Shown here one piece after another: positions 1 to 64,000 of a DNA stretch of 64,000 bases. A model generated the notes under the pieces. It made no database searches. It saw nothing but the letters and a program-made list of their open reading frames with translations, and had not been told where the DNA came from. This DNA comes from Oceanicaulis sp. (GTDB lineage: Bacteria; Pseudomonadota; Alphaproteobacteria; Caulobacterales; Maricaulaceae). The stretch's first letter is position 1. The number at the start of each line of letters is the position of its first letter. Position numbers and translations under genes: made by a program. The DNA is taken from NCBI GenBank assembly GCA_965284655.1, contig OZ260104.1, positions 2,283,395 to 2,347,394 on the forward strand. Direction: 5' to 3'.

Positions 1-1
1 T

Positions 2-346
2 GAAGACCGTTCCGACCCGCGCCAGTCGATCTTCGGCGGCGCGCAATACATGTCCAACCTCATGGGCCGGATGCCCGACGGGGTTGAAGGCGAGGATCGC
101 CTGTTCAAGGCGATGGCGGCCTATAATATCGGCATGGGGCATCTGTACGATGCGCGCCGTCTCGCCGAGAGGCAGGGGCTGGACAAGAATGTCTGGCCGG
201 ACGTGCGCACCACGCTGCCGCTCCTGTCGGAGCCGGCCTATTACCAGGACCTGCCCTACGGGTATGCCCGCGGCGGCGAGCCGGTGCACTATGTGCGCAA
301 TATCCGCCGCTATAAGGCGCTGCTTGACCTCCATCTGGAAGGGTGA
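2..346 (+). CDS. C-terminal fragment of a membrane-bound lytic murein transglycosylase (MltF/SLT family); 5' end lies outside the window
   Basis: Frame 2 is open from the window edge. The translation ...FKAMAAYNIGMGHLYDARRLA...GGEPVHYVRNIRRYKALLD resembles the conserved end of the SLT catalytic domain of MltF. Confidence 0.7.
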   Translation, partial: EDRSDPRQSIFGGAQYMSNLMGRMPDGVEGEDRLFKAMAAYNIGMGHLYDARRLAERQGLDKNVWPDVRTTLPLLSEPAYYQDLPYGYARGGEPVHYVRNIRRYKALLDLHLEG

Positions 347-373
347 GCCGTCAGGGAACCCGCCGCCCGTCGG

Positions 374-784
374 ATGGGTTCTAATCTTATTCAGGCGATA
401 GGGTTGGCTATTATGGCGTTGGTTGACTGGCGGCTTCTTACATCAAGCAAGCTCCTGGCCCGGATCGCCGAGAATGCGTCTCCGCGCGATCAGGCGCAGA
501 CCTTCCATGATTTGATCGGACTGATCCGCTCCGAGGAGCTTCGCTCGGTCATCCTGGACATGGACCACGCCGTTTCCACCCAAGCGAGGGGCGGTTCAGG
601 CGAGCTTCAGTCCGGCGCGCTCGCGCAGGACATGAAAGACGAGGGGCTTGAGCGCTTCGCGCTTGTTCATCGCGGCTTCCAGGACGCCGGTTGGGACGCA
701 TTGGTGACCGAGCTGCGCGATCGCGGCGTGCTCGCGTGCGCGTTCGAGACTGTCGATGACGCCAAGATCTGGTTCGGAAACTAG
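374..784 (+). CDS. hypothetical protein
   Basis: 136-aa ORF with balanced, acidic composition and coding-like third-position bias. No recognisable motif; start uncertain (alternative ATG at 413). Confidence 0.4.
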   Translation: MGSNLIQAIGLAIMALVDWRLLTSSKLLARIAENASPRDQAQTFHDLIGLIRSEELRSVILDMDHAVSTQARGGSGELQSGALAQDMKDEGLERFALVHRGFQDAGWDALVTELRDRGVLACAFETVDDAKIWFGN

Positions 785-801
785 GAGACCACCGAAAAGG
801 C

Positions 802-2874
802 CTAGAACGGCGTTATCCCGAATATCAGCGCGAACGCGGCGACCGCGATCCCGGCGAGTCCGGTGAGAGCGAAACCCGCCAGCGTGCCGATCCTCACCTG
901 ACCCGCGCCGAGCGCCCGGACCAGAAGCACCAACGTCAGAACGCCTAGAGCGCCTGCGCCCAGCAGCATCCAGGCGCCGGTCCAGGCTGGACCCAGCAAA
1001 CCCGCGACCAGGGCCAGCGGCGTGATCTCGTAGGCCGCGTAACCGCCCGCCGCCAGAAGACCCACCCCGCCAAGCGCCACCAGAGCGGTGAACCAGGCGG
1101 TCAGACGCGCGCCGCCCGTGTCAGCAGCGAGCTCGCTGGCGGGATTTCGGTCAATCACGCGCGCCAGAAACCCGAACGGCGTCAGCAAGGCGGTGAGCAT
1201 CAGAACCAGCAGCGACAGACCCGCCCAGGCGCCGGGAAGGATAAAGCTTTGCGGCGCCCCGGGCGCCAGAGCCAGTAGCTTCAGCGGCGCGTCGATCGAC
1301 ATGAAGCGCGGATACACCGGCGCATCGACGCCCGCTTCAAGACAAGCTGCGTCCAGCACGGCAAGGTCGGGCGCATCATAGAAGGCGGTCAAGACCTCTC
1401 CGGCGCACTCGGTCATGGCGCGGGTGGGGCCGTGGCCGGCGTTCGGCGTGATCACCAGGCGCGAGCCGGGCATGCGCGCGTGAATGTACTCGGCCAGCCA
1501 GGGCGGGGTCACCGGATCGGCGTCGCCGTTTACGATCAGGGTCGGCATGGACGCCTCAGGGATGGCGTAGGCCGGACCGGTGCGGCGGATCAGTCCGAAA
1601 TCCTCACACACGTCCAGCGCAGCGCGCGAGCCGGTATCCGTGTAGAAAACGCCTTCGAACCGGGTATGGGTCGAGGCCTGCTGATCGGCCAGCGTTTGCG
1701 CCATGTAGCCGTCATTGCATCGTATGGCGTCGCTCATGCCGGCGGCGATGGCGCCGAACGGTTCGGGTGCGCCGGCGTTCGACAGCGCGGCGCCGAGCCC
1801 CTCCAGAAAAGCCGGATCAGGATCAGTGAAAAGCTCCGAGAGCCGGTCGGTGACCGCGGGGGCCGCCGGGTGCTGCTCATGCTCATAGGACATCAGGAAG
1901 GCGGGAGCCATCAAGACGACGGGCGGGACCCAGACTTCGCCGGACGGCGCGATCTCGGGATTTTCGATGCTCAGGATGATGGGGTCTTGCTGCATCGATT
2001 CAATCGCGGCGAACATCCGGTCGGCGAAGCCGTCGCAGGGTGCGCCAGGCGTGCAGGCGTCAGAATAGGTCTCAAGCACGGTCTCGGCCATGCGGCCGGT
2101 GTCGCCGAAACCGCCGCCCAGATCATTGGGGACGATGGCGTCCAGAACCATGGCGCGCACCCCGTCGGGGTCTTCATGCATCACCATCTGGCCCAGATGC
2201 GAACCGTAGGAGATTCCCCAGATATTCCATTGCTCAAACCCGAGAGCCTCGCGCAGCGCCTTGACGTCGCGCGCGTTCTCCTGGGTGTTGTAACCGCGCA
2301 GATCGACGCCGCGCGCCCTCGCTTCGGAAAAGCACAGGCCCATGCGCTCGGCGGTGGCGATTTCGGCCTCTTCAAACGTGCGCGGGTCTGCGAGCCCCGG
2401 GCTCAGCGCGCCGTATTGCGGGCAGAACTCGCCGCTATTAGCGATGCCGCGCTGTTCAAGAATATAGAGATCGCGGGTTTCAAAGAGCGGGTGGTCGCGC
2501 AGGCGCTCCACATACCCCTCCACCGGCACTCCAGGGCCGCCGGTGAGGTAGATGACGGGATCTTCGCGGCGATCCTCGTCTTCACCGGTGGCGGGCATGT
2601 GAACATACATCAGCCGGATGGAGCGGCTCTCGTCGGCCTCGCGGTTTTCCGGCACGAGAATCGTGCCGCACGACAAATCGCCAGGCTCGTAGTCGACCCG
2701 GCCCATGAACGGGCAGGCGAGGGGCCGCGGGTCGGGATCAATACTCAAAAGCGCCGGCGAGGGCGCCGCGGGCTCCAGGGCCTCATCTAGGACCGTGGCG
2801 GGGTTCGCCTGGATCTCCGGATCAAGCGCGGCGCCTTGCAGCGCAGCCCCCAAAATCATCGCCGTAAAGAACAT
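802..2874 (-). CDS. secreted alpha/beta hydrolase (TAP-like / prolyl-aminopeptidase type) with a C-terminal polytopic membrane domain
   Basis: ORF track 802..2892. The ATG at 2874 is preceded by GGAGG. Signal-like N-terminus and GxSxG elbow GISYGS. The last ~170 aa (about 802..1300) form roughly five hydrophobic helices. Confidence 0.75.
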   Translation of the reverse strand: MFFTAMILGAALQGAALDPEIQANPATVLDEALEPAAPSPALLSIDPDPRPLACPFMGRVDYEPGDLSCGTILVPENREADESRSIRLMYVHMPATGEDEDRREDPVIYLTGGPGVPVEGYVERLRDHPLFETRDLYILEQRGIANSGEFCPQYGALSPGLADPRTFEEAEIATAERMGLCFSEARARGVDLRGYNTQENARDVKALREALGFEQWNIWGISYGSHLGQMVMHEDPDGVRAMVLDAIVPNDLGGGFGDTGRMAETVLETYSDACTPGAPCDGFADRMFAAIESMQQDPIILSIENPEIAPSGEVWVPPVVLMAPAFLMSYEHEQHPAAPAVTDRLSELFTDPDPAFLEGLGAALSNAGAPEPFGAIAAGMSDAIRCNDGYMAQTLADQQASTHTRFEGVFYTDTGSRAALDVCEDFGLIRRTGPAYAIPEASMPTLIVNGDADPVTPPWLAEYIHARMPGSRLVITPNAGHGPTRAMTECAGEVLTAFYDAPDLAVLDAACLEAGVDAPVYPRFMSIDAPLKLLALAPGAPQSFILPGAWAGLSLLVLMLTALLTPFGFLARVIDRNPASELAADTGGARLTAWFTALVALGGVGLLAAGGYAAYEITPLALVAGLLGPAWTGAWMLLGAGALGVLTLVLLVRALGAGQVRIGTLAGFALTGLAGIAVAAFALIFGITPF

Positions 2875-2948
2875 CCGCCCCTCCAGTATCAACCCTCAAG
2901 GGCGATAGAGCCCTCAAGGCGCGCCCCGGTCAAGCGCGCGCGGGTTCG

Positions 2949-4538
2949 TCAGCCCGCCGGGTAGAGCGTCGGCGAGCCTGGCCCCACCGGGAGGTTCAGC
3001 AGGAAGGTCCAGGCGAAGAAGAAGCCCGACCAGGTGAGCATGAAGAAGATCGAGTAGGGCAACATCATCGCGATCAAGGTGCCCACACCCAGATTTTTGT
3101 CATAGCGCGTGGCCCAGGCCAGGATCAGTCCGAAATAGCTCATCATGGGAGTGATGATGTTGGTGGTGCTGTCGCCGATCCGGTAGGCCGCCTGGATAAC
3201 CTCCGGCGAGTAACCGATGAGCATCAGCATGGGCACGAAAATCGGCGCGGTCACCGCCCACTGGGCCGAGGCCGAGCCCAGGGACAGATTGATCACCGCA
3301 CACATCAGGATGAAGAGGAAGAACAGGGCCGGCCCCGTCATGCCGGTGTCCTGAAGGAAGCTGGCGCCCGTCACCGCGGTGATGGCGCCCAGATTGGTCC
3401 AGCCGAAAAACGCCACGAACTGCGCCGCGAAGAAAACGAGAACGATGTAGAGCCCCAGCGAGGACAGGGCGGCCGCCATGGCGTCGATGACGTCCCGGTC
3501 GCTGCGCATGGTTCCGGCTGCGCGGCCATAGGCGTATCCGGTGACGACGAAGAAGATCAGGATCCAGACCACAAAGCCGCGAAAGAAGGGCGAATTGATG
3601 CGGTCGCCAGTCTCGGGGTTTCGCAACACGCCCCATTCCGGCAGCAGGGTGAGCGCCATGAAGGCCAGCACCGCCAGCACCCCAAAGCCGGCCCAGAGCA
3701 GGCCCTTCCGCTCGGTAGCGTTGAGCGGCGCCATCATCCGGTCGTCCAGGATCGTGGGGTCGGCGCGTTCCGGCTCATAGCGGCCGAGCTTGGGCTCGAC
3801 GATGAAGATCGTCACAAGAGAACCCACAAGCGTGATCAGGAAGGTGGAGGCCACCATAAAATACCAGTTGGCCGTGGCCAGAACCACGTATTCCGGGTCG
3901 ATCAGGCGCGCCGCCTCCTGCGTGATCCCGGCCAGCAGGGGATCGATCGTGCCGATGAGCAGATTGGCGCTGTAGCCGCCGGACACGCCCGCGAACGCCG
4001 CCGCCATGCCGGCTAGGGGATGGCGGCCGAGCGCATAGAAGATCGCGCCGGCCAGCGGGATGAGAACCACATAGCCCACCTCTGACGCTGTGTTGGAGAT
4101 AATGCCGGCGAACACGATCGCCACGGTCACCACATGGCGCGGCGCGGAAAGCACCATGGCGCGTACGGCGGCCGATAGAAGACCGGATTTTTCCGCCACG
4201 CCGACGCCCAGCATGGCCACCAGCACAACGCCAAGCGGCGCGAAGCTGGTGAAGTTGTCGGTCAGGCTGGTGAAGATGCGCCGGACGCCGTCTCCGTTCA
4301 TCAGGCTGACCGCGCGGATCATGCCGTCCTCGGCCACGCCGCGCGCATCCGCCGGCCTTGGGTCCTCGACGGTCACGCCCAGCCACCCGAACAAGCCCGA
4401 GATCAGCACGATCCCTACCGCCAGCAAGGCGAACAGGGTGACCGGGTGGGGCAGCAGATTGCCCAGCCATTCCACCGCATCAAGGAAGCGCGTGAAAGCA
4501 TTGCGCTTGGCGATTTGAGGCGGTTGAGGCGGGGCCAT
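2949..4538 (-). CDS. abgT: AbgT-family (p-aminobenzoyl-glutamate type) transporter
   Basis: 529-aa polytopic protein. The N-terminal region ...FLDAVEWLGNLLPHPVTLF... and GVAEKSGLL are typical of the AbgT family. It lies 57 nt upstream of the hydrolase on the same strand. Confidence 0.85.
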   Translation of the reverse strand: MAPPQPPQIAKRNAFTRFLDAVEWLGNLLPHPVTLFALLAVGIVLISGLFGWLGVTVEDPRPADARGVAEDGMIRAVSLMNGDGVRRIFTSLTDNFTSFAPLGVVLVAMLGVGVAEKSGLLSAAVRAMVLSAPRHVVTVAIVFAGIISNTASEVGYVVLIPLAGAIFYALGRHPLAGMAAAFAGVSGGYSANLLIGTIDPLLAGITQEAARLIDPEYVVLATANWYFMVASTFLITLVGSLVTIFIVEPKLGRYEPERADPTILDDRMMAPLNATERKGLLWAGFGVLAVLAFMALTLLPEWGVLRNPETGDRINSPFFRGFVVWILIFFVVTGYAYGRAAGTMRSDRDVIDAMAAALSSLGLYIVLVFFAAQFVAFFGWTNLGAITAVTGASFLQDTGMTGPALFFLFILMCAVINLSLGSASAQWAVTAPIFVPMLMLIGYSPEVIQAAYRIGDSTTNIITPMMSYFGLILAWATRYDKNLGVGTLIAMMLPYSIFFMLTWSGFFFAWTFLLNLPVGPGSPTLYPAG

Positions 4539-4657
4539 TGCAGTCTCCGTCGTGAAACTCAGATCACAATGGAGGCAAACCCGGCGACTTTTTCAACCAG
4601 AGGATAAAAAGGGTTATTGGCGGCTCTCGCTTCTGCGCTGGCCGTTCGTTCGCGCCG

Positions 4658-5296
4658 CTACAGAGGCGAACGGTCCAGTCTCGCCGCGTCCGTCACCGCG
4701 CGGTCGGCGACTTCGGCCGGCAGGTCGGCGACCGGGGTTCGTGCGACCGCCATGCGGCGCGCCCATTCGCGGCCACCGGCTTCGACGGTCTGGTCGATGG
4801 CTCTTGTGGTGACGCCTTCGCTCTCGATGAAGCCGCCCAGCTGGTCCGCCAGCCGATCGACCGCCTCGCTTTGCGGGCCCGCCCACAGGCAGGACAGATT
4901 GTCCCCGTTCCAGAGGATCAGGGCGATCTGGTCTTCATAGCCCAGAAGCGCAGCATTCTCTCCGTCCGCGGCGGCGCCCACCCCGTCGACCACGAGGCCG
5001 AAACTCTCAACCCGTTCTGAATCCAGCAGGTAGGGAAAATAGGACCACAAAAGCGCCGCGCTGAGGCCCTGCACGCCAGCGAGCCGGTCCTCGGGCGCAA
5101 ATGACACCCAGCCGCGGTCGACCATGGTGTCGCGGATGCCGGGTCCTTCAGCGTTCACCGGCGTGCACACCGCCATGAACGCCGCGACTTCCGCAGGCGG
5201 CGTGATGGTAATGTCCTGCGCACACGACGTCATGGGTGCGAGGAGCAATACGCCTGCGGCCACGGCGACGCAGGAGAGGGGATTGATCATCGTCAT
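4658..5296 (-). CDS. secreted hypothetical protein
   Basis: The internal ATG at 5296 gives MTMINPLSCVAVAAGVLLLAPMTSCAQ (signal peptide). The upstream part of ORF 4658..5506 is Arg-rich and not coding-like. Confidence 0.5.
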   Translation of the reverse strand: MTMINPLSCVAVAAGVLLLAPMTSCAQDITITPPAEVAAFMAVCTPVNAEGPGIRDTMVDRGWVSFAPEDRLAGVQGLSAALLWSYFPYLLDSERVESFGLVVDGVGAAADGENAALLGYEDQIALILWNGDNLSCLWAGPQSEAVDRLADQLGGFIESEGVTTRAIDQTVEAGGREWARRMAVARTPVADLPAEVADRAVTDAARLDRSPL

Positions 5297-5572
5297 TGCG
5301 GGACCGCCGGAACAATTTGAACTGAATTGTCCTATTTTTAGCATGGTGACGGACGCGGCGGCATCACCCTTGAGGGGGATGGCGGGGACTTCGAAATTGA
5401 TGCTGGAGCGTGCCGGCGGCCCGCGATGCTGCAGGCGGCCCCTGGCTAATCTCAGAACAGTCCACGCCCTCCGTGCTTTGACAAAAACAGCCGGACCCAC
5501 TTTCACAGCGGCCTTCAGCTACCCACGTCGAGGACGAGGCCAAGGAGCTCAGCGGTTCACAGGAGTTGAACA

Positions 5573-6589
5573 TTGACTACGACGCCGAAAACCCTTCCCG
5601 AGCTTGATCCGTCGCGCGCCGCGATCGTTGACCAGTTTGGCGGCGAGATTGCGCCGCTGGACCCCATCGGGGCGCAGGTGAGCGGGATTGATCTGACGTC
5701 AAAGGACGTGCCGGCGCCCGAGCTGGTCGACGCGCTGGAACGTGAGATGGCCGATCGCGGCTTTCTCGTGTTCAAGAACAAACGGCAGCTGGACGTGGAT
5801 GATTTCCTGCGCGCCAGCTGCTGGTGGGGCGGCAAGGCCCTGCACAGCACCCACGGCGTTCATCCGGCGACGCCGGGCGGCAATCCCCACATTTTCCGCC
5901 TGTCAAACGACCGCACCCACGGCATTCCGGGCGTGGGGCCGCAATGGCATAATGACGGCAGTTTCAACGCCGACACGTTCTCTCATTCCGGCTACCACAT
6001 CATCCGGCCGGCCGAAAAAGGCGGCGGGACGTATTTCGCGCACCAGGCCATGGCCTATGACGCGCTGCCCGATGATCTGAAGGAGCGCTGGAGCCGGCTC
6101 TTCTCGGTGAACTCCGCGTCCGGCGTGGTTCACCCCATGGTGCATGAACACCCGGTATCGGGCCGCAAATGCATCTGGCTGCATCTGGGGATGACGGGCG
6201 CCGTCATCGAAAAACGCGCCGATTCGGACGGGTTCCGACTGCTGGACGCCGATGAGATGAGACAGCTCTTCCGCGACTACAACGACATCCTCAACGCCGG
6301 GCTGGAGGACGGATACGCCATCGGCTTTGAGTATCAGGAAAACGACTGCGTCTTCATCGACAATCTCGCCGTGGCCCACCGCGCCGCGCCTCAGGCGCAT
6401 CTACCGGCCCACGAGCAAGGCTTGCGGATCATGCACCGCAGCACCGTGAAAGGCGTCCAGGATCTGGCGCCCGGCTTCGGCCTGCCGCAACACCTGAATA
6501 TCCTCGCGCCCAGCCCGTTTGGAGACGGCGTCTGGCAGGCCGGCGGCGTCGGCTTCCGCTGGGACGATCACATTCCGATGCAGAACTAG
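5573..6589 (+). CDS. TauD/TfdA-family Fe(II)/2-oxoglutarate dioxygenase
   Basis: 338 aa. HxD iron motif in WHNDGSF and a distal His in AVAHRA. TTG start 8 nt after AGGAG. Confidence 0.8.
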   Translation: MTTTPKTLPELDPSRAAIVDQFGGEIAPLDPIGAQVSGIDLTSKDVPAPELVDALEREMADRGFLVFKNKRQLDVDDFLRASCWWGGKALHSTHGVHPATPGGNPHIFRLSNDRTHGIPGVGPQWHNDGSFNADTFSHSGYHIIRPAEKGGGTYFAHQAMAYDALPDDLKERWSRLFSVNSASGVVHPMVHEHPVSGRKCIWLHLGMTGAVIEKRADSDGFRLLDADEMRQLFRDYNDILNAGLEDGYAIGFEYQENDCVFIDNLAVAHRAAPQAHLPAHEQGLRIMHRSTVKGVQDLAPGFGLPQHLNILAPSPFGDGVWQAGGVGFRWDDHIPMQN

Positions 6590-6697
6590 GCGTCTCAAGC
6601 CATGACGGTGTTACGCCAGCCTGAGCGCGGCGCATGGTCGAGGCGCGGCCATGCCCGCGAAAAGCGCCTGCCCGTCGATTATGAGAGGAGTGTGACC

Positions 6698-7024
6698 ATG
6701 CTGGACCTGCGCCACAATTGCGAGCTGTGTGATCGCGACCTGGCGCCCGACAGCGGCGATGCGGGCATATGCAGCTATGAGAGCCCGTCTCTCGCCGAGT
6801 TTCCGCCGACATCACCGCCCGGGACCAGACCGGGCTCGATCCGCTTCATCCGAGCGAGATGCAGCCATCAGGATGCAGCCCGGTTCTGCACGTCGGCCGG
6901 TTTGGCGTCAGGGGCGCCTCCAAAAAGGGAGCGAAGACTGACCTTGTCGATCTTTCCGGTCGGACCCAGCGGCATCGCCGCGACGCGGATGACGGCATCG
7001 GGGACGCACCAGGAGGCGACCTGA
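6698..7024 (+). pseudogene. DUF1272-like zinc-ribbon gene, apparently internally deleted with its stop lost
   Basis: GAGGAG SD 8 nt before the ATG at 6698. MLDLRHNCELCDRDLAPDSGDAGICSYE matches the DUF1272 N-terminus, but the expected CTFC...CPNCGG half is missing. The frame runs on antisense into the ligase gene. Confidence 0.35.
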
Positions 7025-8502
7025 CTTCGCACCGGTTCGAGCAAGGCGCGGTCCGTGATCTCGGAGCCCTCGGTCAACTCTATGAGAAGGATCGGCCGTT
7101 CACCCCATTTGGCGTCGGGGCGTCCAATGACCGCGGCCAGCGACACTTCGGGCAGGGCCGAAACCAAGGTTTCGATCTCGCTTGGATTGATCCACTCGCC
7201 GCCGGACTTGATCAGGTCTTTCGACCGGCCGGTGATATAGAGATTGCCTTGGTCGTCTAGGCGAGCGAGATCTCCGGTATCGAACCATCCATCCGCGTCC
7301 AGCGCCGTCTCGTCCTGACCGAAGTAACGTTCGACGACTGCGGATCCGCGCACCCGCAAATGCCCCTCGGCGCCGTGCTGATCGGCGAGCGCGATGCCTT
7401 CAGCATCGGTCAGCAATAAATCAATGCCGACCGCCGGGCGCCCAGAGACAGCCGGTGTTCGGTCAGGATCATCGGGCGGAGCGCTGACGCCGAGCGGCGA
7501 TAGCTCAGTCATGCCCCAGCTGGTCTGTATCGTGACTCCCAGCCGGCGTTCTATGCGGTCCATCAGAGCCGGCGCCATCGGCGCGCCTCCGACCATGATC
7601 CGCTTCAGCGACGGCACGTCGCCCCCGGTTTCATCCAGATGATCGACAAGACCCAGCCAGACGGTCGGCACGCCGACCGCCATCGTTGCGCCTGCGGCAT
7701 TGATCAGGCGGGCCAAGCTTTCCCCATCCAGATAGCGTCCCGGCAGCACCAGCTTGGCGCCGACGGACGGAGCCGCGAACGGCAGCCCCCACGCATTGGC
7801 GTGAAACATGGGCACCGCGACGAGGACGGAATCGGTGGCGCGGATACCCATCACCTCCGCCTGCAATTGGCGAAGCGTGTGCAGGTAGCATCCCCTGTGC
7901 GTATAGGTGACGCCTTTGGGGGCGCCGGTGGTTCCGGACGTAAAGCAAAGTCCTGACGGCGCGGTTTCCTCGAACGCGCCCCACTCCACCGGCCAGTCGG
8001 TTGAATTGGCCGCCTCCCTGAGCGTTCCAACCTGAACGCCGGGACACGCGTCGTGCCAATCAGGCTGTGCGCCATCAATGACCAGCACATGACGGACTGA
8101 GGTGGCGCACTGGAGGATCTGCTCGGCCAGTGATGCCAGATCCGCGCTGATGATCAGGATGGCCGCCTCGGACTGCTCCAGCATCGCGGCGAGGCGATCG
8201 GCGGTCAGGCGGGGATTGAGCGTATGGCACACGGCCCCCATCCCCATAATGCCGTACCAGGCCTCGACATGGGCCTGGGTGTTCCAGGCCAGGGTCGCCA
8301 CGCGATGGCCAAGCCGGACGCCGCGTTCGCCCAGCGCCGCAGACACTTTCCAGGATCGCGCTCGCAGCTGCGAATAGCCGGTCCGCTCGACCAGATCACC
8401 ATTGCGCCCGGTCATCACCTCCGCATGCGGATGCCATTTGGCGGCATGGTCGAGAAACTTGTCCAAGGTGAGCGAATACGTCTGGATCGCGCCGTCCATC
8501 AT
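6868..8502 (-). CDS. AMP-dependent acyl-CoA synthetase (fatty-acid--CoA ligase type)
   Basis: AMP-binding motif FTSGTTGAPKGV and C-terminal GKIDK. The ATG at 8502 overlaps the upstream stop (ATGA). Confidence 0.85.
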   Translation of the reverse strand: MMDGAIQTYSLTLDKFLDHAAKWHPHAEVMTGRNGDLVERTGYSQLRARSWKVSAALGERGVRLGHRVATLAWNTQAHVEAWYGIMGMGAVCHTLNPRLTADRLAAMLEQSEAAILIISADLASLAEQILQCATSVRHVLVIDGAQPDWHDACPGVQVGTLREAANSTDWPVEWGAFEETAPSGLCFTSGTTGAPKGVTYTHRGCYLHTLRQLQAEVMGIRATDSVLVAVPMFHANAWGLPFAAPSVGAKLVLPGRYLDGESLARLINAAGATMAVGVPTVWLGLVDHLDETGGDVPSLKRIMVGGAPMAPALMDRIERRLGVTIQTSWGMTELSPLGVSAPPDDPDRTPAVSGRPAVGIDLLLTDAEGIALADQHGAEGHLRVRGSAVVERYFGQDETALDADGWFDTGDLARLDDQGNLYITGRSKDLIKSGGEWINPSEIETLVSALPEVSLAAVIGRPDAKWGERPILLIELTEGSEITDRALLEPVRSQVASWCVPDAVIRVAAMPLGPTGKIDKVSLRSLFGGAPDAKPADVQNRAAS

Positions 8503-10157
8503 CGGCAGTCTCCGGACTGCGGCGGCAAGGGCGGCGCGGCCACGCCGACATTCCAGTGCCACCCGACATTGCCGGCGCGGCGTCTGCACATCACCGCTTC
8601 GTGAAGCTCGAACATGCCCGGCATCAGGTCTGCGCCGGCCTCTGGTTGATCACCCAGATGCATGTAGTGCTCGCCGTCACCATAGGCGGGCCAATCCGGC
8701 CCTCCCGCAGCGCTTGGAACACCGTCGCGTGCAAACGAGGACCAGTAATCGAACATGGCGGACCCGAAAGCGCGTTCGGAGTCTGTGTCTGGGGGCGCCG
8801 GCCAGAACTCGGAAAGCCGCTGGATGTCGCCAAACATGAAGGGCAATTCGCTGGCATGGAAAGCGCGCAATCCCAGCGCATTCGCCGCCGGGTAGCTATG
8901 GTCGAAGTAATACAGGAAACCAGGCTGACTCGTCTGCGCCTGGGTCCGGACCAGTCTTTCCGCCGTCCATCCGTACATGGCGTCGCGGGTGGTCGCGAGC
9001 ATGCTCTCTTCAATGTCTGTCGACGGATAATGGTCGAGAAACGCGTCGGACAAATCGGTGTAACCGGATTGAATGGCGGCTTCATAGGCGTCCGCACTTT
9101 CCGGCATGGGCGGCAGCAGCATGCGCAGCGATCGGATTTCACCCTCGTTGAACCCGGCCAGAACCGGCGCCGCAGCCTGTTCGCCCCGGTCAAAGATGTT
9201 CACCGGCTGGTCCGGCAACACAACGCCGTCGACCGTACCCCAGGGGATATAGCCGGTCGGCGTGGTCCGCTCGACCACCGCTTCGGCGTCCATGGCTCTG
9301 AGGTCTTCAATCCCTCCAGCCCCGAGGGCGCTCGCGACATAGACCCCGACACCTTCCGCCGAAGGCAGCCCGAATTGCGGCTCGCGCAATGCTGGCGTCG
9401 ACAGGGTATACGCACTTTGTGCGATGGCCCGGTCGAAAAGCCCCTCCGCACGCGGCGACACCATTAAATAGGCGACGCTCAGGGCGCCCGCGGACTCACC
9501 GGCGATCGTTACAGTCTCGGGATCCCCGCCGAAGGCTGCGATGTTGTCCCGGACCCATTCCAGCGCCGCAATCTGGTCCAGCAGCCCGTAATTGCCCGAC
9601 ACGCCCTCGGGAGACTGTTCGCTCAGCTCCGGGTGTGCCAGATAACCCAGTACGCCGAGTCTGTAATTGATTGAGACGTAAACGATCCCGGCCTCGGCAT
9701 AGGACGAACCGTTATACATGACCTGACTGTTCGCCCCTCGCATCAGAGAGCCGCCGTGTATCCAGACAAAGACCGGGGCGCTCTGCGCGTCTTCGGGCGC
9801 CCAAATATTGAGGTTCAGGCAGTCCTCACCCATCCCCCCGGGAAGGGTGTCGGCATAGATGCTCTCGATCGTCCGGCTCGGCTGCATGCAGGCTGGACCG
9901 AATTCGGCGGCGTCGATTTCTCCCGCAACCGGGTCCGGCGGCTGGGGGGCGCGCCATCGCATGTCTCCCACTGGAGGCGCTGCGAAGCGAATGCCGCGGA
10001 AGACTTCAAGCCCGTCTTCTATTGTGCCGCGGTACGTCCCCGCAGGCGCTTCAACAACGGGGCCGGCCGCTTCGCTGGCAGGCTGGGCGCAAGCGCCGTT
10101 GGTGCTTGTTATCGAAAGCAGCGCCGAGGCGACGGCGAGGTGAACGGCAAGGGTCAT
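8499..10157 (-). CDS. type-B carboxylesterase/lipase, secreted
   Basis: The ATG at 10157 gives the signal peptide MTLAVHLAVASALLSITSTNGACAQ. Oxyanion WIHGGSL and nucleophile GESAGA. The Arg-rich upstream part of ORF 8499..10586 is rejected. Confidence 0.85.
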   Translation of the reverse strand: MTLAVHLAVASALLSITSTNGACAQPASEAAGPVVEAPAGTYRGTIEDGLEVFRGIRFAAPPVGDMRWRAPQPPDPVAGEIDAAEFGPACMQPSRTIESIYADTLPGGMGEDCLNLNIWAPEDAQSAPVFVWIHGGSLMRGANSQVMYNGSSYAEAGIVYVSINYRLGVLGYLAHPELSEQSPEGVSGNYGLLDQIAALEWVRDNIAAFGGDPETVTIAGESAGALSVAYLMVSPRAEGLFDRAIAQSAYTLSTPALREPQFGLPSAEGVGVYVASALGAGGIEDLRAMDAEAVVERTTPTGYIPWGTVDGVVLPDQPVNIFDRGEQAAAPVLAGFNEGEIRSLRMLLPPMPESADAYEAAIQSGYTDLSDAFLDHYPSTDIEESMLATTRDAMYGWTAERLVRTQAQTSQPGFLYYFDHSYPAANALGLRAFHASELPFMFGDIQRLSEFWPAPPDTDSERAFGSAMFDYWSSFARDGVPSAAGGPDWPAYGDGEHYMHLGDQPEAGADLMPGMFELHEAVMCRRRAGNVGWHWNVGVAAPPLPPQSGDCR

Positions 10158-10159
10158 GA

Positions 10160-11524
10160 TCAGCTTCCTCGGGACAGCGTTTCGCGGCGCATGACTTGGG
10201 CGAGCCAAAGGAAAAGCGCGATTGCAATGAGATAGAAGGGTATCAGCGTATACATCGCCACTTGAAGCGAGTTGTCGGGGTGGGCGGTCCTGAAGAAATC
10301 GCTCGCCGCTCCAAGATAGGTCGGCCCGAGCCCTAGACCGATCAGGTTCATGACAAGTAGAAGGAGCGCACCAGACAGAACACGCTGGCTGGGTTTCACC
10401 TCCTCTTGAACCAGGGCGACCGACGGCGACAGGTAGAAATAGTTGCAGATCGTCGGCACGGTCAGGAAGGCCATCGCCAGCGGCCAGGTCGGCGCCCATA
10501 CAAAGGCGATGAAGAACGGCAGGGAAATCGCCAGACCCGCCGCCGGGACATAAGCGTAGGCGGTCTTTGAATACTGGCCGAGCCAATCAACAAGACGGCC
10601 GGACAGATACATGCCGCCGCTGACCCCGAATCCCAGGAGCAAGGCGTACCACAAGGCCACATCGGGCAGGGTCATGCCCTTTTCGCGCATCAGGAACAAG
10701 ACCGTGAAATTGATCACCGCATAGGTCACGAATTGCGTCGCGCCGCTGGCCAGCGCGATGAGCCGCAATGACGGGTGCGCGAAGAACATCCGGAATGTCG
10801 AAAAGAAACTCTCCGTCTGCGCTGCTTCCGCAGGCCGAGCGATCGGTTCGGGGGCCGCAGGGGCAGCAGAGGCGATGTCAGCGGCGCCGCGCTTGGGCTC
10901 GCGCACAAAGATGAGGACCGCCAGACCGGCGCCGACGCCGATGGCGCCGATCGCGATGAAGGCGTCTCGCCAGCTGAAGGCCGCCGCGATGGACGCTCCG
11001 AAGGCCACGCCCAGCGCCGCCCCAATGGGAGGGCCCATATTGTACAAGCCAAGCGCCCGGCCCCGCTTACCGGAAGGGAAATAGTCTGAAATGATTGCGT
11101 AGGAGGGCGGCACGCCGCCGGCCTCGCCGACACCCACCGCCATCCGCGCGATCACGAGCTGGGGATAGCTGCGGGCAAGGCCGCAGGCGATCGTCGCCGC
11201 ACTCCACAACATGCACGCGATCCCGACCACCGCGACGCGGTTGGTCTTGTCCGCCAGCCACCCCACCGGGATTGCAATGAGGCAATAGAAGAGCGCGAAA
11301 TACAGGCCCGTGATCAGGCCTAGCTGGCCGTCAGAGACACCGAGCTCGGCCTGGATCGGAGCCGCCAGGATAGACAGGAGCTGGCGGTCGAGAAAGTTCA
11401 GAACATAGACGAAGGTCAGGATTCCGAGAACCCACCACGCCCGCCCGCCGGCTTTGGCCGGAGGGCGGGCGGCGGCTTCAGCAAGCGGGTCAGTCGCTTG
11501 GATGGGAGACGGATGATCGGTCAT
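10160..11524 (-). CDS. MFS transporter, Spinster-like
   Basis: 454 aa. NFLDRQLLSILAAPIQ and GVGEAGGVPPSYAIISDYF are typical of this family. Its stop is 2 nt from the esterase start. Confidence 0.85.
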   Translation of the reverse strand: MTDHPSPIQATDPLAEAAARPPAKAGGRAWWVLGILTFVYVLNFLDRQLLSILAAPIQAELGVSDGQLGLITGLYFALFYCLIAIPVGWLADKTNRVAVVGIACMLWSAATIACGLARSYPQLVIARMAVGVGEAGGVPPSYAIISDYFPSGKRGRALGLYNMGPPIGAALGVAFGASIAAAFSWRDAFIAIGAIGVGAGLAVLIFVREPKRGAADIASAAPAAPEPIARPAEAAQTESFFSTFRMFFAHPSLRLIALASGATQFVTYAVINFTVLFLMREKGMTLPDVALWYALLLGFGVSGGMYLSGRLVDWLGQYSKTAYAYVPAAGLAISLPFFIAFVWAPTWPLAMAFLTVPTICNYFYLSPSVALVQEEVKPSQRVLSGALLLLVMNLIGLGLGPTYLGAASDFFRTAHPDNSLQVAMYTLIPFYLIAIALFLWLAQVMRRETLSRGS

Positions 11525-11527
11525 CGA

Positions 11528-13810
11528 TCAGTGGCGATAGTGGAGGCGGATGCCGATGGTGCGCGGCCGCAGCGTGCTAAAGCGTGCGTCAGCGAAACCC
11601 TCGGGATGGGCGTAGATCAACGAGTCATCGTTGAGCGCGTTCTCCACATAGAGCGTCGCTGTCCATCGGTCGCCAATGAAGGCGCCGACCGAGCCGCTGA
11701 CTTCTTCATAGCCCTCAACCTGGGCGTAGGTTGGCGAGGGCGTCCCCGGCCGGCCTGGAACGAAGGGGAACTGGTTCGGGAAACCATCGACATGGCGCGC
11801 GTTGACTGACGCAAACCCGGTCACAGTCTCGGTTATCGGCCGGGTGTAGCTCAGATAGACCGACCCTTGGAACTCCGGGAAGGCAAGCTGAATGCCTTCG
11901 ATGGCGCCGGAGATCGCAGCCTCGGCAGGAGTCAGGTCATCGACCTCTGTCCGGTTGAAGGAGGCGTTTGCGCCGATGTTGAGCCCGTCGACCGGCGTGG
12001 CGTTCACCTCGAACTCGATACCTTGGCTCGTCGCGCCCCCGATATTGGTGGCGAACTGAACCTGGTCGGAGACCCGGTTGCCCTGGACCTGAATGTTATT
12101 CCAGTTGATGTGATAGGCCGCGACGTTGGCCGACAGGCGGCGGTCGAACCAGTTACCCTTCACACCGATCTCGAAGTTCTCAACTTCATCCGATGACGCT
12201 CCGTCGGGTATGATCAGATCCGTGGGATCGACAGTGCTGGGAAGGCCGCCCCTGGCGTTGACCACCGGGGTGCGGAACCCTGTCGAGTAGGTGCCATAGA
12301 ACGTGGCGTTGTCGACCGGGCGGTAGGACAGGCTGAACCGGTAAGACGGCCCTTCCTCCTCTCCCTTGGCGCCGGCGGCGGCGACGGTCGGCGTGACGGT
12401 CAGCGGTCCGGACAGCCCGAGTAGCGCGCGGTTGAGATAGTTGCTGGAGTAACCGCCGGCTTTGTTGAAACCCTGCACGTCAAGTGAGCCGTAGCGCAGC
12501 CCGCCTGTTAGCCAGAGATTGTCGCTAAACCGATAGGTCAGCTCGCCGAAAGCGGCGATTTCATGAGACACCGAATAGCTCGCCGAGCGCGAATAGTATT
12601 CGTCGGGCAGGCCGGTCATTCCGAAGAAGTCGAGGAACGCCTGGTCAGAGCGGTAGTTGAAGTCAACGTCGCGACGCTTCCAGTAGTAGAAGCCGCCCAC
12701 GATCCAGTCCCAACGCCCGCCGGCCTCGGATACCAGCCGGACTTCTTCAACAAACGCTTCGTCGTAAGCCAGCGCATCGAGCGCGAAGGGAACGAAGCCG
12801 CCGAAAGTGGCGTCAAGATCGATGATGAATTCCTGATCGTACAGCGAATAGGTCGACGAACTTGTAAGATTTGCAAAGCCGAAATCATGCTCGATCGTTG
12901 CGTTGTAGGACTGAAGATCAGCACCAAAAATATCCGGGCGGCGGGTCCGCCGCTGGTCCCGGTTGGTTCCAAGATTGGGGTTGATCAGCTGTGAATCTTC
13001 CGGGCTGGCGTTTTCGATCAACGCCATCAGACGCACCGAGGTATTGCCGCCCGGCTCGAACTGCAGGATCGCACGCCCGCCGGAATTCACATTGGTGTTG
13101 GCGTTTTCGACACCGGTGCCGATGTTGTCCACCCAACCTTCTTCATCGCGGTAGAAGCCGACCAGGCGAAGCGCAAGCTTGTCCTCGACCAGCGGCATGT
13201 TCACCATCGCGTTATAGCGCTGGCGCAGTCCGCCGCCATCGGTTGTCCCGAAATCCACTAGGGCTGCAGCCTCGAAGTCATCCAGGTCAGGGTCGCGGGT
13301 CAAAATCCGCACCGCGCCCGCCAGGGAGCCCGAGCCGAACAGCGTCCCTTGGGGACCGCGCAGAAACTCTACGCGCTCGACATCAAACAGGGTTGAGTTG
13401 ATCTGGGTCGAGTTTCCGTTCGCAGAAATGGGCAATTCGTCGATGTAGACCGCGACGGTGTTTTGAAGATTGGCGCCATATCCGTTGGTCGCAAGACCGC
13501 GCACCGAGAATGTATTGAAATTGGTGGTGGCGCGATTCAGCACGGCGCCCGGCGTTTCCAGAGCCAGCCCCTCATAGCCGACGATGCCCTTGGCCGTCAG
13601 TTCCTCCTGAGAGAAGGCCGTGACACTGATGGGGATGTCCTGGACATCCATTTCGCGGCGGGTCGCCGTGACGACGATGGTGTCACGACCATCCGACATC
13701 GAACGATCCTGGTTTTCAGACGCTTCATTCGGTTCCGCCTGCGCCATCGCGGCGCAAGGCAAGGCGAAAAGTGCGACAGAAGATACGGTCGCGCAAAGCA
13801 CGTTTTTCAT
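11528..13810 (-). CDS. TonB-dependent outer-membrane receptor
   Basis: 760 aa. Signal peptide, then plug region DTIVVTATRRE...DIPISVTAF, a long beta-barrel, and 3 nt before the MFS start. Confidence 0.9.
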   Translation of the reverse strand: MKNVLCATVSSVALFALPCAAMAQAEPNEASENQDRSMSDGRDTIVVTATRREMDVQDIPISVTAFSQEELTAKGIVGYEGLALETPGAVLNRATTNFNTFSVRGLATNGYGANLQNTVAVYIDELPISANGNSTQINSTLFDVERVEFLRGPQGTLFGSGSLAGAVRILTRDPDLDDFEAAALVDFGTTDGGGLRQRYNAMVNMPLVEDKLALRLVGFYRDEEGWVDNIGTGVENANTNVNSGGRAILQFEPGGNTSVRLMALIENASPEDSQLINPNLGTNRDQRRTRRPDIFGADLQSYNATIEHDFGFANLTSSSTYSLYDQEFIIDLDATFGGFVPFALDALAYDEAFVEEVRLVSEAGGRWDWIVGGFYYWKRRDVDFNYRSDQAFLDFFGMTGLPDEYYSRSASYSVSHEIAAFGELTYRFSDNLWLTGGLRYGSLDVQGFNKAGGYSSNYLNRALLGLSGPLTVTPTVAAAGAKGEEEGPSYRFSLSYRPVDNATFYGTYSTGFRTPVVNARGGLPSTVDPTDLIIPDGASSDEVENFEIGVKGNWFDRRLSANVAAYHINWNNIQVQGNRVSDQVQFATNIGGATSQGIEFEVNATPVDGLNIGANASFNRTEVDDLTPAEAAISGAIEGIQLAFPEFQGSVYLSYTRPITETVTGFASVNARHVDGFPNQFPFVPGRPGTPSPTYAQVEGYEEVSGSVGAFIGDRWTATLYVENALNDDSLIYAHPEGFADARFSTLRPRTIGIRLHYRH

Positions 13811-13892
13811 AGCGTTTTCCTCCCCTGGCCGGTCTATGCCAGCCTGATTATTGTGATCGAATCTTATGTCGGAGTTTTTTCACTGACAAGCG

Positions 13893-13906
13893 CGATAATA
13901 TTATCG
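13893..13906. promoter_or_regulatory. perfect 14-bp palindrome CGATAATATTATCG (Fur-hexamer-like) in the TBDR-A / TetR-A divergent region
   Basis: Read directly. It sits 83 nt upstream of the TBDR start in an AT-rich 250-bp intergenic region. GATAAT/ATTATC are the Fur-box hexamers. Confidence 0.35.
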
Positions 13907-13968
13907 TTCTGTAGAAGATATTGGATGAGCGGACATCAAGAATATGATTAAAAAGAGTTTTTTAATTC

Positions 13969-13980
13969 ACTCACACCGGA
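13969..13980. promoter_or_regulatory. 12-mer ACTCACACCGGA, copy 1 (candidate TetR-A operator)
   Basis: An identical 12-mer recurs at 14848..14859. This copy is 115 nt upstream of the TetR ATG. Confidence 0.35.
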
Positions 13981-14094
13981 TAGAAAAATTGTCTCGCCGT
14001 CTTATGTCACACAATCCTGGTTGTTTCCGCCGCGCACATCCGGCTATGACAACGGGAGGGCTTGGCGACAATCGACCGAAAGCAGGGATACACA

Positions 14095-14796
14095 ATGACC
14101 GGAGCAGAACATCGCAATCCCCGTCGCAAACGCCAAACCAAGGCTGAAGCGCGCGCCGAAACCACGCTCCAAATACTGGACGCCGCAGAATACCTGTTCT
14201 CACGCCACGGACTGCACGGCGTCACGCTGAAAGACGTCGCCAAACACGTCGGCGTGCACCACACGCTCCTGAACTACTATTTCGACGACAAGCAACAGCT
14301 GTTCGACCAGGTCTTCGCGCGACGTGCGGCGGTGACCAGCGAACGCCGGATGAAAATGCTGGATGCCTACGAACTGGAGGCAAAGGGACAGCCGACTGTG
14401 AAAGGTGCGCTTCGGGCGTTCCTCGACACCGACCTCGATCTCTATATCGAAGGTGGTGAAGGCTGGCGCAATTATGGCGCGCTCAGCGCTCAGGTGGCGA
14501 ACACTCCGCAATGGGGCGCGGATATGATGGACCAACATTTCGACCCGGTCGTTCTGCGTCTGATCGGTCTGTTGAAGAAGGCTCTGCCCCATGCGGCCGA
14601 GGAAGACATTTTTTGGGGGTACCATTTTGTCAGCGGCGCCTTGATGCTGACGCTCGCGCGCACCGGGCGCATCGACAAGCTGTCCAACGGATTGTGCAAT
14701 TCGGATGACTACGCGGCTGTCAAAGCGCGCATGACTCGCTTCATGGCCGCAGGCCTTGAAGAAATCTGCGGAGAGGGCGCGCAGGTCGCCGACTGA
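14095..14796 (+). CDS. TetR/AcrR-family transcriptional regulator (module A)
   Basis: HTH region LFSRHGLHGVTLKDVAKHVGVHHTLLNYYF. ATG at 14095 (the ORF track starts at a TTG at 14062). Paralogous to the TetR at 30001..30705. Confidence 0.85.
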   Translation: MTGAEHRNPRRKRQTKAEARAETTLQILDAAEYLFSRHGLHGVTLKDVAKHVGVHHTLLNYYFDDKQQLFDQVFARRAAVTSERRMKMLDAYELEAKGQPTVKGALRAFLDTDLDLYIEGGEGWRNYGALSAQVANTPQWGADMMDQHFDPVVLRLIGLLKKALPHAAEEDIFWGYHFVSGALMLTLARTGRIDKLSNGLCNSDDYAAVKARMTRFMAAGLEEICGEGAQVAD

Positions 14797-14847
14797 GGTC
14801 GAGCCCGTCCGGTTTCCGACTTGGACACAGGCTCGGTTTATGTATTA

Positions 14848-14863
14848 ACTCACACCGGAGTGA
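14848..14863. promoter_or_regulatory. 12-mer ACTCACACCGGA, copy 2, embedded in the near-palindrome TCACACCGGAGTGA
   Basis: Lies 52 nt after the TetR stop and about 120 nt upstream of the MHS transporter start. Six of seven half-site positions are symmetric around CCGG. Confidence 0.4.
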
Positions 14864-14981
14864 ATATTATTGATCTAAGTTTGAGCATGAGCGGACCGTC
14901 AGAGTCCGCCCTGCCAGACCCCCAGCCAGGCGCCGCCAGATAGCGCCATACAACGGGCCGGGGCACAGGGGAGGAAAGCTG

Positions 14982-16649
14982 ATGGCCGCCGATCGGGGCG
15001 CGGAGGACTCCGCGCATGCACTCAAAACTAGCGATACGAAAGTCATCGCGGCCGCCTCACTCGGCACCATGTTCGAGTGGTTCGATTTCTACCTTTATGG
15101 CCTGCTCGCGAGCTACATATCGGTCCAGTTCTTTTCGGGGGTCAACGAAACCACCGGCTTCATCCTTGCGCTGGCGGCTTTCGCAGCGGGTTTCGCGATC
15201 CGGCCGCTGGGCTCCATAGTCTTTGGCCGGATCGGCGACATTGTCGGCCGAAAATACACGTTTCTGGTGACGATGGGTCTGATGGGTCTGTCGACGTTCG
15301 CGGTCGGTTTCCTTCCGAGCTACGAGACGATCGGCATCGCCGCGCCCATCATCCTCGTCACGTTGCGGCTGATCCAGGGGCTCGCGGTCGGCGGCGAGTA
15401 CGGGGGAGCGGTGACCTATGTCGCCGAACACGCCCCCCAGGGCAAACGAGGCTTCTACACCAGCTTCATCCAGACCACGGCGACGATCGGGCTGTTTGTC
15501 GCGCTGCTGCTTGTCATAGGATTGCGCGCCCTGATCGGCGAGGACGCGTTCGCCGAATGGGGGTGGCGCATACCCTTCTTGTCTTCAATCCTGCTCTTGA
15601 CGATTTCGCTCTGGATCCGCTTCCAGCTCAGCGAAAGCCCGACCTTCAAGAAGATGAAGGCCGAGGGCAGAACTTCGAAAGCGCCCCTGGCCGAAGCATT
15701 CGGGCGCTGGTCGAACCTCAAATATGTATTGGTGGCCTTGCTGGGCGGCGTCGCGGGCCAGGCCGTCATTGGCTATACTGGCCAGTTCTACACCCTGTTC
15801 TTTCTGGAACGGATCGCCGATATCGACCCGGCGACCTCGAATATTCTCCTGGTGATCGCACTGATCATCGCCACACCCACCTTCGTGTTCTTCGGGTGGC
15901 TGAGCGACAAGATCGGCCGCAAGACCATCATCATGACCGCGTGCGTACTGGCGGTGTTCACCCTGTTCCCGCTGTTCAAGGTCTTAACCTGGGCGGCCAA
16001 CCCGGACATGGCGGATGCGGTTCGCAACGCCCCGGTCACCGTTGTTGCAGACCATGACGAGTGTTCGCTTCAGTTTGATCCGATCGGGCGTAACACGTTC
16101 GACGAATCCAGCTGCGACATCGCCAAGGCCTACCTTGCCCGCAACGGCATCAATTACGCGAACGCTGACGCTCCTGCAGGGACCATCGCCACGGTCCGGA
16201 TCGGGGATGTCATACTGTCAACGCCGGACCCCGCCGGTCTCAGCGCCGCAGAGCGCACAAGCGCCGTCGCAGAATTCCGCGCCGAGGTCGGCGATGCGCT
16301 TGTCGCCGCCGGCTATCCCAGCGAAGCCGACCCGGACAGCATTAACAGGCCGCTCGTCATCGCGGTCATCGTGGCCATCATGCTTATGGTCACGGCTGCC
16401 TATGCGCCGCTTGCGGCCATGCTCGTCGAGCTGTTCCCGGCGCGGATTCGCTACACTTCAATGTCGCTGCCCTATCACATCGGGAATGGCTGGTTCGGAG
16501 GTTTCCTGCCCACGGTCGCCTTCGCCATGGTCGCCGCCACGGGCAATATCTATTACGGCCTCTGGTATCCGGTGCTGATCGCGGGGATGACCGCTGTGGT
16601 CGGCATCCTCTTCCTGCCGGAGACCTTCAGGAGAAACATCGATGAGTGA
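14982..16649 (+). CDS. MFS transporter, metabolite:H+ symporter (MHS) family, with a ~115-aa insert
   Basis: MFEWFDFYLYG and GRIGDIVGRK motifs. An extra soluble segment (aa ~339-456, nt 15996..16349) sits between predicted TM9 and TM10. Confidence 0.85.
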   Translation: MAADRGAEDSAHALKTSDTKVIAAASLGTMFEWFDFYLYGLLASYISVQFFSGVNETTGFILALAAFAAGFAIRPLGSIVFGRIGDIVGRKYTFLVTMGLMGLSTFAVGFLPSYETIGIAAPIILVTLRLIQGLAVGGEYGGAVTYVAEHAPQGKRGFYTSFIQTTATIGLFVALLLVIGLRALIGEDAFAEWGWRIPFLSSILLLTISLWIRFQLSESPTFKKMKAEGRTSKAPLAEAFGRWSNLKYVLVALLGGVAGQAVIGYTGQFYTLFFLERIADIDPATSNILLVIALIIATPTFVFFGWLSDKIGRKTIIMTACVLAVFTLFPLFKVLTWAANPDMADAVRNAPVTVVADHDECSLQFDPIGRNTFDESSCDIAKAYLARNGINYANADAPAGTIATVRIGDVILSTPDPAGLSAAERTSAVAEFRAEVGDALVAAGYPSEADPDSINRPLVIAVIVAIMLMVTAAYAPLAAMLVELFPARIRYTSMSLPYHIGNGWFGGFLPTVAFAMVAATGNIYYGLWYPVLIAGMTAVVGILFLPETFRRNIDE

Positions 16650-17955
16650 CCGCGCCTCACAGGGCGGGGCGACCCGGCGCGGCTTCCTGGCGGCGACGGC
16701 TGCCGCTCCGCTCGCCGCCGGCGTCGCGCCGCCCGCGGTCGCCCGGATTGACCCTGATCAGGTCGCGCTGGACCTGCAGCGCTATATCGATTTCGGCGCC
16801 AAGCAGTCTGGCGGGCCGGGCGACGAGGCCTGCGGCGCCTGGCTCCAGTCAGAGCTTGAGGCCGCAGGCTTCAGCACCGAACGCCAGTATTTCTCCGCGC
16901 CGTGGTTCGAGGCTTCGTCCGCCGAGCTGACGGCCGGCGGTGTCCGAGCGCCGGTCTGGCCGCAACCCATCGTGCAGACCACGCCGCCCGGCGGACTAAC
17001 CGCACCGATTGTGCGCGTCGACGCAAAAGGGCGCGCCGCGGCGCCTCTGGAGGGTGCGATCGCGCTCATTGATCTGTCCCATGCGCGCTGGTCGTCCATG
17101 TTCTGGCCTGGTGTCGCCGGCCCGGTTGCCGCGGCCTTCCAAGGCGGCGCTGCAGCCTGCGTGATCGTCACCAATGGTCCGAGCGGCAAGATCATCGCCC
17201 TCAATACGGACGGCCGCGAGCCGCTCTATCCAGACCCCATGGCCCTCATCGCCCCTGACGAAGCCGCCTCGGCTTTCGCCGCAGCGAGCGAGGGTCGCGA
17301 GGCGACCCTGACGGTGGCGGGGCAGGGGGGGAGGCGCCAGGCATTTAACCTGGTTGGACGCCTTGATCGGGGACGTGGCCGCTGGCTTGTTGTCTCAACG
17401 CCTCGGTCAGGCTGGTTCACCTGCGCGGCGGAGCGCGGCGGCGGCGTGGCGGCCTGGCTTCATATCGCACGCTGGGCGGCGCGGTCCGCCCCGGACTACG
17501 ACATCGCGCTGGTCTGCAATTCCGGGCACGAATACCAGTATCTCGGCGCTGAGGAATTGTTGCACTCCGTCGCCCCCAGACCGGAGCAAACCGCATTCTG
17601 GCTTCATCTGGGCGCCAATCTCGCCGCACACGACTGGCATGAGGGCGTCGGCGAAATTCGCCCCCTCCCGGGCACGGACTCCCAGCGTTATCTCGTGGTC
17701 AGCCCGCCTCTTGTTGAGGCCGCGCGTGAAGAGTTCGCCGGGCTCGCCGGGCTTGAAGCCGCCTATTCAAGCGAGATCCTATCGGCAGGTGAGCTGACCA
17801 ATGTGATTGAAGCCGGCTATGCGCCTGTCGCAGGCGTGTTCGGCGTGCATCGCTTTCACCACGTTCAAGACGACGATGAACGCTGTGTCTCTGCAGCCGC
17901 CGTTGCGCGGACCACCGCAGCGTTCCAGCGTCTTCTTGAACGCGCGCTTCTATGA
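16642..17955 (+). CDS. Tat-exported protein, possibly a divergent PA-domain/M28-peptidase-like scaffold
   Basis: Twin-arginine motif TRRGFLAATAAAPLAAG. Overlaps the MHS gene end by 8 nt. The M28-like layout is recognised only loosely by eye, without clear metal ligands. Confidence 0.5.
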   Translation: MSDRASQGGATRRGFLAATAAAPLAAGVAPPAVARIDPDQVALDLQRYIDFGAKQSGGPGDEACGAWLQSELEAAGFSTERQYFSAPWFEASSAELTAGGVRAPVWPQPIVQTTPPGGLTAPIVRVDAKGRAAAPLEGAIALIDLSHARWSSMFWPGVAGPVAAAFQGGAAACVIVTNGPSGKIIALNTDGREPLYPDPMALIAPDEAASAFAAASEGREATLTVAGQGGRRQAFNLVGRLDRGRGRWLVVSTPRSGWFTCAAERGGGVAAWLHIARWAARSAPDYDIALVCNSGHEYQYLGAEELLHSVAPRPEQTAFWLHLGANLAAHDWHEGVGEIRPLPGTDSQRYLVVSPPLVEAAREEFAGLAGLEAAYSSEILSAGELTNVIEAGYAPVAGVFGVHRFHHVQDDDERCVSAAAVARTTAAFQRLLERALL

Positions 17956-19628
17956 GGCTTTTCATGCGCTATTCGACCAGCATCGCCCGCCTCTTCCTTT
18001 GCCCATTCTCGATGGTTTGCCTCGCGCTGATTGCTGGATGCGCGGCGATCTCTACGCCCAGGCCCACCGGCGCCGGCCCGAAGGCGCAGATTGCGACCGG
18101 ACAGATTGAAGGCGTCCGCGACGCCGCTATCAATGTGTTCAAGGCAATCCCCTACGCCGCCCCGCCTGTGGACGACCTGCGCTGGCGCCCGCCCCAGCCG
18201 CCCGAGGCATGGGAGGGTGTTCGCAGCGCAACGGGATTCGGTCCCAGCTGTATCCAGCCGGCCATTCCGCGCACCAGTCTCTACTTTGATCCGCCGCGTT
18301 CGACCTCTGAAGACTGCTTGACGCTCAATATCTGGGCGCCGGAAAGCGCGACTGTCGCGCCGGTGATTGTCTGGATCCATGGCGGGTCGCTGCGCATCGG
18401 CGGCAGCGCCCAGCCCTTCTATGACGGCGCCGCTTTCGCCGAGCGCGGCATCGTCTTTGTGTCGATCAATTACCGGCTCGGCGTTCTGGGCTGGATGGCT
18501 CACCCGGAGCTCACTGCGGAATCTCCGGACCGGGCCTCGGGAAACTACGGCCTGCTTGATCAGATCGCGGCCCTTCAATGGGTCCGTGACAACATTTCCG
18601 TGTTCGGCGGCGATCCCGGCCAGGTGACGGTGATGGGCGAATCCGCCGGCGCGCTCAGCGTGAGTTATCTCCTGACCAGTCCGCTGGCCGAAGGCCTGTT
18701 TCAGCGCGCCATCGCGCAGAGCCCGAATATCCGCGCCGTGCCGGAACTCTCTTCGCCGGCCTTTGGTCTGCCGCCGGCCGAAGCGATCGGCGCCTCAATC
18801 AGCGCCGCGCTCGGCGCCCGCTCCATCAGCGAGCTACGCGCGATGAGCGCGCAGACCCTCACCAACGCGACGACCCAGGGGCGCTTCATCGCGCAAGGCA
18901 CGATCGACGGCTGGTCCCTGCCGGTGCAGATCGTCGAAGCCTTCGAGCAGGACCGCCAGGCGCGCGTACCGATTCTGGCGGGCTTCAATAGCGGGGAGCT
19001 TCGGTCCCAGAGCGTGTTCCTGCCGGAGGTTCCTGACACGCAGGAGGAGTATGAACGCGCCATTCGGTGCGGGTATGAGGATCTGGCTGACGATTTTCTT
19101 GCCATCTATCCCGCGTCCAACATGGCGCAGTCGATACTCGATACCTTCCGCGACGCGATCTATGGCTGGGCGGTTGAACGCATGGTCCATGATCAATCCG
19201 TGGCCGGATCACCATCCTATCTCTACATATTCGACCATTGTTACCCGGCGGCGCGCGCGCGCGATCTTTGCGCCTTCCACGCCAGCGAACTGCCCTACGT
19301 GTTCGGCCAAATCGGTGAGGATGACGCCTATTCACCCAACTGGCCTGTCCCCGGCGGCGATCGGGACGCCGCGCTATCACAGGCACTCATCGACTACTGG
19401 TCGTCTTTCGCCGCGACAGGCGTCCCGGTTAGCCCGTCCGGACCCGATTGGGCACCCTACGAAAAAAATCAGTCTTTCATGCGGTTTCAAGATGAGCCTG
19501 TCGCTGATCGCGACCCGGCGCCGGGCATGTTCGAGTTGCAGGAAGAATGGTTTGGCCGCCTCCGAGCAGCCGGCGAGCCCTATTTCATCAATGTAGGCGT
19601 AAATGTGGGAGACCGTTGCGCCAGCTAG
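17952..19628 (+). CDS. type-B carboxylesterase/lipase, probable lipoprotein
   Basis: ATGA overlap with the upstream gene. Lipobox LIAGC, WIHGGSL and GESAGA. Paralogous to 8499..10157, including the C-terminal PGMFEL...NVGV tail. Confidence 0.85.
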   Translation: MRLFMRYSTSIARLFLCPFSMVCLALIAGCAAISTPRPTGAGPKAQIATGQIEGVRDAAINVFKAIPYAAPPVDDLRWRPPQPPEAWEGVRSATGFGPSCIQPAIPRTSLYFDPPRSTSEDCLTLNIWAPESATVAPVIVWIHGGSLRIGGSAQPFYDGAAFAERGIVFVSINYRLGVLGWMAHPELTAESPDRASGNYGLLDQIAALQWVRDNISVFGGDPGQVTVMGESAGALSVSYLLTSPLAEGLFQRAIAQSPNIRAVPELSSPAFGLPPAEAIGASISAALGARSISELRAMSAQTLTNATTQGRFIAQGTIDGWSLPVQIVEAFEQDRQARVPILAGFNSGELRSQSVFLPEVPDTQEEYERAIRCGYEDLADDFLAIYPASNMAQSILDTFRDAIYGWAVERMVHDQSVAGSPSYLYIFDHCYPAARARDLCAFHASELPYVFGQIGEDDAYSPNWPVPGGDRDAALSQALIDYWSSFAATGVPVSPSGPDWAPYEKNQSFMRFQDEPVADRDPAPGMFELQEEWFGRLRAAGEPYFINVGVNVGDRCAS

Positions 19629-19675
19629 AAACCGATTGCTTCAATAGATGAGCCGACCTGCGGCCCAGGCTTGGA

Positions 19676-20413
19676 TCAGGCAGCCAGACTGTGCTGTCTG
19701 ACTAATGCAAACCGGTCTCCGAAATCACGACGCGCGGGCTTACGCAGCCGGCAGCTGACGCCACTCAGCAAGCGCGGCTTTGCGAAGGTCTTGAAACGGC
19801 CGCGCTGTTTGATTGATCGATCGTGATTGAGTTGGTTCTGGACGCAGGCATGGGTGGCGGCGAACTTCTGCAGACTTCGCATTCGCCGAAGCCGGGCCAT
19901 CGCGCGCTCGCGTCTTCGGAAAGGTCGGATTGAGTTTTCGCCGCTGTTGTTTTCATGCCGGCCCGTGATCCGCCTTGCCGCGTTCCCGATCTCATTCATG
20001 GCTGTCCGGTACGAGCGCAGCGTGTCGGTTACGACTTCTTCGGGGCGGCGGCATCGTTTCATGGCTTTCCTGAGGAATTTCAATGCTGAATCCCTGTCGC
20101 GCGTCCTTGTGACATAGAACTCCAGCGCCTCGCCTTCGTGATCGACGGCCTTCCACAGGTAACCTGTCTCGCCGTTGATCTTTGCGAAGACCTCGTCGAG
20201 ATGGCGCCGCCACCGGATCACCTGGCGAAGCTGCTGGGACCGCCGCTTTTTGATCTCCAGCGCCATCAGCGGACTGAACCGGTTCCGCCAGAAGCGCACC
20301 CTCTCATGGCTTATGTCGATCCGGTGCTCGTGCAGCAGGTCCTCCACTTTCCTCAGCGACAGCGGAAAGCGGACATACATCATCGCCAGACGAATGATTT
20401 CGGACGAAGCCAT
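19676..20413 (-). CDS. IS6-family DDE transposase
   Basis: HLDEVFAKINGE (D), VVTDTLRSY (D), NSGENS (E) and RRMRSLQKFA are characteristic of IS6/IS26-type transposases. The ORF reads through the left inverted repeat. Confidence 0.85.
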   Translation of the reverse strand: MASSEIIRLAMMYVRFPLSLRKVEDLLHEHRIDISHERVRFWRNRFSPLMALEIKKRRSQQLRQVIRWRRHLDEVFAKINGETGYLWKAVDHEGEALEFYVTRTRDRDSALKFLRKAMKRCRRPEEVVTDTLRSYRTAMNEIGNAARRITGRHENNSGENSIRPFRRRERAMARLRRMRSLQKFAATHACVQNQLNHDRSIKQRGRFKTFAKPRLLSGVSCRLRKPARRDFGDRFALVRQHSLAA

Positions 20414-20493
20414 TAAATGCCTGAACGGATTGCTCGTCCGCGAACGCTACGGAGCCGGGCAGGGCGCCTCAAGCGGTCTTCCTCTGACAGAGC
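19693..20493 (-). mobile_element. IS6-family insertion sequence (about 0.8 kb), apparently intact; ends approximate
   Basis: Single transposase ORF. Imperfect terminal inverted repeats share the core TGTC(A/T)GA(C/G)(G/T)AA at 19695..19705 and (reverse complement) 20479..20489. Confidence 0.65.
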
Positions 20494-20510
20494 GGCGGGA
20501 GCGGCTATTC

Positions 20511-22043
20511 CTAGCGGCGCGGATCAAACCAGAGCGCCGCAATGCGTTCACCGTCATCAACCAGTTCGACGGTGTAGCTGATGGTCCATTCCGGCGCGCG
20601 TGAGGCGAGCATGGCGCCGCCGCCCGCCCGGCCGGACATGGGCGCGGGCATCGCGTCCAGCGACAGGCCTGGCGGCAAGGACGCCTCCAGCTCTGCGCGG
20701 TCGGGCAGGTTGGTGGCCCCCATCGCCTGAGCCATGGCCATAGCTTCAGTGATCGAGCCAGACTGCACCGGACCGCTGGCGACCGCCGCCGGCTCGCCCG
20801 GAGCCAGCCCGCGCCCCGTCAGGATAACCGTGCCGCCCTGCCAGCTGAAATGGCCGGCCGCACTACCCGCTGGCAGGTCGCCCGCATCAAGACCCTCACA
20901 CGCCTGTATCACCGTGTGCATGAGGTAATCGGCGTCAAGGCCGCGCAGCCGACCGTCGGCATGGTGAATTTCAAGCTCAGCATGGTCGGTCACCGCGCGT
21001 GCGGGAGCCTCGCCGCTATTGCGGTATGCTGCGTCACCGGCAGCCGCGATTTGCATCATCGTATCGACCGGATCGCCGATCGCCGTGCCAAGCAGATAGT
21101 TTCCGGCCTGCACCGCCGCCCAGCCCGCAGCGCCGCCAGCGCCTCTGGCCAGCGACGGTGCGCGGGCGAAAATCTGTCCGATCTGACGGCCCATCGAAAC
21201 CGCGTCGCTGGCCTGCCCGGCAGCTGTCACCACATCCGCAGCATTTACCAGACCGGGAGCAAAGCTCGCGTGCTCGCCATTGGCGAAGCCCTCCGGAACC
21301 GGGGTGATAGTGCTCCAGTCTATGGGGCCGTTGAACGAATGGTTGATCGTGTTCCAGCGCCGGTTCATGTCCTGATAGGCGTCGAAGGCGAGATCACGCA
21401 GCGCGCCGCAGACGTCTTCCATATCGCTGTCATCAATCTCGCTGGCGCGCGGAAACGCCATGAAATTGAGCGGTGCGACATGGGTTGTCGTCGAATAGTC
21501 CATGCGCAGCATTCCGCGCCCACCCGCATCCTCAACCATCTGGCGATCGTCGCAATAATTGGGTCCGGGCACCCATGACCGGGCTTCGCCGTGGAGGTAT
21601 ATGACAGCGCGTTCAAGCGCCTGGTTGATAACGATCCGGCTGCGTTGCTCGACGCCCATAAAAGGGCCGGCGCCGGTCTCTACCGTCATGGCGACGATAC
21701 GCGTCCGCCCGCGCATGTCGTGATGGCCGCCATTGTCGCAGGTTGGCGGCTCCCCGGCCTGCACATAGGCTGCGCGTACAGATGCGCGAGCAAGGAAATC
21801 ATTGTCGATACCGTTGTCCGAGCCGATTTGCCTGTCCTCCAGCATCGCCTCGTGAAGCCCGGCCCTTACCGGATAAGCCCATGTGCCCTCTTGCTCCTGC
21901 AATGCTGTCATGCCTGGCATGCCCGACTGCTGCATGGCTTCCATCATCGCCTGCGCGTCAGGCGCGGGTTGGGCGGACGCATGAGGAAGGCACAGTGCAA
22001 CAATGCCGGCGGATGCCGCCAGCCGGATATTGAGACAGGACAT
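20511..22043 (-). CDS. secreted hypothetical protein (P5 of the island operon)
   Basis: The ATG at 22043 is preceded by AAGGAGG. Signal peptide MSCLNIRLAASAGIVALCLPHASAQ. No motif recognised in 510 aa. Confidence 0.6.
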   Translation of the reverse strand: MSCLNIRLAASAGIVALCLPHASAQPAPDAQAMMEAMQQSGMPGMTALQEQEGTWAYPVRAGLHEAMLEDRQIGSDNGIDNDFLARASVRAAYVQAGEPPTCDNGGHHDMRGRTRIVAMTVETGAGPFMGVEQRSRIVINQALERAVIYLHGEARSWVPGPNYCDDRQMVEDAGGRGMLRMDYSTTTHVAPLNFMAFPRASEIDDSDMEDVCGALRDLAFDAYQDMNRRWNTINHSFNGPIDWSTITPVPEGFANGEHASFAPGLVNAADVVTAAGQASDAVSMGRQIGQIFARAPSLARGAGGAAGWAAVQAGNYLLGTAIGDPVDTMMQIAAAGDAAYRNSGEAPARAVTDHAELEIHHADGRLRGLDADYLMHTVIQACEGLDAGDLPAGSAAGHFSWQGGTVILTGRGLAPGEPAAVASGPVQSGSITEAMAMAQAMGATNLPDRAELEASLPPGLSLDAMPAPMSGRAGGGAMLASRAPEWTISYTVELVDDGERIAALWFDPRR

Positions 22044-22062
22044 CGAGCGCCTCCTTGACGGT

Positions 22063-23937
22063 CTATTCCAGAGTGACATTGGCGGAACCGCCGGCCGGTA
22101 CGGTCACCGCCGTGCGTTCACCCTGGCCCCATACGATGACATAATCGCCCGCCGGCAGGTCGATCAGCGCCCCCGGACGCCCTTGCGCGACTTCATGGCC
22201 TTCAGCGTCGAGTACAGCGAAGCGGGTGGCCACCGCCTGCAGGAGCGCCTCGCTGAGGGACGCCGCATCCGCCGCGCTGAAATACGCCCCTCCGCCCATT
22301 TCGGCCCAGGCCGCGAACTCGGCCTGCAGCGCCGGGTCATTGATGGCGAAGCCCACAATATTGACGGTGATGTCCCAGTCGCGCTCCCGCAGCGCCGTGA
22401 TCGCGGCGGCTGCGTCACCGTCACACGTCTCTTCGCCATCGGTGAGCAGGATGAGCAGGCGCCTTCCAGTGACATTGGCAAGGTCGGACGCCGCCAGCGC
22501 TACGGATGCGCCTAGCGGAGTGCGCGCCAGATTCATCGCGTTGACGCCATTGATCGTCCGGGCCGCTTCGTCCGGATCCAACGGTCCCAGAGGAATTTCG
22601 AGATCAGTCCGGCAGGAGCCGCTTTCGCGATGCCCGAACACCCGCAGAGCGAACCCGGCGCCGGCTGGAATCGTGTCGGCCACGAGTCCGGCTAGCGTCT
22701 GGCGGGCGATTTCCACGCGGCGTGTTCCGTCAATGCGTTGCAACATGGAGCCCGACGCGTCGAAAATGACACCCACCGCGTCGTCCGGGCCCAGATTGGT
22801 GCGGCCCTGTTCCACCAGAAGGGTTCCCGGCGGTTCGGACGCCGGCAGCACGCGGATCGCGCGGCGTGCCATCTCGCGTCCGCCCCGCGCGGTGTAGATC
22901 AGCTGAAAGTCGCCCTCCTGCGGCGGGGCGATGAGGCGTGTTTGCGCTTCGGCAGGGTCGATATAGCGGTAGGCTAGGCTGGTGTTTTCCTCATCAACGA
23001 CACTGATGATGTCGCCGCGATTGCCGGCGCCGTCCCAGACTGCGGCGAATTCTTCCAGAGCCGTGACCTCATCGGGAGCATCCAGATCGACGCGCGCCTC
23101 GATAATCTCCACTGGAGACCGCCCGATTATTCGTTCACCAGAGATATAGACCACATCCAGCGGGCCGGTTTCGACCGGTGCGGTGAGGGCGGTGGCGCTG
23201 TCCTCGGAATTGCCGGTATAGCCATAGCTGGCGCCGCGGATACGCTCGCCATCACGTTGTGCGAATGTGACCATGTCTTGGGCATTGCGAGGGCCTTCCC
23301 AGATCACGCGCAGCAGTCCGCCAGCATGGATTTGCGCTGGATGGCTCAGCGTCGCCGAAATGGCGCCGACTGTCACCGGGGCACGGGCCAGGATGGTTGA
23401 GCCGCTCACATAGACGAAGTCATATTCGCCTGCGTCCATTGGCGCACGCAGACGGGCCGGGCCGCCTCGCGCGTTGCCGGTATAGAAATAGCTCGATCCG
23501 CGGATCGGATCGCCGTCGCGTTCAGCGAACGTTATGCGGTCACTGCGGCTATCCGGGCCCGTCCAGCCGATTTCGATACTCTCTCCTGCGTCAACGGCCG
23601 CCGGCGCCTCCAGAGCAGCGTCGGGAAGAAACACTGTCAGCGGTCGGCTTGCGCGCACCTCGCGTTCGAACACGTAGACGATCTCGTAGCTGCCCGGCGC
23701 TTCGGGCACATTGACCGCTAGCGGGTTGCTGTTGGCATAGGCATAGGTAGCGCGGCCAGCTCCTGCGGGGCGGATTTCGACAAGCCCTCCGGTGTCCTGC
23801 GGCGCGGTCCAGCTCACCTCGATTGTCTCGCGGATGTGGGCGCGCGCGGGCGCATCCAGCGCGTATTCCTGCGCGCCCGCCATCGCCCACAGGCCGGAAA
23901 AAACTGCGAGCATCGCGGGCAGACCTCTGACAATCAT
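22063..23937 (-). CDS. secreted von Willebrand factor A (VWA/MIDAS) protein with four N-terminal tandem domains (P4)
   Basis: Signal peptide. Four ~85-aa repeats. MIDAS residues DASGSM (aa 393-398), T473 (ARTPLG) and LLTDGEE (D500). C-terminal ~55-aa beta-rich tail. Confidence 0.8.
   Translation of the reverse strand: MIVRGLPAMLAVFSGLWAMAGAQEYALDAPARAHIRETIEVSWTAPQDTGGLVEIRPAGAGRATYAYANSNPLAVNVPEAPGSYEIVYVFEREVRASRPLTVFLPDAALEAPAAVDAGESIEIGWTGPDSRSDRITFAERDGDPIRGSSYFYTGNARGGPARLRAPMDAGEYDFVYVSGSTILARAPVTVGAISATLSHPAQIHAGGLLRVIWEGPRNAQDMVTFAQRDGERIRGASYGYTGNSEDSATALTAPVETGPLDVVYISGERIIGRSPVEIIEARVDLDAPDEVTALEEFAAVWDGAGNRGDIISVVDEENTSLAYRYIDPAEAQTRLIAPPQEGDFQLIYTARGGREMARRAIRVLPASEPPGTLLVEQGRTNLGPDDAVGVIFDASGSMLQRIDGTRRVEIARQTLAGLVADTIPAGAGFALRVFGHRESGSCRTDLEIPLGPLDPDEAARTINGVNAMNLARTPLGASVALAASDLANVTGRRLLILLTDGEETCDGDAAAAITALRERDWDITVNIVGFAINDPALQAEFAAWAEMGGGAYFSAADAASLSEALLQAVATRFAVLDAEGHEVAQGRPGALIDLPAGDYVIVWGQGERTAVTVPAGGSANVTLE
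22843..23865 (-). repeat. four tandem ~85-aa protein-domain repeats inside P4
   Basis: Recurrent pattern L(D/E)AP..V.AG..I.(V/I).W.GP....D.I.......G..I....Y.YTG.......L.AP...G.Y...Y......I..R.P(V/L).V, read from the translation (aa ~25-365). Confidence 0.6.
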
Positions 23938-23952
23938 GGCCTCATCCTTCGC

Positions 23953-24951
23953 TCAAGGTTCGACAAATCGGTAATGCTGGTGGCTGCGATACGCCGAGCC
24001 GTTCCAGTAGATGCTGTAAAGTTCCTTTTCGAAGCGCTCGAGTACGAGCACATCGCCGACCGTCTCCGGCCGCGGCGCTTCGCCGTCCCAGCCGGTCATC
24101 ACCGCATCAATCGGCGCCACCCGCCAGGCCTCCACCGAGCCAAAAAGCCCATCGTCCATGGGCGAGCCCGGAACCGGGCCATCAACGCCCAACACGTCCA
24201 GCCAGGCGCCGGCCCGGCAGATGGCTACGCCACGCGCGCCATCAGAAATGCGGCGCACGAAGACAGCCTGATCATGGGCGTCATCGCCATCGAAATCGCC
24301 GCCAACCATCCGCGGCGCAATGCGCGCATCGAGCGCATACTGCGCGTCAAGCCCGCATCCGCGAATGATCTCGACCTCCTCGGGCAGGAATTCGAGACCG
24401 CCGGCATCGGCTTCGGCAGCCATGTCCTCGTCGGTCTTCGGCCACATCAGGCAGGCGGAGTATTGCAGATAGCCGATGCTGGCCTGTTCACCGGCGCCGA
24501 GATCGGACAACGCCATCTCCTCGATCCGCAGCCAGCCCATCCCGGTCGCCGGTTCGCCGTCGCCTGGCGGATTGAAGGTGAAGACGCGTTCATGCTGGGG
24601 CGCATTCACCTCGCCGGCATTCGCGCCCGTATTGTCTGTATTGCGGAAATGCCAGCCGTAAAGCTCACGCGGTTCGGGCAGGCCGCCCCGCATGGGCGAG
24701 ACTGGCAAAAGATCATTGTCCGCGTCATCAAGCACCAGTATCCGCCAGCCCCAACGCGCCCGGGAAAGCCCCAGGCGCAAACCGTCGGCCACCGGCTCGA
24801 CAAAGTTGTGACCGCCATAAGCCTCACCGGTTATTGGAACGGCATGAAGTGCGGGGCGTCCTTCGCAACTGAGCGTCTGGGCGGCGGAATGGCCAGTGCA
24901 GACCAGCCCCGCCAGTCCGGCGATAACCGCAATGCGCCAGCAGCTCGCCAT
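23953..24951 (-). CDS. secreted hypothetical protein with a DFDGDD (FG-GAP/VCBS-like) motif (P3)
   Basis: Signal peptide MASCWRIAVIAGLAGLVCTGHSAAQ. GGDFDGDDAHDQAV motif. 3-nt gap from P2 and 15 nt from P4. Confidence 0.6.
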   Translation of the reverse strand: MASCWRIAVIAGLAGLVCTGHSAAQTLSCEGRPALHAVPITGEAYGGHNFVEPVADGLRLGLSRARWGWRILVLDDADNDLLPVSPMRGGLPEPRELYGWHFRNTDNTGANAGEVNAPQHERVFTFNPPGDGEPATGMGWLRIEEMALSDLGAGEQASIGYLQYSACLMWPKTDEDMAAEADAGGLEFLPEEVEIIRGCGLDAQYALDARIAPRMVGGDFDGDDAHDQAVFVRRISDGARGVAICRAGAWLDVLGVDGPVPGSPMDDGLFGSVEAWRVAPIDAVMTGWDGEAPRPETVGDVLVLERFEKELYSIYWNGSAYRSHQHYRFVEP

Positions 24952-24954
24952 CGG

Positions 24955-25431
24955 TCAGTTCGTGTTCAGTGCGGCGATCGCCACAGCTGTGCCGCCATTG
25001 TTGGGCATCAGATTGACGGTCGCGATCCGCCCGTCCTTTTCAAATCTGAGCACCTGTGTCGCGGCCGACGGATCCCCTTGGCTGACTTCAGTCCAGCCGA
25101 GCCCGGCCATCTCGTCTTGGTAGAAGCGGGCGATGGTGCTCGCCGAATCCATGGATGTGGCCGCCACCGAAAAGCCCATGCCCGGAAGAGCGTTGGCGCC
25201 GTAGATGTTCAGGCTGTCAGGGACGGGAATATCACCGGGAAAGCCGTCCGGAAGATCCAGATTAGCCCCAGCCTGCGAGCGGACACCGCCAACATTACGG
25301 TCGGTCACCACCATCTCGCCGCCACCATCACCGGCCACATCCGCCTGTGACGGCGCCGGTGCTTCGCCGCATGCCGACAGCGGGACGGTCAGCAGGCACG
25401 CCAGTGACAAAACCCCAAGCATCGATCTCAT
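24955..25431 (-). CDS. small lipoprotein (P2)
   Basis: The ATG at 25431 is preceded by TAAGGAA. MRSMLGVLSLACLLTVPLSAC carries the lipobox LSAC. The track ORF starts at a GTG at 25464, overlapping the P1 stop. Confidence 0.6.
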   Translation of the reverse strand: MRSMLGVLSLACLLTVPLSACGEAPAPSQADVAGDGGGEMVVTDRNVGGVRSQAGANLDLPDGFPGDIPVPDSLNIYGANALPGMGFSVAATSMDSASTIARFYQDEMAGLGWTEVSQGDPSAATQVLRFEKDGRIATVNLMPNNGGTAVAIAALNTN

Positions 25432-25460
25432 GATATTATTCCTTATAGAGGAGGCCAGCT

Positions 25461-25814
25461 TCACGCAGACCCTATCCCCAGTGGAGAAGTGGGAGTTACA
25501 GGAGCAGCTGGCGCGGCGCCTTCAGGGCCGAGGTCCGGCGGCATCCGCCAGAACACCCAGGCGGCGATCAGAGCTGTCGCCATGGCGAACACGATCACCA
25601 GCCCGCCAAGCCATTTCATGCTGGCGCGCCAGCCGAACACGACGGCGATGACAGCAGTGGCCAGGGCGCCGGCCAGCCCGAAAACCATCGCGTCCGCCGG
25701 TCCGGCGAGGCCCCGGCCCTCAGGCACCAGATACCACGCACCGATCGCCGTCCCGGCCACAAACCCGGCAAACGCAGCCAGTACAAAAAGAAGGACCAGA
25801 AGGACCAGGCGCAT
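25461..25814 (-). CDS. small integral membrane protein, ~3 TM helices (P1)
   Basis: 117 aa with three long hydrophobic stretches and a Pro/Ala-rich tail. First gene of the operon. Confidence 0.5.
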   Translation of the reverse strand: MRLVLLVLLFVLAAFAGFVAGTAIGAWYLVPEGRGLAGPADAMVFGLAGALATAVIAVVFGWRASMKWLGGLVIVFAMATALIAAWVFWRMPPDLGPEGAAPAAPVTPTSPLGIGSA

Positions 25815-26094
25815 GATTTGGATATTTCCCCTGCCCGGATGCGCCCGCGGTTCCAGCCGTCTGTCAGCCAGAAAATATATGGTGGCGGATCCGCCCGAAA
25901 ACTGCGGATGGCTTACGCATTAACCACGCTATGATGGGCAATTCTCTGAGCAAAATCAATGCTGATAAATAACACCCGCCAACAGCATTGAAGTCTGTCC
26001 TGTTAAATAGGTAAAAATCTCTTATTTATCGGAAGTATAGGTTGCTTTCGATTTAAAGTGAACGCCATTCACCGGGAGAGGGGTGACGGGCCCT

Positions 26095-26516
26095 GCCAGT
26101 GCTGTCCCATGGCTTTCTTGCGAAATTTCAATGCGGAGTTTTTGTCCCCGGTCTTGGTGACGAAGGACTCTGGCGCTTCGCCCTCGTGATCGACGGCGCG
26201 CCACGGGTCGTGGGTCCCGCCTTTGATCTTCACGAAAACCTCGTCGAGATGCCAACGGCGCGTGTGACCTGCGGGGTGGTGTCAGACGAACCCGAACAGG
26301 TCTCCGAAACCCCGACGCGTAGGCTCGGGCGGCCAATAGCTGACACCGCTCGGCGAGCGCCGCGTTGCAGACGTCTTTGAAGCGAGGCCGGGGTTCGAGG
26401 GATCGCTCGTGATTGAAGTGATTGTCGACTTAGGGCGTGAGCGACGACGAACTTCTGCAGACAGTGTCGGGGTGTTTCGGGTGATAATCCGAGCCGCGCG
26501 AAATCTGCGGGGTGGG
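26095..26516 (-). mobile_element. two juxtaposed decayed fragments of the same IS6-family element
   Basis: 26100..26265 aligns by eye with the mid-transposase region (20040..20220). 26278..26470 aligns with the left end plus transposase C-terminus (19693..19880), including the TGTCAGACGAA repeat core at 26280..26290. Confidence 0.6.
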
Positions 26517-26607
26517 TGGCGGAGAGGATGGGATTCGAACCCACGATACCCTTTTGAGGTATACTCCCTTAGCAGGGGAGCGCCTTCGACCACTCGGCCA
26601 CCTCTCC
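26517..26607 (-). tRNA. tRNA-Ser (anticodon GCU), long variable arm, encoded CCA
   Basis: The reverse complement GGAGAGGTGGCCGAGTGGTCGAAGGCGCTCCCCTGCTAAGGGAGTATACCTCAAAAGGGTATCGTGGGTTCGAATCCCATCCTCTCCGCCA folds as a cloverleaf. Anticodon loop CTGCTAA. Confidence 0.9.
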
Positions 26608-26615
26608 ATCGACGG

Positions 26616-26645
26616 GTGTAGCCGCCTTTGCAAAGCGGGATCAAG
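26616..26645 (-). promoter_or_regulatory. candidate sigma70 promoter of tRNA-Ser (CTTGAT-N17-CTACAC)
   Basis: Matches the alphaproteobacterial CTTGAC-N17-CTATAT pattern. The -10 element ends 8 nt before the tRNA 5' end. Confidence 0.45.
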
Positions 26646-26745
26646 CCGGGCGTGCGGGAAAAGCTGCACAAGAACGAAGCCGAGCGGGGCTGAAGGCGTC
26701 CGGCGGGGCTTTCGCGCGGCCCCGGTCCGGCCTATCTCTCACCTC

Positions 26746-27831
26746 ATGAACGACCTTGTCCTCTCTGCGCTCGCCGCCGTCGCCGACCCGTCCACCGGGG
26801 CGCCGCTTTCCCAAAGTGGCCGTGTGGAGGGCGCCGATCTCAAAGACGGCGTGGCGACCGTCATACTCAAGCCTGCAGCCGCGGATGAGGACTCAGCCGC
26901 CCTGCGCGCCGCGATCCAGACGGCCCTGACGGCTGATCCGGGAATCGAACGCGTGCGCGTCATAATCGAGGCCTCCATCGGCAAGGGCGAAGCCCGGGCG
27001 AAAAAGGCCGAAGCGAAGAAGAGCGATGCCCAGGCGGCGAAACCGCCGGCGCGCGCCGTCATCGCGGTGGCGTCGGGCAAGGGCGGGGTCGGAAAATCCA
27101 CCGTGGCGGCCAATCTGGCGGCCGCCTGCGTGAAGCTCGGCCTGTCGGTGGGCCTGATGGACGCTGATGTCTACGGCCCCAGCGCGCCGCGCCTGTTCGG
27201 CCTCACCGATGCGCCGGGCCTTAAAAAGACCGATGCGGGGATCGAGCCGCTCACGGCCCATGGCGTAAAGCTGGTCTCCATGGGCTTTCTTGTGGGCGAG
27301 CGTGATCCTGTGGTGTGGCGCGGCCCCATGGTCACCGGCGCCATCCGCCAGTTTCTCGGCGAGGTGAACTGGGGCGATCTTGATGTGCTGATCATCGACA
27401 TGCCGCCCGGCACCGGCGACGCCCAGCTGGCCATCGCCCAGGGCACGCCGATTTCAGGCGTGGTGATCGTCTCCACGCCCCAGACCGTGGCGCTGGATGA
27501 CGCAAAGAAAGCCGTCGCCCTGTTTGACCGCACGGCGATCCCGATTCTCGGCCTGATCGAGAATATGAGCTTCTTCCTCTGCCCCCATTGCGGGGAGGGG
27601 ACCGAGATCTTTGGGCGCGGCGGCGCGCGGGCCGAAGCCGAACTCATCGGCGCGCCGTTCCTCGGCGAGATCCCGCTGCACCCGGAGCTTCGCGAAGCCA
27701 GCGACGCGGGCCGGCTGGTGGCCAGCGGCGACGGGCCGGTGGCCAAGGCCTTCCACCGCGCCGCCGAGGCCATGATGCACCAAGTGCAGGCAGTGCAGCG
27801 TCCCGCACCGGAAATCGTTTTTGAAGACTAG
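26746..27831 (+). CDS. apbC: Fe-S cluster carrier ATPase Mrp/ApbC (NBP35 family)
   Basis: ATG at 26746 (the track ORF begins inside the tRNA). P-loop ASGKGGVGKST and CPHC motif. Confidence 0.9.
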   Translation: MNDLVLSALAAVADPSTGAPLSQSGRVEGADLKDGVATVILKPAAADEDSAALRAAIQTALTADPGIERVRVIIEASIGKGEARAKKAEAKKSDAQAAKPPARAVIAVASGKGGVGKSTVAANLAAACVKLGLSVGLMDADVYGPSAPRLFGLTDAPGLKKTDAGIEPLTAHGVKLVSMGFLVGERDPVVWRGPMVTGAIRQFLGEVNWGDLDVLIIDMPPGTGDAQLAIAQGTPISGVVIVSTPQTVALDDAKKAVALFDRTAIPILGLIENMSFFLCPHCGEGTEIFGRGGARAEAELIGAPFLGEIPLHPELREASDAGRLVASGDGPVAKAFHRAAEAMMHQVQAVQRPAPEIVFED

Positions 27832-27837
27832 GAGATC

Positions 27838-28191
27838 GTGATGGAGAACTGGACGCCGGAACAGGTCGCAGAGGCGCTTGAGAAAGGCGAGATCATTCTC
27901 GTCGATGTGCGCGAGCCGGCCGAGTATGAGCAAGAGCGCATTCGCGGCGCGCTGCTCTACCCGCTCTCCACATTTGATCTCAGCGGGCTGCCGGTGGGGC
28001 AGGGGCGCAAGGTGGTCCTGCACTGCAAGGTCGGCGGCCGGTCCGCTCAGGCGGTGAACGCCTGCATGGTCGCCGGCCTGGACGTCACCGCTCACATGGA
28101 CGGCGGCATGGGAGCCTGGAAGGCGGCGGGGCTGTCTTACTTCCGGATCGACCCGGCCACCGGGCGCATGGAGGAGGCGGCGAGCGCATAG
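27838..28191 (+). CDS. rhodanese-domain sulfurtransferase
   Basis: 117 aa. Active-site loop HCKVGGRS. Confidence 0.8.
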   Translation: MMENWTPEQVAEALEKGEIILVDVREPAEYEQERIRGALLYPLSTFDLSGLPVGQGRKVVLHCKVGGRSAQAVNACMVAGLDVTAHMDGGMGAWKAAGLSYFRIDPATGRMEEAASA

Positions 28192-28202
28192 CCGTCTCGC
28201 CT

Positions 28203-29132
28203 CTATTTGGTCAACGCCGAGAGGAAGGTGCGCACAGCCTGGGCGGTTGCTTCAGGCTGTTCCTCCACCGGCATGTGGCCGGCGTCCTCGATGAGGACCA
28301 GCGAGGCGTCCGGAATCGCTGCGGCGAAACGGGGACCGTGCTGGGGCGAGATCATCACATCGCGCTGCCCCCACACGATGAGCGCGGGGGTCTCGATCTC
28401 GCGCAGAACCGGGTTGGGGTCGGGCAGGGTGAATTGCTCGATGCGCTCCACAAGCGCCGAACCGACGCCTTCGATGCGCATCATCGCCTGAATCCGCTCC
28501 AGCTGCGCCTCGGTTATGCGTGACGGATCGGCGTAGAGCACCGCGGTCGCCGCCTGAACGCCGGCCATGGGCGCGGCGGTGAGAAACAGGCGCACCTGCT
28601 GAGGCACCGGCGCGGGGTCATCGCTGACACCCAGATTGGGATAGCCGCCCGGCGCGATCAGCACCAGTGCGTCCACACGCTCGCCATGGTCAGCCGCGTA
28701 GCGCCAGGCCACAAGCCCGCCCAGCGAATGGCCGCCGAGCGCAAAAGTTTCCGGCGCGATCTCGTCAAGCAGCGCCGCGACCTGGCTCACCGTGGCGTCC
28801 ACCGAGTACGCGCCATCCTCGCGCGCGCCGGTGAGGGCGTGGCCGGGCAGGTCGAAGCGGATGACGCGATGATCACTCTCCAGCGCGTCGGCGAGAGGCT
28901 CCAGGCTTTCCAGCGAGTGCGAAAAGCCGTGGATCAGCACCACCGCCGGCGCATTCGCCGGTCCGCTTTCGCGCACCCGCCAGGCCTGGCCCGCCGCTTC
29001 CACCATGCGGTCTTCATCGGTCATCCAGCGGGCCTCTGCCTCGCTACGGTCCACCGGCTGCATGAGCCAGGCGAAGGCGGCGACCACGAGAACCGCGATC
29101 AGAAGAAGGGCGCCGAGAATACGCAGCAACAT
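28203..29132 (-). CDS. membrane-anchored alpha/beta hydrolase
   Basis: The ATG at 29132 gives the TM anchor MLLRILGALLLIAVLVVAAFAWL. HGF oxyanion motif and GHSLGG nucleophile elbow. Confidence 0.8.
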   Translation of the reverse strand: MLLRILGALLLIAVLVVAAFAWLMQPVDRSEAEARWMTDEDRMVEAAGQAWRVRESGPANAPAVVLIHGFSHSLESLEPLADALESDHRVIRFDLPGHALTGAREDGAYSVDATVSQVAALLDEIAPETFALGGHSLGGLVAWRYAADHGERVDALVLIAPGGYPNLGVSDDPAPVPQQVRLFLTAAPMAGVQAATAVLYADPSRITEAQLERIQAMMRIEGVGSALVERIEQFTLPDPNPVLREIETPALIVWGQRDVMISPQHGPRFAAAIPDASLVLIEDAGHMPVEEQPEATAQAVRTFLSALTK

Positions 29133-29137
29133 CAGGC

Positions 29138-30004
29138 TTATCCGTGCTTTTTGAGGAAGGCGTCGATCGCGTCCCTGGCGTCTGATTCGGTGAGGAGCGG
29201 GGCGTGACCGACATTGGCGATGTCGACGCGTATCATGGACGGGCTGCGCCGCGCCATCTCCTGAACCGTCGCCTCGCTCAACAGATCGGTGAGCGCGCCG
29301 CGGATGAGCAGAATCGGTTTGGCCGCGAGCAGATCGAAGAACGGCCACAGATCGGGCGGCGCCACGTCGCCGGATTGGACCGGCTTTGAGATGTTCTTGT
29401 CGTAGTCGAAGACGATCTCGCCGCTTTCGGTCTCGCGACAAACCCGCTTGGCGAAAGCAATCCAGAAACCCTGTCCGGTCTCATTGGGAAAGGCGACGCC
29501 GTTGATGGTCCGCACGGCCTCGGCGGCCTCTTCCCAGGAGTTGAACGGGCCGGCGCCGCCCACATAACCCTGAATGCGCTTCAGGCCCTTGGGATCGAGC
29601 TCCGGGCCGATATCATTGAGGACGACGGCCTTGATCCGGTCCGGCTGCAGGCTGGCGTGGATCATGGTCATCAGCCCGCCCATGGACGTGCCGACGAAGA
29701 TTGCTTCATCCCAGCGCGCCGTGTCCAGAACGCCGATGACGTCCTGCACATAGACGCCGGGATTGTAATTGTCCGGGTTTGGATCGTGGTCCGATTTTCC
29801 GCGGCCGCGCACATCGATCGCGATCACGTCATGACCGGCTGCGGCGATGCGCGGCGACACCGCTTCGAAATCACGCGAATTTCGGGTCAGGCCGTGCAGG
29901 CAGATGACCGGAGTCTTTTGTGCGGCCCCGTGGCCGGGATAGCGGCGATAATAGGTCTTCACCCCGTCGGGGGCGGTGTGGAAATGTTCGGAATACTCAG
30001 TCAT
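29138..30004 (-). CDS. alpha/beta hydrolase
   Basis: 288 aa. CLHGLTRNS and GTSMGG motifs. ATGA overlap with the upstream TetR gene. Confidence 0.8.
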   Translation of the reverse strand: MTEYSEHFHTAPDGVKTYYRRYPGHGAAQKTPVICLHGLTRNSRDFEAVSPRIAAAGHDVIAIDVRGRGKSDHDPNPDNYNPGVYVQDVIGVLDTARWDEAIFVGTSMGGLMTMIHASLQPDRIKAVVLNDIGPELDPKGLKRIQGYVGGAGPFNSWEEAAEAVRTINGVAFPNETGQGFWIAFAKRVCRETESGEIVFDYDKNISKPVQSGDVAPPDLWPFFDLLAAKPILLIRGALTDLLSEATVQEMARRSPSMIRVDIANVGHAPLLTESDARDAIDAFLKKHG

Positions 30005-30705
30005 TCAGCAGCTTTCGCGTCCGGTTTTGCGAGTTTTCGATCGCTCACGCCATGTTCGGCGAGGCGGCGGAAGCCAGCGCCGACGAATTCAGGAAGGCGG
30101 GCGTGAAGCGCGTGCAGATCACTGGTCTGGCACAGCCCGCCCGAAAGGGAATCGACGCGATGGGTGTCAGCAAAGGTGAGCACCAGCGCGCCGGAAAGGA
30201 AGTGATAGCTCCAGTAGAGCTCCTCTTCGGGGGCGTCGGGCAGGGCGCGGCTCATGGATTCAAGGAAGCGGCGCACGATCGGGTCGAAATACTTCGCCAT
30301 CACCGCCGCACCCCATTCAGGGGAGTTCGTCACTTGCCCGATGAGGGAGAAATACGCCTTCCATCCCGGTCCGCCATTGGCTGAGCGGTCCAGCATCGGT
30401 CCGGTGAACGCCGCGATGATGTCTTCAGCCGCCGGCCCGTCCGGCCCGGCGTCGCGCTCACACGCCTCCAGCCATTCAAGACGAATCGTGTTCAGCGAGT
30501 CGGCGCGGCGCAGCAACACCGCGTCGAACAGCTCTCGCTTACCGCCGAAATAATAGGCGACCAGGGCGGGGTCTGAGTCCGCTTCGCGCGCGATCGCTCG
30601 CACGGTGACACCGTAAAAGCCCTTCTGCGCGAAGAGCGATTCGGCCGCGTCGAGCAGGCGTTCGCGGGTCTGCTCGCCGCGACGATTGCCGCGCGTTTCG
30701 GCCAT
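30001..30705 (-). CDS. TetR/AcrR-family transcriptional regulator (module B)
   Basis: HTH region LFAQKGFYGVTVRAIAREADSDPALVAYYF. The ligand-domain segment YWSYHFLSGALVLTFA parallels FWGYHFVSGALMLTLA of TetR-A. Confidence 0.85.
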   Translation of the reverse strand: MAETRGNRRGEQTRERLLDAAESLFAQKGFYGVTVRAIAREADSDPALVAYYFGGKRELFDAVLLRRADSLNTIRLEWLEACERDAGPDGPAAEDIIAAFTGPMLDRSANGGPGWKAYFSLIGQVTNSPEWGAAVMAKYFDPIVRRFLESMSRALPDAPEEELYWSYHFLSGALVLTFADTHRVDSLSGGLCQTSDLHALHARLPEFVGAGFRRLAEHGVSDRKLAKPDAKAAE

Positions 30706-30824
30706 GGCCAGGGGCCTCCTTCTACACCCGTACCGCTAGAGTCGGCGGGCTTGATGCGTGTGACCTTTGCGCCGCACGCCGTGTTTCATCAACTGCTGAA
30801 ACTCTAATATGCATTGACTTTTCA

Positions 30825-30836
30825 TTCAACGTTGAA
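30825..30836. promoter_or_regulatory. perfect 12-bp palindrome TTCAACGTTGAA (candidate TetR-B operator) in the divergent promoter region
   Basis: Read directly. It overlaps a plausible minus-strand promoter, TTGAAT-N17-TAGAGT, and lies 61 nt upstream of the TBDR-B ATG. Confidence 0.45.
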
Positions 30837-30896
30837 AAAAGTCCGCGCATCGCCCCGTCAGAGGGCAAGCTGATTCACTTCCGGGAGGGGAGTTTC

Positions 30897-33212
30897 ATGA
30901 CCATCCGCCGTTCCATTCTCGCCGGCGCCGCGCTTCTTGCAAGCGCGTCCGCCCTGCCTTTCGCCGCCGCCTACGCCCAGGACGCCCAGGCGGCGCCCGC
31001 CGCGACCCGCGACGTGGTCACCGTGACCGCTCGCCGTCGCGAGGAGTCCATCCAGGACGCTCCGGTCGCCGTGACCGCGGTCAGCGGAGAGATGCTGGCC
31101 GCCATCGGCGCCATCGACCTGACCGACGTGCAGAAGCTGACGCCGAACGCCACGATCGAGACCGCCCGCGGCTCCAACTCGACCCTGATCGCCTTCATCC
31201 GCGGCGTCGGCCAGCAGGATCCGCTGTGGGGCTTCGAGCCGGGCGTCGGCCTTTACATCGACGACGTTTATGTCGCGCGTCCCCAAGGCTCGGTGCTTGA
31301 TATCTTTGATATCGAGCGCATCGAAGTCCTGCGCGGACCGCAGGGCACGCTTTACGGCCGCAACACGATCGGCGGCGCGATCAAGTACGTCACCGCCCGC
31401 CTCAGCGACGAGCCTGAATTCGAACTCGGCGCCAGCGTCGGCTCGTATAATCAGATCGACCTCATGGCCAGCGGCTCCGTCCCGCTGGGCGAAACCTTCG
31501 CCGTGGGCGGCGCGCTGGCGCGCTATACCCGCGACGGTTTCGGCGAGAACGTGTTCACCGGCGCCGAGCACTACGACAAGGACGTCATCTCGGGTCGAGT
31601 CTCGCTGGAGTGGGAGCCGACCGAAGATCTGTTCTTCCGCCTTGCCTATGACCACACCCAGGACGATTCCAACGCCAAGCACGGCTATCGCCTGATCCCG
31701 GGCGTGACCAATGGCGAGCCCGTTCTGGATAGTGTCTATGACACCCGCGGCGGCGCCGGGGACATCAACAGCGTCGAGACCGAAGGCCTGTCCTTCACCG
31801 GCGAATGGCGAGTGAACGACGTCCTGACCCTGAAATCCATCACCGCCGGACGCCAGGACCGCACCGACACGCCGATCGATTTCGACGCCCTTCCGGTCAA
31901 CGATTTCGACGTCCCGGCCTTCTACGAGAACGAGCAGTTCACCCAGGAATTCCAGGCGCTGTTCGACACCGGCCGCTGGTCGGGTGTCGCCGGCCTGTAC
32001 TATCTGAACGGCGCTTTTGAAGGCGCTTTCGATACGGTTCTTGGCAATCTCGGCGTCAACGCGCCGACTTATGGCGACGTGTCCAAGATCTCTCTGTCGG
32101 CCTACGCCGACGTCACCTACGAGATCAATGACGACTGGTCGGTGTCGGTTGGGGGCCGCTACACCGAAGACCAGACGACCGCCACCGTGATCCGCCAGAC
32201 CTATCTGGGCACGGCGACCACGCCGTTCCTCGGCGGCTCGGGCGGCCTGCTGCTGGCGACCGGCTCCAACTTCCGCAGCGAGCGCACTGACGATCAGTTC
32301 TCACCGCGCGTCAACGTGACGTATGAGCCGAGCGACGACCTGTCGCTCTACGCCTCCTACTCGCAGGGTTTCAAGTCAGGCGGGTTCGATCCGCGCGGCA
32401 ACGCCGGCCCGGTGGGCACGGCGCAGTACGACATCATCACGCGCGGCTTTGAGCCGGAAATCGTCGACAGCTATGAAGTCGGCGCCAAGGGCTCGCTCGC
32501 AGACGGCCGCCTAGTCTACCGCGCCGCCGCCTTCTTTGCCGAGTACACCGATCAGCAGATCACGGTGCAGACCTCCGAGGTTGATCCGGTCACTGGTCTC
32601 GACACGTTCGTTTCCACCGTGCTGAACGCCGGTCAGTCGGAGTATGTGGGTTTCGAGCTGGAAGGCAGCGCCTTCCTCACCGACTCCCTCAGCATCGATT
32701 ACATGCTGGGCCTGATCGACGCTGAAATCGTCGAGTTGGTCACCACTCAGCCCGATCCGGTCACCGGCGATCCGGTCGATGTCGACATCTCCGACCAGTA
32801 CGTGGTCCAGAACACGCCGGAATACACCTGGCGTCTTGCGGCCAATTACGAGATGGCGGCGCCGAGCGGATATGGTGATCTCCGGTTCACCGCCGGCGTC
32901 AGCTATCGTGACGACATCAACCTGTTCAACGTGCCGAACACCGGCGAGCCGGTCGCCCTTGCGGGCCTGCCGACCACGCCGCTTCCGGCCCTGGACGCCA
33001 ACACCTCTTACACGCTGCTCGACGCCAGTGTGATCTGGGACTTCAACGAGAACCTTCGCTTCTCGCTGATCGGCCGGAACCTGTCCGACGAGCAGTACCG
33101 CATCGCCGGGTATAACTTCGCTGGCCAGAACCAGCTGGGTGTCGACGGCGCGTACTCCGCCTTCTACGGCGATCCGCGCACCTTCACCGCGAGCGTTCGC
33201 TACCGCTACTAG
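30897..33212 (+). CDS. TonB-dependent outer-membrane receptor
   Basis: 771 aa. Signal peptide ending AYAQ, plug region DVVTVTARRREESIQDAPVAVTAV, C-terminal aromatic residue. Confidence 0.9.
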   Translation: MTIRRSILAGAALLASASALPFAAAYAQDAQAAPAATRDVVTVTARRREESIQDAPVAVTAVSGEMLAAIGAIDLTDVQKLTPNATIETARGSNSTLIAFIRGVGQQDPLWGFEPGVGLYIDDVYVARPQGSVLDIFDIERIEVLRGPQGTLYGRNTIGGAIKYVTARLSDEPEFELGASVGSYNQIDLMASGSVPLGETFAVGGALARYTRDGFGENVFTGAEHYDKDVISGRVSLEWEPTEDLFFRLAYDHTQDDSNAKHGYRLIPGVTNGEPVLDSVYDTRGGAGDINSVETEGLSFTGEWRVNDVLTLKSITAGRQDRTDTPIDFDALPVNDFDVPAFYENEQFTQEFQALFDTGRWSGVAGLYYLNGAFEGAFDTVLGNLGVNAPTYGDVSKISLSAYADVTYEINDDWSVSVGGRYTEDQTTATVIRQTYLGTATTPFLGGSGGLLLATGSNFRSERTDDQFSPRVNVTYEPSDDLSLYASYSQGFKSGGFDPRGNAGPVGTAQYDIITRGFEPEIVDSYEVGAKGSLADGRLVYRAAAFFAEYTDQQITVQTSEVDPVTGLDTFVSTVLNAGQSEYVGFELEGSAFLTDSLSIDYMLGLIDAEIVELVTTQPDPVTGDPVDVDISDQYVVQNTPEYTWRLAANYEMAAPSGYGDLRFTAGVSYRDDINLFNVPNTGEPVALAGLPTTPLPALDANTSYTLLDASVIWDFNENLRFSLIGRNLSDEQYRIAGYNFAGQNQLGVDGAYSAFYGDPRTFTASVRYRY

Positions 33213-33229
33213 GGCGGGCCGGACAAAGC

Positions 33230-33289
33230 GCGCCGTCTGGACCTTCGAGGCTCAAAGCTGAGCTCCGGAGCGTCCAGGCGGCGCTTTTT
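33230..33289 (+). terminator. candidate rho-independent terminator or attenuator after TBDR-B
   Basis: A 13-bp stem, GCGCCGTCTGGAC/GTCCAGGCGGCGC (one G-U pair), encloses a smaller hairpin and is followed by TTTTT. Confidence 0.5.
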
Positions 33290-33374
33290 CTTTGCGCTCC
33301 AAGGCAATTCACCCCCATCATGGGGGTAAGGCGCGCACATGCGACGCGCCGTGCACAAACATGCGGGGAGAGAC

Positions 33375-34745
33375 ATGGCGACGACCGATACGGCCGATTC
33401 AGCCGCCAAGGCGCCAAGCGCGGGCTACCGCGTCTGGGTCCTGTTCATGCTGTTCATGGTCTATGCGTTCAATTTCCTGGACCGCCAGATCATCTCGATC
33501 CTGGCCATCCCGATCCAGCAGGAACTGGACCTTAGCGACCGGCAGTTGGGCCTTCTTGGAGGCATCGCCTTCGCTTTCCTCTATTCCACGCTGGGCGTAC
33601 CGATCGCCTGGCTGGCCGATCGCACCAACCGCACCTGGATCATCACCGTCTCGCTGACGATCTGGTCTGGCTTCACGGCGCTGTGCGGTTTCGCGCAGAA
33701 TTTCTGGCAACTCTTCGCGTCGCGCGTGGGCGTAGGCGTCGGCGAGGCGGGCGGCGTGGCGCCGTCTTACTCGCTGATCGCGGACTATTTTCCGCCCCAG
33801 AGTCGGGCGAGGGCGCTTGCGGTCTATTCGCTGGGCATTCCCATCGGTTCGGCGTTCGGCGTCATCGCCGGCGCACAGATCGCCGGCGGCAATCTCGGCG
33901 AAAGCCTCGACTGGCGCTCGGCCTTCATCATCGTGGGAATCGCCGGCATCGTCATCGCCCCGATCTTCAAGCTCACCTTGCGCGAACCCAAGCGCGGCGG
34001 GCTTGATGTGAAGGCGAAAACCGAAGCCGCCAAGGCACAACCCGAACCAGGCGAGGCGGCCAGCGTCGCCGCGCCGGCCGATGCGGCCGATGAGCGCAAG
34101 CCCGGCTTTGGCGAAGTGCTCAAGGTTCTCAGCAAAAAGCCGAGCTTCTGGTTCCTGGTGTTGGGCGCGTCCTGCTCGTCGATGATGGGTTATGGCGTGT
34201 TCTTCTGGATCCCCAGCTTCTTCGCGCGCAGCTTCGAGCTCGGCATTATCGAGACCGGCTGGCTGTTCGGCGGCGTGCTTTTCGTGGGCGGCTCGCTGGG
34301 TATCATCCTCGGCGGCGTCCTCGGCGATCTCATGGGCAAGGGCTCGAAGAAAATGTACGCGATCGTGCCTGCGATCGCCTTCTTCCTGACCTTCCCCATG
34401 TATGTGGCCGGAACGATGGCGACCGATCCTCTGATCGGAGCGTTGTTGTTCGTCATTCCCACCGGGCTGGGTCTGGCCTGGCTTGGCCCGACGCTGTCTG
34501 CGTTCCAGCACCTGGCGCCGGCGAATATGCGGTCCATGGCTTCGGCTGTGTTTCTCCTGATCAACAATCTTCTGGGGATCGGGGTGGGCGTGTACGTGCT
34601 CGGGGAGCTGTCCACGCTGCTCACCCCGGTCTTCGGGAATGAAGCGCTGCGCTATTCGATCATGGCGGGTGCGTCGCTTTACGTGGTGGCGGGCCTGCTG
34701 TTCCTGATCGCGTCTCGCACGATCGAGAACGACTGGGAGAAGTAG
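33375..34745 (+). CDS. MFS transporter, Spinster-like (paralog of 10160..11524)
   Basis: ATG at 33375. NFLDRQIISILAIPIQ and GVGEAGGVAPSYSLIADYF. Confidence 0.85.
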   Translation: MATTDTADSAAKAPSAGYRVWVLFMLFMVYAFNFLDRQIISILAIPIQQELDLSDRQLGLLGGIAFAFLYSTLGVPIAWLADRTNRTWIITVSLTIWSGFTALCGFAQNFWQLFASRVGVGVGEAGGVAPSYSLIADYFPPQSRARALAVYSLGIPIGSAFGVIAGAQIAGGNLGESLDWRSAFIIVGIAGIVIAPIFKLTLREPKRGGLDVKAKTEAAKAQPEPGEAASVAAPADAADERKPGFGEVLKVLSKKPSFWFLVLGASCSSMMGYGVFFWIPSFFARSFELGIIETGWLFGGVLFVGGSLGIILGGVLGDLMGKGSKKMYAIVPAIAFFLTFPMYVAGTMATDPLIGALLFVIPTGLGLAWLGPTLSAFQHLAPANMRSMASAVFLLINNLLGIGVGVYVLGELSTLLTPVFGNEALRYSIMAGASLYVVAGLLFLIASRTIENDWEK

Positions 34746-34748
34746 CCC

Positions 34749-36560
34749 ATGGGCGACCGGTTCGGCCCGCTGCGCGGCCTCGGCGATGTCGAGGCCGCAC
34801 AGCGGACACCGCTGGCCGAGCGTCTGGATTCGCCGACGGTGTTCGGCTGCATCAAGGCGGCTTGCGAGTCCTTCCCCGGTCGCACCGCGATCCTTGATCT
34901 GGCCGATCCGGCCGAGCCGTCACGGGCGCGGCGCTGGACCTATGCGCAACTGCTTGAAGACATCGTGCGGTGCGCCAACGCCTTGCACGTCGCCTCAGGC
35001 GGGGCGCCGGCCGGCTATCTTCTTCCGAACCTGGCCGAAACCCACATCGTCTTGTGGGGCGCAGCCGCCGGCGTCGGCGCGGCGCCGGTCAATCCGATGC
35101 TAACCGCCGAAATCGTGGCGGAGATCCTGCGCGAGGCAGGGGCGGGCGTCCTTGTCACGACCGGTCCAGGCACGCCGCTGCACGTCGTCGCCGAGGACGT
35201 CAGCGCGCGTCTTGGCGGCCTGCCGCTTCTGACCGTCGAAGAGGGCGGTTCGCTCGCCGCGGCCATGGCCGATCAGCCCGCGGATCATTTCGTGTTCGAC
35301 GGCGCCGATGATCCAGAGCGTATAGCGGCCTATTTCCATACCGGCGGGACCACCGGCGCGCCCAAGCTCGCCCAGCAGACCCGGGCCAATCAGGCCGCCA
35401 TGCAGTGGATGGTGCGCTTCAGCGTCGATTTGAACGAAACCGACGTTTTCCTCACCGGCCTGCCGCTGTTTCACGTCAACGCTGCGACGCTGTCCGGCCT
35501 TGGGCCCTTGTGCGCGGGCGCGACGCTCTTGCTCGCCGGGCCGCATGGGTTTCGCAACAAGGCGCTCCTGACAAATTTCTGGCGCATCGTGGACGCCTAC
35601 CGCGTCACCGCCTTTTCAGCCGTTCCGACGATCTATTCCAGCCTGCTCGACGTGCCGGTGGCCGGCGCGGACGTGTCGTGCCTGCGCTACGGCTTTTGCG
35701 GCGCCGCGCCCATGCCCGTGAGCGTTATCGGGCGCTTCGAGGCGCGCACCGGCGTGACGATCATTGAAGGCTACGGCATGACCGAAGGCACATGCGTCTC
35801 CACCGCCAATCCGCGTGATGGAGAGAGACGGCCGGGCTCGATCGGAATACGCCTGCCGTATCACGAGGTGAAGATCGCCGTTCTGGACGAGAGCGGCGCC
35901 TTCCTGCGCGACGCGCAAACCGGTGAGGCGGGTGTGGTGGCCTTGCGCGGACCCACCGTTATCCCGGGTTACAAGCAGGCGGCGCGAAACGCCGACGTTT
36001 TCCTGCCGGGCGGCTGGTTCAATTCAGGCGATCTGGGGCGGCTGGATGCTGATGGCTATGTCTGGCTTACCGGCCGAGCCAAGGATCTGATTATTCGCAG
36101 CGGTCATAATATCGATCCGGGTCTCATCGAAGAGGCGCTGTCGCGCCATGAGGCCGTCGACCTGGCGGCCGCGGTGGGCCAACCCGACGCCTATGCCGGC
36201 GAAACGCCCGTGGCCTATGTCACCCTGCGCGAGGGCGCGTCGGCCAGCGAGGCGCAACTTACGGCCCATGCGCGCGTAACTGTCGCCGAACCCCCCGCCG
36301 CCCCGAAGGCGGTGCGCATCCTTTCGCATATGCCGGTCACGGCGGTGGGAAAGATCTTCAAGCCGACCCTGCGCGAGGACGCTGCGATCCACGCAGCGCG
36401 GGCCTCGCTTGAGGCGGCCGGTCTGACGGGGCTTGAGCTGACCGCGATGACCGACAAGCAGCGCGGCCTGGTGGTCATCGCCGCGGGTGTGACACGCGAA
36501 AACGCCCCGGCGGTCGCCGGGGCGCTTGATGTGTTCAATTTCGTCTGGGAGCGTGCCTAG
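34749..36560 (+). CDS. AMP-dependent acyl-CoA synthetase
   Basis: 603 aa. YFHTGGTTGAPK and GYGMTE motifs. 3 nt after the MFS stop. Confidence 0.85.
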   Translation: MGDRFGPLRGLGDVEAAQRTPLAERLDSPTVFGCIKAACESFPGRTAILDLADPAEPSRARRWTYAQLLEDIVRCANALHVASGGAPAGYLLPNLAETHIVLWGAAAGVGAAPVNPMLTAEIVAEILREAGAGVLVTTGPGTPLHVVAEDVSARLGGLPLLTVEEGGSLAAAMADQPADHFVFDGADDPERIAAYFHTGGTTGAPKLAQQTRANQAAMQWMVRFSVDLNETDVFLTGLPLFHVNAATLSGLGPLCAGATLLLAGPHGFRNKALLTNFWRIVDAYRVTAFSAVPTIYSSLLDVPVAGADVSCLRYGFCGAAPMPVSVIGRFEARTGVTIIEGYGMTEGTCVSTANPRDGERRPGSIGIRLPYHEVKIAVLDESGAFLRDAQTGEAGVVALRGPTVIPGYKQAARNADVFLPGGWFNSGDLGRLDADGYVWLTGRAKDLIIRSGHNIDPGLIEEALSRHEAVDLAAAVGQPDAYAGETPVAYVTLREGASASEAQLTAHARVTVAEPPAAPKAVRILSHMPVTAVGKIFKPTLREDAAIHAARASLEAAGLTGLELTAMTDKQRGLVVIAAGVTRENAPAVAGALDVFNFVWERA

Positions 36561-37099
36561 GCGGCCTTGGTGGCGACGCTCAACGTCTTGATGAAGGAGC
36601 CCGTCGCATTCTCGCGCGCCGTTTCGCCTTCCGAGGCGAAAATCTCGCCGTTCAAGGCGACGGCGGCGTCGCCGGCGACCCCCTCTTTGTCTGCAATCTC
36701 CGCCAGGAAACCGACGCCTTCGCCCATGGCGCACACCGGTCTGCCCGAGCGAACAAAATCACCGATCAAGAGGCGCGCGTCCTGCTCGGCCTTGAGCTTT
36801 TCAATGCTGGTGGCGCCGCCCGGGATGAGCAAACCGGCATAGGCTTCGGGACCCTTGTCGCCGGGATGCCCGTCGACGACGAAATTCATTTCCTCGCGGG
36901 TTTCCGAGCGACCGCTCACGAGCGATTTGTTCGGGCTGAGAATACAGGTCCTGTAGCCTGCGCGCTCGGCCGCGCCAGCCACTTGCGTCAGATCTGACGC
37001 GGCGAAACCTTCGGCAACCAGAACGGCGATCTGCCCCTCTTCGCCCACATGGGCGAGATCAATACGATTCTGACGGTTGTTCGGTTTCTGAAAAGCCAC
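36557..37099 (-). CDS. DJ-1/PfpI-family (class I glutamine-amidotransferase-like) protein
   Basis: The GTG at 37099 lies 4 nt after AGGAGG. IAVLVAEGF...LLIPGG...PVCAMGEG layout with a nucleophile-elbow Cys. Confidence 0.6.
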   Translation of the reverse strand: MAFQKPNNRQNRIDLAHVGEEGQIAVLVAEGFAASDLTQVAGAAERAGYRTCILSPNKSLVSGRSETREEMNFVVDGHPGDKGPEAYAGLLIPGGATSIEKLKAEQDARLLIGDFVRSGRPVCAMGEGVGFLAEIADKEGVAGDAAVALNGEIFASEGETARENATGSFIKTLSVATKAA

Positions 37100-37356
37100 A
37101 TTTCCTCCTGGCGCCGACTGGCGGCGCTCGACTAATGACAAGTTAGATGAGTGTTATAGAGTAGGGAACGCAGACCTCGGGTCAACCGTTCCCCAGAAAA
37201 TTCAGCAGCACTGCTTTTGTGCAGCGATGAGCCGATAGCCGTGCAAAACTTGATTTTTTCCGGTCGAACCGGCTATTCCCATCGATAGCCGCGCGGATCG
37301 AGCCCTCCGCGATTTTTGTAAATCTGAAGTTCACCTTAAGGGAAGGCAGGCTGCTT

Positions 37357-39129
37357 ATGTGCGGAATCGCCGGAGAGCTCCGCTTTGATGGTCAACGCCC
37401 GAACCTTGGCGCGCTGGACACAGCCGCGGCGCGTATGGCGCGGCGCGGGCCGGACGCGGCGGGGCTGCACGCGCAGGGCCCGGCGGCGTTCGCGCACCGC
37501 CGTCTGAAAATCATCGACCTCTCCGACGCCGCCCAGCAGCCCATGATCGACGCCGAGCTGGGCCTCGCGATCGTGTTCAACGGCTGCATCTATAATCACA
37601 AGGAGCTGCGCGCCGAGCTGGAGGCCAAGGGCTATCGCTTCTTCTCTCATGGCGACACCGAAGTGATCCTCAAGGCCTATCACGCCTGGGGCGAGGACTT
37701 CGTGCGGCGCCTGAACGGCATGTTCGCCTTCGCCATCACCGAGCGCGACTCCGGCCGGATGCTGCTGGGCCGTGACCGGCTGGGGATCAAGCCGCTCTAC
37801 TACGCCGAGACGAAGGGTGGTTTTCGCTTCGCCTCCAGCCTGCATGCGCTGACCTGCTTTGATGACGTGGACAAAAGCCTCGATGCTGACGCGCTGAGCT
37901 TCTACTTCAGCTTCCACGCCGTGGTCCCGCCGCCCTTCACCATGGTGAAGGGCGTGCGCAAGCTTCCCCCCGCGACGCTGATGCGCATCGAGCCGGACGG
38001 CGCGAAGAGCACGCGCCAGTACTGGGACATCACATTCGGACCGCTGGACCATGAGCGCGGCTATTCCCACGCCGACTGGAAGCGCCTGGTGGCCGATACG
38101 CTGCGCGCCGGGGTGAAGCGCCGCCTGGTCGCCGACGTGCCGGTGGGCGTGCTGCTCTCGGGTGGGCTGGACAGCTCACTGATCGTGGGTCTGCTGGCTG
38201 AAGCCGGGCAGAGCGACCTGTCCACCTTCTCCATCGGGTTTGAAAGCGTCGGCGAAGAGAAGGGCGACGAGTTCCAGTACTCCGATCTTGTGGCGAAACA
38301 TTTCGGCACCAACCACCACAAGATGGAGATCGACACCGACAGGGCGCTGCCGGCCCTTGATGAGGCCATCGCCGCCATGAGCGAGCCGATGACCAGCCAT
38401 GACTGCGTCGGTTTCTACCTGTTGAGCCAGGAAGTCTCAAAGCACGTAAAGGTTGTCCAGTCGGGGCAGGGCGCCGACGAGATCTTCGCAGGCTACCACT
38501 GGTATCCGCCCATGCTCGACGCCAATGATCCGCTGAAAGCCTATGAACAGGCCTTCTTTGACCGCGACCGCGCCGATATGGGCGAGCTGCTGCAGGACCG
38601 CTGGCTCAATGGCGACAAGCCCCGCGAGTTTGTCGCCGAACACTTCGCCCGGCCCGGCGCCGAGCGGCCCATCGACAAGGCGCTGCGCCTCGACACGCAG
38701 GTCATGCTGGTGGACGATCCGGTCAAGCGCGTGGACAACATGACCATGGCCTGGGGTCTGGAGGCGCGCGTGCCGTTTCTCGACCATGAGGTGGTGGAGG
38801 CCGCCGCCCGCGTACCCGCCGAAATGAAGACCGCCGAAGGCGGCAAAGGCATCCTGAAGGACGTGGCGCGCGACGTGATCCCGTCTGAGGTGATCGACCG
38901 TCCAAAAGGTTATTTCCCTGTCCCGGCGCTGAAATATTTGCGCGGTCCGTATCTGGAGAAGGTGCGCGACGTGGTGACGTCGAAACGCTTTGAGGAGGCC
39001 GGCGTTGTCAGGCGGGACTATGTTGACACGCTTTTGTCCGACCCCGAGGCTCACATCACGCCGCTGCGCGGATCGAAGCTCTATCAGATCGGGCTGCTCG
39101 CCCTCTGGATGGATACGCACGGGCTCTGA
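37357..39129 (+). CDS. asnO: N-acetylglutaminylglutamine amidotransferase (asparagine synthase family)
   Basis: N-terminal MCGIAGE nucleophile and PP-loop SGGLDSS. Its context with ngg and the M42 peptidase supports the call. Confidence 0.85.
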   Translation: MCGIAGELRFDGQRPNLGALDTAAARMARRGPDAAGLHAQGPAAFAHRRLKIIDLSDAAQQPMIDAELGLAIVFNGCIYNHKELRAELEAKGYRFFSHGDTEVILKAYHAWGEDFVRRLNGMFAFAITERDSGRMLLGRDRLGIKPLYYAETKGGFRFASSLHALTCFDDVDKSLDADALSFYFSFHAVVPPPFTMVKGVRKLPPATLMRIEPDGAKSTRQYWDITFGPLDHERGYSHADWKRLVADTLRAGVKRRLVADVPVGVLLSGGLDSSLIVGLLAEAGQSDLSTFSIGFESVGEEKGDEFQYSDLVAKHFGTNHHKMEIDTDRALPALDEAIAAMSEPMTSHDCVGFYLLSQEVSKHVKVVQSGQGADEIFAGYHWYPPMLDANDPLKAYEQAFFDRDRADMGELLQDRWLNGDKPREFVAEHFARPGAERPIDKALRLDTQVMLVDDPVKRVDNMTMAWGLEARVPFLDHEVVEAAARVPAEMKTAEGGKGILKDVARDVIPSEVIDRPKGYFPVPALKYLRGPYLEKVRDVVTSKRFEEAGVVRRDYVDTLLSDPEAHITPLRGSKLYQIGLLALWMDTHGL

Positions 39130-39143
39130 AAGGAGCGGCCGAC

Positions 39144-40919
39144 GTGAAGAATTCCGACCAACCCCGTAAAGCCATGAGCCACCGCCTCAAGCGGTTGCGC
39201 GAGCATGCGCTGAAGTCATCGGGGCCGCCGCGCAGCGATGTCCAGACCGAGGTCGAGATCGATGTCGGCTGGGGGCGGCTGATCTTCGCCCAGACCTTCG
39301 ATGACGCCGAGCGGCTGGTGAACGCGGTGCGCGACGAGAAGCGAGACAAGCGCGACATCGCCTTCTATGTGCGGGATCCCCATGTGGTGATGGCGGCCGC
39401 GCCCCAAGAGGTGTTTCTCGATCCCTCCCACACTTACCGGCTCGATCTGTCCATCTATCGCGGCTCCACCGATCAGCCGCAGGGATTCTTCATCCGCCGG
39501 CTGTGCTCTGAATCCGACGCTGAAGTGGTCAACACCATTTATGCGGCGCGCGGCATGGTTCCTGTAGACCCCACGTTCTTCTGGCGCCAGCGCGACTCGC
39601 GCACGCTCACCTTCCTGGTGGCCGAGGATGCGCGCACCGGACAGGTGCTGGGCGCCGTCACCGGCGTCGATCACACCCGCGCTTTTGACGATCCTGAACA
39701 TGGCGCGTCGCTCTGGTGTCTGGCGGTGGATCCGCGCGCGGCCCATCCCGGCCTTGGCGAAGCCCTGGTGCGCCGGCTGGCCGAGACCTTTCAGGCGCGC
39801 GGCTGCGCCTTCATGGATCTGTCGGTCCTGCACAATAACGAGAGCGCGATCCGGCTCTACGAGAAGCTGGGCTTCAAGCGCGCGCCTTTCTTCACGCTGA
39901 AGCGCAAGAACGTCATCAATGAGCGGCTTTTCATCGCGCCGCCGCCGGAGGAGGGGCTGAACGCCTACGCCCGCATCATTGTGGACGAGGCGCGCCGGCG
40001 CGGCATCGGCGTGGAGGTGCTGGACGCCGAGGGCGGCTTCTTCCGGCTCACCCATGGCGGGCGTTCGATCACCTGCCGCGAAAGCCTGTCGGAGCTGTCC
40101 AACGCGGTCGCCGTCAGCCGTTGTGACGACAAGGCCGTAACACGCCGGCTCATGGTGCGCGCCGGCGTTCCGGTGCCCGCCCAGATCTCCATCGACCCTT
40201 CAAGCGAGGACCTGTCGGAAGCGGACGCCTTCCTGGCTGAGCACGGCGCGGTTGTCGTCAAGCCGGCGCGCGGCGAGCAGGGGCGCGGCGTCACCGTTGG
40301 CGTCGACACGCCTGACGCGCTCCGCACCGCCTTCGAGGCGGCGCGCGGCGAGGGCGGCATGGTGCTTCTGGAGGAGTTCATCGAGGGCGATGATCTGCGC
40401 GTGGTCGTCATCAATGACAAGGTGGTTGCGGCGGCTTTACGCAAACCGCCCGAGATCACCGGCGACGGGCGCCGTTCGGTCCGAAAGCTGGTGGAGTCGC
40501 TGTCTCGCCGCCGCGCCGCGGCCACCGGCGGCGAGAGCCGGGTCCCCATCGACGCGGAGACCGAACGCTGCATCCGCTCTGAAGGCTATGACTGCGACAG
40601 CGTGCTGAAACATGGCGAGACGATCCGAGTACGCCGCACCGCCAACCTGCACACGGGCGGGTCCATGCATGATGTCACCGATATCCTGCATCCCGACATC
40701 ACGCACAGTGCGCGCGAAGCGGTGCGGGCGGTGGAAATTCCTGTCGCAGGCATAGATTTCATCGTCAAGGCGGCCAGCCGCTCTGACCATGTCTTCATCG
40801 AGGCCAATGAGCGGCCGGGCCTCGCCAATCACGAGCCGCAACCCACCGCGGAGCGGTTCATCGACCTGCTCTTCCCCCTTTCCATTCCCAGAAAATCTCA
40901 AACGGAGGCGACGGCGTGA
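39144..40919 (+). CDS. ngg: N-acetylglutaminylglutamine synthetase (GNAT + ATP-grasp fusion)
   Basis: GTG start 8 nt after AGGAG. GNAT-like N-terminal half and ATP-grasp C-terminal half (VVKPARGEQGRGV...). Conserved position after asnO. Confidence 0.8.
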   Translation: MKNSDQPRKAMSHRLKRLREHALKSSGPPRSDVQTEVEIDVGWGRLIFAQTFDDAERLVNAVRDEKRDKRDIAFYVRDPHVVMAAAPQEVFLDPSHTYRLDLSIYRGSTDQPQGFFIRRLCSESDAEVVNTIYAARGMVPVDPTFFWRQRDSRTLTFLVAEDARTGQVLGAVTGVDHTRAFDDPEHGASLWCLAVDPRAAHPGLGEALVRRLAETFQARGCAFMDLSVLHNNESAIRLYEKLGFKRAPFFTLKRKNVINERLFIAPPPEEGLNAYARIIVDEARRRGIGVEVLDAEGGFFRLTHGGRSITCRESLSELSNAVAVSRCDDKAVTRRLMVRAGVPVPAQISIDPSSEDLSEADAFLAEHGAVVVKPARGEQGRGVTVGVDTPDALRTAFEAARGEGGMVLLEEFIEGDDLRVVVINDKVVAAALRKPPEITGDGRRSVRKLVESLSRRRAAATGGESRVPIDAETERCIRSEGYDCDSVLKHGETIRVRRTANLHTGGSMHDVTDILHPDITHSAREAVRAVEIPVAGIDFIVKAASRSDHVFIEANERPGLANHEPQPTAERFIDLLFPLSIPRKSQTEATA

Positions 40920-42109
40920 GCGTGATCGACGACGGCTATATCAGGGACATGCTCAAGCGGCTTTTGGAGACGCCCAGCCCCACCGGATACACCGATGAGG
41001 TCACGCGCCTGTGCTGCGAAGAGCTGCAGAAACTCGGCGTGCCCTACGAGATCACACGGCGTGGCGCGATCCGCGCGCGCATTCAGGGCGGCCGGCGCCA
41101 GCCCGCGCGCGCCGTGGTCGCGCATATCGACACGCTGGGCGCCCAGGTCAAATGCATCAAGGAGAACGGCCGACTTGAGATCGTGCCCATCGGCCATTGG
41201 TCCTCGCGCTTCGCCGAGGGCGCGCGCGCGACCGTATTCACGGTCGATCACGGCGCGTTCCGCGGCACCATCCTGCCGCTGAAAGCCTCGGGGCATACCT
41301 TCAACGAGGAGATCGACACCCAGCCGGTGGCCTGGACGCAGGTGGAGTTCCGGCCCGACGTCGTGGCCGAAAGCGCCGAGGACCTTGAAGCGCTCGGCTT
41401 CAATATCGGGGATATCATCTCCATCGATCCCCAGCCGGAATTCATCGACAACGGCTTCATCGTCTCGCGCCATCTCGACGACAAGGCCGGCGTGGCCGCC
41501 ATGTTCGGCGCCATCAAGGCGATCGTGGAAAGCAAGGAACCGCTGGTGGTGGACACCTATTTCATCCTGTCCATCACCGAGGAGGTGGGGTCCGGCGCCA
41601 GCTCGATCCTTACAAGCGACATCGCCTCCATGGTCTCCATCGACAACGGCACCCAGGCGCCTGGTCAGAACAGCCGGGAGTTCGGGGTCACCGTGGCCAT
41701 GGCCGACCAGACAGGCCCGTTCGACTATCACCTGACCCAGAAGCTGCTGCGTCTGGCTCGCGAGGACGAGATCGAGCATCAGCGCGACGTGTTCCGCTAT
41801 TACCGCTCCGACAGCGCGTCGGCGATCGAGGCGGGCGCGGACGTGCGTACGGCGCTGATCTGTTTCGGTATCGACGCCAGCCACGGCTATGAGCGCATCC
41901 ACATGCACGCTCTGCATTCGGTCGCCCGCCTGGTGCGCAGCTATTGCTTCTCGCGCGTCGAAATCAACCATGACGCCGACGCCATGGGCGATCTGTCCGG
42001 CTTCACCCATCTGCCGATGGATCTGGCCAAGGAAGACAGCTGGGACGGCCGCGATGAAGCGCCGGAACGCCCGTCGGGCGAGGGCCATGCCGGTGGCGGC
42101 CAGGCCTGA
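40916..42109 (+). CDS. NAGGN-system M42-family peptidase-like protein
   Basis: GTGA overlap with ngg and GGAGG SD. M42/glutamyl-aminopeptidase-like sequence. It is the third gene of the known NAGGN cluster. Confidence 0.8.
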   Translation: MSVIDDGYIRDMLKRLLETPSPTGYTDEVTRLCCEELQKLGVPYEITRRGAIRARIQGGRRQPARAVVAHIDTLGAQVKCIKENGRLEIVPIGHWSSRFAEGARATVFTVDHGAFRGTILPLKASGHTFNEEIDTQPVAWTQVEFRPDVVAESAEDLEALGFNIGDIISIDPQPEFIDNGFIVSRHLDDKAGVAAMFGAIKAIVESKEPLVVDTYFILSITEEVGSGASSILTSDIASMVSIDNGTQAPGQNSREFGVTVAMADQTGPFDYHLTQKLLRLAREDEIEHQRDVFRYYRSDSASAIEAGADVRTALICFGIDASHGYERIHMHALHSVARLVRSYCFSRVEINHDADAMGDLSGFTHLPMDLAKEDSWDGRDEAPERPSGEGHAGGGQA

Positions 42110-42264
42110 CGATTGTGTTTTCGCTTCGCCTGCTGATTGAGAATATCCGGGTAACGCGCTGAAACGCTGAAGGTGTTCGCAAGGGCGCTATATCCGCGGG
42201 TCGTGTTGGCGCAGCGTCAGGGTTCGTGAAAAGCAGTTGACCGCGCACATTGCACATCCGCAGG

Positions 42265-42292
42265 CTTGTATCACTACGCTAACACGCTATAA
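42265..42292 (+). promoter_or_regulatory. candidate sigma70 promoter of the yerC-his operon (CTTGTA-N16-CTATAA)
   Basis: Resembles the alphaproteobacterial CTTGAC-N16/17-CTATAT pattern and lies about 28 nt upstream of the yerC ATG. Confidence 0.35.
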
Positions 42293-42319
42293 CGCCCTCC
42301 AGATCAAAAGGAGGCGGCC

Positions 42320-42652
42320 ATGGCGGCTGTGCAGATGGACAAGAATGCGCCGGACAAGGCGGGCGGACCTGCGGATATCGCCGCGCTCGCACGCGCCATG
42401 CTGACACTTAAGACCGAGGCCGAGGCGGAGCGCTTCCTGCGCGATCTCACCACGCCCGGTGAGCTGCAGGCTCTGGCTGAACGCTGGCGGGTCGCGCGCA
42501 TGCTCGACGCCGGCGGCAAGTCCTATCGCGACATCAGCGCCGAGACCGGGGTGAGCACCACCACGGTCACCCGCGTCGCCCGCTTCCTCGCGCAGGAAAA
42601 TTACAGGGGCTACCGCCTGGTGCTCGACCGATTGAAGGAGCCGCGCGCATGA
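42320..42652 (+). CDS. TrpR-like YerC/YecD-family protein
   Basis: 110 aa. LRDLTTPGELQALAERWRVARML...SYRDISAETGVSTTTVTRVARFL is the family signature. AAAGGAGG SD. Confidence 0.8.
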   Translation: MAAVQMDKNAPDKAGGPADIAALARAMLTLKTEAEAERFLRDLTTPGELQALAERWRVARMLDAGGKSYRDISAETGVSTTTVTRVARFLAQENYRGYRLVLDRLKEPRA

Positions 42653-43536
42653 GCGCACCGAGACTGATCCTCGCCGTCCAGAAGAAAGGCCGTCTCGCCG
42701 ATGGCGGGTTCGACCTGATCAAGCGCGCCGGCGTGAAGCTCGCCTATGGCCGCGACGAGCTCATGCGCCGCGCGGAGAACACGCCGCTGGACCTGATGCT
42801 GATCCGCGATGACGACATTCCAAACTTCGTGGCGTCCGGCGCCTGCGATTACGGCATCGTGGGCGAGAACGTGCTGTACGAGGCCCAGGCGAAAACCAGG
42901 CGCCTGGAAGGCATCGAGATCGCCATGAAGCTTGGCTTCGCGCGCTGCAAGCTCAAGCTCGCCAGCCCCAAGGACGGGCTCATCAAGCGGGTCGAGGACC
43001 TGCAGGGCAGGACGGTGGCCACCAGCTATCCCGGCCTCACCCGGAAGTTTCTCGCCGAGCGCGGTGTGGAGGCTGAAATGGTGGAGATGGGCGGAAGCGT
43101 CGAGGTCGCCCCGCGCATGGGGGTCGCCGATGCGATCTGCGACCTGGTGTCTTCCGGCGCCACGCTGGAGGCCAACGGCCTTGAAGCCTTCGAGACCGTG
43201 CTGGAAAGCGAGGCGGTGCTGATCAAGCGTCCGCAGGCGCGCGATCCGGAGGTGGAAAAAACCGCCGATACGCTGATTCAGCGCTTCAAGGGCGTCATCG
43301 CCTCGCGCCAAACCAAGTACATCCTGATGAACGCCCCCGCTGACCGACTGGACGAGGTGCGCGCAATCCTGCCGGGCAATGATGCGCCGACCGTGGCGCC
43401 GGTGGTGGGCCGCACCGACGTTGTCGCCGTCCATGCGGTGTGCACGGAAGAAGTCTTCTGGACCACGCTGGAGAAGCTCAAGAGTGTCGGCGCGCGCTCC
43501 ATTCTTGTCATGCCGATCGAAAAGATGATGGCCTGA
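42649..43536 (+). CDS. hisG: ATP phosphoribosyltransferase, long form
   Basis: 295 aa, with the C-terminal regulatory domain present. ATGA overlap with yerC. Confidence 0.9.
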   Translation: MSAPRLILAVQKKGRLADGGFDLIKRAGVKLAYGRDELMRRAENTPLDLMLIRDDDIPNFVASGACDYGIVGENVLYEAQAKTRRLEGIEIAMKLGFARCKLKLASPKDGLIKRVEDLQGRTVATSYPGLTRKFLAERGVEAEMVEMGGSVEVAPRMGVADAICDLVSSGATLEANGLEAFETVLESEAVLIKRPQARDPEVEKTADTLIQRFKGVIASRQTKYILMNAPADRLDEVRAILPGNDAPTVAPVVGRTDVVAVHAVCTEEVFWTTLEKLKSVGARSILVMPIEKMMA

Positions 43537-43538
43537 TC

Positions 43539-44840
43539 ATGTTGCAACGCATCTACTGGAACCGCACCAGCCCGGACGAGCGCGAACGACTTTTCATCCG
43601 GCCGTCGCTCTCCTCTGACGCGTTCGATGTCGCTCGCGGCATCCTCGCCGATGTGAGAAAGCGCGGCGAGAAGGCGGTGCGCGAATACGCCGAGCGCTTC
43701 GATCAATGGGCGCCCAAAGACGGCTTCCGCGTCCCGGCCGCAGAGCTCGCCGCCGCCGAGGCTGCGCTGGCTCCGCTCGACCGCAAGGCGATTCTGGACG
43801 CCGCCGAGGCTGTGCGCATTTTTCACGCGGCCCAGGGCTATCGCGATGTGGACGTGCAGACCTGGCCCGGCGCGCGCGCCCAGCGACGCTCCACGCCCAT
43901 TGATGTGGCGGGCCTTTACGTGCCGGCCGGCACCGCGCCGCTGGTCTCCACCCTGATCATGCTCGCCGTGCCCGCCCAGATCGCCGGCGTGCCGCGCATC
44001 GCCGTGATCGCGCCGCCGCGTAAAGGCGCGGGCGTAGAGCCCGCCGTGCTTGCCGCCGCAAAACTTCTGGGTGTTGAGGAAGTCTACGCCATTGGCGGCG
44101 CCCACGGAGTCGCCGCGCTCGGCTATGGCGTGGCCGGCCTGCCGCGCGCTGACAAGATCTTCGGTCCCGGCAACGCCTATGTCGCCGCCGCCAAGGCGCT
44201 GATGGCCCAGTCCGGCGGCGCAGCGGCGGACCTTCCCGCCGGCCCCAGCGAGGTGATGGTGGTCGCCGATGACGACGCCGACCCCGAATTCGTCGCGATC
44301 GATCTTCTCAGCCAGGCCGAGCACGATACGATGGCGCAGGTGGTGCTCGTTGCGTTTTCCGACGCCTTTGCAGACCGCGTGGAAGCCGAAACCGAGCGCC
44401 TGCTGGCCCAGCTGCCTCGCGCCGGAACCGCCCGCGCGGCGCTCTCCAATTCGCGCGCCGTGATCGTCGAGGACGAGGACGAGGCGGTGGAGGCGTGCGA
44501 CGCCTACGCCAGCGAGCACCTGATCGTGCAGACGCGCGATCCGCGCGCCTTCGCCGACCGGGTGCGCCACGCCGGCTCGATTTTCCTCGGGCCCTGGACT
44601 CCAGAAGCCGCCGGCGACTACGCCGCCGGTCCAAACCACGCCCTTCCCACTGCGGGCGGCGCGCGCGCCCATGGCGGCGTTACGGTGGAGATGTTTCAGA
44701 AGACCACGACGGTGCTGGAACTCACGCGCGAGGGCGCGCGTAGCATCGCTGATACCGTGGAGCGCCTGGCCGCGCTTGAGGGGCTGGACGCTCACCGTCT
44801 GGCCATGGCGCTGCGGCGCGGAAAGGCGCAAGACTCATGA
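43539..44840 (+). CDS. hisD: histidinol dehydrogenase
   Basis: ATG at 43539, 2 nt after the hisG stop. Typical HisD sequence (SQAEHD...). Confidence 0.9.
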   Translation: MLQRIYWNRTSPDERERLFIRPSLSSDAFDVARGILADVRKRGEKAVREYAERFDQWAPKDGFRVPAAELAAAEAALAPLDRKAILDAAEAVRIFHAAQGYRDVDVQTWPGARAQRRSTPIDVAGLYVPAGTAPLVSTLIMLAVPAQIAGVPRIAVIAPPRKGAGVEPAVLAAAKLLGVEEVYAIGGAHGVAALGYGVAGLPRADKIFGPGNAYVAAAKALMAQSGGAAADLPAGPSEVMVVADDDADPEFVAIDLLSQAEHDTMAQVVLVAFSDAFADRVEAETERLLAQLPRAGTARAALSNSRAVIVEDEDEAVEACDAYASEHLIVQTRDPRAFADRVRHAGSIFLGPWTPEAAGDYAAGPNHALPTAGGARAHGGVTVEMFQKTTTVLELTREGARSIADTVERLAALEGLDAHRLAMALRRGKAQDS

Positions 44841-46018
44841 GCGGATATCTTGATCTGTCCGGTGACGGAGAGCTTTCCGTCGCCGCGCTCGCCACCGATC
44901 TTGTGGAGCGCATCGGCGCAGTATGTGCGCTGGAGTCGGACCGCATCGCGCTGGCGTCTTCGCCGCGCGATGCACGCCGCGCGCTCGGCGCGGCCGGCTT
45001 CACCGATATCGCCGATCTTACGGCCCTTGGCCTGGCGGCGCTTGAGCGGGACCGTCCCGCAGCACCGAGCATTATCCGCCTGGGACCTGACGCAGCGCCG
45101 CTTTGCGCCGTGACGGGCTCCGGCGAAGAAATCCGGCGCGTCCTGCTTCAGCTCGCCACGCCGCCTCTGGTGCTTCTCAGGGCCGGGCTCGACGCCTTGA
45201 AGCCAGCCGCGCGCCTGGCGGAGAAGGCGGACCGCGCTGAGCGGGACAGGCTTCTCCTTCAAGCTGCGGATTTCCTGCGTGACCATGCCGATGTAGACGC
45301 CGCGCTTTGCGATGACGGCCTGCGCCTGACCGGCGATGTCGCGCCCCTTGGCCTCAAGCTGGAGGATGGCGGGGGAGCGGCGCTGGCTCATGTGCAAGAC
45401 GCACACACCGCCAAGGTTCTGCTCGATCATCTGGGCATGCGGCCTGCGACACGCAGCGCGGCGCTGCGCCGGTCCACCAAGGAAACCGACATCGCCGTCC
45501 GCGTCGATCTCGACGGGGAGGGCGCGAACGTCTCCACGGGCGTTCACTTCTTTGATCACATGCTCGAACAGATCGCCCGCCATGGCGGGATCGCTCTGGA
45601 TGTGGCGTGCGAGGGCGATGTTGAAGTGGATTCCCACCACACCATCGAGGATGTCTGCCTGGCCCTAGGTAAGGCCCTGCGCACTGCGCTCGGCGACAAA
45701 CGCGGCATTGCCCGCTTCGGGTTTGAAACTCCCATGGACGAGACCCGCGCCAGTGTCTGGATCGATCTGTCGGGCCGCCCGTTTGCGCGTTTTGACGGAA
45801 CGATCCCCGGCGAGCGCGTCGGCGATTTTCCGGTCGAAATGTGCGAGCACGCCTTCCGGTCTCTGGCCGAGACCATGAAGGCGGCGATCCACGTGAAGGT
45901 GGACGGCGAGAACGCGCATCACATGATCGAAAGCTGCTTCAAGAGCTTCGGCCGCGCCCTGCGCATGGCGAAAACCATCGAAGGCGATTCCCTGCCATCC
46001 ACCAAGGGGGTGCTTTAG
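44837..46018 (+). CDS. hisB: imidazoleglycerol-phosphate dehydratase with a ~200-aa non-canonical N-terminal extension
   Basis: The IGPD domain runs from about aa 207 (RRSTKETDIAV...SLPSTKGVL). The long frame starts by ATGA overlap with the hisD stop. An alternative stand-alone start is M201 (45437), which has no obvious SD. Confidence 0.8.
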   Translation: MSGYLDLSGDGELSVAALATDLVERIGAVCALESDRIALASSPRDARRALGAAGFTDIADLTALGLAALERDRPAAPSIIRLGPDAAPLCAVTGSGEEIRRVLLQLATPPLVLLRAGLDALKPAARLAEKADRAERDRLLLQAADFLRDHADVDAALCDDGLRLTGDVAPLGLKLEDGGGAALAHVQDAHTAKVLLDHLGMRPATRSAALRRSTKETDIAVRVDLDGEGANVSTGVHFFDHMLEQIARHGGIALDVACEGDVEVDSHHTIEDVCLALGKALRTALGDKRGIARFGFETPMDETRASVWIDLSGRPFARFDGTIPGERVGDFPVEMCEHAFRSLAETMKAAIHVKVDGENAHHMIESCFKSFGRALRMAKTIEGDSLPSTKGVL

Positions 46019-46042
46019 ACCCGAGCGCCAACGCCCCTTAGT

Positions 46043-46154
46043 CATCCCCCTTGATGGGGTCGCGGCGCCTGGGCTTTGGCGCGCGAAACTCCCGCTTCTC
46101 CACACCCTACCGACCCGGGGCTTCGCCCCGGCCCGCCCTCCCCATGAAGGGGAG
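46043..46154. repeat. cluster of G/C-run hairpins (REP-like) in the hisB-hisH spacer
   Basis: CATCCCCCTTGATGGGG at 46043..46060, CCGGGG-cttcg-CCCCGG at 46115..46131, and CTCCCC-atgaa-GGGGAG at 46138..46154. A related hairpin, CATCACCCTTGAGGGGGATG, is at 5362..5381. Confidence 0.35.
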
Positions 46155-46180
46155 AGACAAGCTGAGAAACCTGTCCTGGA

Positions 46181-46780
46181 ATGACCACAGCCATTATCGA
46201 CACCTCCACCGCCAATATCGCCTCGGTGCGCTACGCGCTCGAGCGCCTGCAGGCGCCCTATGTGCTGGCGCGCACGCCCGACGAGGCGGGCGCCTGCGAC
46301 CGGCTGATCCTGCCGGGCGTCGGCGCCGCAGGACCGGCCATGCACCGGCTTGAGCTGACCGGTTGGGCGGATGCGCTGCGCAGCGAGAGCCGGCCGCTCC
46401 TGGGCGTGTGCCTGGGCATGCAGCTATTGTTCGAGCACTCGGTGGAGAGCGATTGCGACTTGCTGGGCCTCATCCCCGGCCGCATCGAGAAACTTGACCC
46501 CGGCGAGGCGGGACCCTGGCCGCACATGGGCTGGAACACCCTGACCGATTTCGCCGACGGCGAGGTGCTGCTGGAGGGGATCAGCGAGCGCGAGCGGGTG
46601 TATTTCGTCCACGGCTTCTACGCACCGGTGGGCGATCACGCTGTGGCGCAAACGCGCTACGGGCCAGCGATCACCGCAATCGCGCGCAAGGGCCGGGTCG
46701 CCGGCTGTCAGTTTCATCCCGAGCGCTCGGCCGATGTGGGCGCGCGCATTCTGAAAAATTTCCTGGAGGCCGCGGCATGA
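46181..46780 (+). CDS. hisH: imidazole glycerol phosphate synthase, glutaminase subunit
   Basis: 199 aa. GVCLGMQ nucleophile motif and the HPE triad. Confidence 0.9.
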   Translation: MTTAIIDTSTANIASVRYALERLQAPYVLARTPDEAGACDRLILPGVGAAGPAMHRLELTGWADALRSESRPLLGVCLGMQLLFEHSVESDCDLLGLIPGRIEKLDPGEAGPWPHMGWNTLTDFADGEVLLEGISERERVYFVHGFYAPVGDHAVAQTRYGPAITAIARKGRVAGCQFHPERSADVGARILKNFLEAAA

Positions 46781-47499
46781 TCATCTATCCCGCCGTAGAC
46801 GTCATGGAAGGGCGCGTCGTGCGCCTGGCCAAGGGCGATTTCGACGCCGTCACCGATTATGGCGGCGACCCGATGAGCGCGGCGAAAGCCTGGAAGGACA
46901 AGGGCGCTGAGTGGCTGCACCTGGTGGACCTTTCCGGCGCCCGCGACGGCGCGCGGCGTCAGCATGATCTGGTCGAGGCGGTGGCGAAAACCGGCCTGAA
47001 AGTCCAGACCGGCGGCGGGGTTCGCACCGAGGAGGACGTGCAGGCGATCCTCGACGCCGGGGCGAGCCGGGTCGTGGTCGGCTCTCTGGCCGTGAGCGAT
47101 CCGCAGACCGTGATCGGCTGGCTGGCCAAATTCGGCGCCGCCAGAATCGCGGCCGCGTTCGATGTGCGCCTGCAGGACGGCGCGGCCTATCCCACCACGC
47201 GCGGCTGGGCGGAGCGCTCCGACCGGACGCTTGTGGAACTGCTGGCCGATTACCGTCTGGCGGGGCTCGCCCACGCTCTGGTCACCGATATCGACCGCGA
47301 CGGGATGCTGGAGGGGCCCAACCTGACGCTTTATCAGGATTTGCTTCGAATCCGACCGGACATGAACTGGATCGCGTCCGGCGGCGTGTCGTCTCTGGAT
47401 GACGTGAAGGCGCTCAAAGCCGCCGGGATGACTGGCGCGATCATCGGCAAGGCGCTGTTTGAAGGCCGGGTAAAGCTCGATGAGGCGCTGTCATGCTAG
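46777..47499 (+). CDS. hisA: ProFAR isomerase
   Basis: 240 aa. MIIYPAVDV...GGGVR. ATGA overlap with hisH. Confidence 0.9.
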
Positions 47500-48260
47500 C
47501 CAAGCGCATCATTCCCTGCCTGGACGTGAAAGATGGCCGCGTGGTCAAGGGCGTCCGGTTTCAAAACCACGAGGATGTGGGCGACATTGTCGATCTGGCG
47601 ACGCGCTACAGCGAAGAGGGCGCGGACGAGCTTGTGTTCTACGACATCTCCGCCAGTCCCCAGTCGCGCACTGTGGAGCCGGAATGGGTGGGACGGGTTG
47701 CGCAGGCGATCAATGTTCCGTTCTGCGTCGCCGGCGGAATCCGGTCGGTGGACGACGCCCGCGCGCGCCTGTTCGCCGGGGCCGACAAGATCTCCATCAA
47801 CACGCCGGCGCTGGAAAATCCCGATCTGGTGGACACGCTGGCGCGGGAATTCGGAACCCAGTGCGTCGTGGTGGGCGTCGACAGCCGCGTGATCGACGGC
47901 GACTGGCGCTGTCACAAGAACACCGGCGATCCAGGCCGCACGACCACCGAGCACCGCAAGACGCTGGAATGGATCACCGAGGTCGTCCAGCGCGGCGCCG
48001 GCGAGATTGTCCTCAACTGCATGGACCAGGACGGGGTGCGCGAGGGCTATGACGTCGAGCAGCTCTCCGCCGCGCGCAAAGTCTGCCCGGTTCCCCTTAT
48101 CGCCTCGGGCGGGGCGGGCGCGCGCGAGCATTTCCGGGACGTGTTTGAAAAAGCCGATGTGGATGGCGCGCTGGCCGCCAGCGTGTTCCACAGGGGCGTT
48201 ATCGAGATTGGCGCGCTAAAAGCCTGGCTGGCGCGCATCGGGGTGGAGGCGCGCACATGA
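47493..48260 (+). CDS. hisF: imidazole glycerol phosphate synthase, cyclase subunit
   Basis: 255 aa. [17 protein letters not shown]. Confidence 0.9.
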
Positions 48261-48874
48261 GCGGCATTGATTTTGAAAAGGGCGCCGGCCTGGTTCCGGC
48301 CATCGTCCAACACGCCGACACCGGCGAGGTGCTGATGCTCGCCTATATGAACGCGGAGGCGCTCCAGGCGACGCGCGAGAGCGGTCATGTCACGTTTTTC
48401 TCGCGCTCAAAAGACCGGCTCTGGACCAAGGGCGAGACCAGTGGAAACGTGCTTTCGCTCGTCTCGATCACGCCCGATTGCGACGCCGACACGCTGCTTG
48501 TGAAAGCCCGCCCCGCCGGCCCGGCCTGCCATCTGGGGACGAAGACCTGCTTTGGCGATCAGCCGGGGCCGGGCGTCGGGTTTCTCGGACGGCTGCAACA
48601 CATCGTGGATGAGCGCGGCGAAGCCGATCCCAAACAGAGTTACACCGCAAAGCTGCTCGCCAGGGGGGTGCTGAAATGCGCCCAGAAGGTGGGCGAAGAG
48701 GGCGTCGAGACCGCGCTCGCCGGAGCCGCCGAGGATGACGAGGCGCTGCTGAACGAGTCCGCCGACCTGCTGTTTCACCTCACCGTGCTTTTGAAGGCGC
48801 GCGGGCTGAAGCTTGAAGACGCGGTGACGGTCCTGGATAAACGCCACGCCGCGCCCTCTAGACCAGCCGGCTAG
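48257..48874 (+). CDS. hisIE: bifunctional phosphoribosyl-AMP cyclohydrolase / phosphoribosyl-ATP pyrophosphatase
   Basis: 205 aa. HisI part (CDADTLL, C..G..CF) followed by HisE part (EEADLLFH-like). ATGA overlap with hisF. Confidence 0.9.
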
Positions 48875-49875
48875 TCCAGCCAGGGCGGAGTCGGCAGGCC
48901 CTTTTCGCGCAGGAAATCCGGATTGTAGAGCTTGGACTGATAGCGCGAACCGTGGTCGCAAAGGATGGTCACGATGGTGTGGCCAGGGCCCATCTTGCGC
49001 GCCATGCGCACCGCGCCGGCGATATTGATCCCCGCCGACCCCCCAAGACAGACGCCTTCCTCCATCACCAGATCATAGAGAATATGCAGCGCTTCCTCAT
49101 CGGGGATGCGGAAAGCCTCGTCGATGACGGCGCCGTCAAGATTAGCGGTGATGCGGCTTTGACCGATGCCTTCGGTGATCGAGGTCCCCTCGGCTTTCAG
49201 CTCGCCATGGGCGTAGTATCCGTACAGCGCCGCGCCGCCCGGATCCGCCAGAGCGATCTTCACAGTCTTCGAGCGGGCTTTAAGCGCATCCGAGACGCCC
49301 GCGATGGTGCCGCCGGAGCCCACCGCGGCCACAAACGCGTCGACCTTGCCGCCGGTCTGCTCCCAGATCTCGGGGCCGGTGGTCTCGGCGTGGGCGCGCC
49401 GGTTGGCTGTGTTGTCAAATTGCTGAGCCCAGATCGCCCCGTTGGGCTCGGTGGCGTTCAGCTCCTCGGCCAGGCGCCCCGAGTAATGCACATAGTGGTT
49501 CGGGTTGGCGTAGGCGACCGCGTCCACCTTTATCAATTCGGCGCCCATGAGCGTGATGGCGTCGGCCTTCTCCTGGCTCTGGGTGCGCGGAAACACGATG
49601 ACCACCTTGTAGCCGAGCGCGCGCCCGACCATCGCCAGGCCGATCCCGGTATTGCCGGCCGTGCCTTCAACAATCGTCCCGCCGGGTTTCAGCTTTCCTG
49701 ATTTCTCCGCATCACGGATGATCCCCAGAGCGGCGCGGTCCTTCACCGATCCGCCGGGATTCATCCATTCGGCCTTGCCGAGAATTTCGCATCCGGTTTC
49801 GTCGCTCACCTTGTTGAGGCGAAGCAGGGGCGTGTTTCCGATCAGATCGACAACGCTCGCGGCGGGTTTGGACAT
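48871..49875 (-). CDS. cysK: cysteine synthase A-like PLP enzyme
   Basis: ATG at 49875. PLP lysine motif GGSVKDR and GTGGT-type loop [10 protein letters not shown]. Confidence 0.85.
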
Positions 49876-49959
49876 GACGCACTCCGGGTTCGAACAGGCT
49901 TGCAAGCTAGGCTGCGGGACGGGACGCTGCAATCATCCGCGCTTTCCTTCAAGCAGGCG

Positions 49960-49985
49960 TGATCCGATGCAACATTCAGGGCGTA
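49960..49985 (+). promoter_or_regulatory. ECF sigmaE(ChrR)-type promoter motif TGATCC-N16-CGTA
   Basis: TGATCC at 49960..49965, a 16-nt spacer, CGTA at 49982..49985. The ATG of the chrR-like gene follows 9 nt later. The same bipartite motif is at 59468..59493. Confidence 0.55.
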
Positions 49986-49994
49986 TAGCTTGAT

Positions 49995-50654
49995 ATGACA
50001 ACACAAAGCCACACCACGAGCCTTGATGAAGGCTGGATCCTTGACGCCGCGTCCGGCGCCGCGCCGCGCGCGGTCCGGGTGCTGGCGGCCTGCCATGGAG
50101 CGATGAACCCCGAGGCCGGCGTCTCGCTGGATGCAGCCGAGCGCACCTTCGGCGCCTTGCTGGAAACCTCGCCGAGCGCGCCAATGTCGCCCGGCGCCTA
50201 TGACGTCGTTCTTACCAGATTGGCGGACCCGGAAGCGCCCCTCGACGATCCGGCGCCGAAAAGCGCCTGGCTTCCCAAACCGCTGGTGCGCGCGCTGGCC
50301 CGCTCCGGCGCGCCCAACTGGCGCAAGCGCTTTGGCGGTTACAGCGAAATCATCGTATCCGATCTGTGCGAGCCGGGCGTGCGTGCGCGGCTTCTCTCCA
50401 TCCCGAAGGGGAAGGGCGCGCCCGAGCATGACCATGAAGGCGATGAGCTGACGCTGGTTCTCTCCGGTTCGTTCATCGACGGGCGCGGCCGCTACGGTCC
50501 GGGCGACGCGTGTGTGGCCGAGCCGGGTGTCGTGCATCGGCCCCGCGTCGACCTGGACGATCTGTGCGTCTGTTTCGCTGTTGAGCTGGGAGACTGGCGC
50601 CTGACCAATCCCGCGCTTTCGGCGCTGGATCGTATCTTTACCCGCAAACACTGA
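49995..50654 (+). CDS. ChrR-like cupin protein (anti-sigmaE family) lacking the zinc-binding CxxC
   Basis: The C-terminal cupin region EHDHEGDELTLVLSGSF...GVVHRP resembles ChrR. The N-terminus keeps H6 and H34, but NPEA replaces CxxC. Confidence 0.7.
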   Translation: MTTQSHTTSLDEGWILDAASGAAPRAVRVLAACHGAMNPEAGVSLDAAERTFGALLETSPSAPMSPGAYDVVLTRLADPEAPLDDPAPKSAWLPKPLVRALARSGAPNWRKRFGGYSEIIVSDLCEPGVRARLLSIPKGKGAPEHDHEGDELTLVLSGSFIDGRGRYGPGDACVAEPGVVHRPRVDLDDLCVCFAVELGDWRLTNPALSALDRIFTRKH

Positions 50655-50664
50655 GGTCTGTTTC

Positions 50665-51387
50665 ATGACCACGCTGATTTTCGGAGCGACCGGCGGCGTC
50701 GGCGCGGCTCTCGCGCGTCGCCTGTCCAAATTGGGCGAGGACGTCTTCCTCGCCGCACGCGACGAAGAGGCGCTGAAATCCATCGCTGACGAACTCGATG
50801 CGCCGAGCCGGGTTTGCGACGTGCTCGACAGCGCCGAGATCGAAGCCACGGTCGAGGCGGCCGCCGAACACGGCGCGTTGACTGGCCTGGCGTTTTGCGT
50901 CGGCTCGATCGATCTGGCGCCGCTGCGACGGACCGATCGCGACATGGTGCGCAAGACCTTCGAGTTGAACGCGGTGAGCGCGTCCGAGGCGCTGCGCTGC
51001 GCGGATCCGCACCTGCGCAAAAACAACGGGTCCGCCCTTCTCTTCTCCACGGTCGCCGTCGGTCAGGGCTTTGTCAGCCACGCCGCCATCTCGATGGCCA
51101 AGGGCGCGGTGGAGGGCCTGACGCGGGCCGTGGCGGCCGAGTGGGCGCCGAAGGCGCGGATCAATGCGATCGCGCCAAGCATTCTGGATACGGGCATCGC
51201 CCAGCCGCTCCTGTCGTCTGACAAGATGCGCGACGGCCTGGCGAAGATGCATGCTCTGGAAAGACTGGGCGAGGGGGATGACGCTGCTGCGCTCGCGGCT
51301 TTCTTGCTGTCGAAAGAGTCCGGCTGGATCACCGGCCAGGTTTTCCCCGTCGATGGCGGTCGTTCGCGCGTTAGAACCAAAGGATAA
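50665..51387 (+). CDS. SDR-family oxidoreductase (atypical; catalytic Tyr position appears substituted)
   Basis: Rossmann motif GATGGVGAA. The expected YxxxK position reads ISMAK. Confidence 0.75.
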   Translation: MTTLIFGATGGVGAALARRLSKLGEDVFLAARDEEALKSIADELDAPSRVCDVLDSAEIEATVEAAAEHGALTGLAFCVGSIDLAPLRRTDRDMVRKTFELNAVSASEALRCADPHLRKNNGSALLFSTVAVGQGFVSHAAISMAKGAVEGLTRAVAAEWAPKARINAIAPSILDTGIAQPLLSSDKMRDGLAKMHALERLGEGDDAAALAAFLLSKESGWITGQVFPVDGGRSRVRTKG

Positions 51388-51390
51388 TCA

Positions 51391-52086
51391 ATGTTTCGTA
51401 CCTTTATGATCGCCGCCACCCTCGGTTTCGCCGGGTCGCCAGCCATGGCGCAGGCCGCTGATCCCGATCCCCGGCCGCTGCCGCAGGCCGGCGAAGAGAT
51501 CGTCTTCGACGTCTACCGAAAGGGGGATGTCGATTTCGGCACACACACGGTTCGATTTTCTGAAGACGGCGGTGATCTGATCGCCACAACCACGATCCGG
51601 CTTCGCGCCGGGCTGGGGCCGATCACCGTGTTCCGCTATGAGCATGACGCCACCGAGCGCTGGCGCGATGATCAGCTGATCGCCCTGGATGGGCGCACGC
51701 TGAAGGACGGAAATACATTCGAGGTCACCGCCCGCTCCACCAGCGAGGGCCTGGAGGTGAATGGCGTCAATCCGGAAGGCGAGGGGATCAGCCAGCTTCT
51801 AAGCGCCGGAATTCTTCCCAGCTCTCACTGGCACGGCTATCCGGCCGATATGGCCGAGATGCTGAACACCGAGCACGGCACGGTGATGGACACCACCGTG
51901 GAATATCTCGGAGAGACCGAGATTGAAGGTGATGGCGGAATGATCGCGGTGGGACGCTACCGGCTTTCCAGCACGCTCACCGTGGATCTTTTCTACGACG
52001 AAAACGGCCGCTGGGCCGGGTGCGAGTTTGATGCGCGCGGCCAGACCGTTCGCTATGTGCGCCGCGCCGACCCTGTCACGGGCTAG
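51391..52086 (+). CDS. secreted protein of unknown function (DUF3108/DUF6134-like)
   Basis: Signal peptide MFRTFMIAATLGFAGSPAMAQA. Beta-rich sequence. The family name is recalled with low certainty. Confidence 0.5.
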   Translation: MFRTFMIAATLGFAGSPAMAQAADPDPRPLPQAGEEIVFDVYRKGDVDFGTHTVRFSEDGGDLIATTTIRLRAGLGPITVFRYEHDATERWRDDQLIALDGRTLKDGNTFEVTARSTSEGLEVNGVNPEGEGISQLLSAGILPSSHWHGYPADMAEMLNTEHGTVMDTTVEYLGETEIEGDGGMIAVGRYRLSSTLTVDLFYDENGRWAGCEFDARGQTVRYVRRADPVTG

Positions 52087-52089
52087 GCG

Positions 52090-53616
52090 ATGGCCACCCT
52101 CCGGCTGATCCTCGGCGACCAGCTCAGCCAGTCCATCGCGTCACTGCGCGACCTCGACGCCGCTGAGGACACCGTCCTCATGGCCGAGGTCGACGCGGAA
52201 GCGACTTACGTAAAGCACCACAAGAAGAAGATCGCCTATCTCTTTTCAGCTATGAGGCATTTCGCCGCCAACCTTCAGGCGAACCGGGTCAAGGTGCGCT
52301 ATAGCAGGATCGACGACGCGGACAATGCCGGCTCGCTTGAGGCCGAGATTGCGCGGGCGCTAGAGGATGAGCGCTATGACAAGCTGGTGGTGGTTGAGCC
52401 CGGCGAGCACCGGCTCAAAAAGACCATGGAGGGGTGGGAGCACCGACTCGGGATCAAGACCGAGATCCGGCGTGATGATCGCTTCATCTGCACGCTGGAT
52501 CGTTTCGATGCGTGGGCGAACGGACGTAAGCGGCTCACCATGGAATATTTCTACCGCGAGCTCCGGAAAGAGACCGGCATCCTGATGGACGGCAAGGAGC
52601 CGGCCGGCGGCCAGTGGAATTTCGACCACGACAATCGCCAGCGCCTGCCCAACGATATCGCCATCCCGCCGCGACTTCGCATCGAACCGGACGCCGTCAC
52701 GCGCGAGGTGCTGGACACGGTGGCGGAGAAATACGCCGACCATTTCGGCGACCTCGATGATTTCTGGTTCGCGGTGACGGCCGAGGACGCCGAAGCCCAG
52801 CTGGACTGGTTCATCGAGCAAGCGCTGTGTAATTTCGGCGATTATCAGGACGCCATGAAGGAGGGCGAGGCCTTCCTCTTTCACTCGGTCCTGTCGCTCT
52901 ACATGAACGCCGGTCTGCTGGACCCTCTCAAGGTCTGCAGGACGGCCGAAGCGGCCTATCGCCAGGGCGCCGCGCCGCTCAACGCGGTGGAGGGCTTCAT
53001 CCGCCAGATCCTGGGCTGGCGCGAATTTGTGCGCGGGATCTACTGGCGTTTCATGCCGGAATACCGCAAGCGCAATTTTCTCGAGGCCGAACGCAAGCTT
53101 CCGGAGTTTTACTGGACCGGCGAGACGAAGATGGCGTGCCTGCGCGACGCGGTGCTCACGACGAAGAAGCACGCCTACGCCCACCACATCCAGCGCCTCA
53201 TGATCACAGGCAATTTCGCCCTGATCGCGGGGCTCGATCCGGACGCGGTCAATGAGTGGTACATGGTGGTCTACGCCGACGCCTATGAATGGGTCGAGGC
53301 GCCCAACACCCACGGCATGGCGCTGTTCGCAGACGGCGGTCTCATGGCGACGAAACCCTATGCCGCGTCAGGTTCTTACATCAACAAGATGAGTGACCAC
53401 TGCAAGGGCTGCTCCTATGCGGTGAGCAAGAAGAACGGGCCAAAGGCCTGCCCGTTCAACTATCTCTACTGGGGCTTCCTGATGGAGAACGAAGAGCGCC
53501 TGCGCGGCAATCACCGCCTTGCGATGATCTACAAGACGCTGGAGCGTATGGACGACGAGAAGAGAGCCGCCATCCGCGCTGATTCCAGGCGCTTTTTCAA
53601 CGAACTCGGGATTTAG
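52090..53616 (+). CDS. cryptochrome/photolyase-family protein of the FeS-BCP class (bacterial (6-4) photolyase / CryB type)
   Basis: 508 aa 'photolyase-related' layout. Four-Cys pattern (MACLRD, HCKGC, KACPF) typical of the [4Fe-4S] subclass. Confidence 0.8.
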   Translation: MATLRLILGDQLSQSIASLRDLDAAEDTVLMAEVDAEATYVKHHKKKIAYLFSAMRHFAANLQANRVKVRYSRIDDADNAGSLEAEIARALEDERYDKLVVVEPGEHRLKKTMEGWEHRLGIKTEIRRDDRFICTLDRFDAWANGRKRLTMEYFYRELRKETGILMDGKEPAGGQWNFDHDNRQRLPNDIAIPPRLRIEPDAVTREVLDTVAEKYADHFGDLDDFWFAVTAEDAEAQLDWFIEQALCNFGDYQDAMKEGEAFLFHSVLSLYMNAGLLDPLKVCRTAEAAYRQGAAPLNAVEGFIRQILGWREFVRGIYWRFMPEYRKRNFLEAERKLPEFYWTGETKMACLRDAVLTTKKHAYAHHIQRLMITGNFALIAGLDPDAVNEWYMVVYADAYEWVEAPNTHGMALFADGGLMATKPYAASGSYINKMSDHCKGCSYAVSKKNGPKACPFNYLYWGFLMENEERLRGNHRLAMIYKTLERMDDEKRAAIRADSRRFFNELGI

Positions 53617-53625
53617 GAGACGCCC

Positions 53626-54414
53626 ATGCCCCGCCCCGCCACACCCAAGGACGGACTGTGCTGGATCACCGGCGCCAGTTCCGGCATCGGCAAGGAGCTG
53701 ACGCGAAAGCTGGTTAAAGAGGGCTGGCGGGTAGCGGTGTCAGCGCGCAGCGAGGACAAGCTGAATGCGCTTGTGGCCGAAGCCCCGGACAAGATCATCG
53801 CCGTCCCGCTGGATATCACAGACGCGCCGGCGGTGGCCGCCGCCGTGGACCGCATCGAGGCCGAACACGGACCCATTGCGCGCGCCGTGCTGAACGCCGG
53901 CGTGTATATCCCCATCAACGGCGAAGCGCCGCGTTATGAGGATTACGCCAAGACCTTCTCCGTGAACCTCAACGGCACCGCGGCGTGCGTCAGCGCGATC
54001 ACGCCAAAATTTGTGGAGCGCCGTGCCGGTCAGCTTGTGATCGTCTCTTCGGCCACGGCCTTTGGCGGGATGCCCACCGCGTCGGCCTATGGCGCGACCA
54101 AGGCGGCGCTGTTGAACATGGCCGAATGCCTCTCGATCGAGCTTCACCGGTTCGGCGTGCATGTTCAGTGCGTGACGCCTGGGTTCGTGGAGACCCCGGC
54201 CCAGGACGATAACGAATTTCCAAAGCCCTTCATGGTGAGCGCAAAAAAGGCCGCCGGGCGCATGGCGTCCGGCATGAAGTCAAAGCGGTTTGAAGTGACT
54301 TTCCCGCGCCGTTTCACCTGGAGTTTGAAGGTTCTCTACGCCCTGCCGCGCGGCTGGTATTTGCCGCTGGTGCGGAAGCAGACCGGCTGGGACAAGGACG
54401 CAGACGTAAGCTGA
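53626..54414 (+). CDS. classical SDR-family oxidoreductase
   Basis: TGASSGIG, SSATAF and YGATK motifs. Confidence 0.85.
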   Translation: MPRPATPKDGLCWITGASSGIGKELTRKLVKEGWRVAVSARSEDKLNALVAEAPDKIIAVPLDITDAPAVAAAVDRIEAEHGPIARAVLNAGVYIPINGEAPRYEDYAKTFSVNLNGTAACVSAITPKFVERRAGQLVIVSSATAFGGMPTASAYGATKAALLNMAECLSIELHRFGVHVQCVTPGFVETPAQDDNEFPKPFMVSAKKAAGRMASGMKSKRFEVTFPRRFTWSLKVLYALPRGWYLPLVRKQTGWDKDADVS

Positions 54415-54487
54415 CGCCGGAAGCGCGAAGGCGAACCGAGGAACGCGGCACATCAAGAGCGCATCAGGGGGTTCAGGCCATTGGTCG

Positions 54488-55738
54488 TCAGACCGGGCGC
54501 TTTACGGCGAATTGCGCCACATCGATGCGTCCGGTGTCGAACCCGGCTTCGCAATAGGCCAGGTAAAACTCCCACATCCTCTTAAAGCGGTCGTCGAAGC
54601 CCATGGGCGCGATTTCGCCCCAGGCGTCGCGGAAGCTGTGGAGCCAGCGATTGAGCGTGCGCGCATAGTCCTCGCCGAAGGCTTCCATGCCCTCGAAGGC
54701 GAGGCCTGCCTGATCGAATTGAGCGCGCAGCTTTTCAGCACTGGGAAGCACGCCGCCAGGGAAGATGTAGCGCTGAATGAAGTCGGTGCGCTTGGCGTAG
54801 GTGTCGAACAGATCGTCTCGGATGGTGATGATCTGCATCCCCGCCTTGCCGCCGGGTTTGAGCACGTCGTGCATCTTGGAGAAGAAGCTGGGCCAGTATT
54901 CCTGGCCGACCGCCTCGAACATCTCGATGGACGCGACCGCGTCATAGGCGCCGGTCTCGTCGCGATAGTCCTGCAGTTTGATGTCCACCTTCTCGCCCAG
55001 CTGGTTCTGCTGGATGCGCTCCAGAGCGAAATCGCGCTGGCTGGGTGACAGGGTGAGGCAGGTCACCTTCGCGCCGACGACCCCGGCGGCGTATTGGGCG
55101 AATCCGCCCCAGCCGCAGCCGATCTCCAGCGCGTGGCTGCCCGGCTTCAGGTCGATCATGCGAGCCAGCGCGGCGTATTTTTCCTGCTGCGCCGCCTCCA
55201 GGCTCTGCGTCTCGCTTTTGAATCGCGCAGAGGAATAGGTCATCGAAGGGTCTAGCCACAGCTCGTAAAAATCATTGCCGAGATCGTAGTGCGCCTCGAT
55301 ATTCTTGCGCGCCTGGGACTTCGTGTTTGCGTTCAGCTTGTGGAAAATCCAGTGGAAGAAGCGCGTCAGCGGCCCGCCGGTGATGATGGAGTGCATCTCG
55401 TCCAGATTGGCCGAGAACACTGAAAGCGCCGCCGGCAGGTCCGGCGTCGTCCAGTCGCCGTCCATATAGCTTTCCCCGAACCCGACATCGCCGCCGGAGA
55501 AGACCTTGCGCACAATCTTGTAATTGTTGAGCTCGATGCGCGCCTCCTGCCCGGGTTTCTCGCCCTCGAAGACGATGTCTCGGCCGTCGGGCAGGCGCAC
55601 CGTCAGGCTGCCGACTTTCAGGCGCAAAAGCATGCGAAGCGCGAAGCGTACATTGCTGGGAACGTCACGCAGCCGATCGATCAAGGATCCATCGGCGCGC
55701 AGGGTCTCCGCAGAGGAGAACGAGTCGGCGTTGCTCAT
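54488..55738 (-). CDS. cyclopropane-fatty-acyl-phospholipid synthase-family SAM methyltransferase (UfaM/Cfa-like)
   Basis: 416 aa. SAM motif LEIGCGWGG and CFA-synthase family C-terminus. Confidence 0.85.
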   Translation of the reverse strand: MSNADSFSSAETLRADGSLIDRLRDVPSNVRFALRMLLRLKVGSLTVRLPDGRDIVFEGEKPGQEARIELNNYKIVRKVFSGGDVGFGESYMDGDWTTPDLPAALSVFSANLDEMHSIITGGPLTRFFHWIFHKLNANTKSQARKNIEAHYDLGNDFYELWLDPSMTYSSARFKSETQSLEAAQQEKYAALARMIDLKPGSHALEIGCGWGGFAQYAAGVVGAKVTCLTLSPSQRDFALERIQQNQLGEKVDIKLQDYRDETGAYDAVASIEMFEAVGQEYWPSFFSKMHDVLKPGGKAGMQIITIRDDLFDTYAKRTDFIQRYIFPGGVLPSAEKLRAQFDQAGLAFEGMEAFGEDYARTLNRWLHSFRDAWGEIAPMGFDDRFKRMWEFYLAYCEAGFDTGRIDVAQFAVKRPV

Positions 55739-55780
55739 GGGTCGGCTCCGTACGGGCGGTCCTGAGGAAATTACGATACC

Positions 55781-56593
55781 CTAATCGAGCCGGTCGCCAA
55801 GCGTAGCGGAGCGGTGATCGACCGAATGGCCGCGGGTGGCCGCGGCGGGCGGTTGCGGGCGAGGGTGGTATTTCGCCCCTTTTATCCAGAGCTTGAGCGC
55901 CTCGAAATGGATCGCGGCGATGGTCTTCAGCGTCGAAAAAGGCTGGCTTGCGAACAAGCCGGCGAGATTGGCGGTGGTGAGGGCGCGCCTTTTCATCGCC
56001 ATCGTGGCGAGCAGATCAGGACCGGCCTCACGCTGCTTCAGGATAATCAGGCGAAAGATTTTTCCCGGCTCACGCACAGTGAATTCATAGCGCCCGGCCA
56101 CGTCGAAAAAGGGCGAGACGTGGAAAACCTTCTCGGCGTCCTGGAGCTCCCGGCGTCCGCCCGTGGCCGCCGCCACATAGGCGTGGGCGTCACCGAACGT
56201 GTTGTGGACCTGGTAGATCACTCCGGCGAGCCGGCCGTCTGCCCCTTCGGCGAAATAAACCGACAACGGGTTGAAGACATAGCCGAGGACCCGCGGCGAG
56301 CAGAGCAGACGGACCGGCCCGTCGCCCGTATCCACGCCGGCCTCTTCAAACCGCGCGCGCGCCCAGGCCTTCAGGTCGGATCCGTCGCGCGCGCCGTGAT
56401 CCTTGCTCTTGAAGCTGAACAGGTTGAATCGCTCCACCGAAAACAGCGGGCTGACACGGTCGGCCTCCTCCAACCGATCGAGATCGATCAGCAAGGATGC
56501 GATGCGATAGGTGAACCGGTGGAAGAAGGGCGCCCGGCGCTCGTGCACCGTATGACCGGCGTATAGCCAGGCGGGGGCGTCGGCTGTGATCAT
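55781..56593 (-). CDS. DUF1365-family protein
   Basis: ATG at 56593 (ATGA overlap with the upstream gene). LYAGHTVHERRAPFFHRFTYRIASLLIDLD matches the DUF1365 N-terminus as recalled. Confidence 0.7.
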   Translation of the reverse strand: MITADAPAWLYAGHTVHERRAPFFHRFTYRIASLLIDLDRLEEADRVSPLFSVERFNLFSFKSKDHGARDGSDLKAWARARFEEAGVDTGDGPVRLLCSPRVLGYVFNPLSVYFAEGADGRLAGVIYQVHNTFGDAHAYVAAATGGRRELQDAEKVFHVSPFFDVAGRYEFTVREPGKIFRLIILKQREAGPDLLATMAMKRRALTTANLAGLFASQPFSTLKTIAAIHFEALKLWIKGAKYHPRPQPPAAATRGHSVDHRSATLGDRLD

Positions 56594-57969
56594 TCCGCGG
56601 CCGGATTCGCCGCTACGCTGCGCACCGCCTCCCGTTCCACAATGTCGCGCTCGCCCCAAGCCCCGCCGGTGACGTCGCCGTCAGCAAAGGTCCACGGGAT
56701 CTCCCCGCCCAGGCGCAGCGCCGCGCGCAAGCCCGCGCGCAGTCCGTCTTCATGGAAGCCGTATCCAAGCCAAGCGCCGGCGAACCAGGTGCGCCGCACG
56801 CCCTGGACCCGGTTGAAGATGCGCTGCGCGGCCATGCCGGGCGCCGTGAATTGCGGGTGGTCGTACTGGAACCGGCCGAAGGTGAGGTCGGGATCGGGCT
56901 GGCGAACCGGATTGAGCGTTACGAAAAGCGGTTTGTCTGAAGGGATATGCTGCAGGCGGTTCATGTCATAGGTGACCGCAGCGTCGGGCGATCCAGCCTC
57001 ACGCAGATAGCACCAGGCCGCCTGCGCACGGGTCCGGCGCGGGCAGAGCGTGGGATCGCGGTGCAGCACCGCCTCATTGGGCGCGTAGGGGATCGCGGCG
57101 AGCATGTCGCGCTCGTCCGGATCGGCGTCCTGCAGGATTTTCAGCGCCTGGTCGGAGTGGCAGGCCAGGATCACCTCGTCAAAATGATGGATGTCTCCGG
57201 CCGCGTCGGTGATGATTACGCCGCCGTCCACACGGCGCACGGCCGTCGCGCCGCCTTCAAACCGGGCCCCGGCCGCTTCCAGATCGGCCGTCATCTTGCG
57301 CACATAGCTACGGCTGCCACCCTTCACGGTGCCCCATTTGGGGCGTTGGGCGTGCATCAGGCGATGATTGTTGAAGAACCGCACGAAAGCCTCGGCCGGG
57401 TAGGCCTGCATTTCTTCCTCGGTCGAGGACCAGATCGCCGCTCCCATGGGCAGAAGATAATTGTGCCGGAAGCGCGGCCCGAGCTTCAGCCGGTCGAGAT
57501 ATTGGCCCAGGTCCAGGCCCGAGAGGCCGCCGGAGCTCAAATCCGCCTGGGCGCGTGCATTAAAGCGGAGGATGTCGCGCAGCATCTTCAGAAAGTCCGG
57601 CCGCACGAGATTGCCCGGGTCGGAGAACAGGCCGCCGAGCCCGTTGGACGACCATTCCAGCTGGCCGTCCAGCGAGAAGCCGAAACTCATGTCGCTTTCA
57701 TAGGTCGCGACGTCCAGATGCTCGAACAGGGCCGTTAGATTGGGATAGTTCAGCGTGTTGAACACGATGAAGCCGGTGTCCACGTCGATGGTCTCGCCAT
57801 CATAGTCGACGCTGACAGTGTTGGCGTGTCCGCCCAGCCGGTCACGTTTTTCAAACACAGTCACGTCATGCTTGGTGCGAAGCGCCCAGGCGGCGCCGAG
57901 CCCGGCCACCCCGGCGCCGATGACGGCGATGCGGGAGCGCTTGGAAAGAATGGGCTCGGTGGTGCTCAT
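56590..57969 (-). CDS. NAD(P)/FAD-dependent oxidoreductase (amine-oxidase / desaturase-like)
   Basis: Dinucleotide fold IAVIGAGVAGLGAAWAL. 459 aa. ATGA overlap with phrB. Confidence 0.8.
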   Translation of the reverse strand: MSTTEPILSKRSRIAVIGAGVAGLGAAWALRTKHDVTVFEKRDRLGGHANTVSVDYDGETIDVDTGFIVFNTLNYPNLTALFEHLDVATYESDMSFGFSLDGQLEWSSNGLGGLFSDPGNLVRPDFLKMLRDILRFNARAQADLSSGGLSGLDLGQYLDRLKLGPRFRHNYLLPMGAAIWSSTEEEMQAYPAEAFVRFFNNHRLMHAQRPKWGTVKGGSRSYVRKMTADLEAAGARFEGGATAVRRVDGGVIITDAAGDIHHFDEVILACHSDQALKILQDADPDERDMLAAIPYAPNEAVLHRDPTLCPRRTRAQAAWCYLREAGSPDAAVTYDMNRLQHIPSDKPLFVTLNPVRQPDPDLTFGRFQYDHPQFTAPGMAAQRIFNRVQGVRRTWFAGAWLGYGFHEDGLRAGLRAALRLGGEIPWTFADGDVTGGAWGERDIVEREAVRSVAANPAAE

Positions 57970-59408
57970 GCGGCGTCCTTGATCTTTTCAAATGCGGCGA
58001 GCGCGGCTTTTCGCGCCTCGCCATGGTCGACGATGGGTTCGGGATAGTCCTGACCCAGGACCACCCCGGCTTTTGCAAGCGTGTCACGATCCGCCGTCCA
58101 CGGAGCGTGGATGAATCGCTTCGGCAATTTAGCAAGCTCTGGAATCCAGGTACGCACGTAATCGCCCTGCGGATCGAATTTTTCACCCTGGCTGACAGGG
58201 TTGAAGATTCGAAAGTACGGCGCCGCGTCCGCGCCAGAGCCGGCGGTCCACTGCCAGCCGGCCGCGTTGCTGGCCAGATCGGCGTCCACCAGCGTATCCC
58301 AGAACCAGTCTTCGCCGCGGCGCCAGTGCACCATCAGATCCTTGATAAGGAAGCTGGCCGTGATCATCCGCACCCGGTTGTGCATCCAGCCGATCGCGTA
58401 GAGCTGACGCATTCCTGCGTCCACGATCGGGTAGCCGGTAAGGCCTCTGGTCCACGCTGTGTAGGCCTCGTCCGAGCCGGTCCATTCAAACTTGTCGAAC
58501 TTCGCCTGGAAGTTTTTCTCGGGGAAGTGCGGGAAGTGATACAGCAGATTATAGCTGAATTCCCGCCAGCCGATCTCGGAAAGGAAGCTGTCCGCGCCTT
58601 TCGTGGCGCTGTTTTCGGCGTCCTTCACCGCATGCCAGACCTGGCGCGGAGAAATCTCGCCATGGTGCAGATGGGCGGATAATCCCGACGTGCCTTTTGT
58701 GGAGGGAATGTCGCGGGCCTGGTCATAGCCGTCCATACGCGACTTGATGAAGGCGCCGAGCCGCCCCTGAGCTGCGGATTCCCCCGGCGTCCACGTGTCG
58801 CGCAGGCCGCCGGCCCAGTCGGGCTTGCTTGGGAGCAGGTTCCAGTCCTCAAGCGTGTCCGAGCCCGGCGGATCAGCGAACGCCATGGAGTCGGGCCGGC
58901 CGGCCGGCGCGTTGGGCGCATGATCGGCTTTCAGAGACCGCCAGAACGGGGTGAAGACCTTGTAAGGGTTGCCTTGCTTGGTCGCGATGTCCCATGGCTC
59001 CACGATCAGCGAGCCATTGAAGGACCGCGCTGTGACGCCCTTGTCCTTCAGCCCGGACTTGATCGCCTCATCACGCTTGATCGACGAGGGTTCGTAGAGG
59101 CGGTTCCAGAAAACCGCGCCTGCGCCGGTCTCCCCGACAAGGGCGTTGATCTCGCGCCCGGCGTCGCCGCGGCGCAGGACCAGCGTGCCGCCAATGGCGT
59201 CCAGATCCTGCGCCAGGCTTTTCAGCGAGTGATGCAGCCACCATTTTGACGCGCCGCCTGGCGCCCAGTCGCCGGCGGTCTGCTCATCCAGAATATAGAC
59301 GCACACAAGCTTAGAGCCGCCGCTGGCCGCGGCGAGCAGAGCTGGGTTGTCGGAGAGCCGCAAATCCTTGCGGAACCAGACCAGGACGGGTGTATCGTCA
59401 GACGTCAT
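57966..59408 (-). CDS. phrB: class I CPD deoxyribodipyrimidine photolyase
   Basis: ATG at 59408. VLVWFRKDLRLSDNPAL and the C-terminal DADLASNAAGWQWTAGSGADAAPYFRIFNP signature. Confidence 0.9.
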   Translation of the reverse strand: MTSDDTPVLVWFRKDLRLSDNPALLAAASGGSKLVCVYILDEQTAGDWAPGGASKWWLHHSLKSLAQDLDAIGGTLVLRRGDAGREINALVGETGAGAVFWNRLYEPSSIKRDEAIKSGLKDKGVTARSFNGSLIVEPWDIATKQGNPYKVFTPFWRSLKADHAPNAPAGRPDSMAFADPPGSDTLEDWNLLPSKPDWAGGLRDTWTPGESAAQGRLGAFIKSRMDGYDQARDIPSTKGTSGLSAHLHHGEISPRQVWHAVKDAENSATKGADSFLSEIGWREFSYNLLYHFPHFPEKNFQAKFDKFEWTGSDEAYTAWTRGLTGYPIVDAGMRQLYAIGWMHNRVRMITASFLIKDLMVHWRRGEDWFWDTLVDADLASNAAGWQWTAGSGADAAPYFRIFNPVSQGEKFDPQGDYVRTWIPELAKLPKRFIHAPWTADRDTLAKAGVVLGQDYPEPIVDHGEARKAALAAFEKIKDAA

Positions 59409-59467
59409 GAAACCTTGCAAACGATGCGCTGCCGCGAAGGGTGACGCAAGGACGTGTTTCGTCGTAA

Positions 59468-59493
59468 TACGTTGTCGGTAAACGGGCGGATCA
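59468..59493 (-). promoter_or_regulatory. ECF sigmaE(ChrR)-type promoter motif TGATCC-N16-CGTA
   Basis: On the minus strand: TGATCC (59493..59488), a 16-nt spacer, CGTA (59471..59468), about 60 nt upstream of the phrB ATG. Confidence 0.55.
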
Positions 59494-59551
59494 CGGCGCG
59501 GCGAAGCCGTTGCAGCAAATCATCCCCCTTACGCCGAGCGGAGCGTGTCCC

Positions 59552-60412
59552 ATGCAGCCCAATTCCATTGTCAGCGTCCCGCATCCAGGTGGCGAACCCT
59601 ATCAGATCGGCAACGAAAAGCCGCTGACCGTGATCGCCGGCCCCTGTCAGATGGAAAGCCGCGAGCACGGGCTTGAAGTCTCCGCCATGCTGAAGGAGAT
59701 CAGCGAGCGAACCGGCGTCAATATCATCTACAAGACCAGCTTCGACAAAGCCAACCGCACCAGCGCGTCGGGCCAGCGCGGCATGGGTCTTGAGGCCGCG
59801 CTGCCGGTGTTCGCCGAAATCCGCGAGACCACGGGCATGCCGGTGCTCACCGACATACACACCGCCGAGCAGTGCGCCATGGCCGCCGAGGCGGTGGACG
59901 TCTTGCAAATTCCGGCCTTCCTGTGCCGCCAGACCGATCTTCTTGTCGCCGCAGCCGAAACCGGCAAGGCGATCAATGTGAAGAAGGGTCAGTTTCTGGC
60001 GCCCTGGGACATGAAGAACGTCATCGCCAAGCTCACCGGCGCGGGCAATCCCAATGTATTCGCCTGCGAGCGCGGGGTGAGCTTCGGCTACAACACGCTG
60101 GTGGTGGACATGCGCTCCATCCCCATCATGAAAGAGATCGGCTGCCCGATCGTCATGGACGCGACCCACTCGGTGCAACAGCCCGGCGGGCAGGGCGCGA
60201 GTTCGGGCGGACAGCGACAGTATGCGCCGCATCTGGCGCGCGCGGCGGTGTCGCTGGGCATTGCAGCCGTGTTCATGGAAACCCACCCCGATCCGGACAA
60301 CGCCCCCAGCGACGGCCCCAACATGATCCCGCTGAACCGCTTTGAAGAGGTCCTGCGCGACCTGCAGGCGTTCGACGCGCTGGCCAAGGCCAGCCCGATC
60401 GTCAAGCTTTAA
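59552..60412 (+). CDS. kdsA: 3-deoxy-8-phosphooctulonate (KDO8P) synthase
   Basis: ATG at 59552. LTVIAGPCQMES and KTSFDKANRTS motifs. Confidence 0.9.
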   Translation: MQPNSIVSVPHPGGEPYQIGNEKPLTVIAGPCQMESREHGLEVSAMLKEISERTGVNIIYKTSFDKANRTSASGQRGMGLEAALPVFAEIRETTGMPVLTDIHTAEQCAMAAEAVDVLQIPAFLCRQTDLLVAAAETGKAINVKKGQFLAPWDMKNVIAKLTGAGNPNVFACERGVSFGYNTLVVDMRSIPIMKEIGCPIVMDATHSVQQPGGQGASSGGQRQYAPHLARAAVSLGIAAVFMETHPDPDNAPSDGPNMIPLNRFEEVLRDLQAFDALAKASPIVKL

Positions 60413-60425
60413 GGCGGGGCGGGCG

Positions 60426-61886
60426 ATGAAGCGCGAGCAGGCCGCCCGGCTTCTGGCCCAGCTGGCGGGCAAGCGCGCCCTGGTGCTGGGCGATCTTCTT
60501 CTGGACAGCTTTGTCTATGGCGAGGTACGCCGCATCTCCCGCGAGGCGCCGGCCCCGATTCTGTCCCAGATGCGGCGCACCGACATGCTGGGCGGGGCGG
60601 GCAATCTGGCGCGAAATATCGAAAGCCTGGGCGGCGCGGCCGTGCTGATCAGCGCCGTGGGTGACGACGCTGAAGCCGCGCGCGCATCGCAACTGGCTGC
60701 AGAGGCCTGCGGCGACCGCGTCCGCCTCATCGAAGCGCCGGGCCGCCTCACCCCCACCAAGATCCGCTATGTATCGCAGAACCAGCAGATGTTTTGCGTC
60801 GACCGCGATCCGGAGGCGCCCGCGACCCAAGAGGTCGAGAACGCGCTGATCGCTGCTGTTCGCGAGGAGATCGCGTCAGCGGACGTGCTCATCCTGTCAG
60901 ATTACGGCCGGGGCGTGATCACGCCGCGCACCGCCCAGGCGGCGATCGCCCTGGCGCGCGACGCCGGCGTACCGGTGAGCGTCGATCCGCGCGGAACCGA
61001 CTACGCCCGCTATGACGGCGCCAGCGTGATCAAGCCCAACGCCGACGAGCTTGCCGCCGTCACGGGTCTTCCCGTGCGCAGCGATGCTGACGCGATCGGC
61101 GCCCTTGGCGCGCTCAAAGACACTCTGCCCGGTACAGCGACGCTGCTGGTCACGCGCGGCGCGGCCGGAATGACCCTGCTGGACGCCGACGGCGGCGCTC
61201 ACCATCACCGCTCGACCCCGCGCGACGTTTATGACGTGTCCGGGGCGGGGGACACGGCGCTCGCCGCGCTGTCTCTCGCCATGGCGGCTCATGTAGCGAT
61301 GACCGACGCCATGGCGCTGGCCGATCTGTGCGCCGGTGTCGCGGTGACCAAGCCGGGCACGGCCGTGGTCAATCCGAATGAAGTCGTCGAAGCGAGCGCC
61401 ATCGGCGAGGACGCACCGGACTGGCGTGTCCTGAACCGCACGCGCGCCGCCGCGCTGGCGTTGCAATGGCGCGAGCAGGGCTTGCGGGTGGGGTTCACCA
61501 ACGGCTGCTTCGACATTTTGCACCCGGGACATCTGGCGGTGCTGCGGTTCGCCGCCTCGGCCTGCGACCGGCTGATCGTGGGTCTGAACGCCGATGACAG
61601 CGTGCGCCGGCTCAAGGGGCCTCAGCGCCCCGTGAATGATGAGCAGACGCGCGCAGTGATGCTCGCCTCTCTGGAAATGGTCGACCGCGTGGTGATCTTT
61701 GACGAGGACACGCCCGAAGCGCTGATCCGCGCGCTGAAGCCCCACGTCATGATCAAGGGCGCCGACTACAAGGCCGACGATCTGCCCGGCGCCGCCTTCA
61801 TGCGCCAAACCGGCGGCGAGGTGCTTCTGGCGCCGCTTCTGGAGGGGCGCTCCACCAGCCGCATCGTCGACCGGATGAAATCCTAG
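60426..61886 (+). CDS. hldE: bifunctional D-beta-D-heptose 7-phosphate kinase / heptose 1-phosphate adenylyltransferase
   Basis: ATG at 60426. Ribokinase-like N-terminal half and a cytidylyltransferase half with GCFDILHPGH. Confidence 0.9.
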   Translation: MKREQAARLLAQLAGKRALVLGDLLLDSFVYGEVRRISREAPAPILSQMRRTDMLGGAGNLARNIESLGGAAVLISAVGDDAEAARASQLAAEACGDRVRLIEAPGRLTPTKIRYVSQNQQMFCVDRDPEAPATQEVENALIAAVREEIASADVLILSDYGRGVITPRTAQAAIALARDAGVPVSVDPRGTDYARYDGASVIKPNADELAAVTGLPVRSDADAIGALGALKDTLPGTATLLVTRGAAGMTLLDADGGAHHHRSTPRDVYDVSGAGDTALAALSLAMAAHVAMTDAMALADLCAGVAVTKPGTAVVNPNEVVEASAIGEDAPDWRVLNRTRAAALALQWREQGLRVGFTNGCFDILHPGHLAVLRFAASACDRLIVGLNADDSVRRLKGPQRPVNDEQTRAVMLASLEMVDRVVIFDEDTPEALIRALKPHVMIKGADYKADDLPGAAFMRQTGGEVLLAPLLEGRSTSRIVDRMKS

Positions 61887-63097
61887 CCGTCGATCGGCTT
61901 GAACTCGCTTTCCCCGATCTCCACCGGCGCATCCAGAGGCGGCGCGAACCGCGCTTCCTCGGCGCGGATCTCCGTCAGGGTTTCCAGCCGGCGCGCCGCG
62001 TCCAGACGCAGATCCATGTAGAACAAATTGGAGAGGGGCGTGCGCCGGTCCTCTCCAAGGCGTCCCGTGCGCTGCAGCGCGCCGGCCCGGGGCTGCTCGA
62101 TCATCAACAGACCGTTCTGGCATTGCGCGCCGGTCTGATTGGCCATGGGCGAGGGCGCGTCGGAGAAGCTCAGGCCTTCGGCCGCCGCCCCGCCCCGGTG
62201 CAGGCGGGCGGGCGCAAAGTCCTCGCTGGTGTTCCAGAACAGCGGATTGACGCAGAGCAGCGCGCGCTCGCTGACGTAATCGAGCCCGCCGTCGCCGGTC
62301 CACGACATGGACCGGTCGGTGATGTTCTCGATGCGCTCACGTTCGCCCTGACGCACCGCGCTATAGCTCACCACGCAGCGCACATCGCCGGGTTCAGCGC
62401 ACGGCGCGAGGCCCGTCAGAGAACCAGTAAAGAGATCAAGAGGGACCGGAGCTTCCAGAAGATAGGCGGCGGCGAGACGCTTTGTCAGGCTCTCATCCGC
62501 CGCGACTTCATTGATCAGAAGCCCCAGGCCGTGCAACGCGCCCTGGCCGACCCCCGCGATGAGGATCGGGCGATCCTCTCCGATCTCGACCAGAAACGCT
62601 TCGAACGCGGCCTGGATGTCCTGATAGGCCAGGAGCCGGGCCTGGACGCTGTCCTCGCGATTGTTCATGAAGGCGTAGAGGCTCGCCTGGCGATAGCGCG
62701 GCGCGAACAGGGCGGCGTCCCCGGCCAAGAAGGGCGCGGCCCAGTTGGGCAGGACGAAGCGCTCCACTTCGACCATTTCCTGGGGCCGGTCGAATGCGGC
62801 GTTCCAGTGGGAGCCGCCGTCATAGGTGGTGGGGTGGATGAAGAACACCGCCGGCGTTCCGCCGTCGGCGTCCAGCATGAAGGTGTCGCGCACCGCCCAG
62901 GCTTCGGCCTCAGCGTAATCGGGCGCATCCGGGCGCTGATACGTCTGGAACGGAATCCCCGGATCCAGCAGGGTCTGGAAGATCTGGTCGCGCAGGACCA
63001 CCGCAGAGACGGCGAGAAAGGCGGTGAAGCCCACAAGCCCGGCAAGGGTCGCACGCCAGAAGAGGCTTTGGGGCAGAAGACGCTTGCGATCGCTCAT
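61883..63097 (-). CDS. DUF3089-family (alpha/beta-hydrolase-like) membrane-anchored protein
   Basis: N-terminal TM helix. FFIHPTTY...FAPRYRQASLYAF pattern recalled for DUF3089. Confidence 0.6.
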   Translation of the reverse strand: MSDRKRLLPQSLFWRATLAGLVGFTAFLAVSAVVLRDQIFQTLLDPGIPFQTYQRPDAPDYAEAEAWAVRDTFMLDADGGTPAVFFIHPTTYDGGSHWNAAFDRPQEMVEVERFVLPNWAAPFLAGDAALFAPRYRQASLYAFMNNREDSVQARLLAYQDIQAAFEAFLVEIGEDRPILIAGVGQGALHGLGLLINEVAADESLTKRLAAAYLLEAPVPLDLFTGSLTGLAPCAEPGDVRCVVSYSAVRQGERERIENITDRSMSWTGDGGLDYVSERALLCVNPLFWNTSEDFAPARLHRGGAAAEGLSFSDAPSPMANQTGAQCQNGLLMIEQPRAGALQRTGRLGEDRRTPLSNLFYMDLRLDAARRLETLTEIRAEEARFAPPLDAPVEIGESEFKPIDG

Positions 63098-63239
63098 GCC
63101 CTTATTTTAGGGCGCGCCAGGCAAGAGGAGCAAGGGCGAGGGGCGGTTCTGCACGCCTTGATTTCGCCGCAGCCGCGAAGCAGGACATAGTGTTCATCTT
63201 GCGTGCATCCCGCCGTCCTACTGGAGCGATTGAAAACCT

Positions 63240-63974
63240 GTGCTTCGCTGGCTTCGAAACCGTTTTTTCACCGGGGTGGTGGTCGCCGCGCCCATCGGCA
63301 TCACCATCTGGCTGATCTACACCTTCGTCAATTTTGTCGACCAGGTGATCAAGCCGCTGATCCCGGCCCGCTATAACCCTGAAAGTTATCTGCCGTTTGC
63401 GATTCCCGGCATGGGTCTGCTGATCGCGATCCTGGCCCTGACGCTGCTGGGGGCGCTGGCGGCGAATATTTTCGGACGCTCGCTGCTGGATATCGGCGAG
63501 CGGATCGTGAACTCCGTGCCGTTGATTCGAAACATCTATTCGGCGCTCAAGCAGATCGTGGAGACGGTGTTCCAGGGCCAGCAGAACTCCTTCAAAGAGG
63601 TGGTGCTGGTGGAGTATCCCATGGCCGGCAGCTATGCGGTCGCCTTCGTGTCCAGCCATGGGCGCGGCGTGATCAAATCGGTCGTGGGAAAGGGCGAAGA
63701 TGTCCTGGGCGTGTTCATCCCCACCACGCCGAACCCGACCTCGGGATTCCTGCTGTTCGTGCCACGGTCCAAAGCCATCGCGCTCGACCTCACCGTGGAG
63801 GAGGCGGCCAAGCTGATCATCTCCTTCGGCATGGTGACGCCGGACCGCCTGCCCGAAGGCGCGATCCCCGCCGCCGCCCCGTTCAAGGCCGGCGCCGGAC
63901 TCATGCCGGACGATCCGCAGTCGAAGGCGGACACGAAGTCCGGTGAGGAAAGTGACACGGAAAAGCGCGGCTAG
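63240..63974 (+). CDS. DUF502-family membrane protein
   Basis: GTG start. The N-terminal RFFTGVVVAAPIGITIWLIYTFVNFVD, the two-TM layout and the PTTPNPTSGF motif are typical of DUF502. Confidence 0.75.
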   Translation: MLRWLRNRFFTGVVVAAPIGITIWLIYTFVNFVDQVIKPLIPARYNPESYLPFAIPGMGLLIAILALTLLGALAANIFGRSLLDIGERIVNSVPLIRNIYSALKQIVETVFQGQQNSFKEVVLVEYPMAGSYAVAFVSSHGRGVIKSVVGKGEDVLGVFIPTTPNPTSGFLLFVPRSKAIALDLTVEEAAKLIISFGMVTPDRLPEGAIPAAAPFKAGAGLMPDDPQSKADTKSGEESDTEKRG

Positions 63975-64000
63975 GGCTTTGGGTCCCGGCTTTGCGACTC

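Follow-up and report, generated by a model that had tools for sequence, protein, structure and literature searches.

We regard it as the best and, on balance, probable explanation that a five-gene operon of Oceanicaulis sp. was moved from a type II secretion locus to its present position and that its products have a ligand-binding role in the cell envelope. The operon lies within a 64-kb stretch of DNA, the whole of which was analyzed and is called the window here. A blastn comparison with the metagenome contig L015 delimited the relocated segment, 5.6 kb on the minus strand (20494..26098), which contains a leader, the genes P1 to P5 and 17 nt past the stop codon of P5. All five genes have the same minus-strand orientation. 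P1 (25461..25814) encodes an inner-membrane protein of 117 aa, as deduced from a hydropathy scan and from homologues, and P2 (24955..25431), starting with ATG, a lipoprotein of 158 aa. P3 (23953..24951) gives rise to an exported, two-domain and beta-rich protein of 332 aa (alignment and model), P4 (22063..23937) to an exported protein of 624 aa with repeats and a VWA domain (PF00092, repeat alignment), and P5 (20511..22043) to a Sec-exported protein of 510 aa (homologue alignment). The gaps between the genes comprise 29, 3, 15 and 19 nt from P1 to P5, and the sequence AAGGAGG is located ahead of 22043, while AAGGA precedes 23937 and 25431, which confirmed the tight operon with Shine-Dalgarno sequences described in the initial annotation. 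Since each of the five genes has conserved homologues, they are not chance open reading frames.

The conserved 5' leader (25815..26098, minus strand) is AT-richer and contains a promoter-like sequence, TTCACT-17-TATACT, at 26062-26034. Its last approximately 20 nt (26078-26098) could be aligned to the end of gspN in L015 (last codons and stop), a short vestige with about 14 matches in 21 positions. Base composition of the cargo, both in GC and in GC3, equals that of the host and thus gives no mark of a recent foreign origin.

On its left side the operon is bordered by an apparently intact IS6-family insertion sequence of 803 bp (19691..20493, minus strand), identified by its transposase and by ends that were set by homology. 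The right boundary was placed where the homology to L015 ends (20490), and the left one where homology to an IS6 fragment on the other side of the operon, fragment B, begins (19691). The left end reads GTGCTGTCTGACTAATGCAAA, the reverse complement of the right end GCTCTGTCAGAGGAAG. The uninterrupted open reading frame of the DDE transposase (19676..20413, minus strand, 245 aa) matched NF033587, the IS6 transposase model, with 141.4 bits (cutoff 125) over positions 10-200 of 202, and PF13610 with an E value of 4.5e-35. Annotated IS6 transposases on plasmids of marine Rhodobacterales and Mesorhizobium share 62-65% identity with it. An aligner found no terminal inverted repeat of this element; reading the end sequences by eye disclosed an imperfect one with 10 of 16 matches. 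An 8-bp target duplication is absent, the flanking 8-mers being gccagact and ggcgggag. The element is therefore not a simple insertion, and this lack is expected for a copy that was involved in a rearrangement.

To the right of the operon there are two further IS6 pieces, which are dead and nested. Fragment A (26108..26257, minus strand; tblastn and blastn) is an internal piece without either IS end. It corresponds to transposase residues 67-118 (tblastn, 65% over 52 aa, E 1.3e-14), and its nucleotides 26108-26251 are 76% identical to 20060-20203 of the intact element over 144 nt (blastn). Fragment B (26267..26516, minus strand; blastn and tblastn) is the left end of another copy, truncated at a tRNA gene; the tip of its inverted repeat, GGTGGTGTCAGACGAAC, is located at 26276 and leads into the sequence for the transposase C-terminus (aa 191-244), and 26276-26462 matched 19691-19875 of the intact element with 73% over 189 nt (blastn). 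Both fragments have the orientation of the intact element and are not colinear with each other. The description of same-orientation IS6 sequences flanking a five-gene minus-strand operon and ending at tRNA-Ser(GCU) thus held with small corrections. One of these concerns the claim that an intact element and decayed fragments of the same IS are present: family and orientation stood, but the right-hand fragments are not colinear and, at identities of 73-76%, have diverged too far to count as the same IS. The tRNA-Ser(GCU) gene (26517..26607, minus strand; ARAGORN, Rfam tRNA 60.7 bits) adjoins fragment B with its 3' end. Synteny with a Glycocaulis sp. (L019) and with a Caulobacterales MAG (L020) begins at 26516/26517, and syntenic blocks recur up to about position 44500.

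The closest known relative is represented by metagenome contigs (L015, L016 and L099), which contain P1-P2-P3-P4-P5 in the same order and without IS elements. There the genes run in the same direction as a type II secretion operon (gspF-N) and start 236 nt downstream of gspN. Positions 26098-20490 of the window and 5930-11554 of L015 gave one colinear blastn match (81.6% over 5642 nt); the rest of L015 had no further blastn match in the window. The homology extends no farther than the IS edges facing the operon (20490 and 26098), so that the change of position relative to the closest relative falls exactly at IS boundaries, in agreement with the earlier proposal of a mobilized block between direct IS6 sequences. 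A second sample revealed the same layout with 99.69% identity. Homologues of type II secretion proteins, histidine kinases or response regulators were not detected within the 64-kb window. As judged by these sequence comparisons, an IS6-mediated relocation of the operon is well supported, because homology ends at the IS edges, the 3'-end of gspN is still matched and synteny starts at the tRNA gene.

It is rather improbable that P1 to P5 are native beside tRNA-Ser, with incidental IS6 elements and a derived arrangement at the relative's type II secretion locus. The host-like GC and GC3 values and the different loci which the module occupies across lineages would suit such a native locus, as would the fact that no relative was found in which the esterase gene and tRNA-Ser meet at an empty junction, the contigs L019 and L020 ending at the tRNA or within 523 nt of it. 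However, both homology ends coincide with IS edges, the gspN match is kept in the window, the intact element does not have the duplication of a simple insertion, and the tRNA is the precise point at which synteny with other Maricaulaceae-like genomes is lost. We consider it very improbable that a genomic island entered tRNA-Ser by site-specific integration and that the IS elements are its passengers. The variable region does start at the 3' end of the tRNA, where the contigs of both relatives break, but none of the 10 large open reading frames on the island side (26 kb) encodes an integrase, and no repeat of the tRNA 3' end is present in the 64-kb window. Among the products of the scanned frames are esterases, transporters, a TonB-dependent receptor and proteins of similar kinds. 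Within the window, such an island is hence largely refuted.

Transposition of IS6-family elements is replicative and proceeds through cointegrates; deletions and inversions next to the element are a further consequence. The relocation may have started from an ancestor with the operon directly downstream of gspN, as in the closest relative. Insertion of IS6-family elements at both ends of the operon would have allowed IS6 rearrangements to separate the genes from their old secretion locus and to bring them into the variable region 3' of tRNA-Ser. The right-hand copies would then have decayed, leaving a fossil that is no longer a mobile unit. Since position 26098, where the cargo joins the right-hand sequences, falls within an IS, the exact order of events cannot be reconstructed.

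The block P2-P1-P3-P4(-P5) was found in at least 10 IS-free contexts, whose loci differ among lineages (contigs include L004, L009, L017, L101, L102, L106-L108, L110 and L112), and homologues of P4 and P3 also occur in some gammaproteobacteria. Hence many relatives do possess the genes together, at other loci and free of IS elements. They form an accessory module that is conserved among marine Maricaulaceae-like alphaproteobacteria; what we describe would be such a module that moved and not a novelty made by mobilization. At least five lineages carry genes for a hybrid histidine kinase, which is membrane-embedded, a LuxR-type regulator and the lipoprotein X140 adjacent to the module. The statement that the operon has no regulator is consequently true for the window, but not for several relatives, where a dedicated two-component system is situated beside the block. 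In one independent lineage, P5 is closely followed by an IS6 element of opposite orientation.

Searches against Pfam, NCBIfam, PADLOC and PDB (sequence and profile) and by Foldseek yielded nothing beyond the VWA domain of P4, the only recognizable domain among the five proteins, and the literature yielded neither experiments nor publications about these families. This is in line with the earlier view that the operon does not belong to a characterized system. The three hydrophobic segments of P1, the lipobox LSAC of P2 and the four repeats with VWA/MIDAS of P4 were confirmed. In P1, the loop VP.G.GLAGPA.A is conserved and the C-terminal tail is rich in proline. The homologue P0155 joins P1 and P3 in one chain, with P1 on the N-terminal side (49% over 45 aa, E 3e-10). 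For P2, which had no match in PDB, a precomputed Pfam match to PF27226 (AF_1845) exists on its near-identical counterpart in L008 and on P2 homologues. Invariant motifs of P3 are YGWHFRN..N.G.N.G.VNAPQ, four cysteines and D-x-D-x-D...D (GDFDGDD), the last probably an acidic motif of the calcium-binding type. This motif had been called FG-GAP/VCBS-like; its aspartates are indeed invariant, but P3 did not match any entry of Pfam, NCBIfam or the PDB sequences, FG-GAP and VCBS included. The predicted model of P3 (pLDDT 82.3) did not match a solved fold in PDB either (Foldseek, best E 0.067, TM at most 0.22).

P4 is composed of a signal peptide, four repeats of approximately 88 aa (W.GP...D.I...Y.Y...L.AP..G.Y..VY, also detected at the DNA level as repeat D3), the VWA domain, whose MIDAS is complete, and, at the C-terminus, a short segment rich in beta structure. 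The match to PF00092 (residues 390-563) is marginally above the cutoff, with 25 versus 23.8 bits; the MIDAS residues D393, S395, S397, T473 and D500 did not vary among 30 homologues. More than 586 homologues of P4 were found, some of which stand alone outside the block. P5 exhibits a signal peptide (...ASA|Q), four invariant cysteines and the invariant C-terminus WFDPRR, and gave no match to Pfam or PDB and no recognized domain. Its homologues numbered 20 in a word-indexed search of 5.8e9 proteins and 28 in an exhaustive profile search of 1.84e9 representatives. The AlphaFold model of P5 is poor (pLDDT 49.8), and a fold search with it does not count. The core of P5 (profile positions ~134-392) recurs as the N-terminal module of larger proteins, some of which show a weak, mostly sub-threshold match to DUF1565 (beta-helix) or a C-terminal reprolysin-like HExxH region.

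Most likely, P1 to P5 form an envelope-anchored, divalent-cation-dependent ligand-binding complex. The signal peptides, the lipobox and the hydrophobic segments seen in the sequences suggest that all five products leave the cytoplasm. P1 would be the three-segment anchor in the inner membrane with its C-terminal tail in the periplasm, and it most likely tethers P3, because the two are fused in one genome. P5 would contribute a disulfide-containing protein. The complex may be integrin-like in its logic, a MIDAS domain being paired with an acidic loop of the calcium type, and could serve adhesion or the capture of a surface or matrix ligand, as had been suggested for this operon. In many relatives the adjacent hybrid histidine kinase and LuxR-type regulator would switch the module on, a pair probably lost from the copy described here.

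Two other functions were considered. P2 to P5 might be substrates of type II secretion or surface-displayed cargo, e.g., a secreted adhesin or matrix complex, which we think unlikely. The co-oriented position of the block 236 nt after gspN in L015, L016 and L099, the Sec signals or lipobox on all products, the conserved cysteines in P3, P4 and P5 and the common location of substrate genes beside gsp operons (pulA, sslE) speak for it. Against this, no type II secretion gene was detected within 10 kb of the module in the other lineages bearing it, and the fusion of inner-membrane P1 to P3 points to a tethered periplasmic complex instead of release. Quite unlikely is a Bat/aerotolerance-like periplasmic module for envelope homeostasis or cation handling under two-component control, which would not be an adhesin. 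It could account for the linked membrane-embedded kinase and LuxR-type regulator in several lineages, and the P4 family profile did find its best PDB matches, and thus the nearest solved relatives, in the VWA domains of BatA and BatB (4jdu, 3ibs; E 1.6e-4 and 2.6e-4). Yet this similarity is weak and limited to the generic VWA fold, and the MoxR ATPase, DUF58 and TPR partners of the Bat proteins are absent beside P4.

P4 shares with BatA and BatB of the Bacteroides aerotolerance operon a VWA domain of the bacterial envelope in which the MIDAS reads DxSxS...T...D; unlike the membrane-anchored Bat proteins it is soluble and exported and has four N-terminal repeats. Integrin-type ligand-binding heads combine calcium loops of the FG-GAP type with the MIDAS of a VWA/beta-I domain. 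Our operon resembles them in a MIDAS-VWA protein (P4) and a putative D-x-D-x-D partner (P3), both extracytoplasmic and disulfide-containing; P3, however, has one such motif and matches neither an FG-GAP/VCBS profile nor a propeller. Substrate genes often adjoin gsp operons, e.g., pulA and sslE/yghJ. Similarly, the genes for exported proteins and the lipoprotein directly follow the gsp operon in the closest relative, but this link is confined to one lineage, and in the window it is broken. Plasmids of Pseudosulfitobacter pseudonitzschiae (NZ_CP087031.1 and 44 others) encode a protein with 31.6% identity over 95% of P4, in which a VWA domain is likewise combined with the repeat W.G...D...Y...L.AP..G.YE.R, but precedes it. 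Its operon, which encodes hypothetical exported and membrane proteins, is divergent from a histidine kinase and a regulator and bracketed by two transposase genes; in contrast to the window, it is devoid of homologues of P3, P5 and P2, and the flanking elements are IS110 and not IS6.

Pseudo-compound transposons and translocatable units of the IS6/IS26 type are exemplified by Tn610, Tn4003 and Tn2680 (Varani et al. 2021, PMC7986276). The initial annotation had seen such a unit in the operon and its borders, but the structure is not an active or present-day unit of this kind, and classical pseudo-compound transposition is not demonstrated here: only one IS copy is complete, the right-hand one consists of two rearranged internal and end fragments, the cargo is joined at 26098 to the interior of an IS and not to its end, and there is no verified 8-bp duplication. 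Shared with these transposons are the direct orientation of the IS6 sequences around a passenger that is IS-free elsewhere and the location of one IS inside or adjoining another, an arrangement typical of the IS6 family. While the passenger of the compared transposons is a resistance gene, the cargo of Oceanicaulis sp. is an envelope operon.

The five genes between the IS6-related sequences encode a membrane protein (P1, 25461-25814), a lipoprotein (P2, 24955-25431), a protein with an acidic motif (P3, 23953-24951), a VWA protein (P4, 22063-23937) and a protein without known domain (P5, 20511-22043). All of them lie on the minus strand, are separated by gaps of 29, 3, 15 and 19 nt and possess the Shine-Dalgarno sequences named in the initial annotation, which had rightly described a tightly packed operon. 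The operon is made only of genes for exported or membrane proteins, and the earlier description of its products agrees with the sequences, by which all five are extracytoplasmic. Upstream of P1 resides an AT-richer leader of approximately 280 nt (25815-26098, minus strand), which belongs to the operon. Its counterpart in the closest relative (L015:5950-6186) shares long conserved blocks, e.g. AACCTATACTTCCGATAAATAAGAG and CCATCAT.GCGTGGTTAATGCG, and the leader contains the promoter-like sequence TTCACT-17-TATACT. It did not match any Rfam family. The binding site of a regulator, or an RNA element, could be located in it.

A P5 homologue with 93% identity is encoded by the metagenome contigs L015 and L016 as well as by L099, part of a 979-kb contig. 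On these contigs the five genes occur in the same order and without an IS, 236 nt downstream of gspN, the last gene of a gspF-G-H-I-J-K-L-M-N operon, and are followed by HTH, DUF2178 and PadR genes. The layout of the window itself was encountered again, at 99.69% identity, in a second sample. Comparison of L015 with the whole window by blastn disclosed a single colinear match between L015:5930-11554 and window 26098-20490 (81.6% over 5642 nt) and no further ones. Both limits of the match coincide with the inner IS borders, and the terminal ~20 nt next to P1 can be aligned with the end of gspN, comprising its last codons and stop. No type II secretion genes were found in the window. The close vicinity to gspN would also suit an alternative, according to which the products of P2-P5 are type II secretion substrates. 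Genes for accessory components or substrates of this pathway are recognized by a linkage conserved across lineages; the adjacency to gsp genes is however restricted to L015, L016 and L099 and is absent at all other loci bearing the module and in the window.

At the left border of the operon, the initial annotation had correctly placed an apparently intact IS6 element. The element spans 803 bp (19691-20493, ends deduced from homology breakpoints), which falls within the length of ~700-890 bp given for the family (PMC7986276). IS6 elements contain a single DDE transposase gene of 213-254 codons covering nearly the whole element, and the uninterrupted 245-aa ORF at 19676-20413 on the minus strand corresponds to this description. 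Its product scored 141.4 bits with NF033587 (cutoff 125; model positions 10-200 of 202) and 4.5e-35 with PF13610, and shares 62-65% identity with IS6 transposases annotated on marine Rhodobacterales and Mesorhizobium plasmids. Family features of the ends include short terminal inverted repeats, a GG tip and cTGTt and caaa motifs (PMC7986276). The left end GTGCTGTCTGACTAATGCAAA shows the CTGTC and GCAAA motifs, the right end GCTCTGTCAGAGGAAG, a loose inverted copy of the left one, only CTGTC. Reading both ends by eye gave 10 of 16 inverted-repeat matches and no GG tip, and the aligner reported no terminal inverted repeat. The sequence G.GCTGTCAGA is common to related IS6 ends in L110, a locus of an independent lineage, and in the right-hand remnant B. 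An 8-bp direct target duplication is absent. Since the flanking 8-mers differ (gccagact vs ggcgggag), this copy is not a simple insertion; a missing duplication is expected if the element joined a cointegrate or a rearrangement.

On the right side, IS6-related pieces were detected between 26108 and 26462 on the same strand as the intact copy. Window positions 26108-26251 correspond to IS positions 20060-20203 (76% nucleotide identity) and 26276-26462 to 19691-19875 (73%). After translation, the similarity extends over residues 67-118 and 191-244 of the transposase. The pieces belong to two fragments. Fragment A (26108-26257) is an internal IS6 piece that has lost both ends. Fragment B (26267-26516) is truncated at the tRNA gene and retains only the left end, whose tip lies at 26276. 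The earlier claim of decayed fragments of the same IS holds as to family and orientation, but the two fragments are non-colinear, do not make up one decayed copy and are too divergent to count as the same IS. With approximately 75% identity to the intact copy, they represent a different or a very old IS6 element. Because A is an internal piece and B starts at the left-end tip, the cargo at 26098 joins the interior of an IS and not its end. Moreover, the right-hand IS is cut at 26516 against the tRNA gene, so that its outer end, the site of any 8-bp duplication flanking the unit, is gone. A present-day pseudo-compound transposon or translocatable unit, whose hallmark had been seen in this arrangement, was rejected. 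All IS6-related pieces do have the same direction, but the two complete, near-identical flanking copies which cointegrate formation and resolution require do not exist, and the structure is now immobile as a pseudo-compound transposon.

The right-hand pieces abut the tRNA-Ser(GCU) gene (26517-26607, minus strand), the only match of an Rfam scan, as had been reported. Two MAGs, one of Glycocaulis sp. and one of a Caulobacterales member, are syntenic in blocks with the stretch from 26517 to ~44500, with ApbC identities of 73% and 71%, respectively. The synteny starts precisely at the 3′ end of the tRNA gene. A scan with ApbC for an empty junction yielded two informative relatives only, both of them contigs ending at the tRNA gene. 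None of ten large ORFs examined in the left 26 kb, the island side, codes for an integrase; their products include esterases and transporters as well as a TonB-dependent receptor and an enzyme of the acyl-CoA-ligase type. A second copy of the tRNA 3′ end was not present in the 64-kb window, even with 2-3 mismatches allowed. Because of these two results, a tRNA-targeting integrative island is unlikely. On the opposite side of the gene, ~2.7 kb including a 608-aa minus-strand ORF separate tRNA-Ser from apbC in the Glycocaulis MAG (L019:615-3330), compared to ~140-250 nt in the window and in the Caulobacterales MAG (L020). Both flanks of tRNA-Ser seem to be insertion-prone. Within the left part, a plus-strand gene at 16642-17955, located between MFS transporter and carboxylesterase genes, specifies a protein of 437 aa that bears a twin-arginine signal (TRRGFLAA) and matches no Pfam family. 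The surrounding locus (8.5-19.6 kb) comprises two carboxylesterase genes, two MFS transporter genes and one for a TonB-dependent receptor, and, as annotated on the near-identical contig L008, also a TetR regulator gene.

By inference, the block was released from its site adjacent to the secretion genes and brought next to tRNA-Ser by elements of the IS6 family. This may have happened by transposition of an IS-cargo-IS unit or by a series of replicative events accompanied by deletions or inversions; the exact path is beyond reconstruction. The region would provide a clean, datable case in which such elements carried an entire envelope operon to a new position, in a marine alphaproteobacterium that is free-living and outside the antibiotic-resistance setting in which these elements are usually studied. 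The independent lineage L110, in which the genes for kinase, regulator, the small lipoprotein X140, P2, P1, P3, P4 and P5 follow each other, contains two tandem sequences similar to IS6 left ends and a partial IS6 transposase gene 100-230 nt after the P5 stop codon (L110:14390-15100; TARA_R110000868 scaffold102358). This transposase is 62% identical to that of the window, but with respect to the operon the orientation is the reverse of that seen there. IS6 elements may have landed repeatedly at the spot just after P5.

Regarding the individual products, P1 contains three hydrophobic segments, and their positive-inside pattern locates its Pro-rich tail in the periplasm. P2 carries a lipobox and a precomputed match to PF27226 (AF_1845), a family of which we found no mention in the literature. 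Sec signal peptides and invariant cysteines are present in P3, P4 and P5. Searches of the PDB with the single sequences of P2, P3 and P5 gave nothing significant. P3 is marked by an invariant segment, YGWHFRN..N.G.N.G.VNAPQ, and by a D-x-D-x-D...D motif. Although its model is confident (pLDDT 82.3), Foldseek found no match in the PDB (best E 0.067, TM ≤0.22), the P3 profile had no PDB match either, and no Pfam hit reached E 0.1. The N-terminal P3 domain (GWHFRN..N.G.N.GDVNAPQ) is also found in exported soil-metagenome proteins (L164, L165, L171, L173, L175 and others). There it stands by itself at the C-terminus, matched no Pfam family and is preceded by unrelated regions, including TPR repeats.

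P4 was confirmed as a protein with four repeats and a VWA domain. The repeats of ~88 aa emerged from direct alignment and DNA repeat D3, but were not reported when the N-terminus was compared with itself by BLAST. The VWA domain scored just above the cutoff of PF00092 (25 vs 23.8 bits). Its MIDAS (metal-ion-dependent adhesion site) is intact, residues D393, S395, S397, T473 and D500 being invariant. The nearest solved relatives of this domain are BatA and BatB (4jdu and 3ibs; E 1.6e-4 and 2.6e-4), a likeness that would fit a Bat-like homeostasis module. However, Bat and MoxR-VWA operons possess adjacent genes for an AAA+ MoxR ATPase and a DUF58 protein, neither of which exists in the operon or the related loci. 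P5 (510 aa) indeed lacks a recognizable motif. It gave no sequence match in the PDB and no fold match, the Foldseek search being uninformative because the model is too poor (pLDDT 49.8), and the extended P5 profile matched PDB entries only with the beta-helix part contributed by distant homologues. The P5 core (conserved C, G, C, T..H..P.NF) constitutes the N-terminal module of 640-1100-aa proteins (homologues P0182-P0197), some of which exhibit a C-terminal HExxH reprolysin-like region or a weak similarity to DUF1565 (beta-helix) that mostly stays below the threshold. This distribution suggests that the P5 core is an undescribed domain family. Like P3 with its GWHFRN...VNAPQ domain, it matches no Pfam family and recurs in larger proteins, and both are candidates for new domain definitions.

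The five genes also co-occur elsewhere. All of them are present in unchanged order in the gsp-adjacent relative, and the order P2-P1-P3-P4, with or without P5, is repeated at unrelated loci without IS, for instance in a Maricaulis genome (L004) and in the metagenome lineages L009-L012, L017/L018/L101, L102, L106-L108, L110 and L112, and in reshuffled form in L013. At loci with a P3 at least 41% identical and flanks long enough, P2 was located upstream of P3 in 10 of 13, P1 upstream in 10 of 14 and P4 downstream in five of eight cases. P1 and P3 are also linked by gene fusion, since the homologue P0155 consists of a P1-like membrane domain fused to P3. P4 has more than 586 homologues, e.g. in Maricaulis, Hyphobacterium, Haliea and Roseovarius, some of them alone outside the module. 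P5 is rare (20 homologues by a word-indexed search of 5.8e9 proteins, 28 by an exhaustive profile search of 1.84e9 representatives), and no P3 homologues were found on plasmids. In at least five lineages, genes for a hybrid histidine kinase, a LuxR-type response regulator and X140 adjoin the module, often divergently, which links the operon to a two-component system in relatives. Kinase, regulator and X140 are absent from the window. The earlier statement that the operon lacks a regulator and an ATPase holds here and, concerning the ATPase, at the related loci, but not for the regulator in several relatives. A protein of ~230 aa without Pfam hit (Y230; L013:13886-14578 and some eight further loci: L100, L105, L113, L114, L123, L127, L128 and L148) is repeatedly encoded beside P3 homologues, mostly in loci without P1 and P2, and is a possible alternative partner for P3.

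The products of P1-P5 would form an envelope-anchored complex, in which P1 tethers P3, P2 is lipid-anchored and P4 and P5 are soluble partners. Such a complex might bind a ligand through divalent-cation sites, for adhesion or capture. That P1-P5, together with the hybrid kinase, the LuxR-type regulator and X140, represent an undescribed, self-contained envelope system, namely a membrane-tethered, integrin-like, cation-dependent receptor or adhesin which includes two families without Pfam or PDB sequence relatives (P3 and P5) and moves between loci as an IS-aided cassette, is a tentative proposal that we regard as possible but rather doubtful. For experiments, the operon offers a defined cassette of membrane anchor, lipoprotein, Ca-type-motif protein, VWA/MIDAS protein and P5, often with its own two-component regulator, and a target for surface-attachment work in stalked marine bacteria.

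Profile and structure searches had been recommended for all five proteins; these searches, the structural ones with the models of P3 and P5, recognized nothing beyond the VWA domain, and a PADLOC scan yielded no defence system. The cargo fits no characterized system and resembles integrin-like or Bat-like VWA assemblies in general logic only. Integrin alpha-type FG-GAP/VCBS proteins form a multi-blade propeller. The FG-GAP/VCBS-like motif reported for P3 does exist, but as a single GDFDGDD without profile hit or propeller match, and P3 was rejected as a member of these repeat proteins. A passenger bounded by directly oriented IS6 copies is a structure already known from pseudo-compound transposons and translocatable units; the instance in the window, with nothing but divergent fragments as right copy, is a fossil variant with unusual cargo. 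A further operon for comparison resides on plasmid P6 of the diatom-associated Pseudosulfitobacter pseudonitzschiae (L179; NZ_CP087031.1:106137-126188), and its arrangement is found on 45 plasmids of this species in all. A 323-aa protein encoded upstream of its VWA gene was considered as a P3 homologue and turned out to be unrelated. The operon encodes small hypothetical exported or membrane proteins and an annotated VWA protein of 766 aa, and is divergent from genes for a histidine kinase and a response regulator. It thus resembles the cassette in the combination of P4-type repeats with a VWA domain and in the nearby kinase and regulator, but differs in that the VWA domain is N-terminal, followed by five or six repeats, and in that the operon is surrounded by two IS110 transposase genes.

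What the first reader, a model, noticed from the sequence alone, without database searches (positions are those of the whole stretch)
49960..59493. Two convergent operons each carry an exact TGATCC-N16-CGTA (ChrR/sigmaE-type ECF) promoter motif, but no sigma factor gene is present
The same bipartite motif with identical 16-nt spacing occurs in two places:
- before the chrR-like gene (49960..49985, plus strand);
- before phrB (59493..59468, minus strand).

TGATCC/CGTA is, as far as I recall, the promoter signature of the RpoE-ChrR (ECF11) group. That group controls the singlet-oxygen response in Rhodobacter sphaeroides and Caulobacter. The genes driven here are the classic members of that regulon: photolyases, a CFA-synthase-like gene, DUF1365, an FAD oxidoreductase and SDRs.

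Three things are unusual:
- The operon is headed by a chrR-like gene with no adjacent rpoE.
- The ChrR-like protein keeps H6 and H34 but has N38 and A41 where the zinc-binding Cys-x-x-Cys should be.
- The -10 element lies only 9 nt before the ATG, implying a leaderless or nearly leaderless mRNA.
Basis: partly seen in the sequence, partly recalled or inferred. Interest (0 to 1): 0.65.

Follow-up and report, generated by a model that had tools for sequence, protein, structure and literature searches.

The report
Sigma-E stress island with extra ChrR paralog
The two promoter motifs are real, conserved sigma-E (ECF11) promoters driving a light and oxidative damage repair island; the "missing" sigma factor sits elsewhere on the same chromosome with its own anti-sigma factor, and the gene here is a second, sigma-E-induced copy of that anti-sigma factor.

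Summary
**Observation: confirmed.**
- TGATCC-N16-CGTA occurs exactly twice in 64 kb (0.04 expected).
- Each copy heads one of two convergent operons.
- Both hexamers are invariant before the chrR-like gene in 29 Maricaulaceae genomes, while the spacer varies.

**Interpretation: partly right.**
- No ECF sigma gene lies in the window or within about 10 kb of the island in 30 relatives.
- The genome does encode an ECF11 sigma (P0204). Its best solved relative is R. sphaeroides RpoE.
- P0204 and the window's own ChrR-like protein both sit on an NCBI contig of 3,305,054 bp.
- In six relatives, this rpoE is followed by a second ChrR homolog, which I call ChrR1. ChrR1 passes the curated ChrR cut-off.

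**The window gene is a family-wide paralog, which I call ChrR2.**
- It has the ChrR two-domain fold.
- Its anti-sigma domain is as conserved as its cupin domain.
- It has no zinc site in the anti-sigma domain.

**Zinc-site loss is not special to it.** ChrR1 and the sigma-adjacent ChrRs of Caulobacteraceae lack the site too.

**Unexpected.** Maricaulaceae rpoE lacks the autoregulatory motif (0 of 6 genomes) that 46 of 47 other ECF11 loci carry. Sigma-E-dependent feedback appears to have moved to ChrR2.

**Limits.** Binding of ChrR2 to sigma-E, the transcription starts and induction are all untested.

**Verdict.** A new variant of a known system, of moderate interest.

The parts
49960..49985 (+). 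Sigma-E (ECF11)-type promoter P_chrR2: TGATCC-N16-CGTA, with the -10 region reading CGTATA
   Evidence: Exact match. Both hexamers and the 16-nt spacing are invariant upstream of the ortholog in L001-L029, while the spacer sequence varies. No sigma-70-like promoter was found in the island.
49995..50654 (+). chrR2: sigma-unlinked paralog of the anti-sigma factor ChrR (219 aa). N-terminal anti-sigma domain without a zinc site, plus a C-terminal cupin domain with H145/H147/E151/H181 and C191/C193 intact. Probably translated from a leaderless mRNA.
   Evidence: Full-length match to ChrR 2Q1Z/2Z2S, E 1e-17. TIGR02451 95.8 bits, below the 124.5 cut-off. Alignments A1 and A2. AF2 pLDDT 81.9. Foldseek top hits are ChrR over 190-195 columns. 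Start codon is forced by the in-frame TAG at 49986.
50665..51387 (+). Short-chain dehydrogenase (SDR1). Present only in some relatives.
   Evidence: Pfam adh_short_C2, E 2e-46. Synteny.
51391..52086 (+). DUF6134 protein whose N-terminus reads like a signal peptide. Always follows chrR2 in the family.
   Evidence: Pfam DUF6134, E 1e-45. Sequence. Synteny in L001-L030 and L033.
52090..53616 (+). Photolyase-related protein of the DPRP (PF04244) family
   Evidence: Pfam DPRP, E 5e-84. A DPRP+SDR pair is an RpoE2 target in Shewanella (PMC4336711).
53626..54414 (+). Short-chain dehydrogenase (SDR2), last gene of the plus operon
   Evidence: Pfam adh_short, E 3e-44.
54488..55738 (-). Cyclopropane-fatty-acid-synthase family methyltransferase (UfaM/RSP1089-like), last gene of the minus operon
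   Evidence: Pfam CMAS, E 4e-83. NCBIfam PRK11705, 274 bits.
55781..56659 (-). DUF1365 protein (UfaO-like, furan fatty acid synthesis). The exact start codon is uncertain.
   Evidence: Pfam DUF1365, E 3e-75. UfaO = RSP1090 carries DUF1365 (PMC7380195).
56590..57969 (-). FAD amine-oxidase family oxidoreductase. It occupies the operon position that ufaD (RSP1091) holds beside ufaO in R. sphaeroides.
   Evidence: Pfam Amino_oxidase and NAD_binding_8. Gene order of the RSP1091-1087 operon (PMC7380195). Homology to UfaD itself was not tested.
57966..59408 (-). CPD photolyase (phr), first gene of the minus operon
   Evidence: Pfam DNA_photolyase and FAD_binding_7. NCBIfam PRK10674, 396 bits.
59468..59493 (-). 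Sigma-E (ECF11)-type promoter P_phr: TGATCC-N16-CGTA, 59 nt before the phr ATG
   Evidence: Exact match. Conserved before phr in 18 of the L001-L030 loci, but absent in the subclade L005/L007/L009/L010/L019.
58151..58176 (-). Near-consensus site CGATCC-N16-CGTA inside the 3' part of phr, 181 nt before the amine-oxidase gene. Possible internal promoter.
   Evidence: One-mismatch hit. Same position in 9 Oceanicaulis-clade loci as well as the window (10 of 25 sequences checked). It lies in coding sequence, so the conservation may come from the protein.

Best explanation
**Promoters (shown to be conserved; function inferred).** The two motifs are working promoters for an ECF11 sigma factor (sigma-E). 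They switch on a conserved repair island in response to photo-oxidative stress. The island holds two photolyase-family proteins, furan or cyclopropane fatty-acid enzymes, SDRs and DUF6134.

**Where the sigma is.** It is not missing. It is encoded elsewhere on the same chromosome. In relatives it lies about 1.3 Mb away, as rpoE followed by an orthodox ChrR (ChrR1).

**What the window gene is.** It is a second, Maricaulaceae-wide paralog (ChrR2). It keeps the four-helix anti-sigma domain and the metal-binding cupin sensor domain.

**Rewired feedback.** In this family rpoE lacks the sigma-E promoter that autoregulates it in nearly all other lineages, while chrR2 carries one.

**Proposed mechanism**
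1. Stress inactivates ChrR1.
2. Free sigma-E transcribes both operons.
3. ChrR2 is the first product, translated from a leaderless mRNA in the Oceanicaulis clade.
4. ChrR2 accumulates and re-sequesters sigma-E. This gives negative feedback without positive autoregulation.

**Shown**
- the motifs and their conservation
- the gene content
- the sigma elsewhere in the genome
- the existence of two paralogs
- the fold of ChrR2
- the missing rpoE motif

**Inferred**
- promoter activity and the inducing signal
- ChrR2 binding to sigma-E
- the feedback role
For: **Promoters**
- 2 exact sites against 0.04 expected.
- Invariant hexamers with variable spacers in 29 genomes.
- The published ECF11 consensus is identical (PMC5507510; PMC4336711).
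- No sigma-70-like promoter in the island.

**Regulon content**
- Pfam and NCBIfam assignments.
- UfaO = DUF1365.

**Sigma elsewhere**
- Contigs of runs X1 and X3 match rpoE regions 2 and 4.2, at the same depth as the window (about 240x and about 4x).
- The peptides deduced from those contigs retrieve P0204 exactly.
- P0204 and the window's own ChrR2 (P0336) are both on a 3,305,054-bp NCBI contig.
- The best PDB hit of P0204 is R. sphaeroides RpoE, 145 bits against 77 for the next.

**rpoE-ChrR1 loci**
- Six genomes show the arrangement.
- The two ChrR1 sequences scanned pass TIGR02451, at 134 and 144 bits.

**ChrR2 looks functional as an anti-sigma domain protein**
- Foldseek top hits are ChrR across both domains.
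- Mean pairwise identity is 60.5% in the anti-sigma domain, 59.5% in the cupin domain and 27.7% in the linker.
- Sigma-adjacent ChrRs of Caulobacterales also lack the zinc site.
- RseA folds the same domain without zinc (PMC6852236).

**Rewiring**
- The motif lies upstream of rpoE in 46 of 47 other loci.
- It is absent from 6 of 6 Maricaulaceae genomes (7 loci).
Against: - No transcription data exist. Only assembled contigs of unclear library type were found, so transcription starts and induction are untested.
- ChrR2 scores below the curated ChrR cut-off (95.8 against 124.5).
- It is the fastest-evolving gene of the island: 34-76% identity, against 60-90% for most of its neighbours (DUF6134 and DUF1365 fall to about 40-50% in the most distant genera).
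- In R. sphaeroides the anti-sigma-domain zinc is needed to inhibit sigma-E (PMC6852236).
- No interaction evidence of any kind is available.
- 'No autoregulation' rests on absence of the motif at <=1 mismatch in six genomes of four genera or lineages. A degenerate TGATnn-N16 element does sit upstream of rpoE.
- Hyphobacterium and Maricaulis rpoE loci were not seen.
Confidence: 0.55

Rival explanations
1. ChrR2 no longer binds any sigma factor. It is a regulon member that uses its cupin metal site and helical domain for another job tied to the neighbouring DUF6134, photolyase or lipid genes, such as sensing or handling an oxidised lipid or metal. The promoters and regulon are as in the best explanation.
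For: - Below the TIGR02451 cut-off.
- All four anti-sigma-domain zinc ligands are lost or not conserved.
- A separate, orthodox ChrR1 already sits next to rpoE.
- chrR2 is always linked to DUF6134, even in the non-Maricaulaceae locus L033.
- It evolves fastest of the island genes.
Against: - The anti-sigma domain is as conserved as the cupin domain, while the linker is free to vary.
- This fold is, to my knowledge, described only as a sigma-binding module.
- The predicted structure superposes on sigma-bound ChrR over both domains.
- Zinc-less ChrRs sit next to rpoE in Caulobacterales.
Confidence: 0.27
2. ChrR2 acts positively. By competing with sigma-E for ChrR1, or for the machinery that removes ChrR, it would prolong or amplify the response, replacing the lost positive autoregulation of rpoE.
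For: - rpoE lacks its autoregulatory promoter, so some other positive loop might be expected.
- ChrR2 is sigma-E-induced.
Against: - No precedent is known to me for ChrR-ChrR interaction.
- The conserved anti-sigma-domain surface argues for a sigma partner.
- Nothing here tests it.
Confidence: 0.08
3. ChrR2 is the anti-sigma factor of a different, unlinked ECF sigma, so that sigma-E activity cross-inhibits another regulon.
For: - ChrR2 forms a clade separate from both ChrR1 and the zinc-binding ChrRs.
- No sigma lies nearby.
Against: - No candidate partner was identified.
- The closest structural and sequence relatives are all sigma-E partners.
Confidence: 0.07
4. The motif matches are chance and do not act as promoters.
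For: No transcript data.
Against: - 0 of 100 shuffles give two hits.
- Both hexamers and the spacing are invariant across 29 genomes with divergent spacers.
- Both sites sit in the right place before orthologs of known regulon genes.
Confidence: 0.02

Closest known systems
Rhodobacter sphaeroides sigma-E/ChrR (ECF11) singlet-oxygen response
   Same: - The same promoter consensus.
- The same core targets: photolyase, DUF1365/UfaO, a CFA-synthase-like gene and SDRs.
- A sigma of the same group (P0204 against 2Q1Z_A, E 2e-41).
- ChrR homologs with the same two-domain fold and the same cupin ligands H-H-E-H.
   Different: - rpoE is not preceded by the sigma-E promoter.
- There are two ChrR paralogs, one beside rpoE and one unlinked and sigma-E-driven.
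- Neither paralog has the complete HHCC zinc site of the anti-sigma domain.
Caulobacter crescentus SigE-ChrR system (NCBIfam NF051881, cadmium/peroxide/UV-responsive ChrR)
   Same: - The same order, Caulobacterales.
- ChrR1 and ChrR2 both hit this model (132-137 and 85 bits).
- Sigma-adjacent ChrRs of Caulobacteraceae MAGs also lack H31/C35/C38.
   Different: - All scores are far below the 300-bit equivalog cut-off.
- The Caulobacteraceae loci seen here keep a one-mismatch motif upstream of rpoE.
- Those loci show no unlinked paralog heading a photolyase operon.
- I did not examine the C. crescentus sequence itself.
Gammaproteobacterial RpoE2/PSPTO_1043-ChrR regulons (Shewanella oneidensis, Pseudomonas syringae)
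   Same: TGATCC-N16-CGTA lies before phrB-cfa clusters and before a DPRP photolyase-related gene plus SDR (PMC4336711, PMC5507510).
   Different: - There the sigma and chrR form one autoregulated operon.
- No ChrR paralog is reported among the targets.
Azospirillum brasilense RpoE1-ChrR1 and RpoE2-ChrR2
   Same: Two ChrR paralogs in one alphaproteobacterial genome.
   Different: From my own knowledge and the papers listed, each Azospirillum ChrR is paired with its own adjacent sigma. Here there is one detected sigma and two ChrRs, the second being unlinked.

Membership tests
ECF11 (RpoE-ChrR type) sigma-dependent promoter | -35 TGATCC, 16-nt spacer, -10 CGTA | tested here: met
   Exact at both sites. 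Consensus as published (PMC5507510; PMC4336711).
ECF11 (RpoE-ChrR type) sigma-dependent promoter | Evolutionary conservation of the elements in front of orthologous genes | tested here: met
   Invariant before chrR2 in L001-L029. Present before phr in 18 loci.
ECF11 (RpoE-ChrR type) sigma-dependent promoter | A cognate ECF11 sigma encoded in the same genome | tested here: met
   P0204 is on the same 3,305,054-bp contig as the window's ChrR2. Read depth matches in X1 and X3. Best PDB hit is RpoE 2Q1Z_A.
ECF11 (RpoE-ChrR type) sigma-dependent promoter | Transcription start just downstream, with sigma-E- and stress-dependent induction | not testable with these tools
   No usable RNA runs.
ChrR family anti-sigma-E factor (TIGR02451) | Score above the curated family cut-off | tested here: not met
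   ChrR2 scores 95.8 bits against 124.5. The two ChrR1 sequences scanned score 134 and 144 bits and pass.
ChrR family anti-sigma-E factor (TIGR02451) | N-terminal four-helix anti-sigma domain plus C-terminal cupin-like domain | tested here: met
   AF2 model shows helices 12-20, 25-37, 39-58 and 68-77 plus a cupin. Foldseek top six hits are ChrR chains over 190-195 columns, target TM-score 0.69-0.79.
ChrR family anti-sigma-E factor (TIGR02451) | Cupin-domain metal ligands (ChrR H141, H143, E147, H177) and C187/C189 | tested here: met
   H145, H147, E151, H181, C191 and C193 are invariant in A1 and A2.
ChrR family anti-sigma-E factor (TIGR02451) | Gene adjacent to, and co-regulated with, rpoE | tested here: not met
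   No ECF sigma in the window, or within about 10 kb in 30 relatives. rpoE is about 1.3 Mb away in CP121338.1.
ChrR family anti-sigma-E factor (TIGR02451) | Binds and inhibits sigma-E | not testable with these tools
   Needs two-hybrid, pull-down or in vitro transcription assays.
Zinc-binding anti-sigma factors (ZAS, H-x3-C-x2-C) | HHCC ligands in the anti-sigma domain (ChrR H6, H31, C35, C38) | tested here: not met
   The window has S9, H34, N38 and A41 at these positions. H34 is Q or A in most relatives.
Core sigma-E/ChrR regulon (photolyase plus furan fatty-acid genes) | Photolyase, FAD oxidoreductase, DUF1365 (UfaO-type) and CFA-synthase-type methylase downstream of a sigma-E promoter | tested here: met
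   Pfam. UfaO/UfaD definitions (PMC7380195). Review (PMC6852236). The enzymatic products were not tested.

The most novel reading that the evidence does not exclude
In Maricaulaceae the ECF11 circuit has been split. rpoE and its partner ChrR1 are expressed from housekeeping-type promoters without positive autoregulation. A zinc-less paralog, ChrR2, is the sole sigma-E-induced regulator and acts as a dedicated, stress-induced feedback anti-sigma factor. This would be a natural case of negative feedback uncoupled from sigma amplification in an ECF system.
Probability: 0.4. Interest if true: 0.6.

Novelty: new variant of a known kind. Interest (0 to 1): 0.45.

Why it matters
- ECF sigma/anti-sigma pairs are usually taught, and computationally predicted, as adjacent, autoregulated gene pairs.
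- Here a whole bacterial family keeps the promoter code and the regulon but rearranges the wiring:
  - the sigma gene has lost its own promoter motif;
  - a duplicated anti-sigma gene has taken it over.
- If ChrR2 binds sigma-E, this gives a natural system to ask what positive autoregulation contributes to stress responses.
- It would also show that the ChrR anti-sigma domain can work without its zinc. That bears on the open question of how singlet oxygen is sensed: through the anti-sigma-domain zinc or through the cupin domain.
- For annotation, 'cupin domain-containing protein' at the head of photolyase operons in these genomes should be read as a ChrR paralog.
- 'No sigma nearby' should not be read as 'no sigma'.

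Tried and rejected
1. **Profile search for the sigma.** The search with five ECF11 sigmas was swamped: 8000 hits, and the top 120 included none from Maricaulaceae. It was solved by laying run contigs on a Caulobacteraceae rpoE at 80% likeness, deducing two peptides, and using them joined by an X-linker as bait.
2. **Dufour et al. 2008 (PMC2579311).** The paper is not held.
3. **The look-up of encoding contigs for P0204.** Not on record. I used close relatives instead.
4. **Read laying on L082.** The aim was to show rpoE-chrR1 adjacency in the window's own organism. Adjacency there is inferred from six relatives, one of which has a sigma 95% identical to P0204.
5. **RNA evidence.** Only two runs of unclear kind exist, kept as contigs. 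The unitig spanning the promoter has the same depth as the genes, so it looks like DNA. No transcription start test was possible.
6. **AlphaFold model of a sigma-E-linker-ChrR2 fusion.** Considered and not run, for three reasons:
   - The solved sigma-E/ChrR complex would bias the model towards binding by homology.
   - The output gives no interface measure.
7. **Sigma-70-type promoter scan of the island.** 0 hits.
8. **One-mismatch motif hits elsewhere in the window** (38423, 46305, 61723). These are at chance level: 6 found against 2.9 expected. Their position relative to genes was not checked, and I did not pursue them.

Full report
**1.
- TGATCC-N16-CGTA occurs at 49960-49985 (+) and 59493-59468 (-).
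- These are the only exact matches in 64 kb. Shuffles give 0.04 on average, and none of 100 reach two.
- Each site faces into one of two convergent, tightly packed gene strings.
  - Plus strand:
    - a ChrR-like protein (49995-50654)
    - an SDR
    - DUF6134
    - a DPRP-family photolyase-related protein
    - a second SDR
  - Minus strand:
    - a CPD photolyase (59408-57966)
    - an FAD amine-oxidase-family protein
    - DUF1365
    - a CFA-synthase-family methyltransferase
- The island is inserted between housekeeping genes: hisHAF-hisIE and a PALP enzyme on one side, a DAHP_synth_1-family (KdsA-like) enzyme and a PfkB/cytidylyltransferase (HldE-like) protein on the other.
- No sigma-70-like promoter is found in the island.

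**2. The motif is the known ECF11 promoter and is under selection.**
- PMC5507510 gives TGATCCn16CGTA as the consensus for the RpoE/ChrR-type sigma of P. syringae, including its phrB operon.
- PMC4336711 lists RpoE2 sites of the same form in Shewanella. They lie before a phrB-cfa cluster and before a DPRP photolyase-related gene plus SDR.
- I scanned one genome per species for relatives of the ChrR-like protein. This gave 30 Maricaulaceae loci from Oceanicaulis, Alkalicaulis, Glycocaulis, Hyphobacterium and Maricaulis.
- In all 29 loci that include the gene's upstream region, both hexamers and the 16-nt spacing are invariant while the spacer differs freely.
- The island is syntenic throughout the family:
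  - the PALP enzyme gene
  - P> chrR-like, (SDR), DUF6134, DPRP, SDR
  - converging on cfa, DUF1365, oxidase, phr <P
  - the KdsA-like gene
- DUF1365 is the UfaO family of furan-fatty-acid synthesis. UfaD and UfaO belong to the RSP1091-1087 sigma-E operon of R. sphaeroides (PMC7380195; PMC6852236).

**3. No sigma in the window, but one in the genome.**
- Neither tblastn with six ECF sigmas nor an unfiltered profile search of all six-frame ORFs finds an ECF sigma. This holds for the window and for the 20-kb loci of the 30 relatives.
- The same profile finds the sigma directly upstream of chrR in the non-Maricaulaceae loci.
- A first profile search of the protein database was swamped.
- I then laid the contigs of runs that hold the window (X1, X3) on a Caulobacteraceae rpoE at 80% likeness.
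  - Short contigs matched regions 2 and 4.2 with the right spacing.
  - Their depth was 251 and 234 in X1 and 4.1 in X3. The window itself is at about 160-370 and about 4 in those runs.
- The flanking letters gave two peptides.
- Used as bait, they retrieved a clade of 193-196-aa ECF sigmas named from Oceanicaulis, Alkalicaulis, Glycocaulis and Maricaulaceae.
- P0204 matches both peptides exactly.
- An exact look-up shows that P0204 and the window's own ChrR-like protein (P0336) each lie on an NCBI contig of 3,305,054 bp.
- The best solved relative of P0204 is R. sphaeroides RpoE (2Q1Z_A, 145 bits). The next is SigK at 77 bits.

**4. The sigma has its own ChrR.**
- Six genomes show the same layout: two complete Oceanicaulis MAG chromosomes, an ENA contig, Alkalicaulis satelles, Glycocaulis abyssi and Maricaulaceae MS644. 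The MS644 sigma is 95% identical to P0204.
- The layout is an IalB-like gene (divergent), rpoE, a 98-146-nt gap, a 227-234-aa Cupin_7 protein, and in five of the six an FAD_binding_3 gene.
- That protein, ChrR1, passes the curated ChrR cut-off in both sequences scanned: 134 and 144 bits against 124.5.
- The window protein, ChrR2, scores 95.8 and does not pass.
- In CP121338.1 rpoE lies at 1.74 Mb and the island at about 0.39 Mb.

**5. What ChrR2 is.**
- It aligns with ChrR 2Q1Z/2Z2S over residues 15-196.
- The AlphaFold model (pLDDT 81.9) has four N-terminal helices and a cupin.
- The six best Foldseek matches are ChrR chains over 190-195 columns. All later matches are cupin-only.
- The cupin ligands and the two C-terminal cysteines are invariant.
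- The anti-sigma-domain zinc ligands are gone.
  - ChrR H6 aligns with S9, so the window's H6 is a coincidence.
  - H31 aligns with H34, which is Q or A in most relatives.
  - C35 aligns with N38 and C38 with A41.
- This loss is not peculiar to ChrR2.
  - ChrR1 has Q, D/N/S and I/V at the H31, C35 and C38 positions.
  - Four sigma-adjacent ChrRs of Caulobacteraceae MAGs have T/A-R-A.
  - All 42 other sigma-linked ChrRs have H-C-C.
- In a neighbour-joining tree ChrR2 is a clade of its own, ChrR1 groups with the Caulobacteraceae proteins, and the zinc-binding ChrRs form a third group.
- Within ChrR2, mean pairwise identity is 60.5% in the anti-sigma domain, 59.5% in the cupin domain and 27.7% in the linker. 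The sigma-binding module is therefore under selection.
- The review PMC6852236 notes that RseA adopts the same fold without zinc.

**6. Rewired feedback.**
- Upstream of rpoE, 46 of 47 non-Maricaulaceae loci have the motif at <=1 mismatch, and 34 have it exactly with a 16-nt spacer.
- None of the 7 Maricaulaceae rpoE loci (6 genomes) has it within 300 nt, in the rpoE-chrR1 gap, or, as an exact match, anywhere in the 8-16 kb loci.
- Conserved TTGAT...TGTGA and CTTGAA...ATATCC blocks precede rpoE and chrR1 instead. They look like housekeeping-type promoters. That is inference only.
- The only ChrR gene under a sigma-E promoter in this family is therefore chrR2.
- I therefore propose that ChrR2 provides stress-induced negative feedback on sigma-E, in a circuit that has lost positive autoregulation.
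- Binding, induction and phenotype are untested, so this part stands at roughly even odds.

**7. Leaderless start.**
- An in-frame TAG at 49986 and the conserved N-terminus force the ATG at 49995, which is 9 nt after CGTA.
- Twelve loci keep a 9-10-nt gap to an ATG. About fourteen others have a 28-35-nt leader, several with a Shine-Dalgarno-like sequence.
- Leaderless mRNAs are common in Caulobacter: 375, or 9.6% of CDSs (PMC4117421). The feature is real but ordinary for this order.

**8. Verdict.**
- The 'missing sigma' is explained.
- The loss of the zinc motif is lineage-wide.
- What remains of interest is the second, unlinked, sigma-E-driven ChrR paralog together with the loss of rpoE autoregulation across a bacterial family.
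- This is a new variant of a known system.

Noticed in passing
L081-L087 (rpoE loci of Maricaulaceae), e.g. L087:3803-4000 and L087:4583-4728: rpoE lacks the TGATCC-N16-CGTA motif. Conserved blocks GGTTGAT(n)...CTGTGA lie upstream of rpoE, and CTTGAA-N~17-(C)ATATCC lies in the rpoE-chrR1 gap. These look like separate housekeeping-type promoters for the two genes.
   Followed up: partly
window 58151-58176 (-); same position in L002, L003, L005, L007, L009, L010, L013, L017, L019: CGATCC-N16-CGTA lies inside the 3' end of phr, exactly 181 nt before the amine-oxidase gene. It is also present in the subclade that has lost the promoter upstream of phr. It could be an internal sigma-E promoter for the lipid genes, or merely a by-product of conserved photolyase codons.
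   Followed up: partly
L005, L007, L009, L010, L019 upstream of phr: This Oceanicaulis subclade has no sigma-E motif before phr, even allowing 2 mismatches. It shares another conserved stretch there instead (GCGACTATTTCA...CGCGTCATACGCGATCA), which suggests a change of regulator for the photolyase.
   Followed up: no
L031, L034, L038 and 19 further canonical rpoE-chrR loci (22 of 47): An exact TGATCC-N16-CGTA lies inside the 3' part of rpoE, roughly 115-125 nt before chrR where measured (L031, L034). It is encoded by a conserved ...LILSFVEDV... stretch. It may be an internal sigma-E promoter for chrR in Hyphomicrobiales-type lineages, or a coding coincidence.
   Followed up: partly
L033 (Caulobacterales MAG, contig JBMOIB010000103.1) 8498-9134 and downstream: Outside Maricaulaceae, another sigma-unlinked ChrR-like gene (H-R-A at the H31, C35 and C38 positions) is preceded by the exact motif and followed by DUF6134 and an SDR. 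The chrR-like/DUF6134 pairing is therefore not restricted to one family.
   Followed up: no
window 51391-52086: DUF6134 has an N-terminus (MFRTFMIAATLGFAGSPAMAQA) that reads like a signal peptide. It may be an exported protein of unknown function that always travels with chrR2.
   Followed up: no
window 12001-16000: GC content drops to 0.58-0.60, against about 0.64-0.66 elsewhere in the window. This may be acquired DNA.
   Followed up: no
runs X1, X2, X4: Near-identical sequence turns up in an algae metagenome and in runs labelled with other organisms. This suggests the bacterium lives with algae or protists, a light-exposed niche that would fit a photo-oxidative stress island.
   Followed up: no
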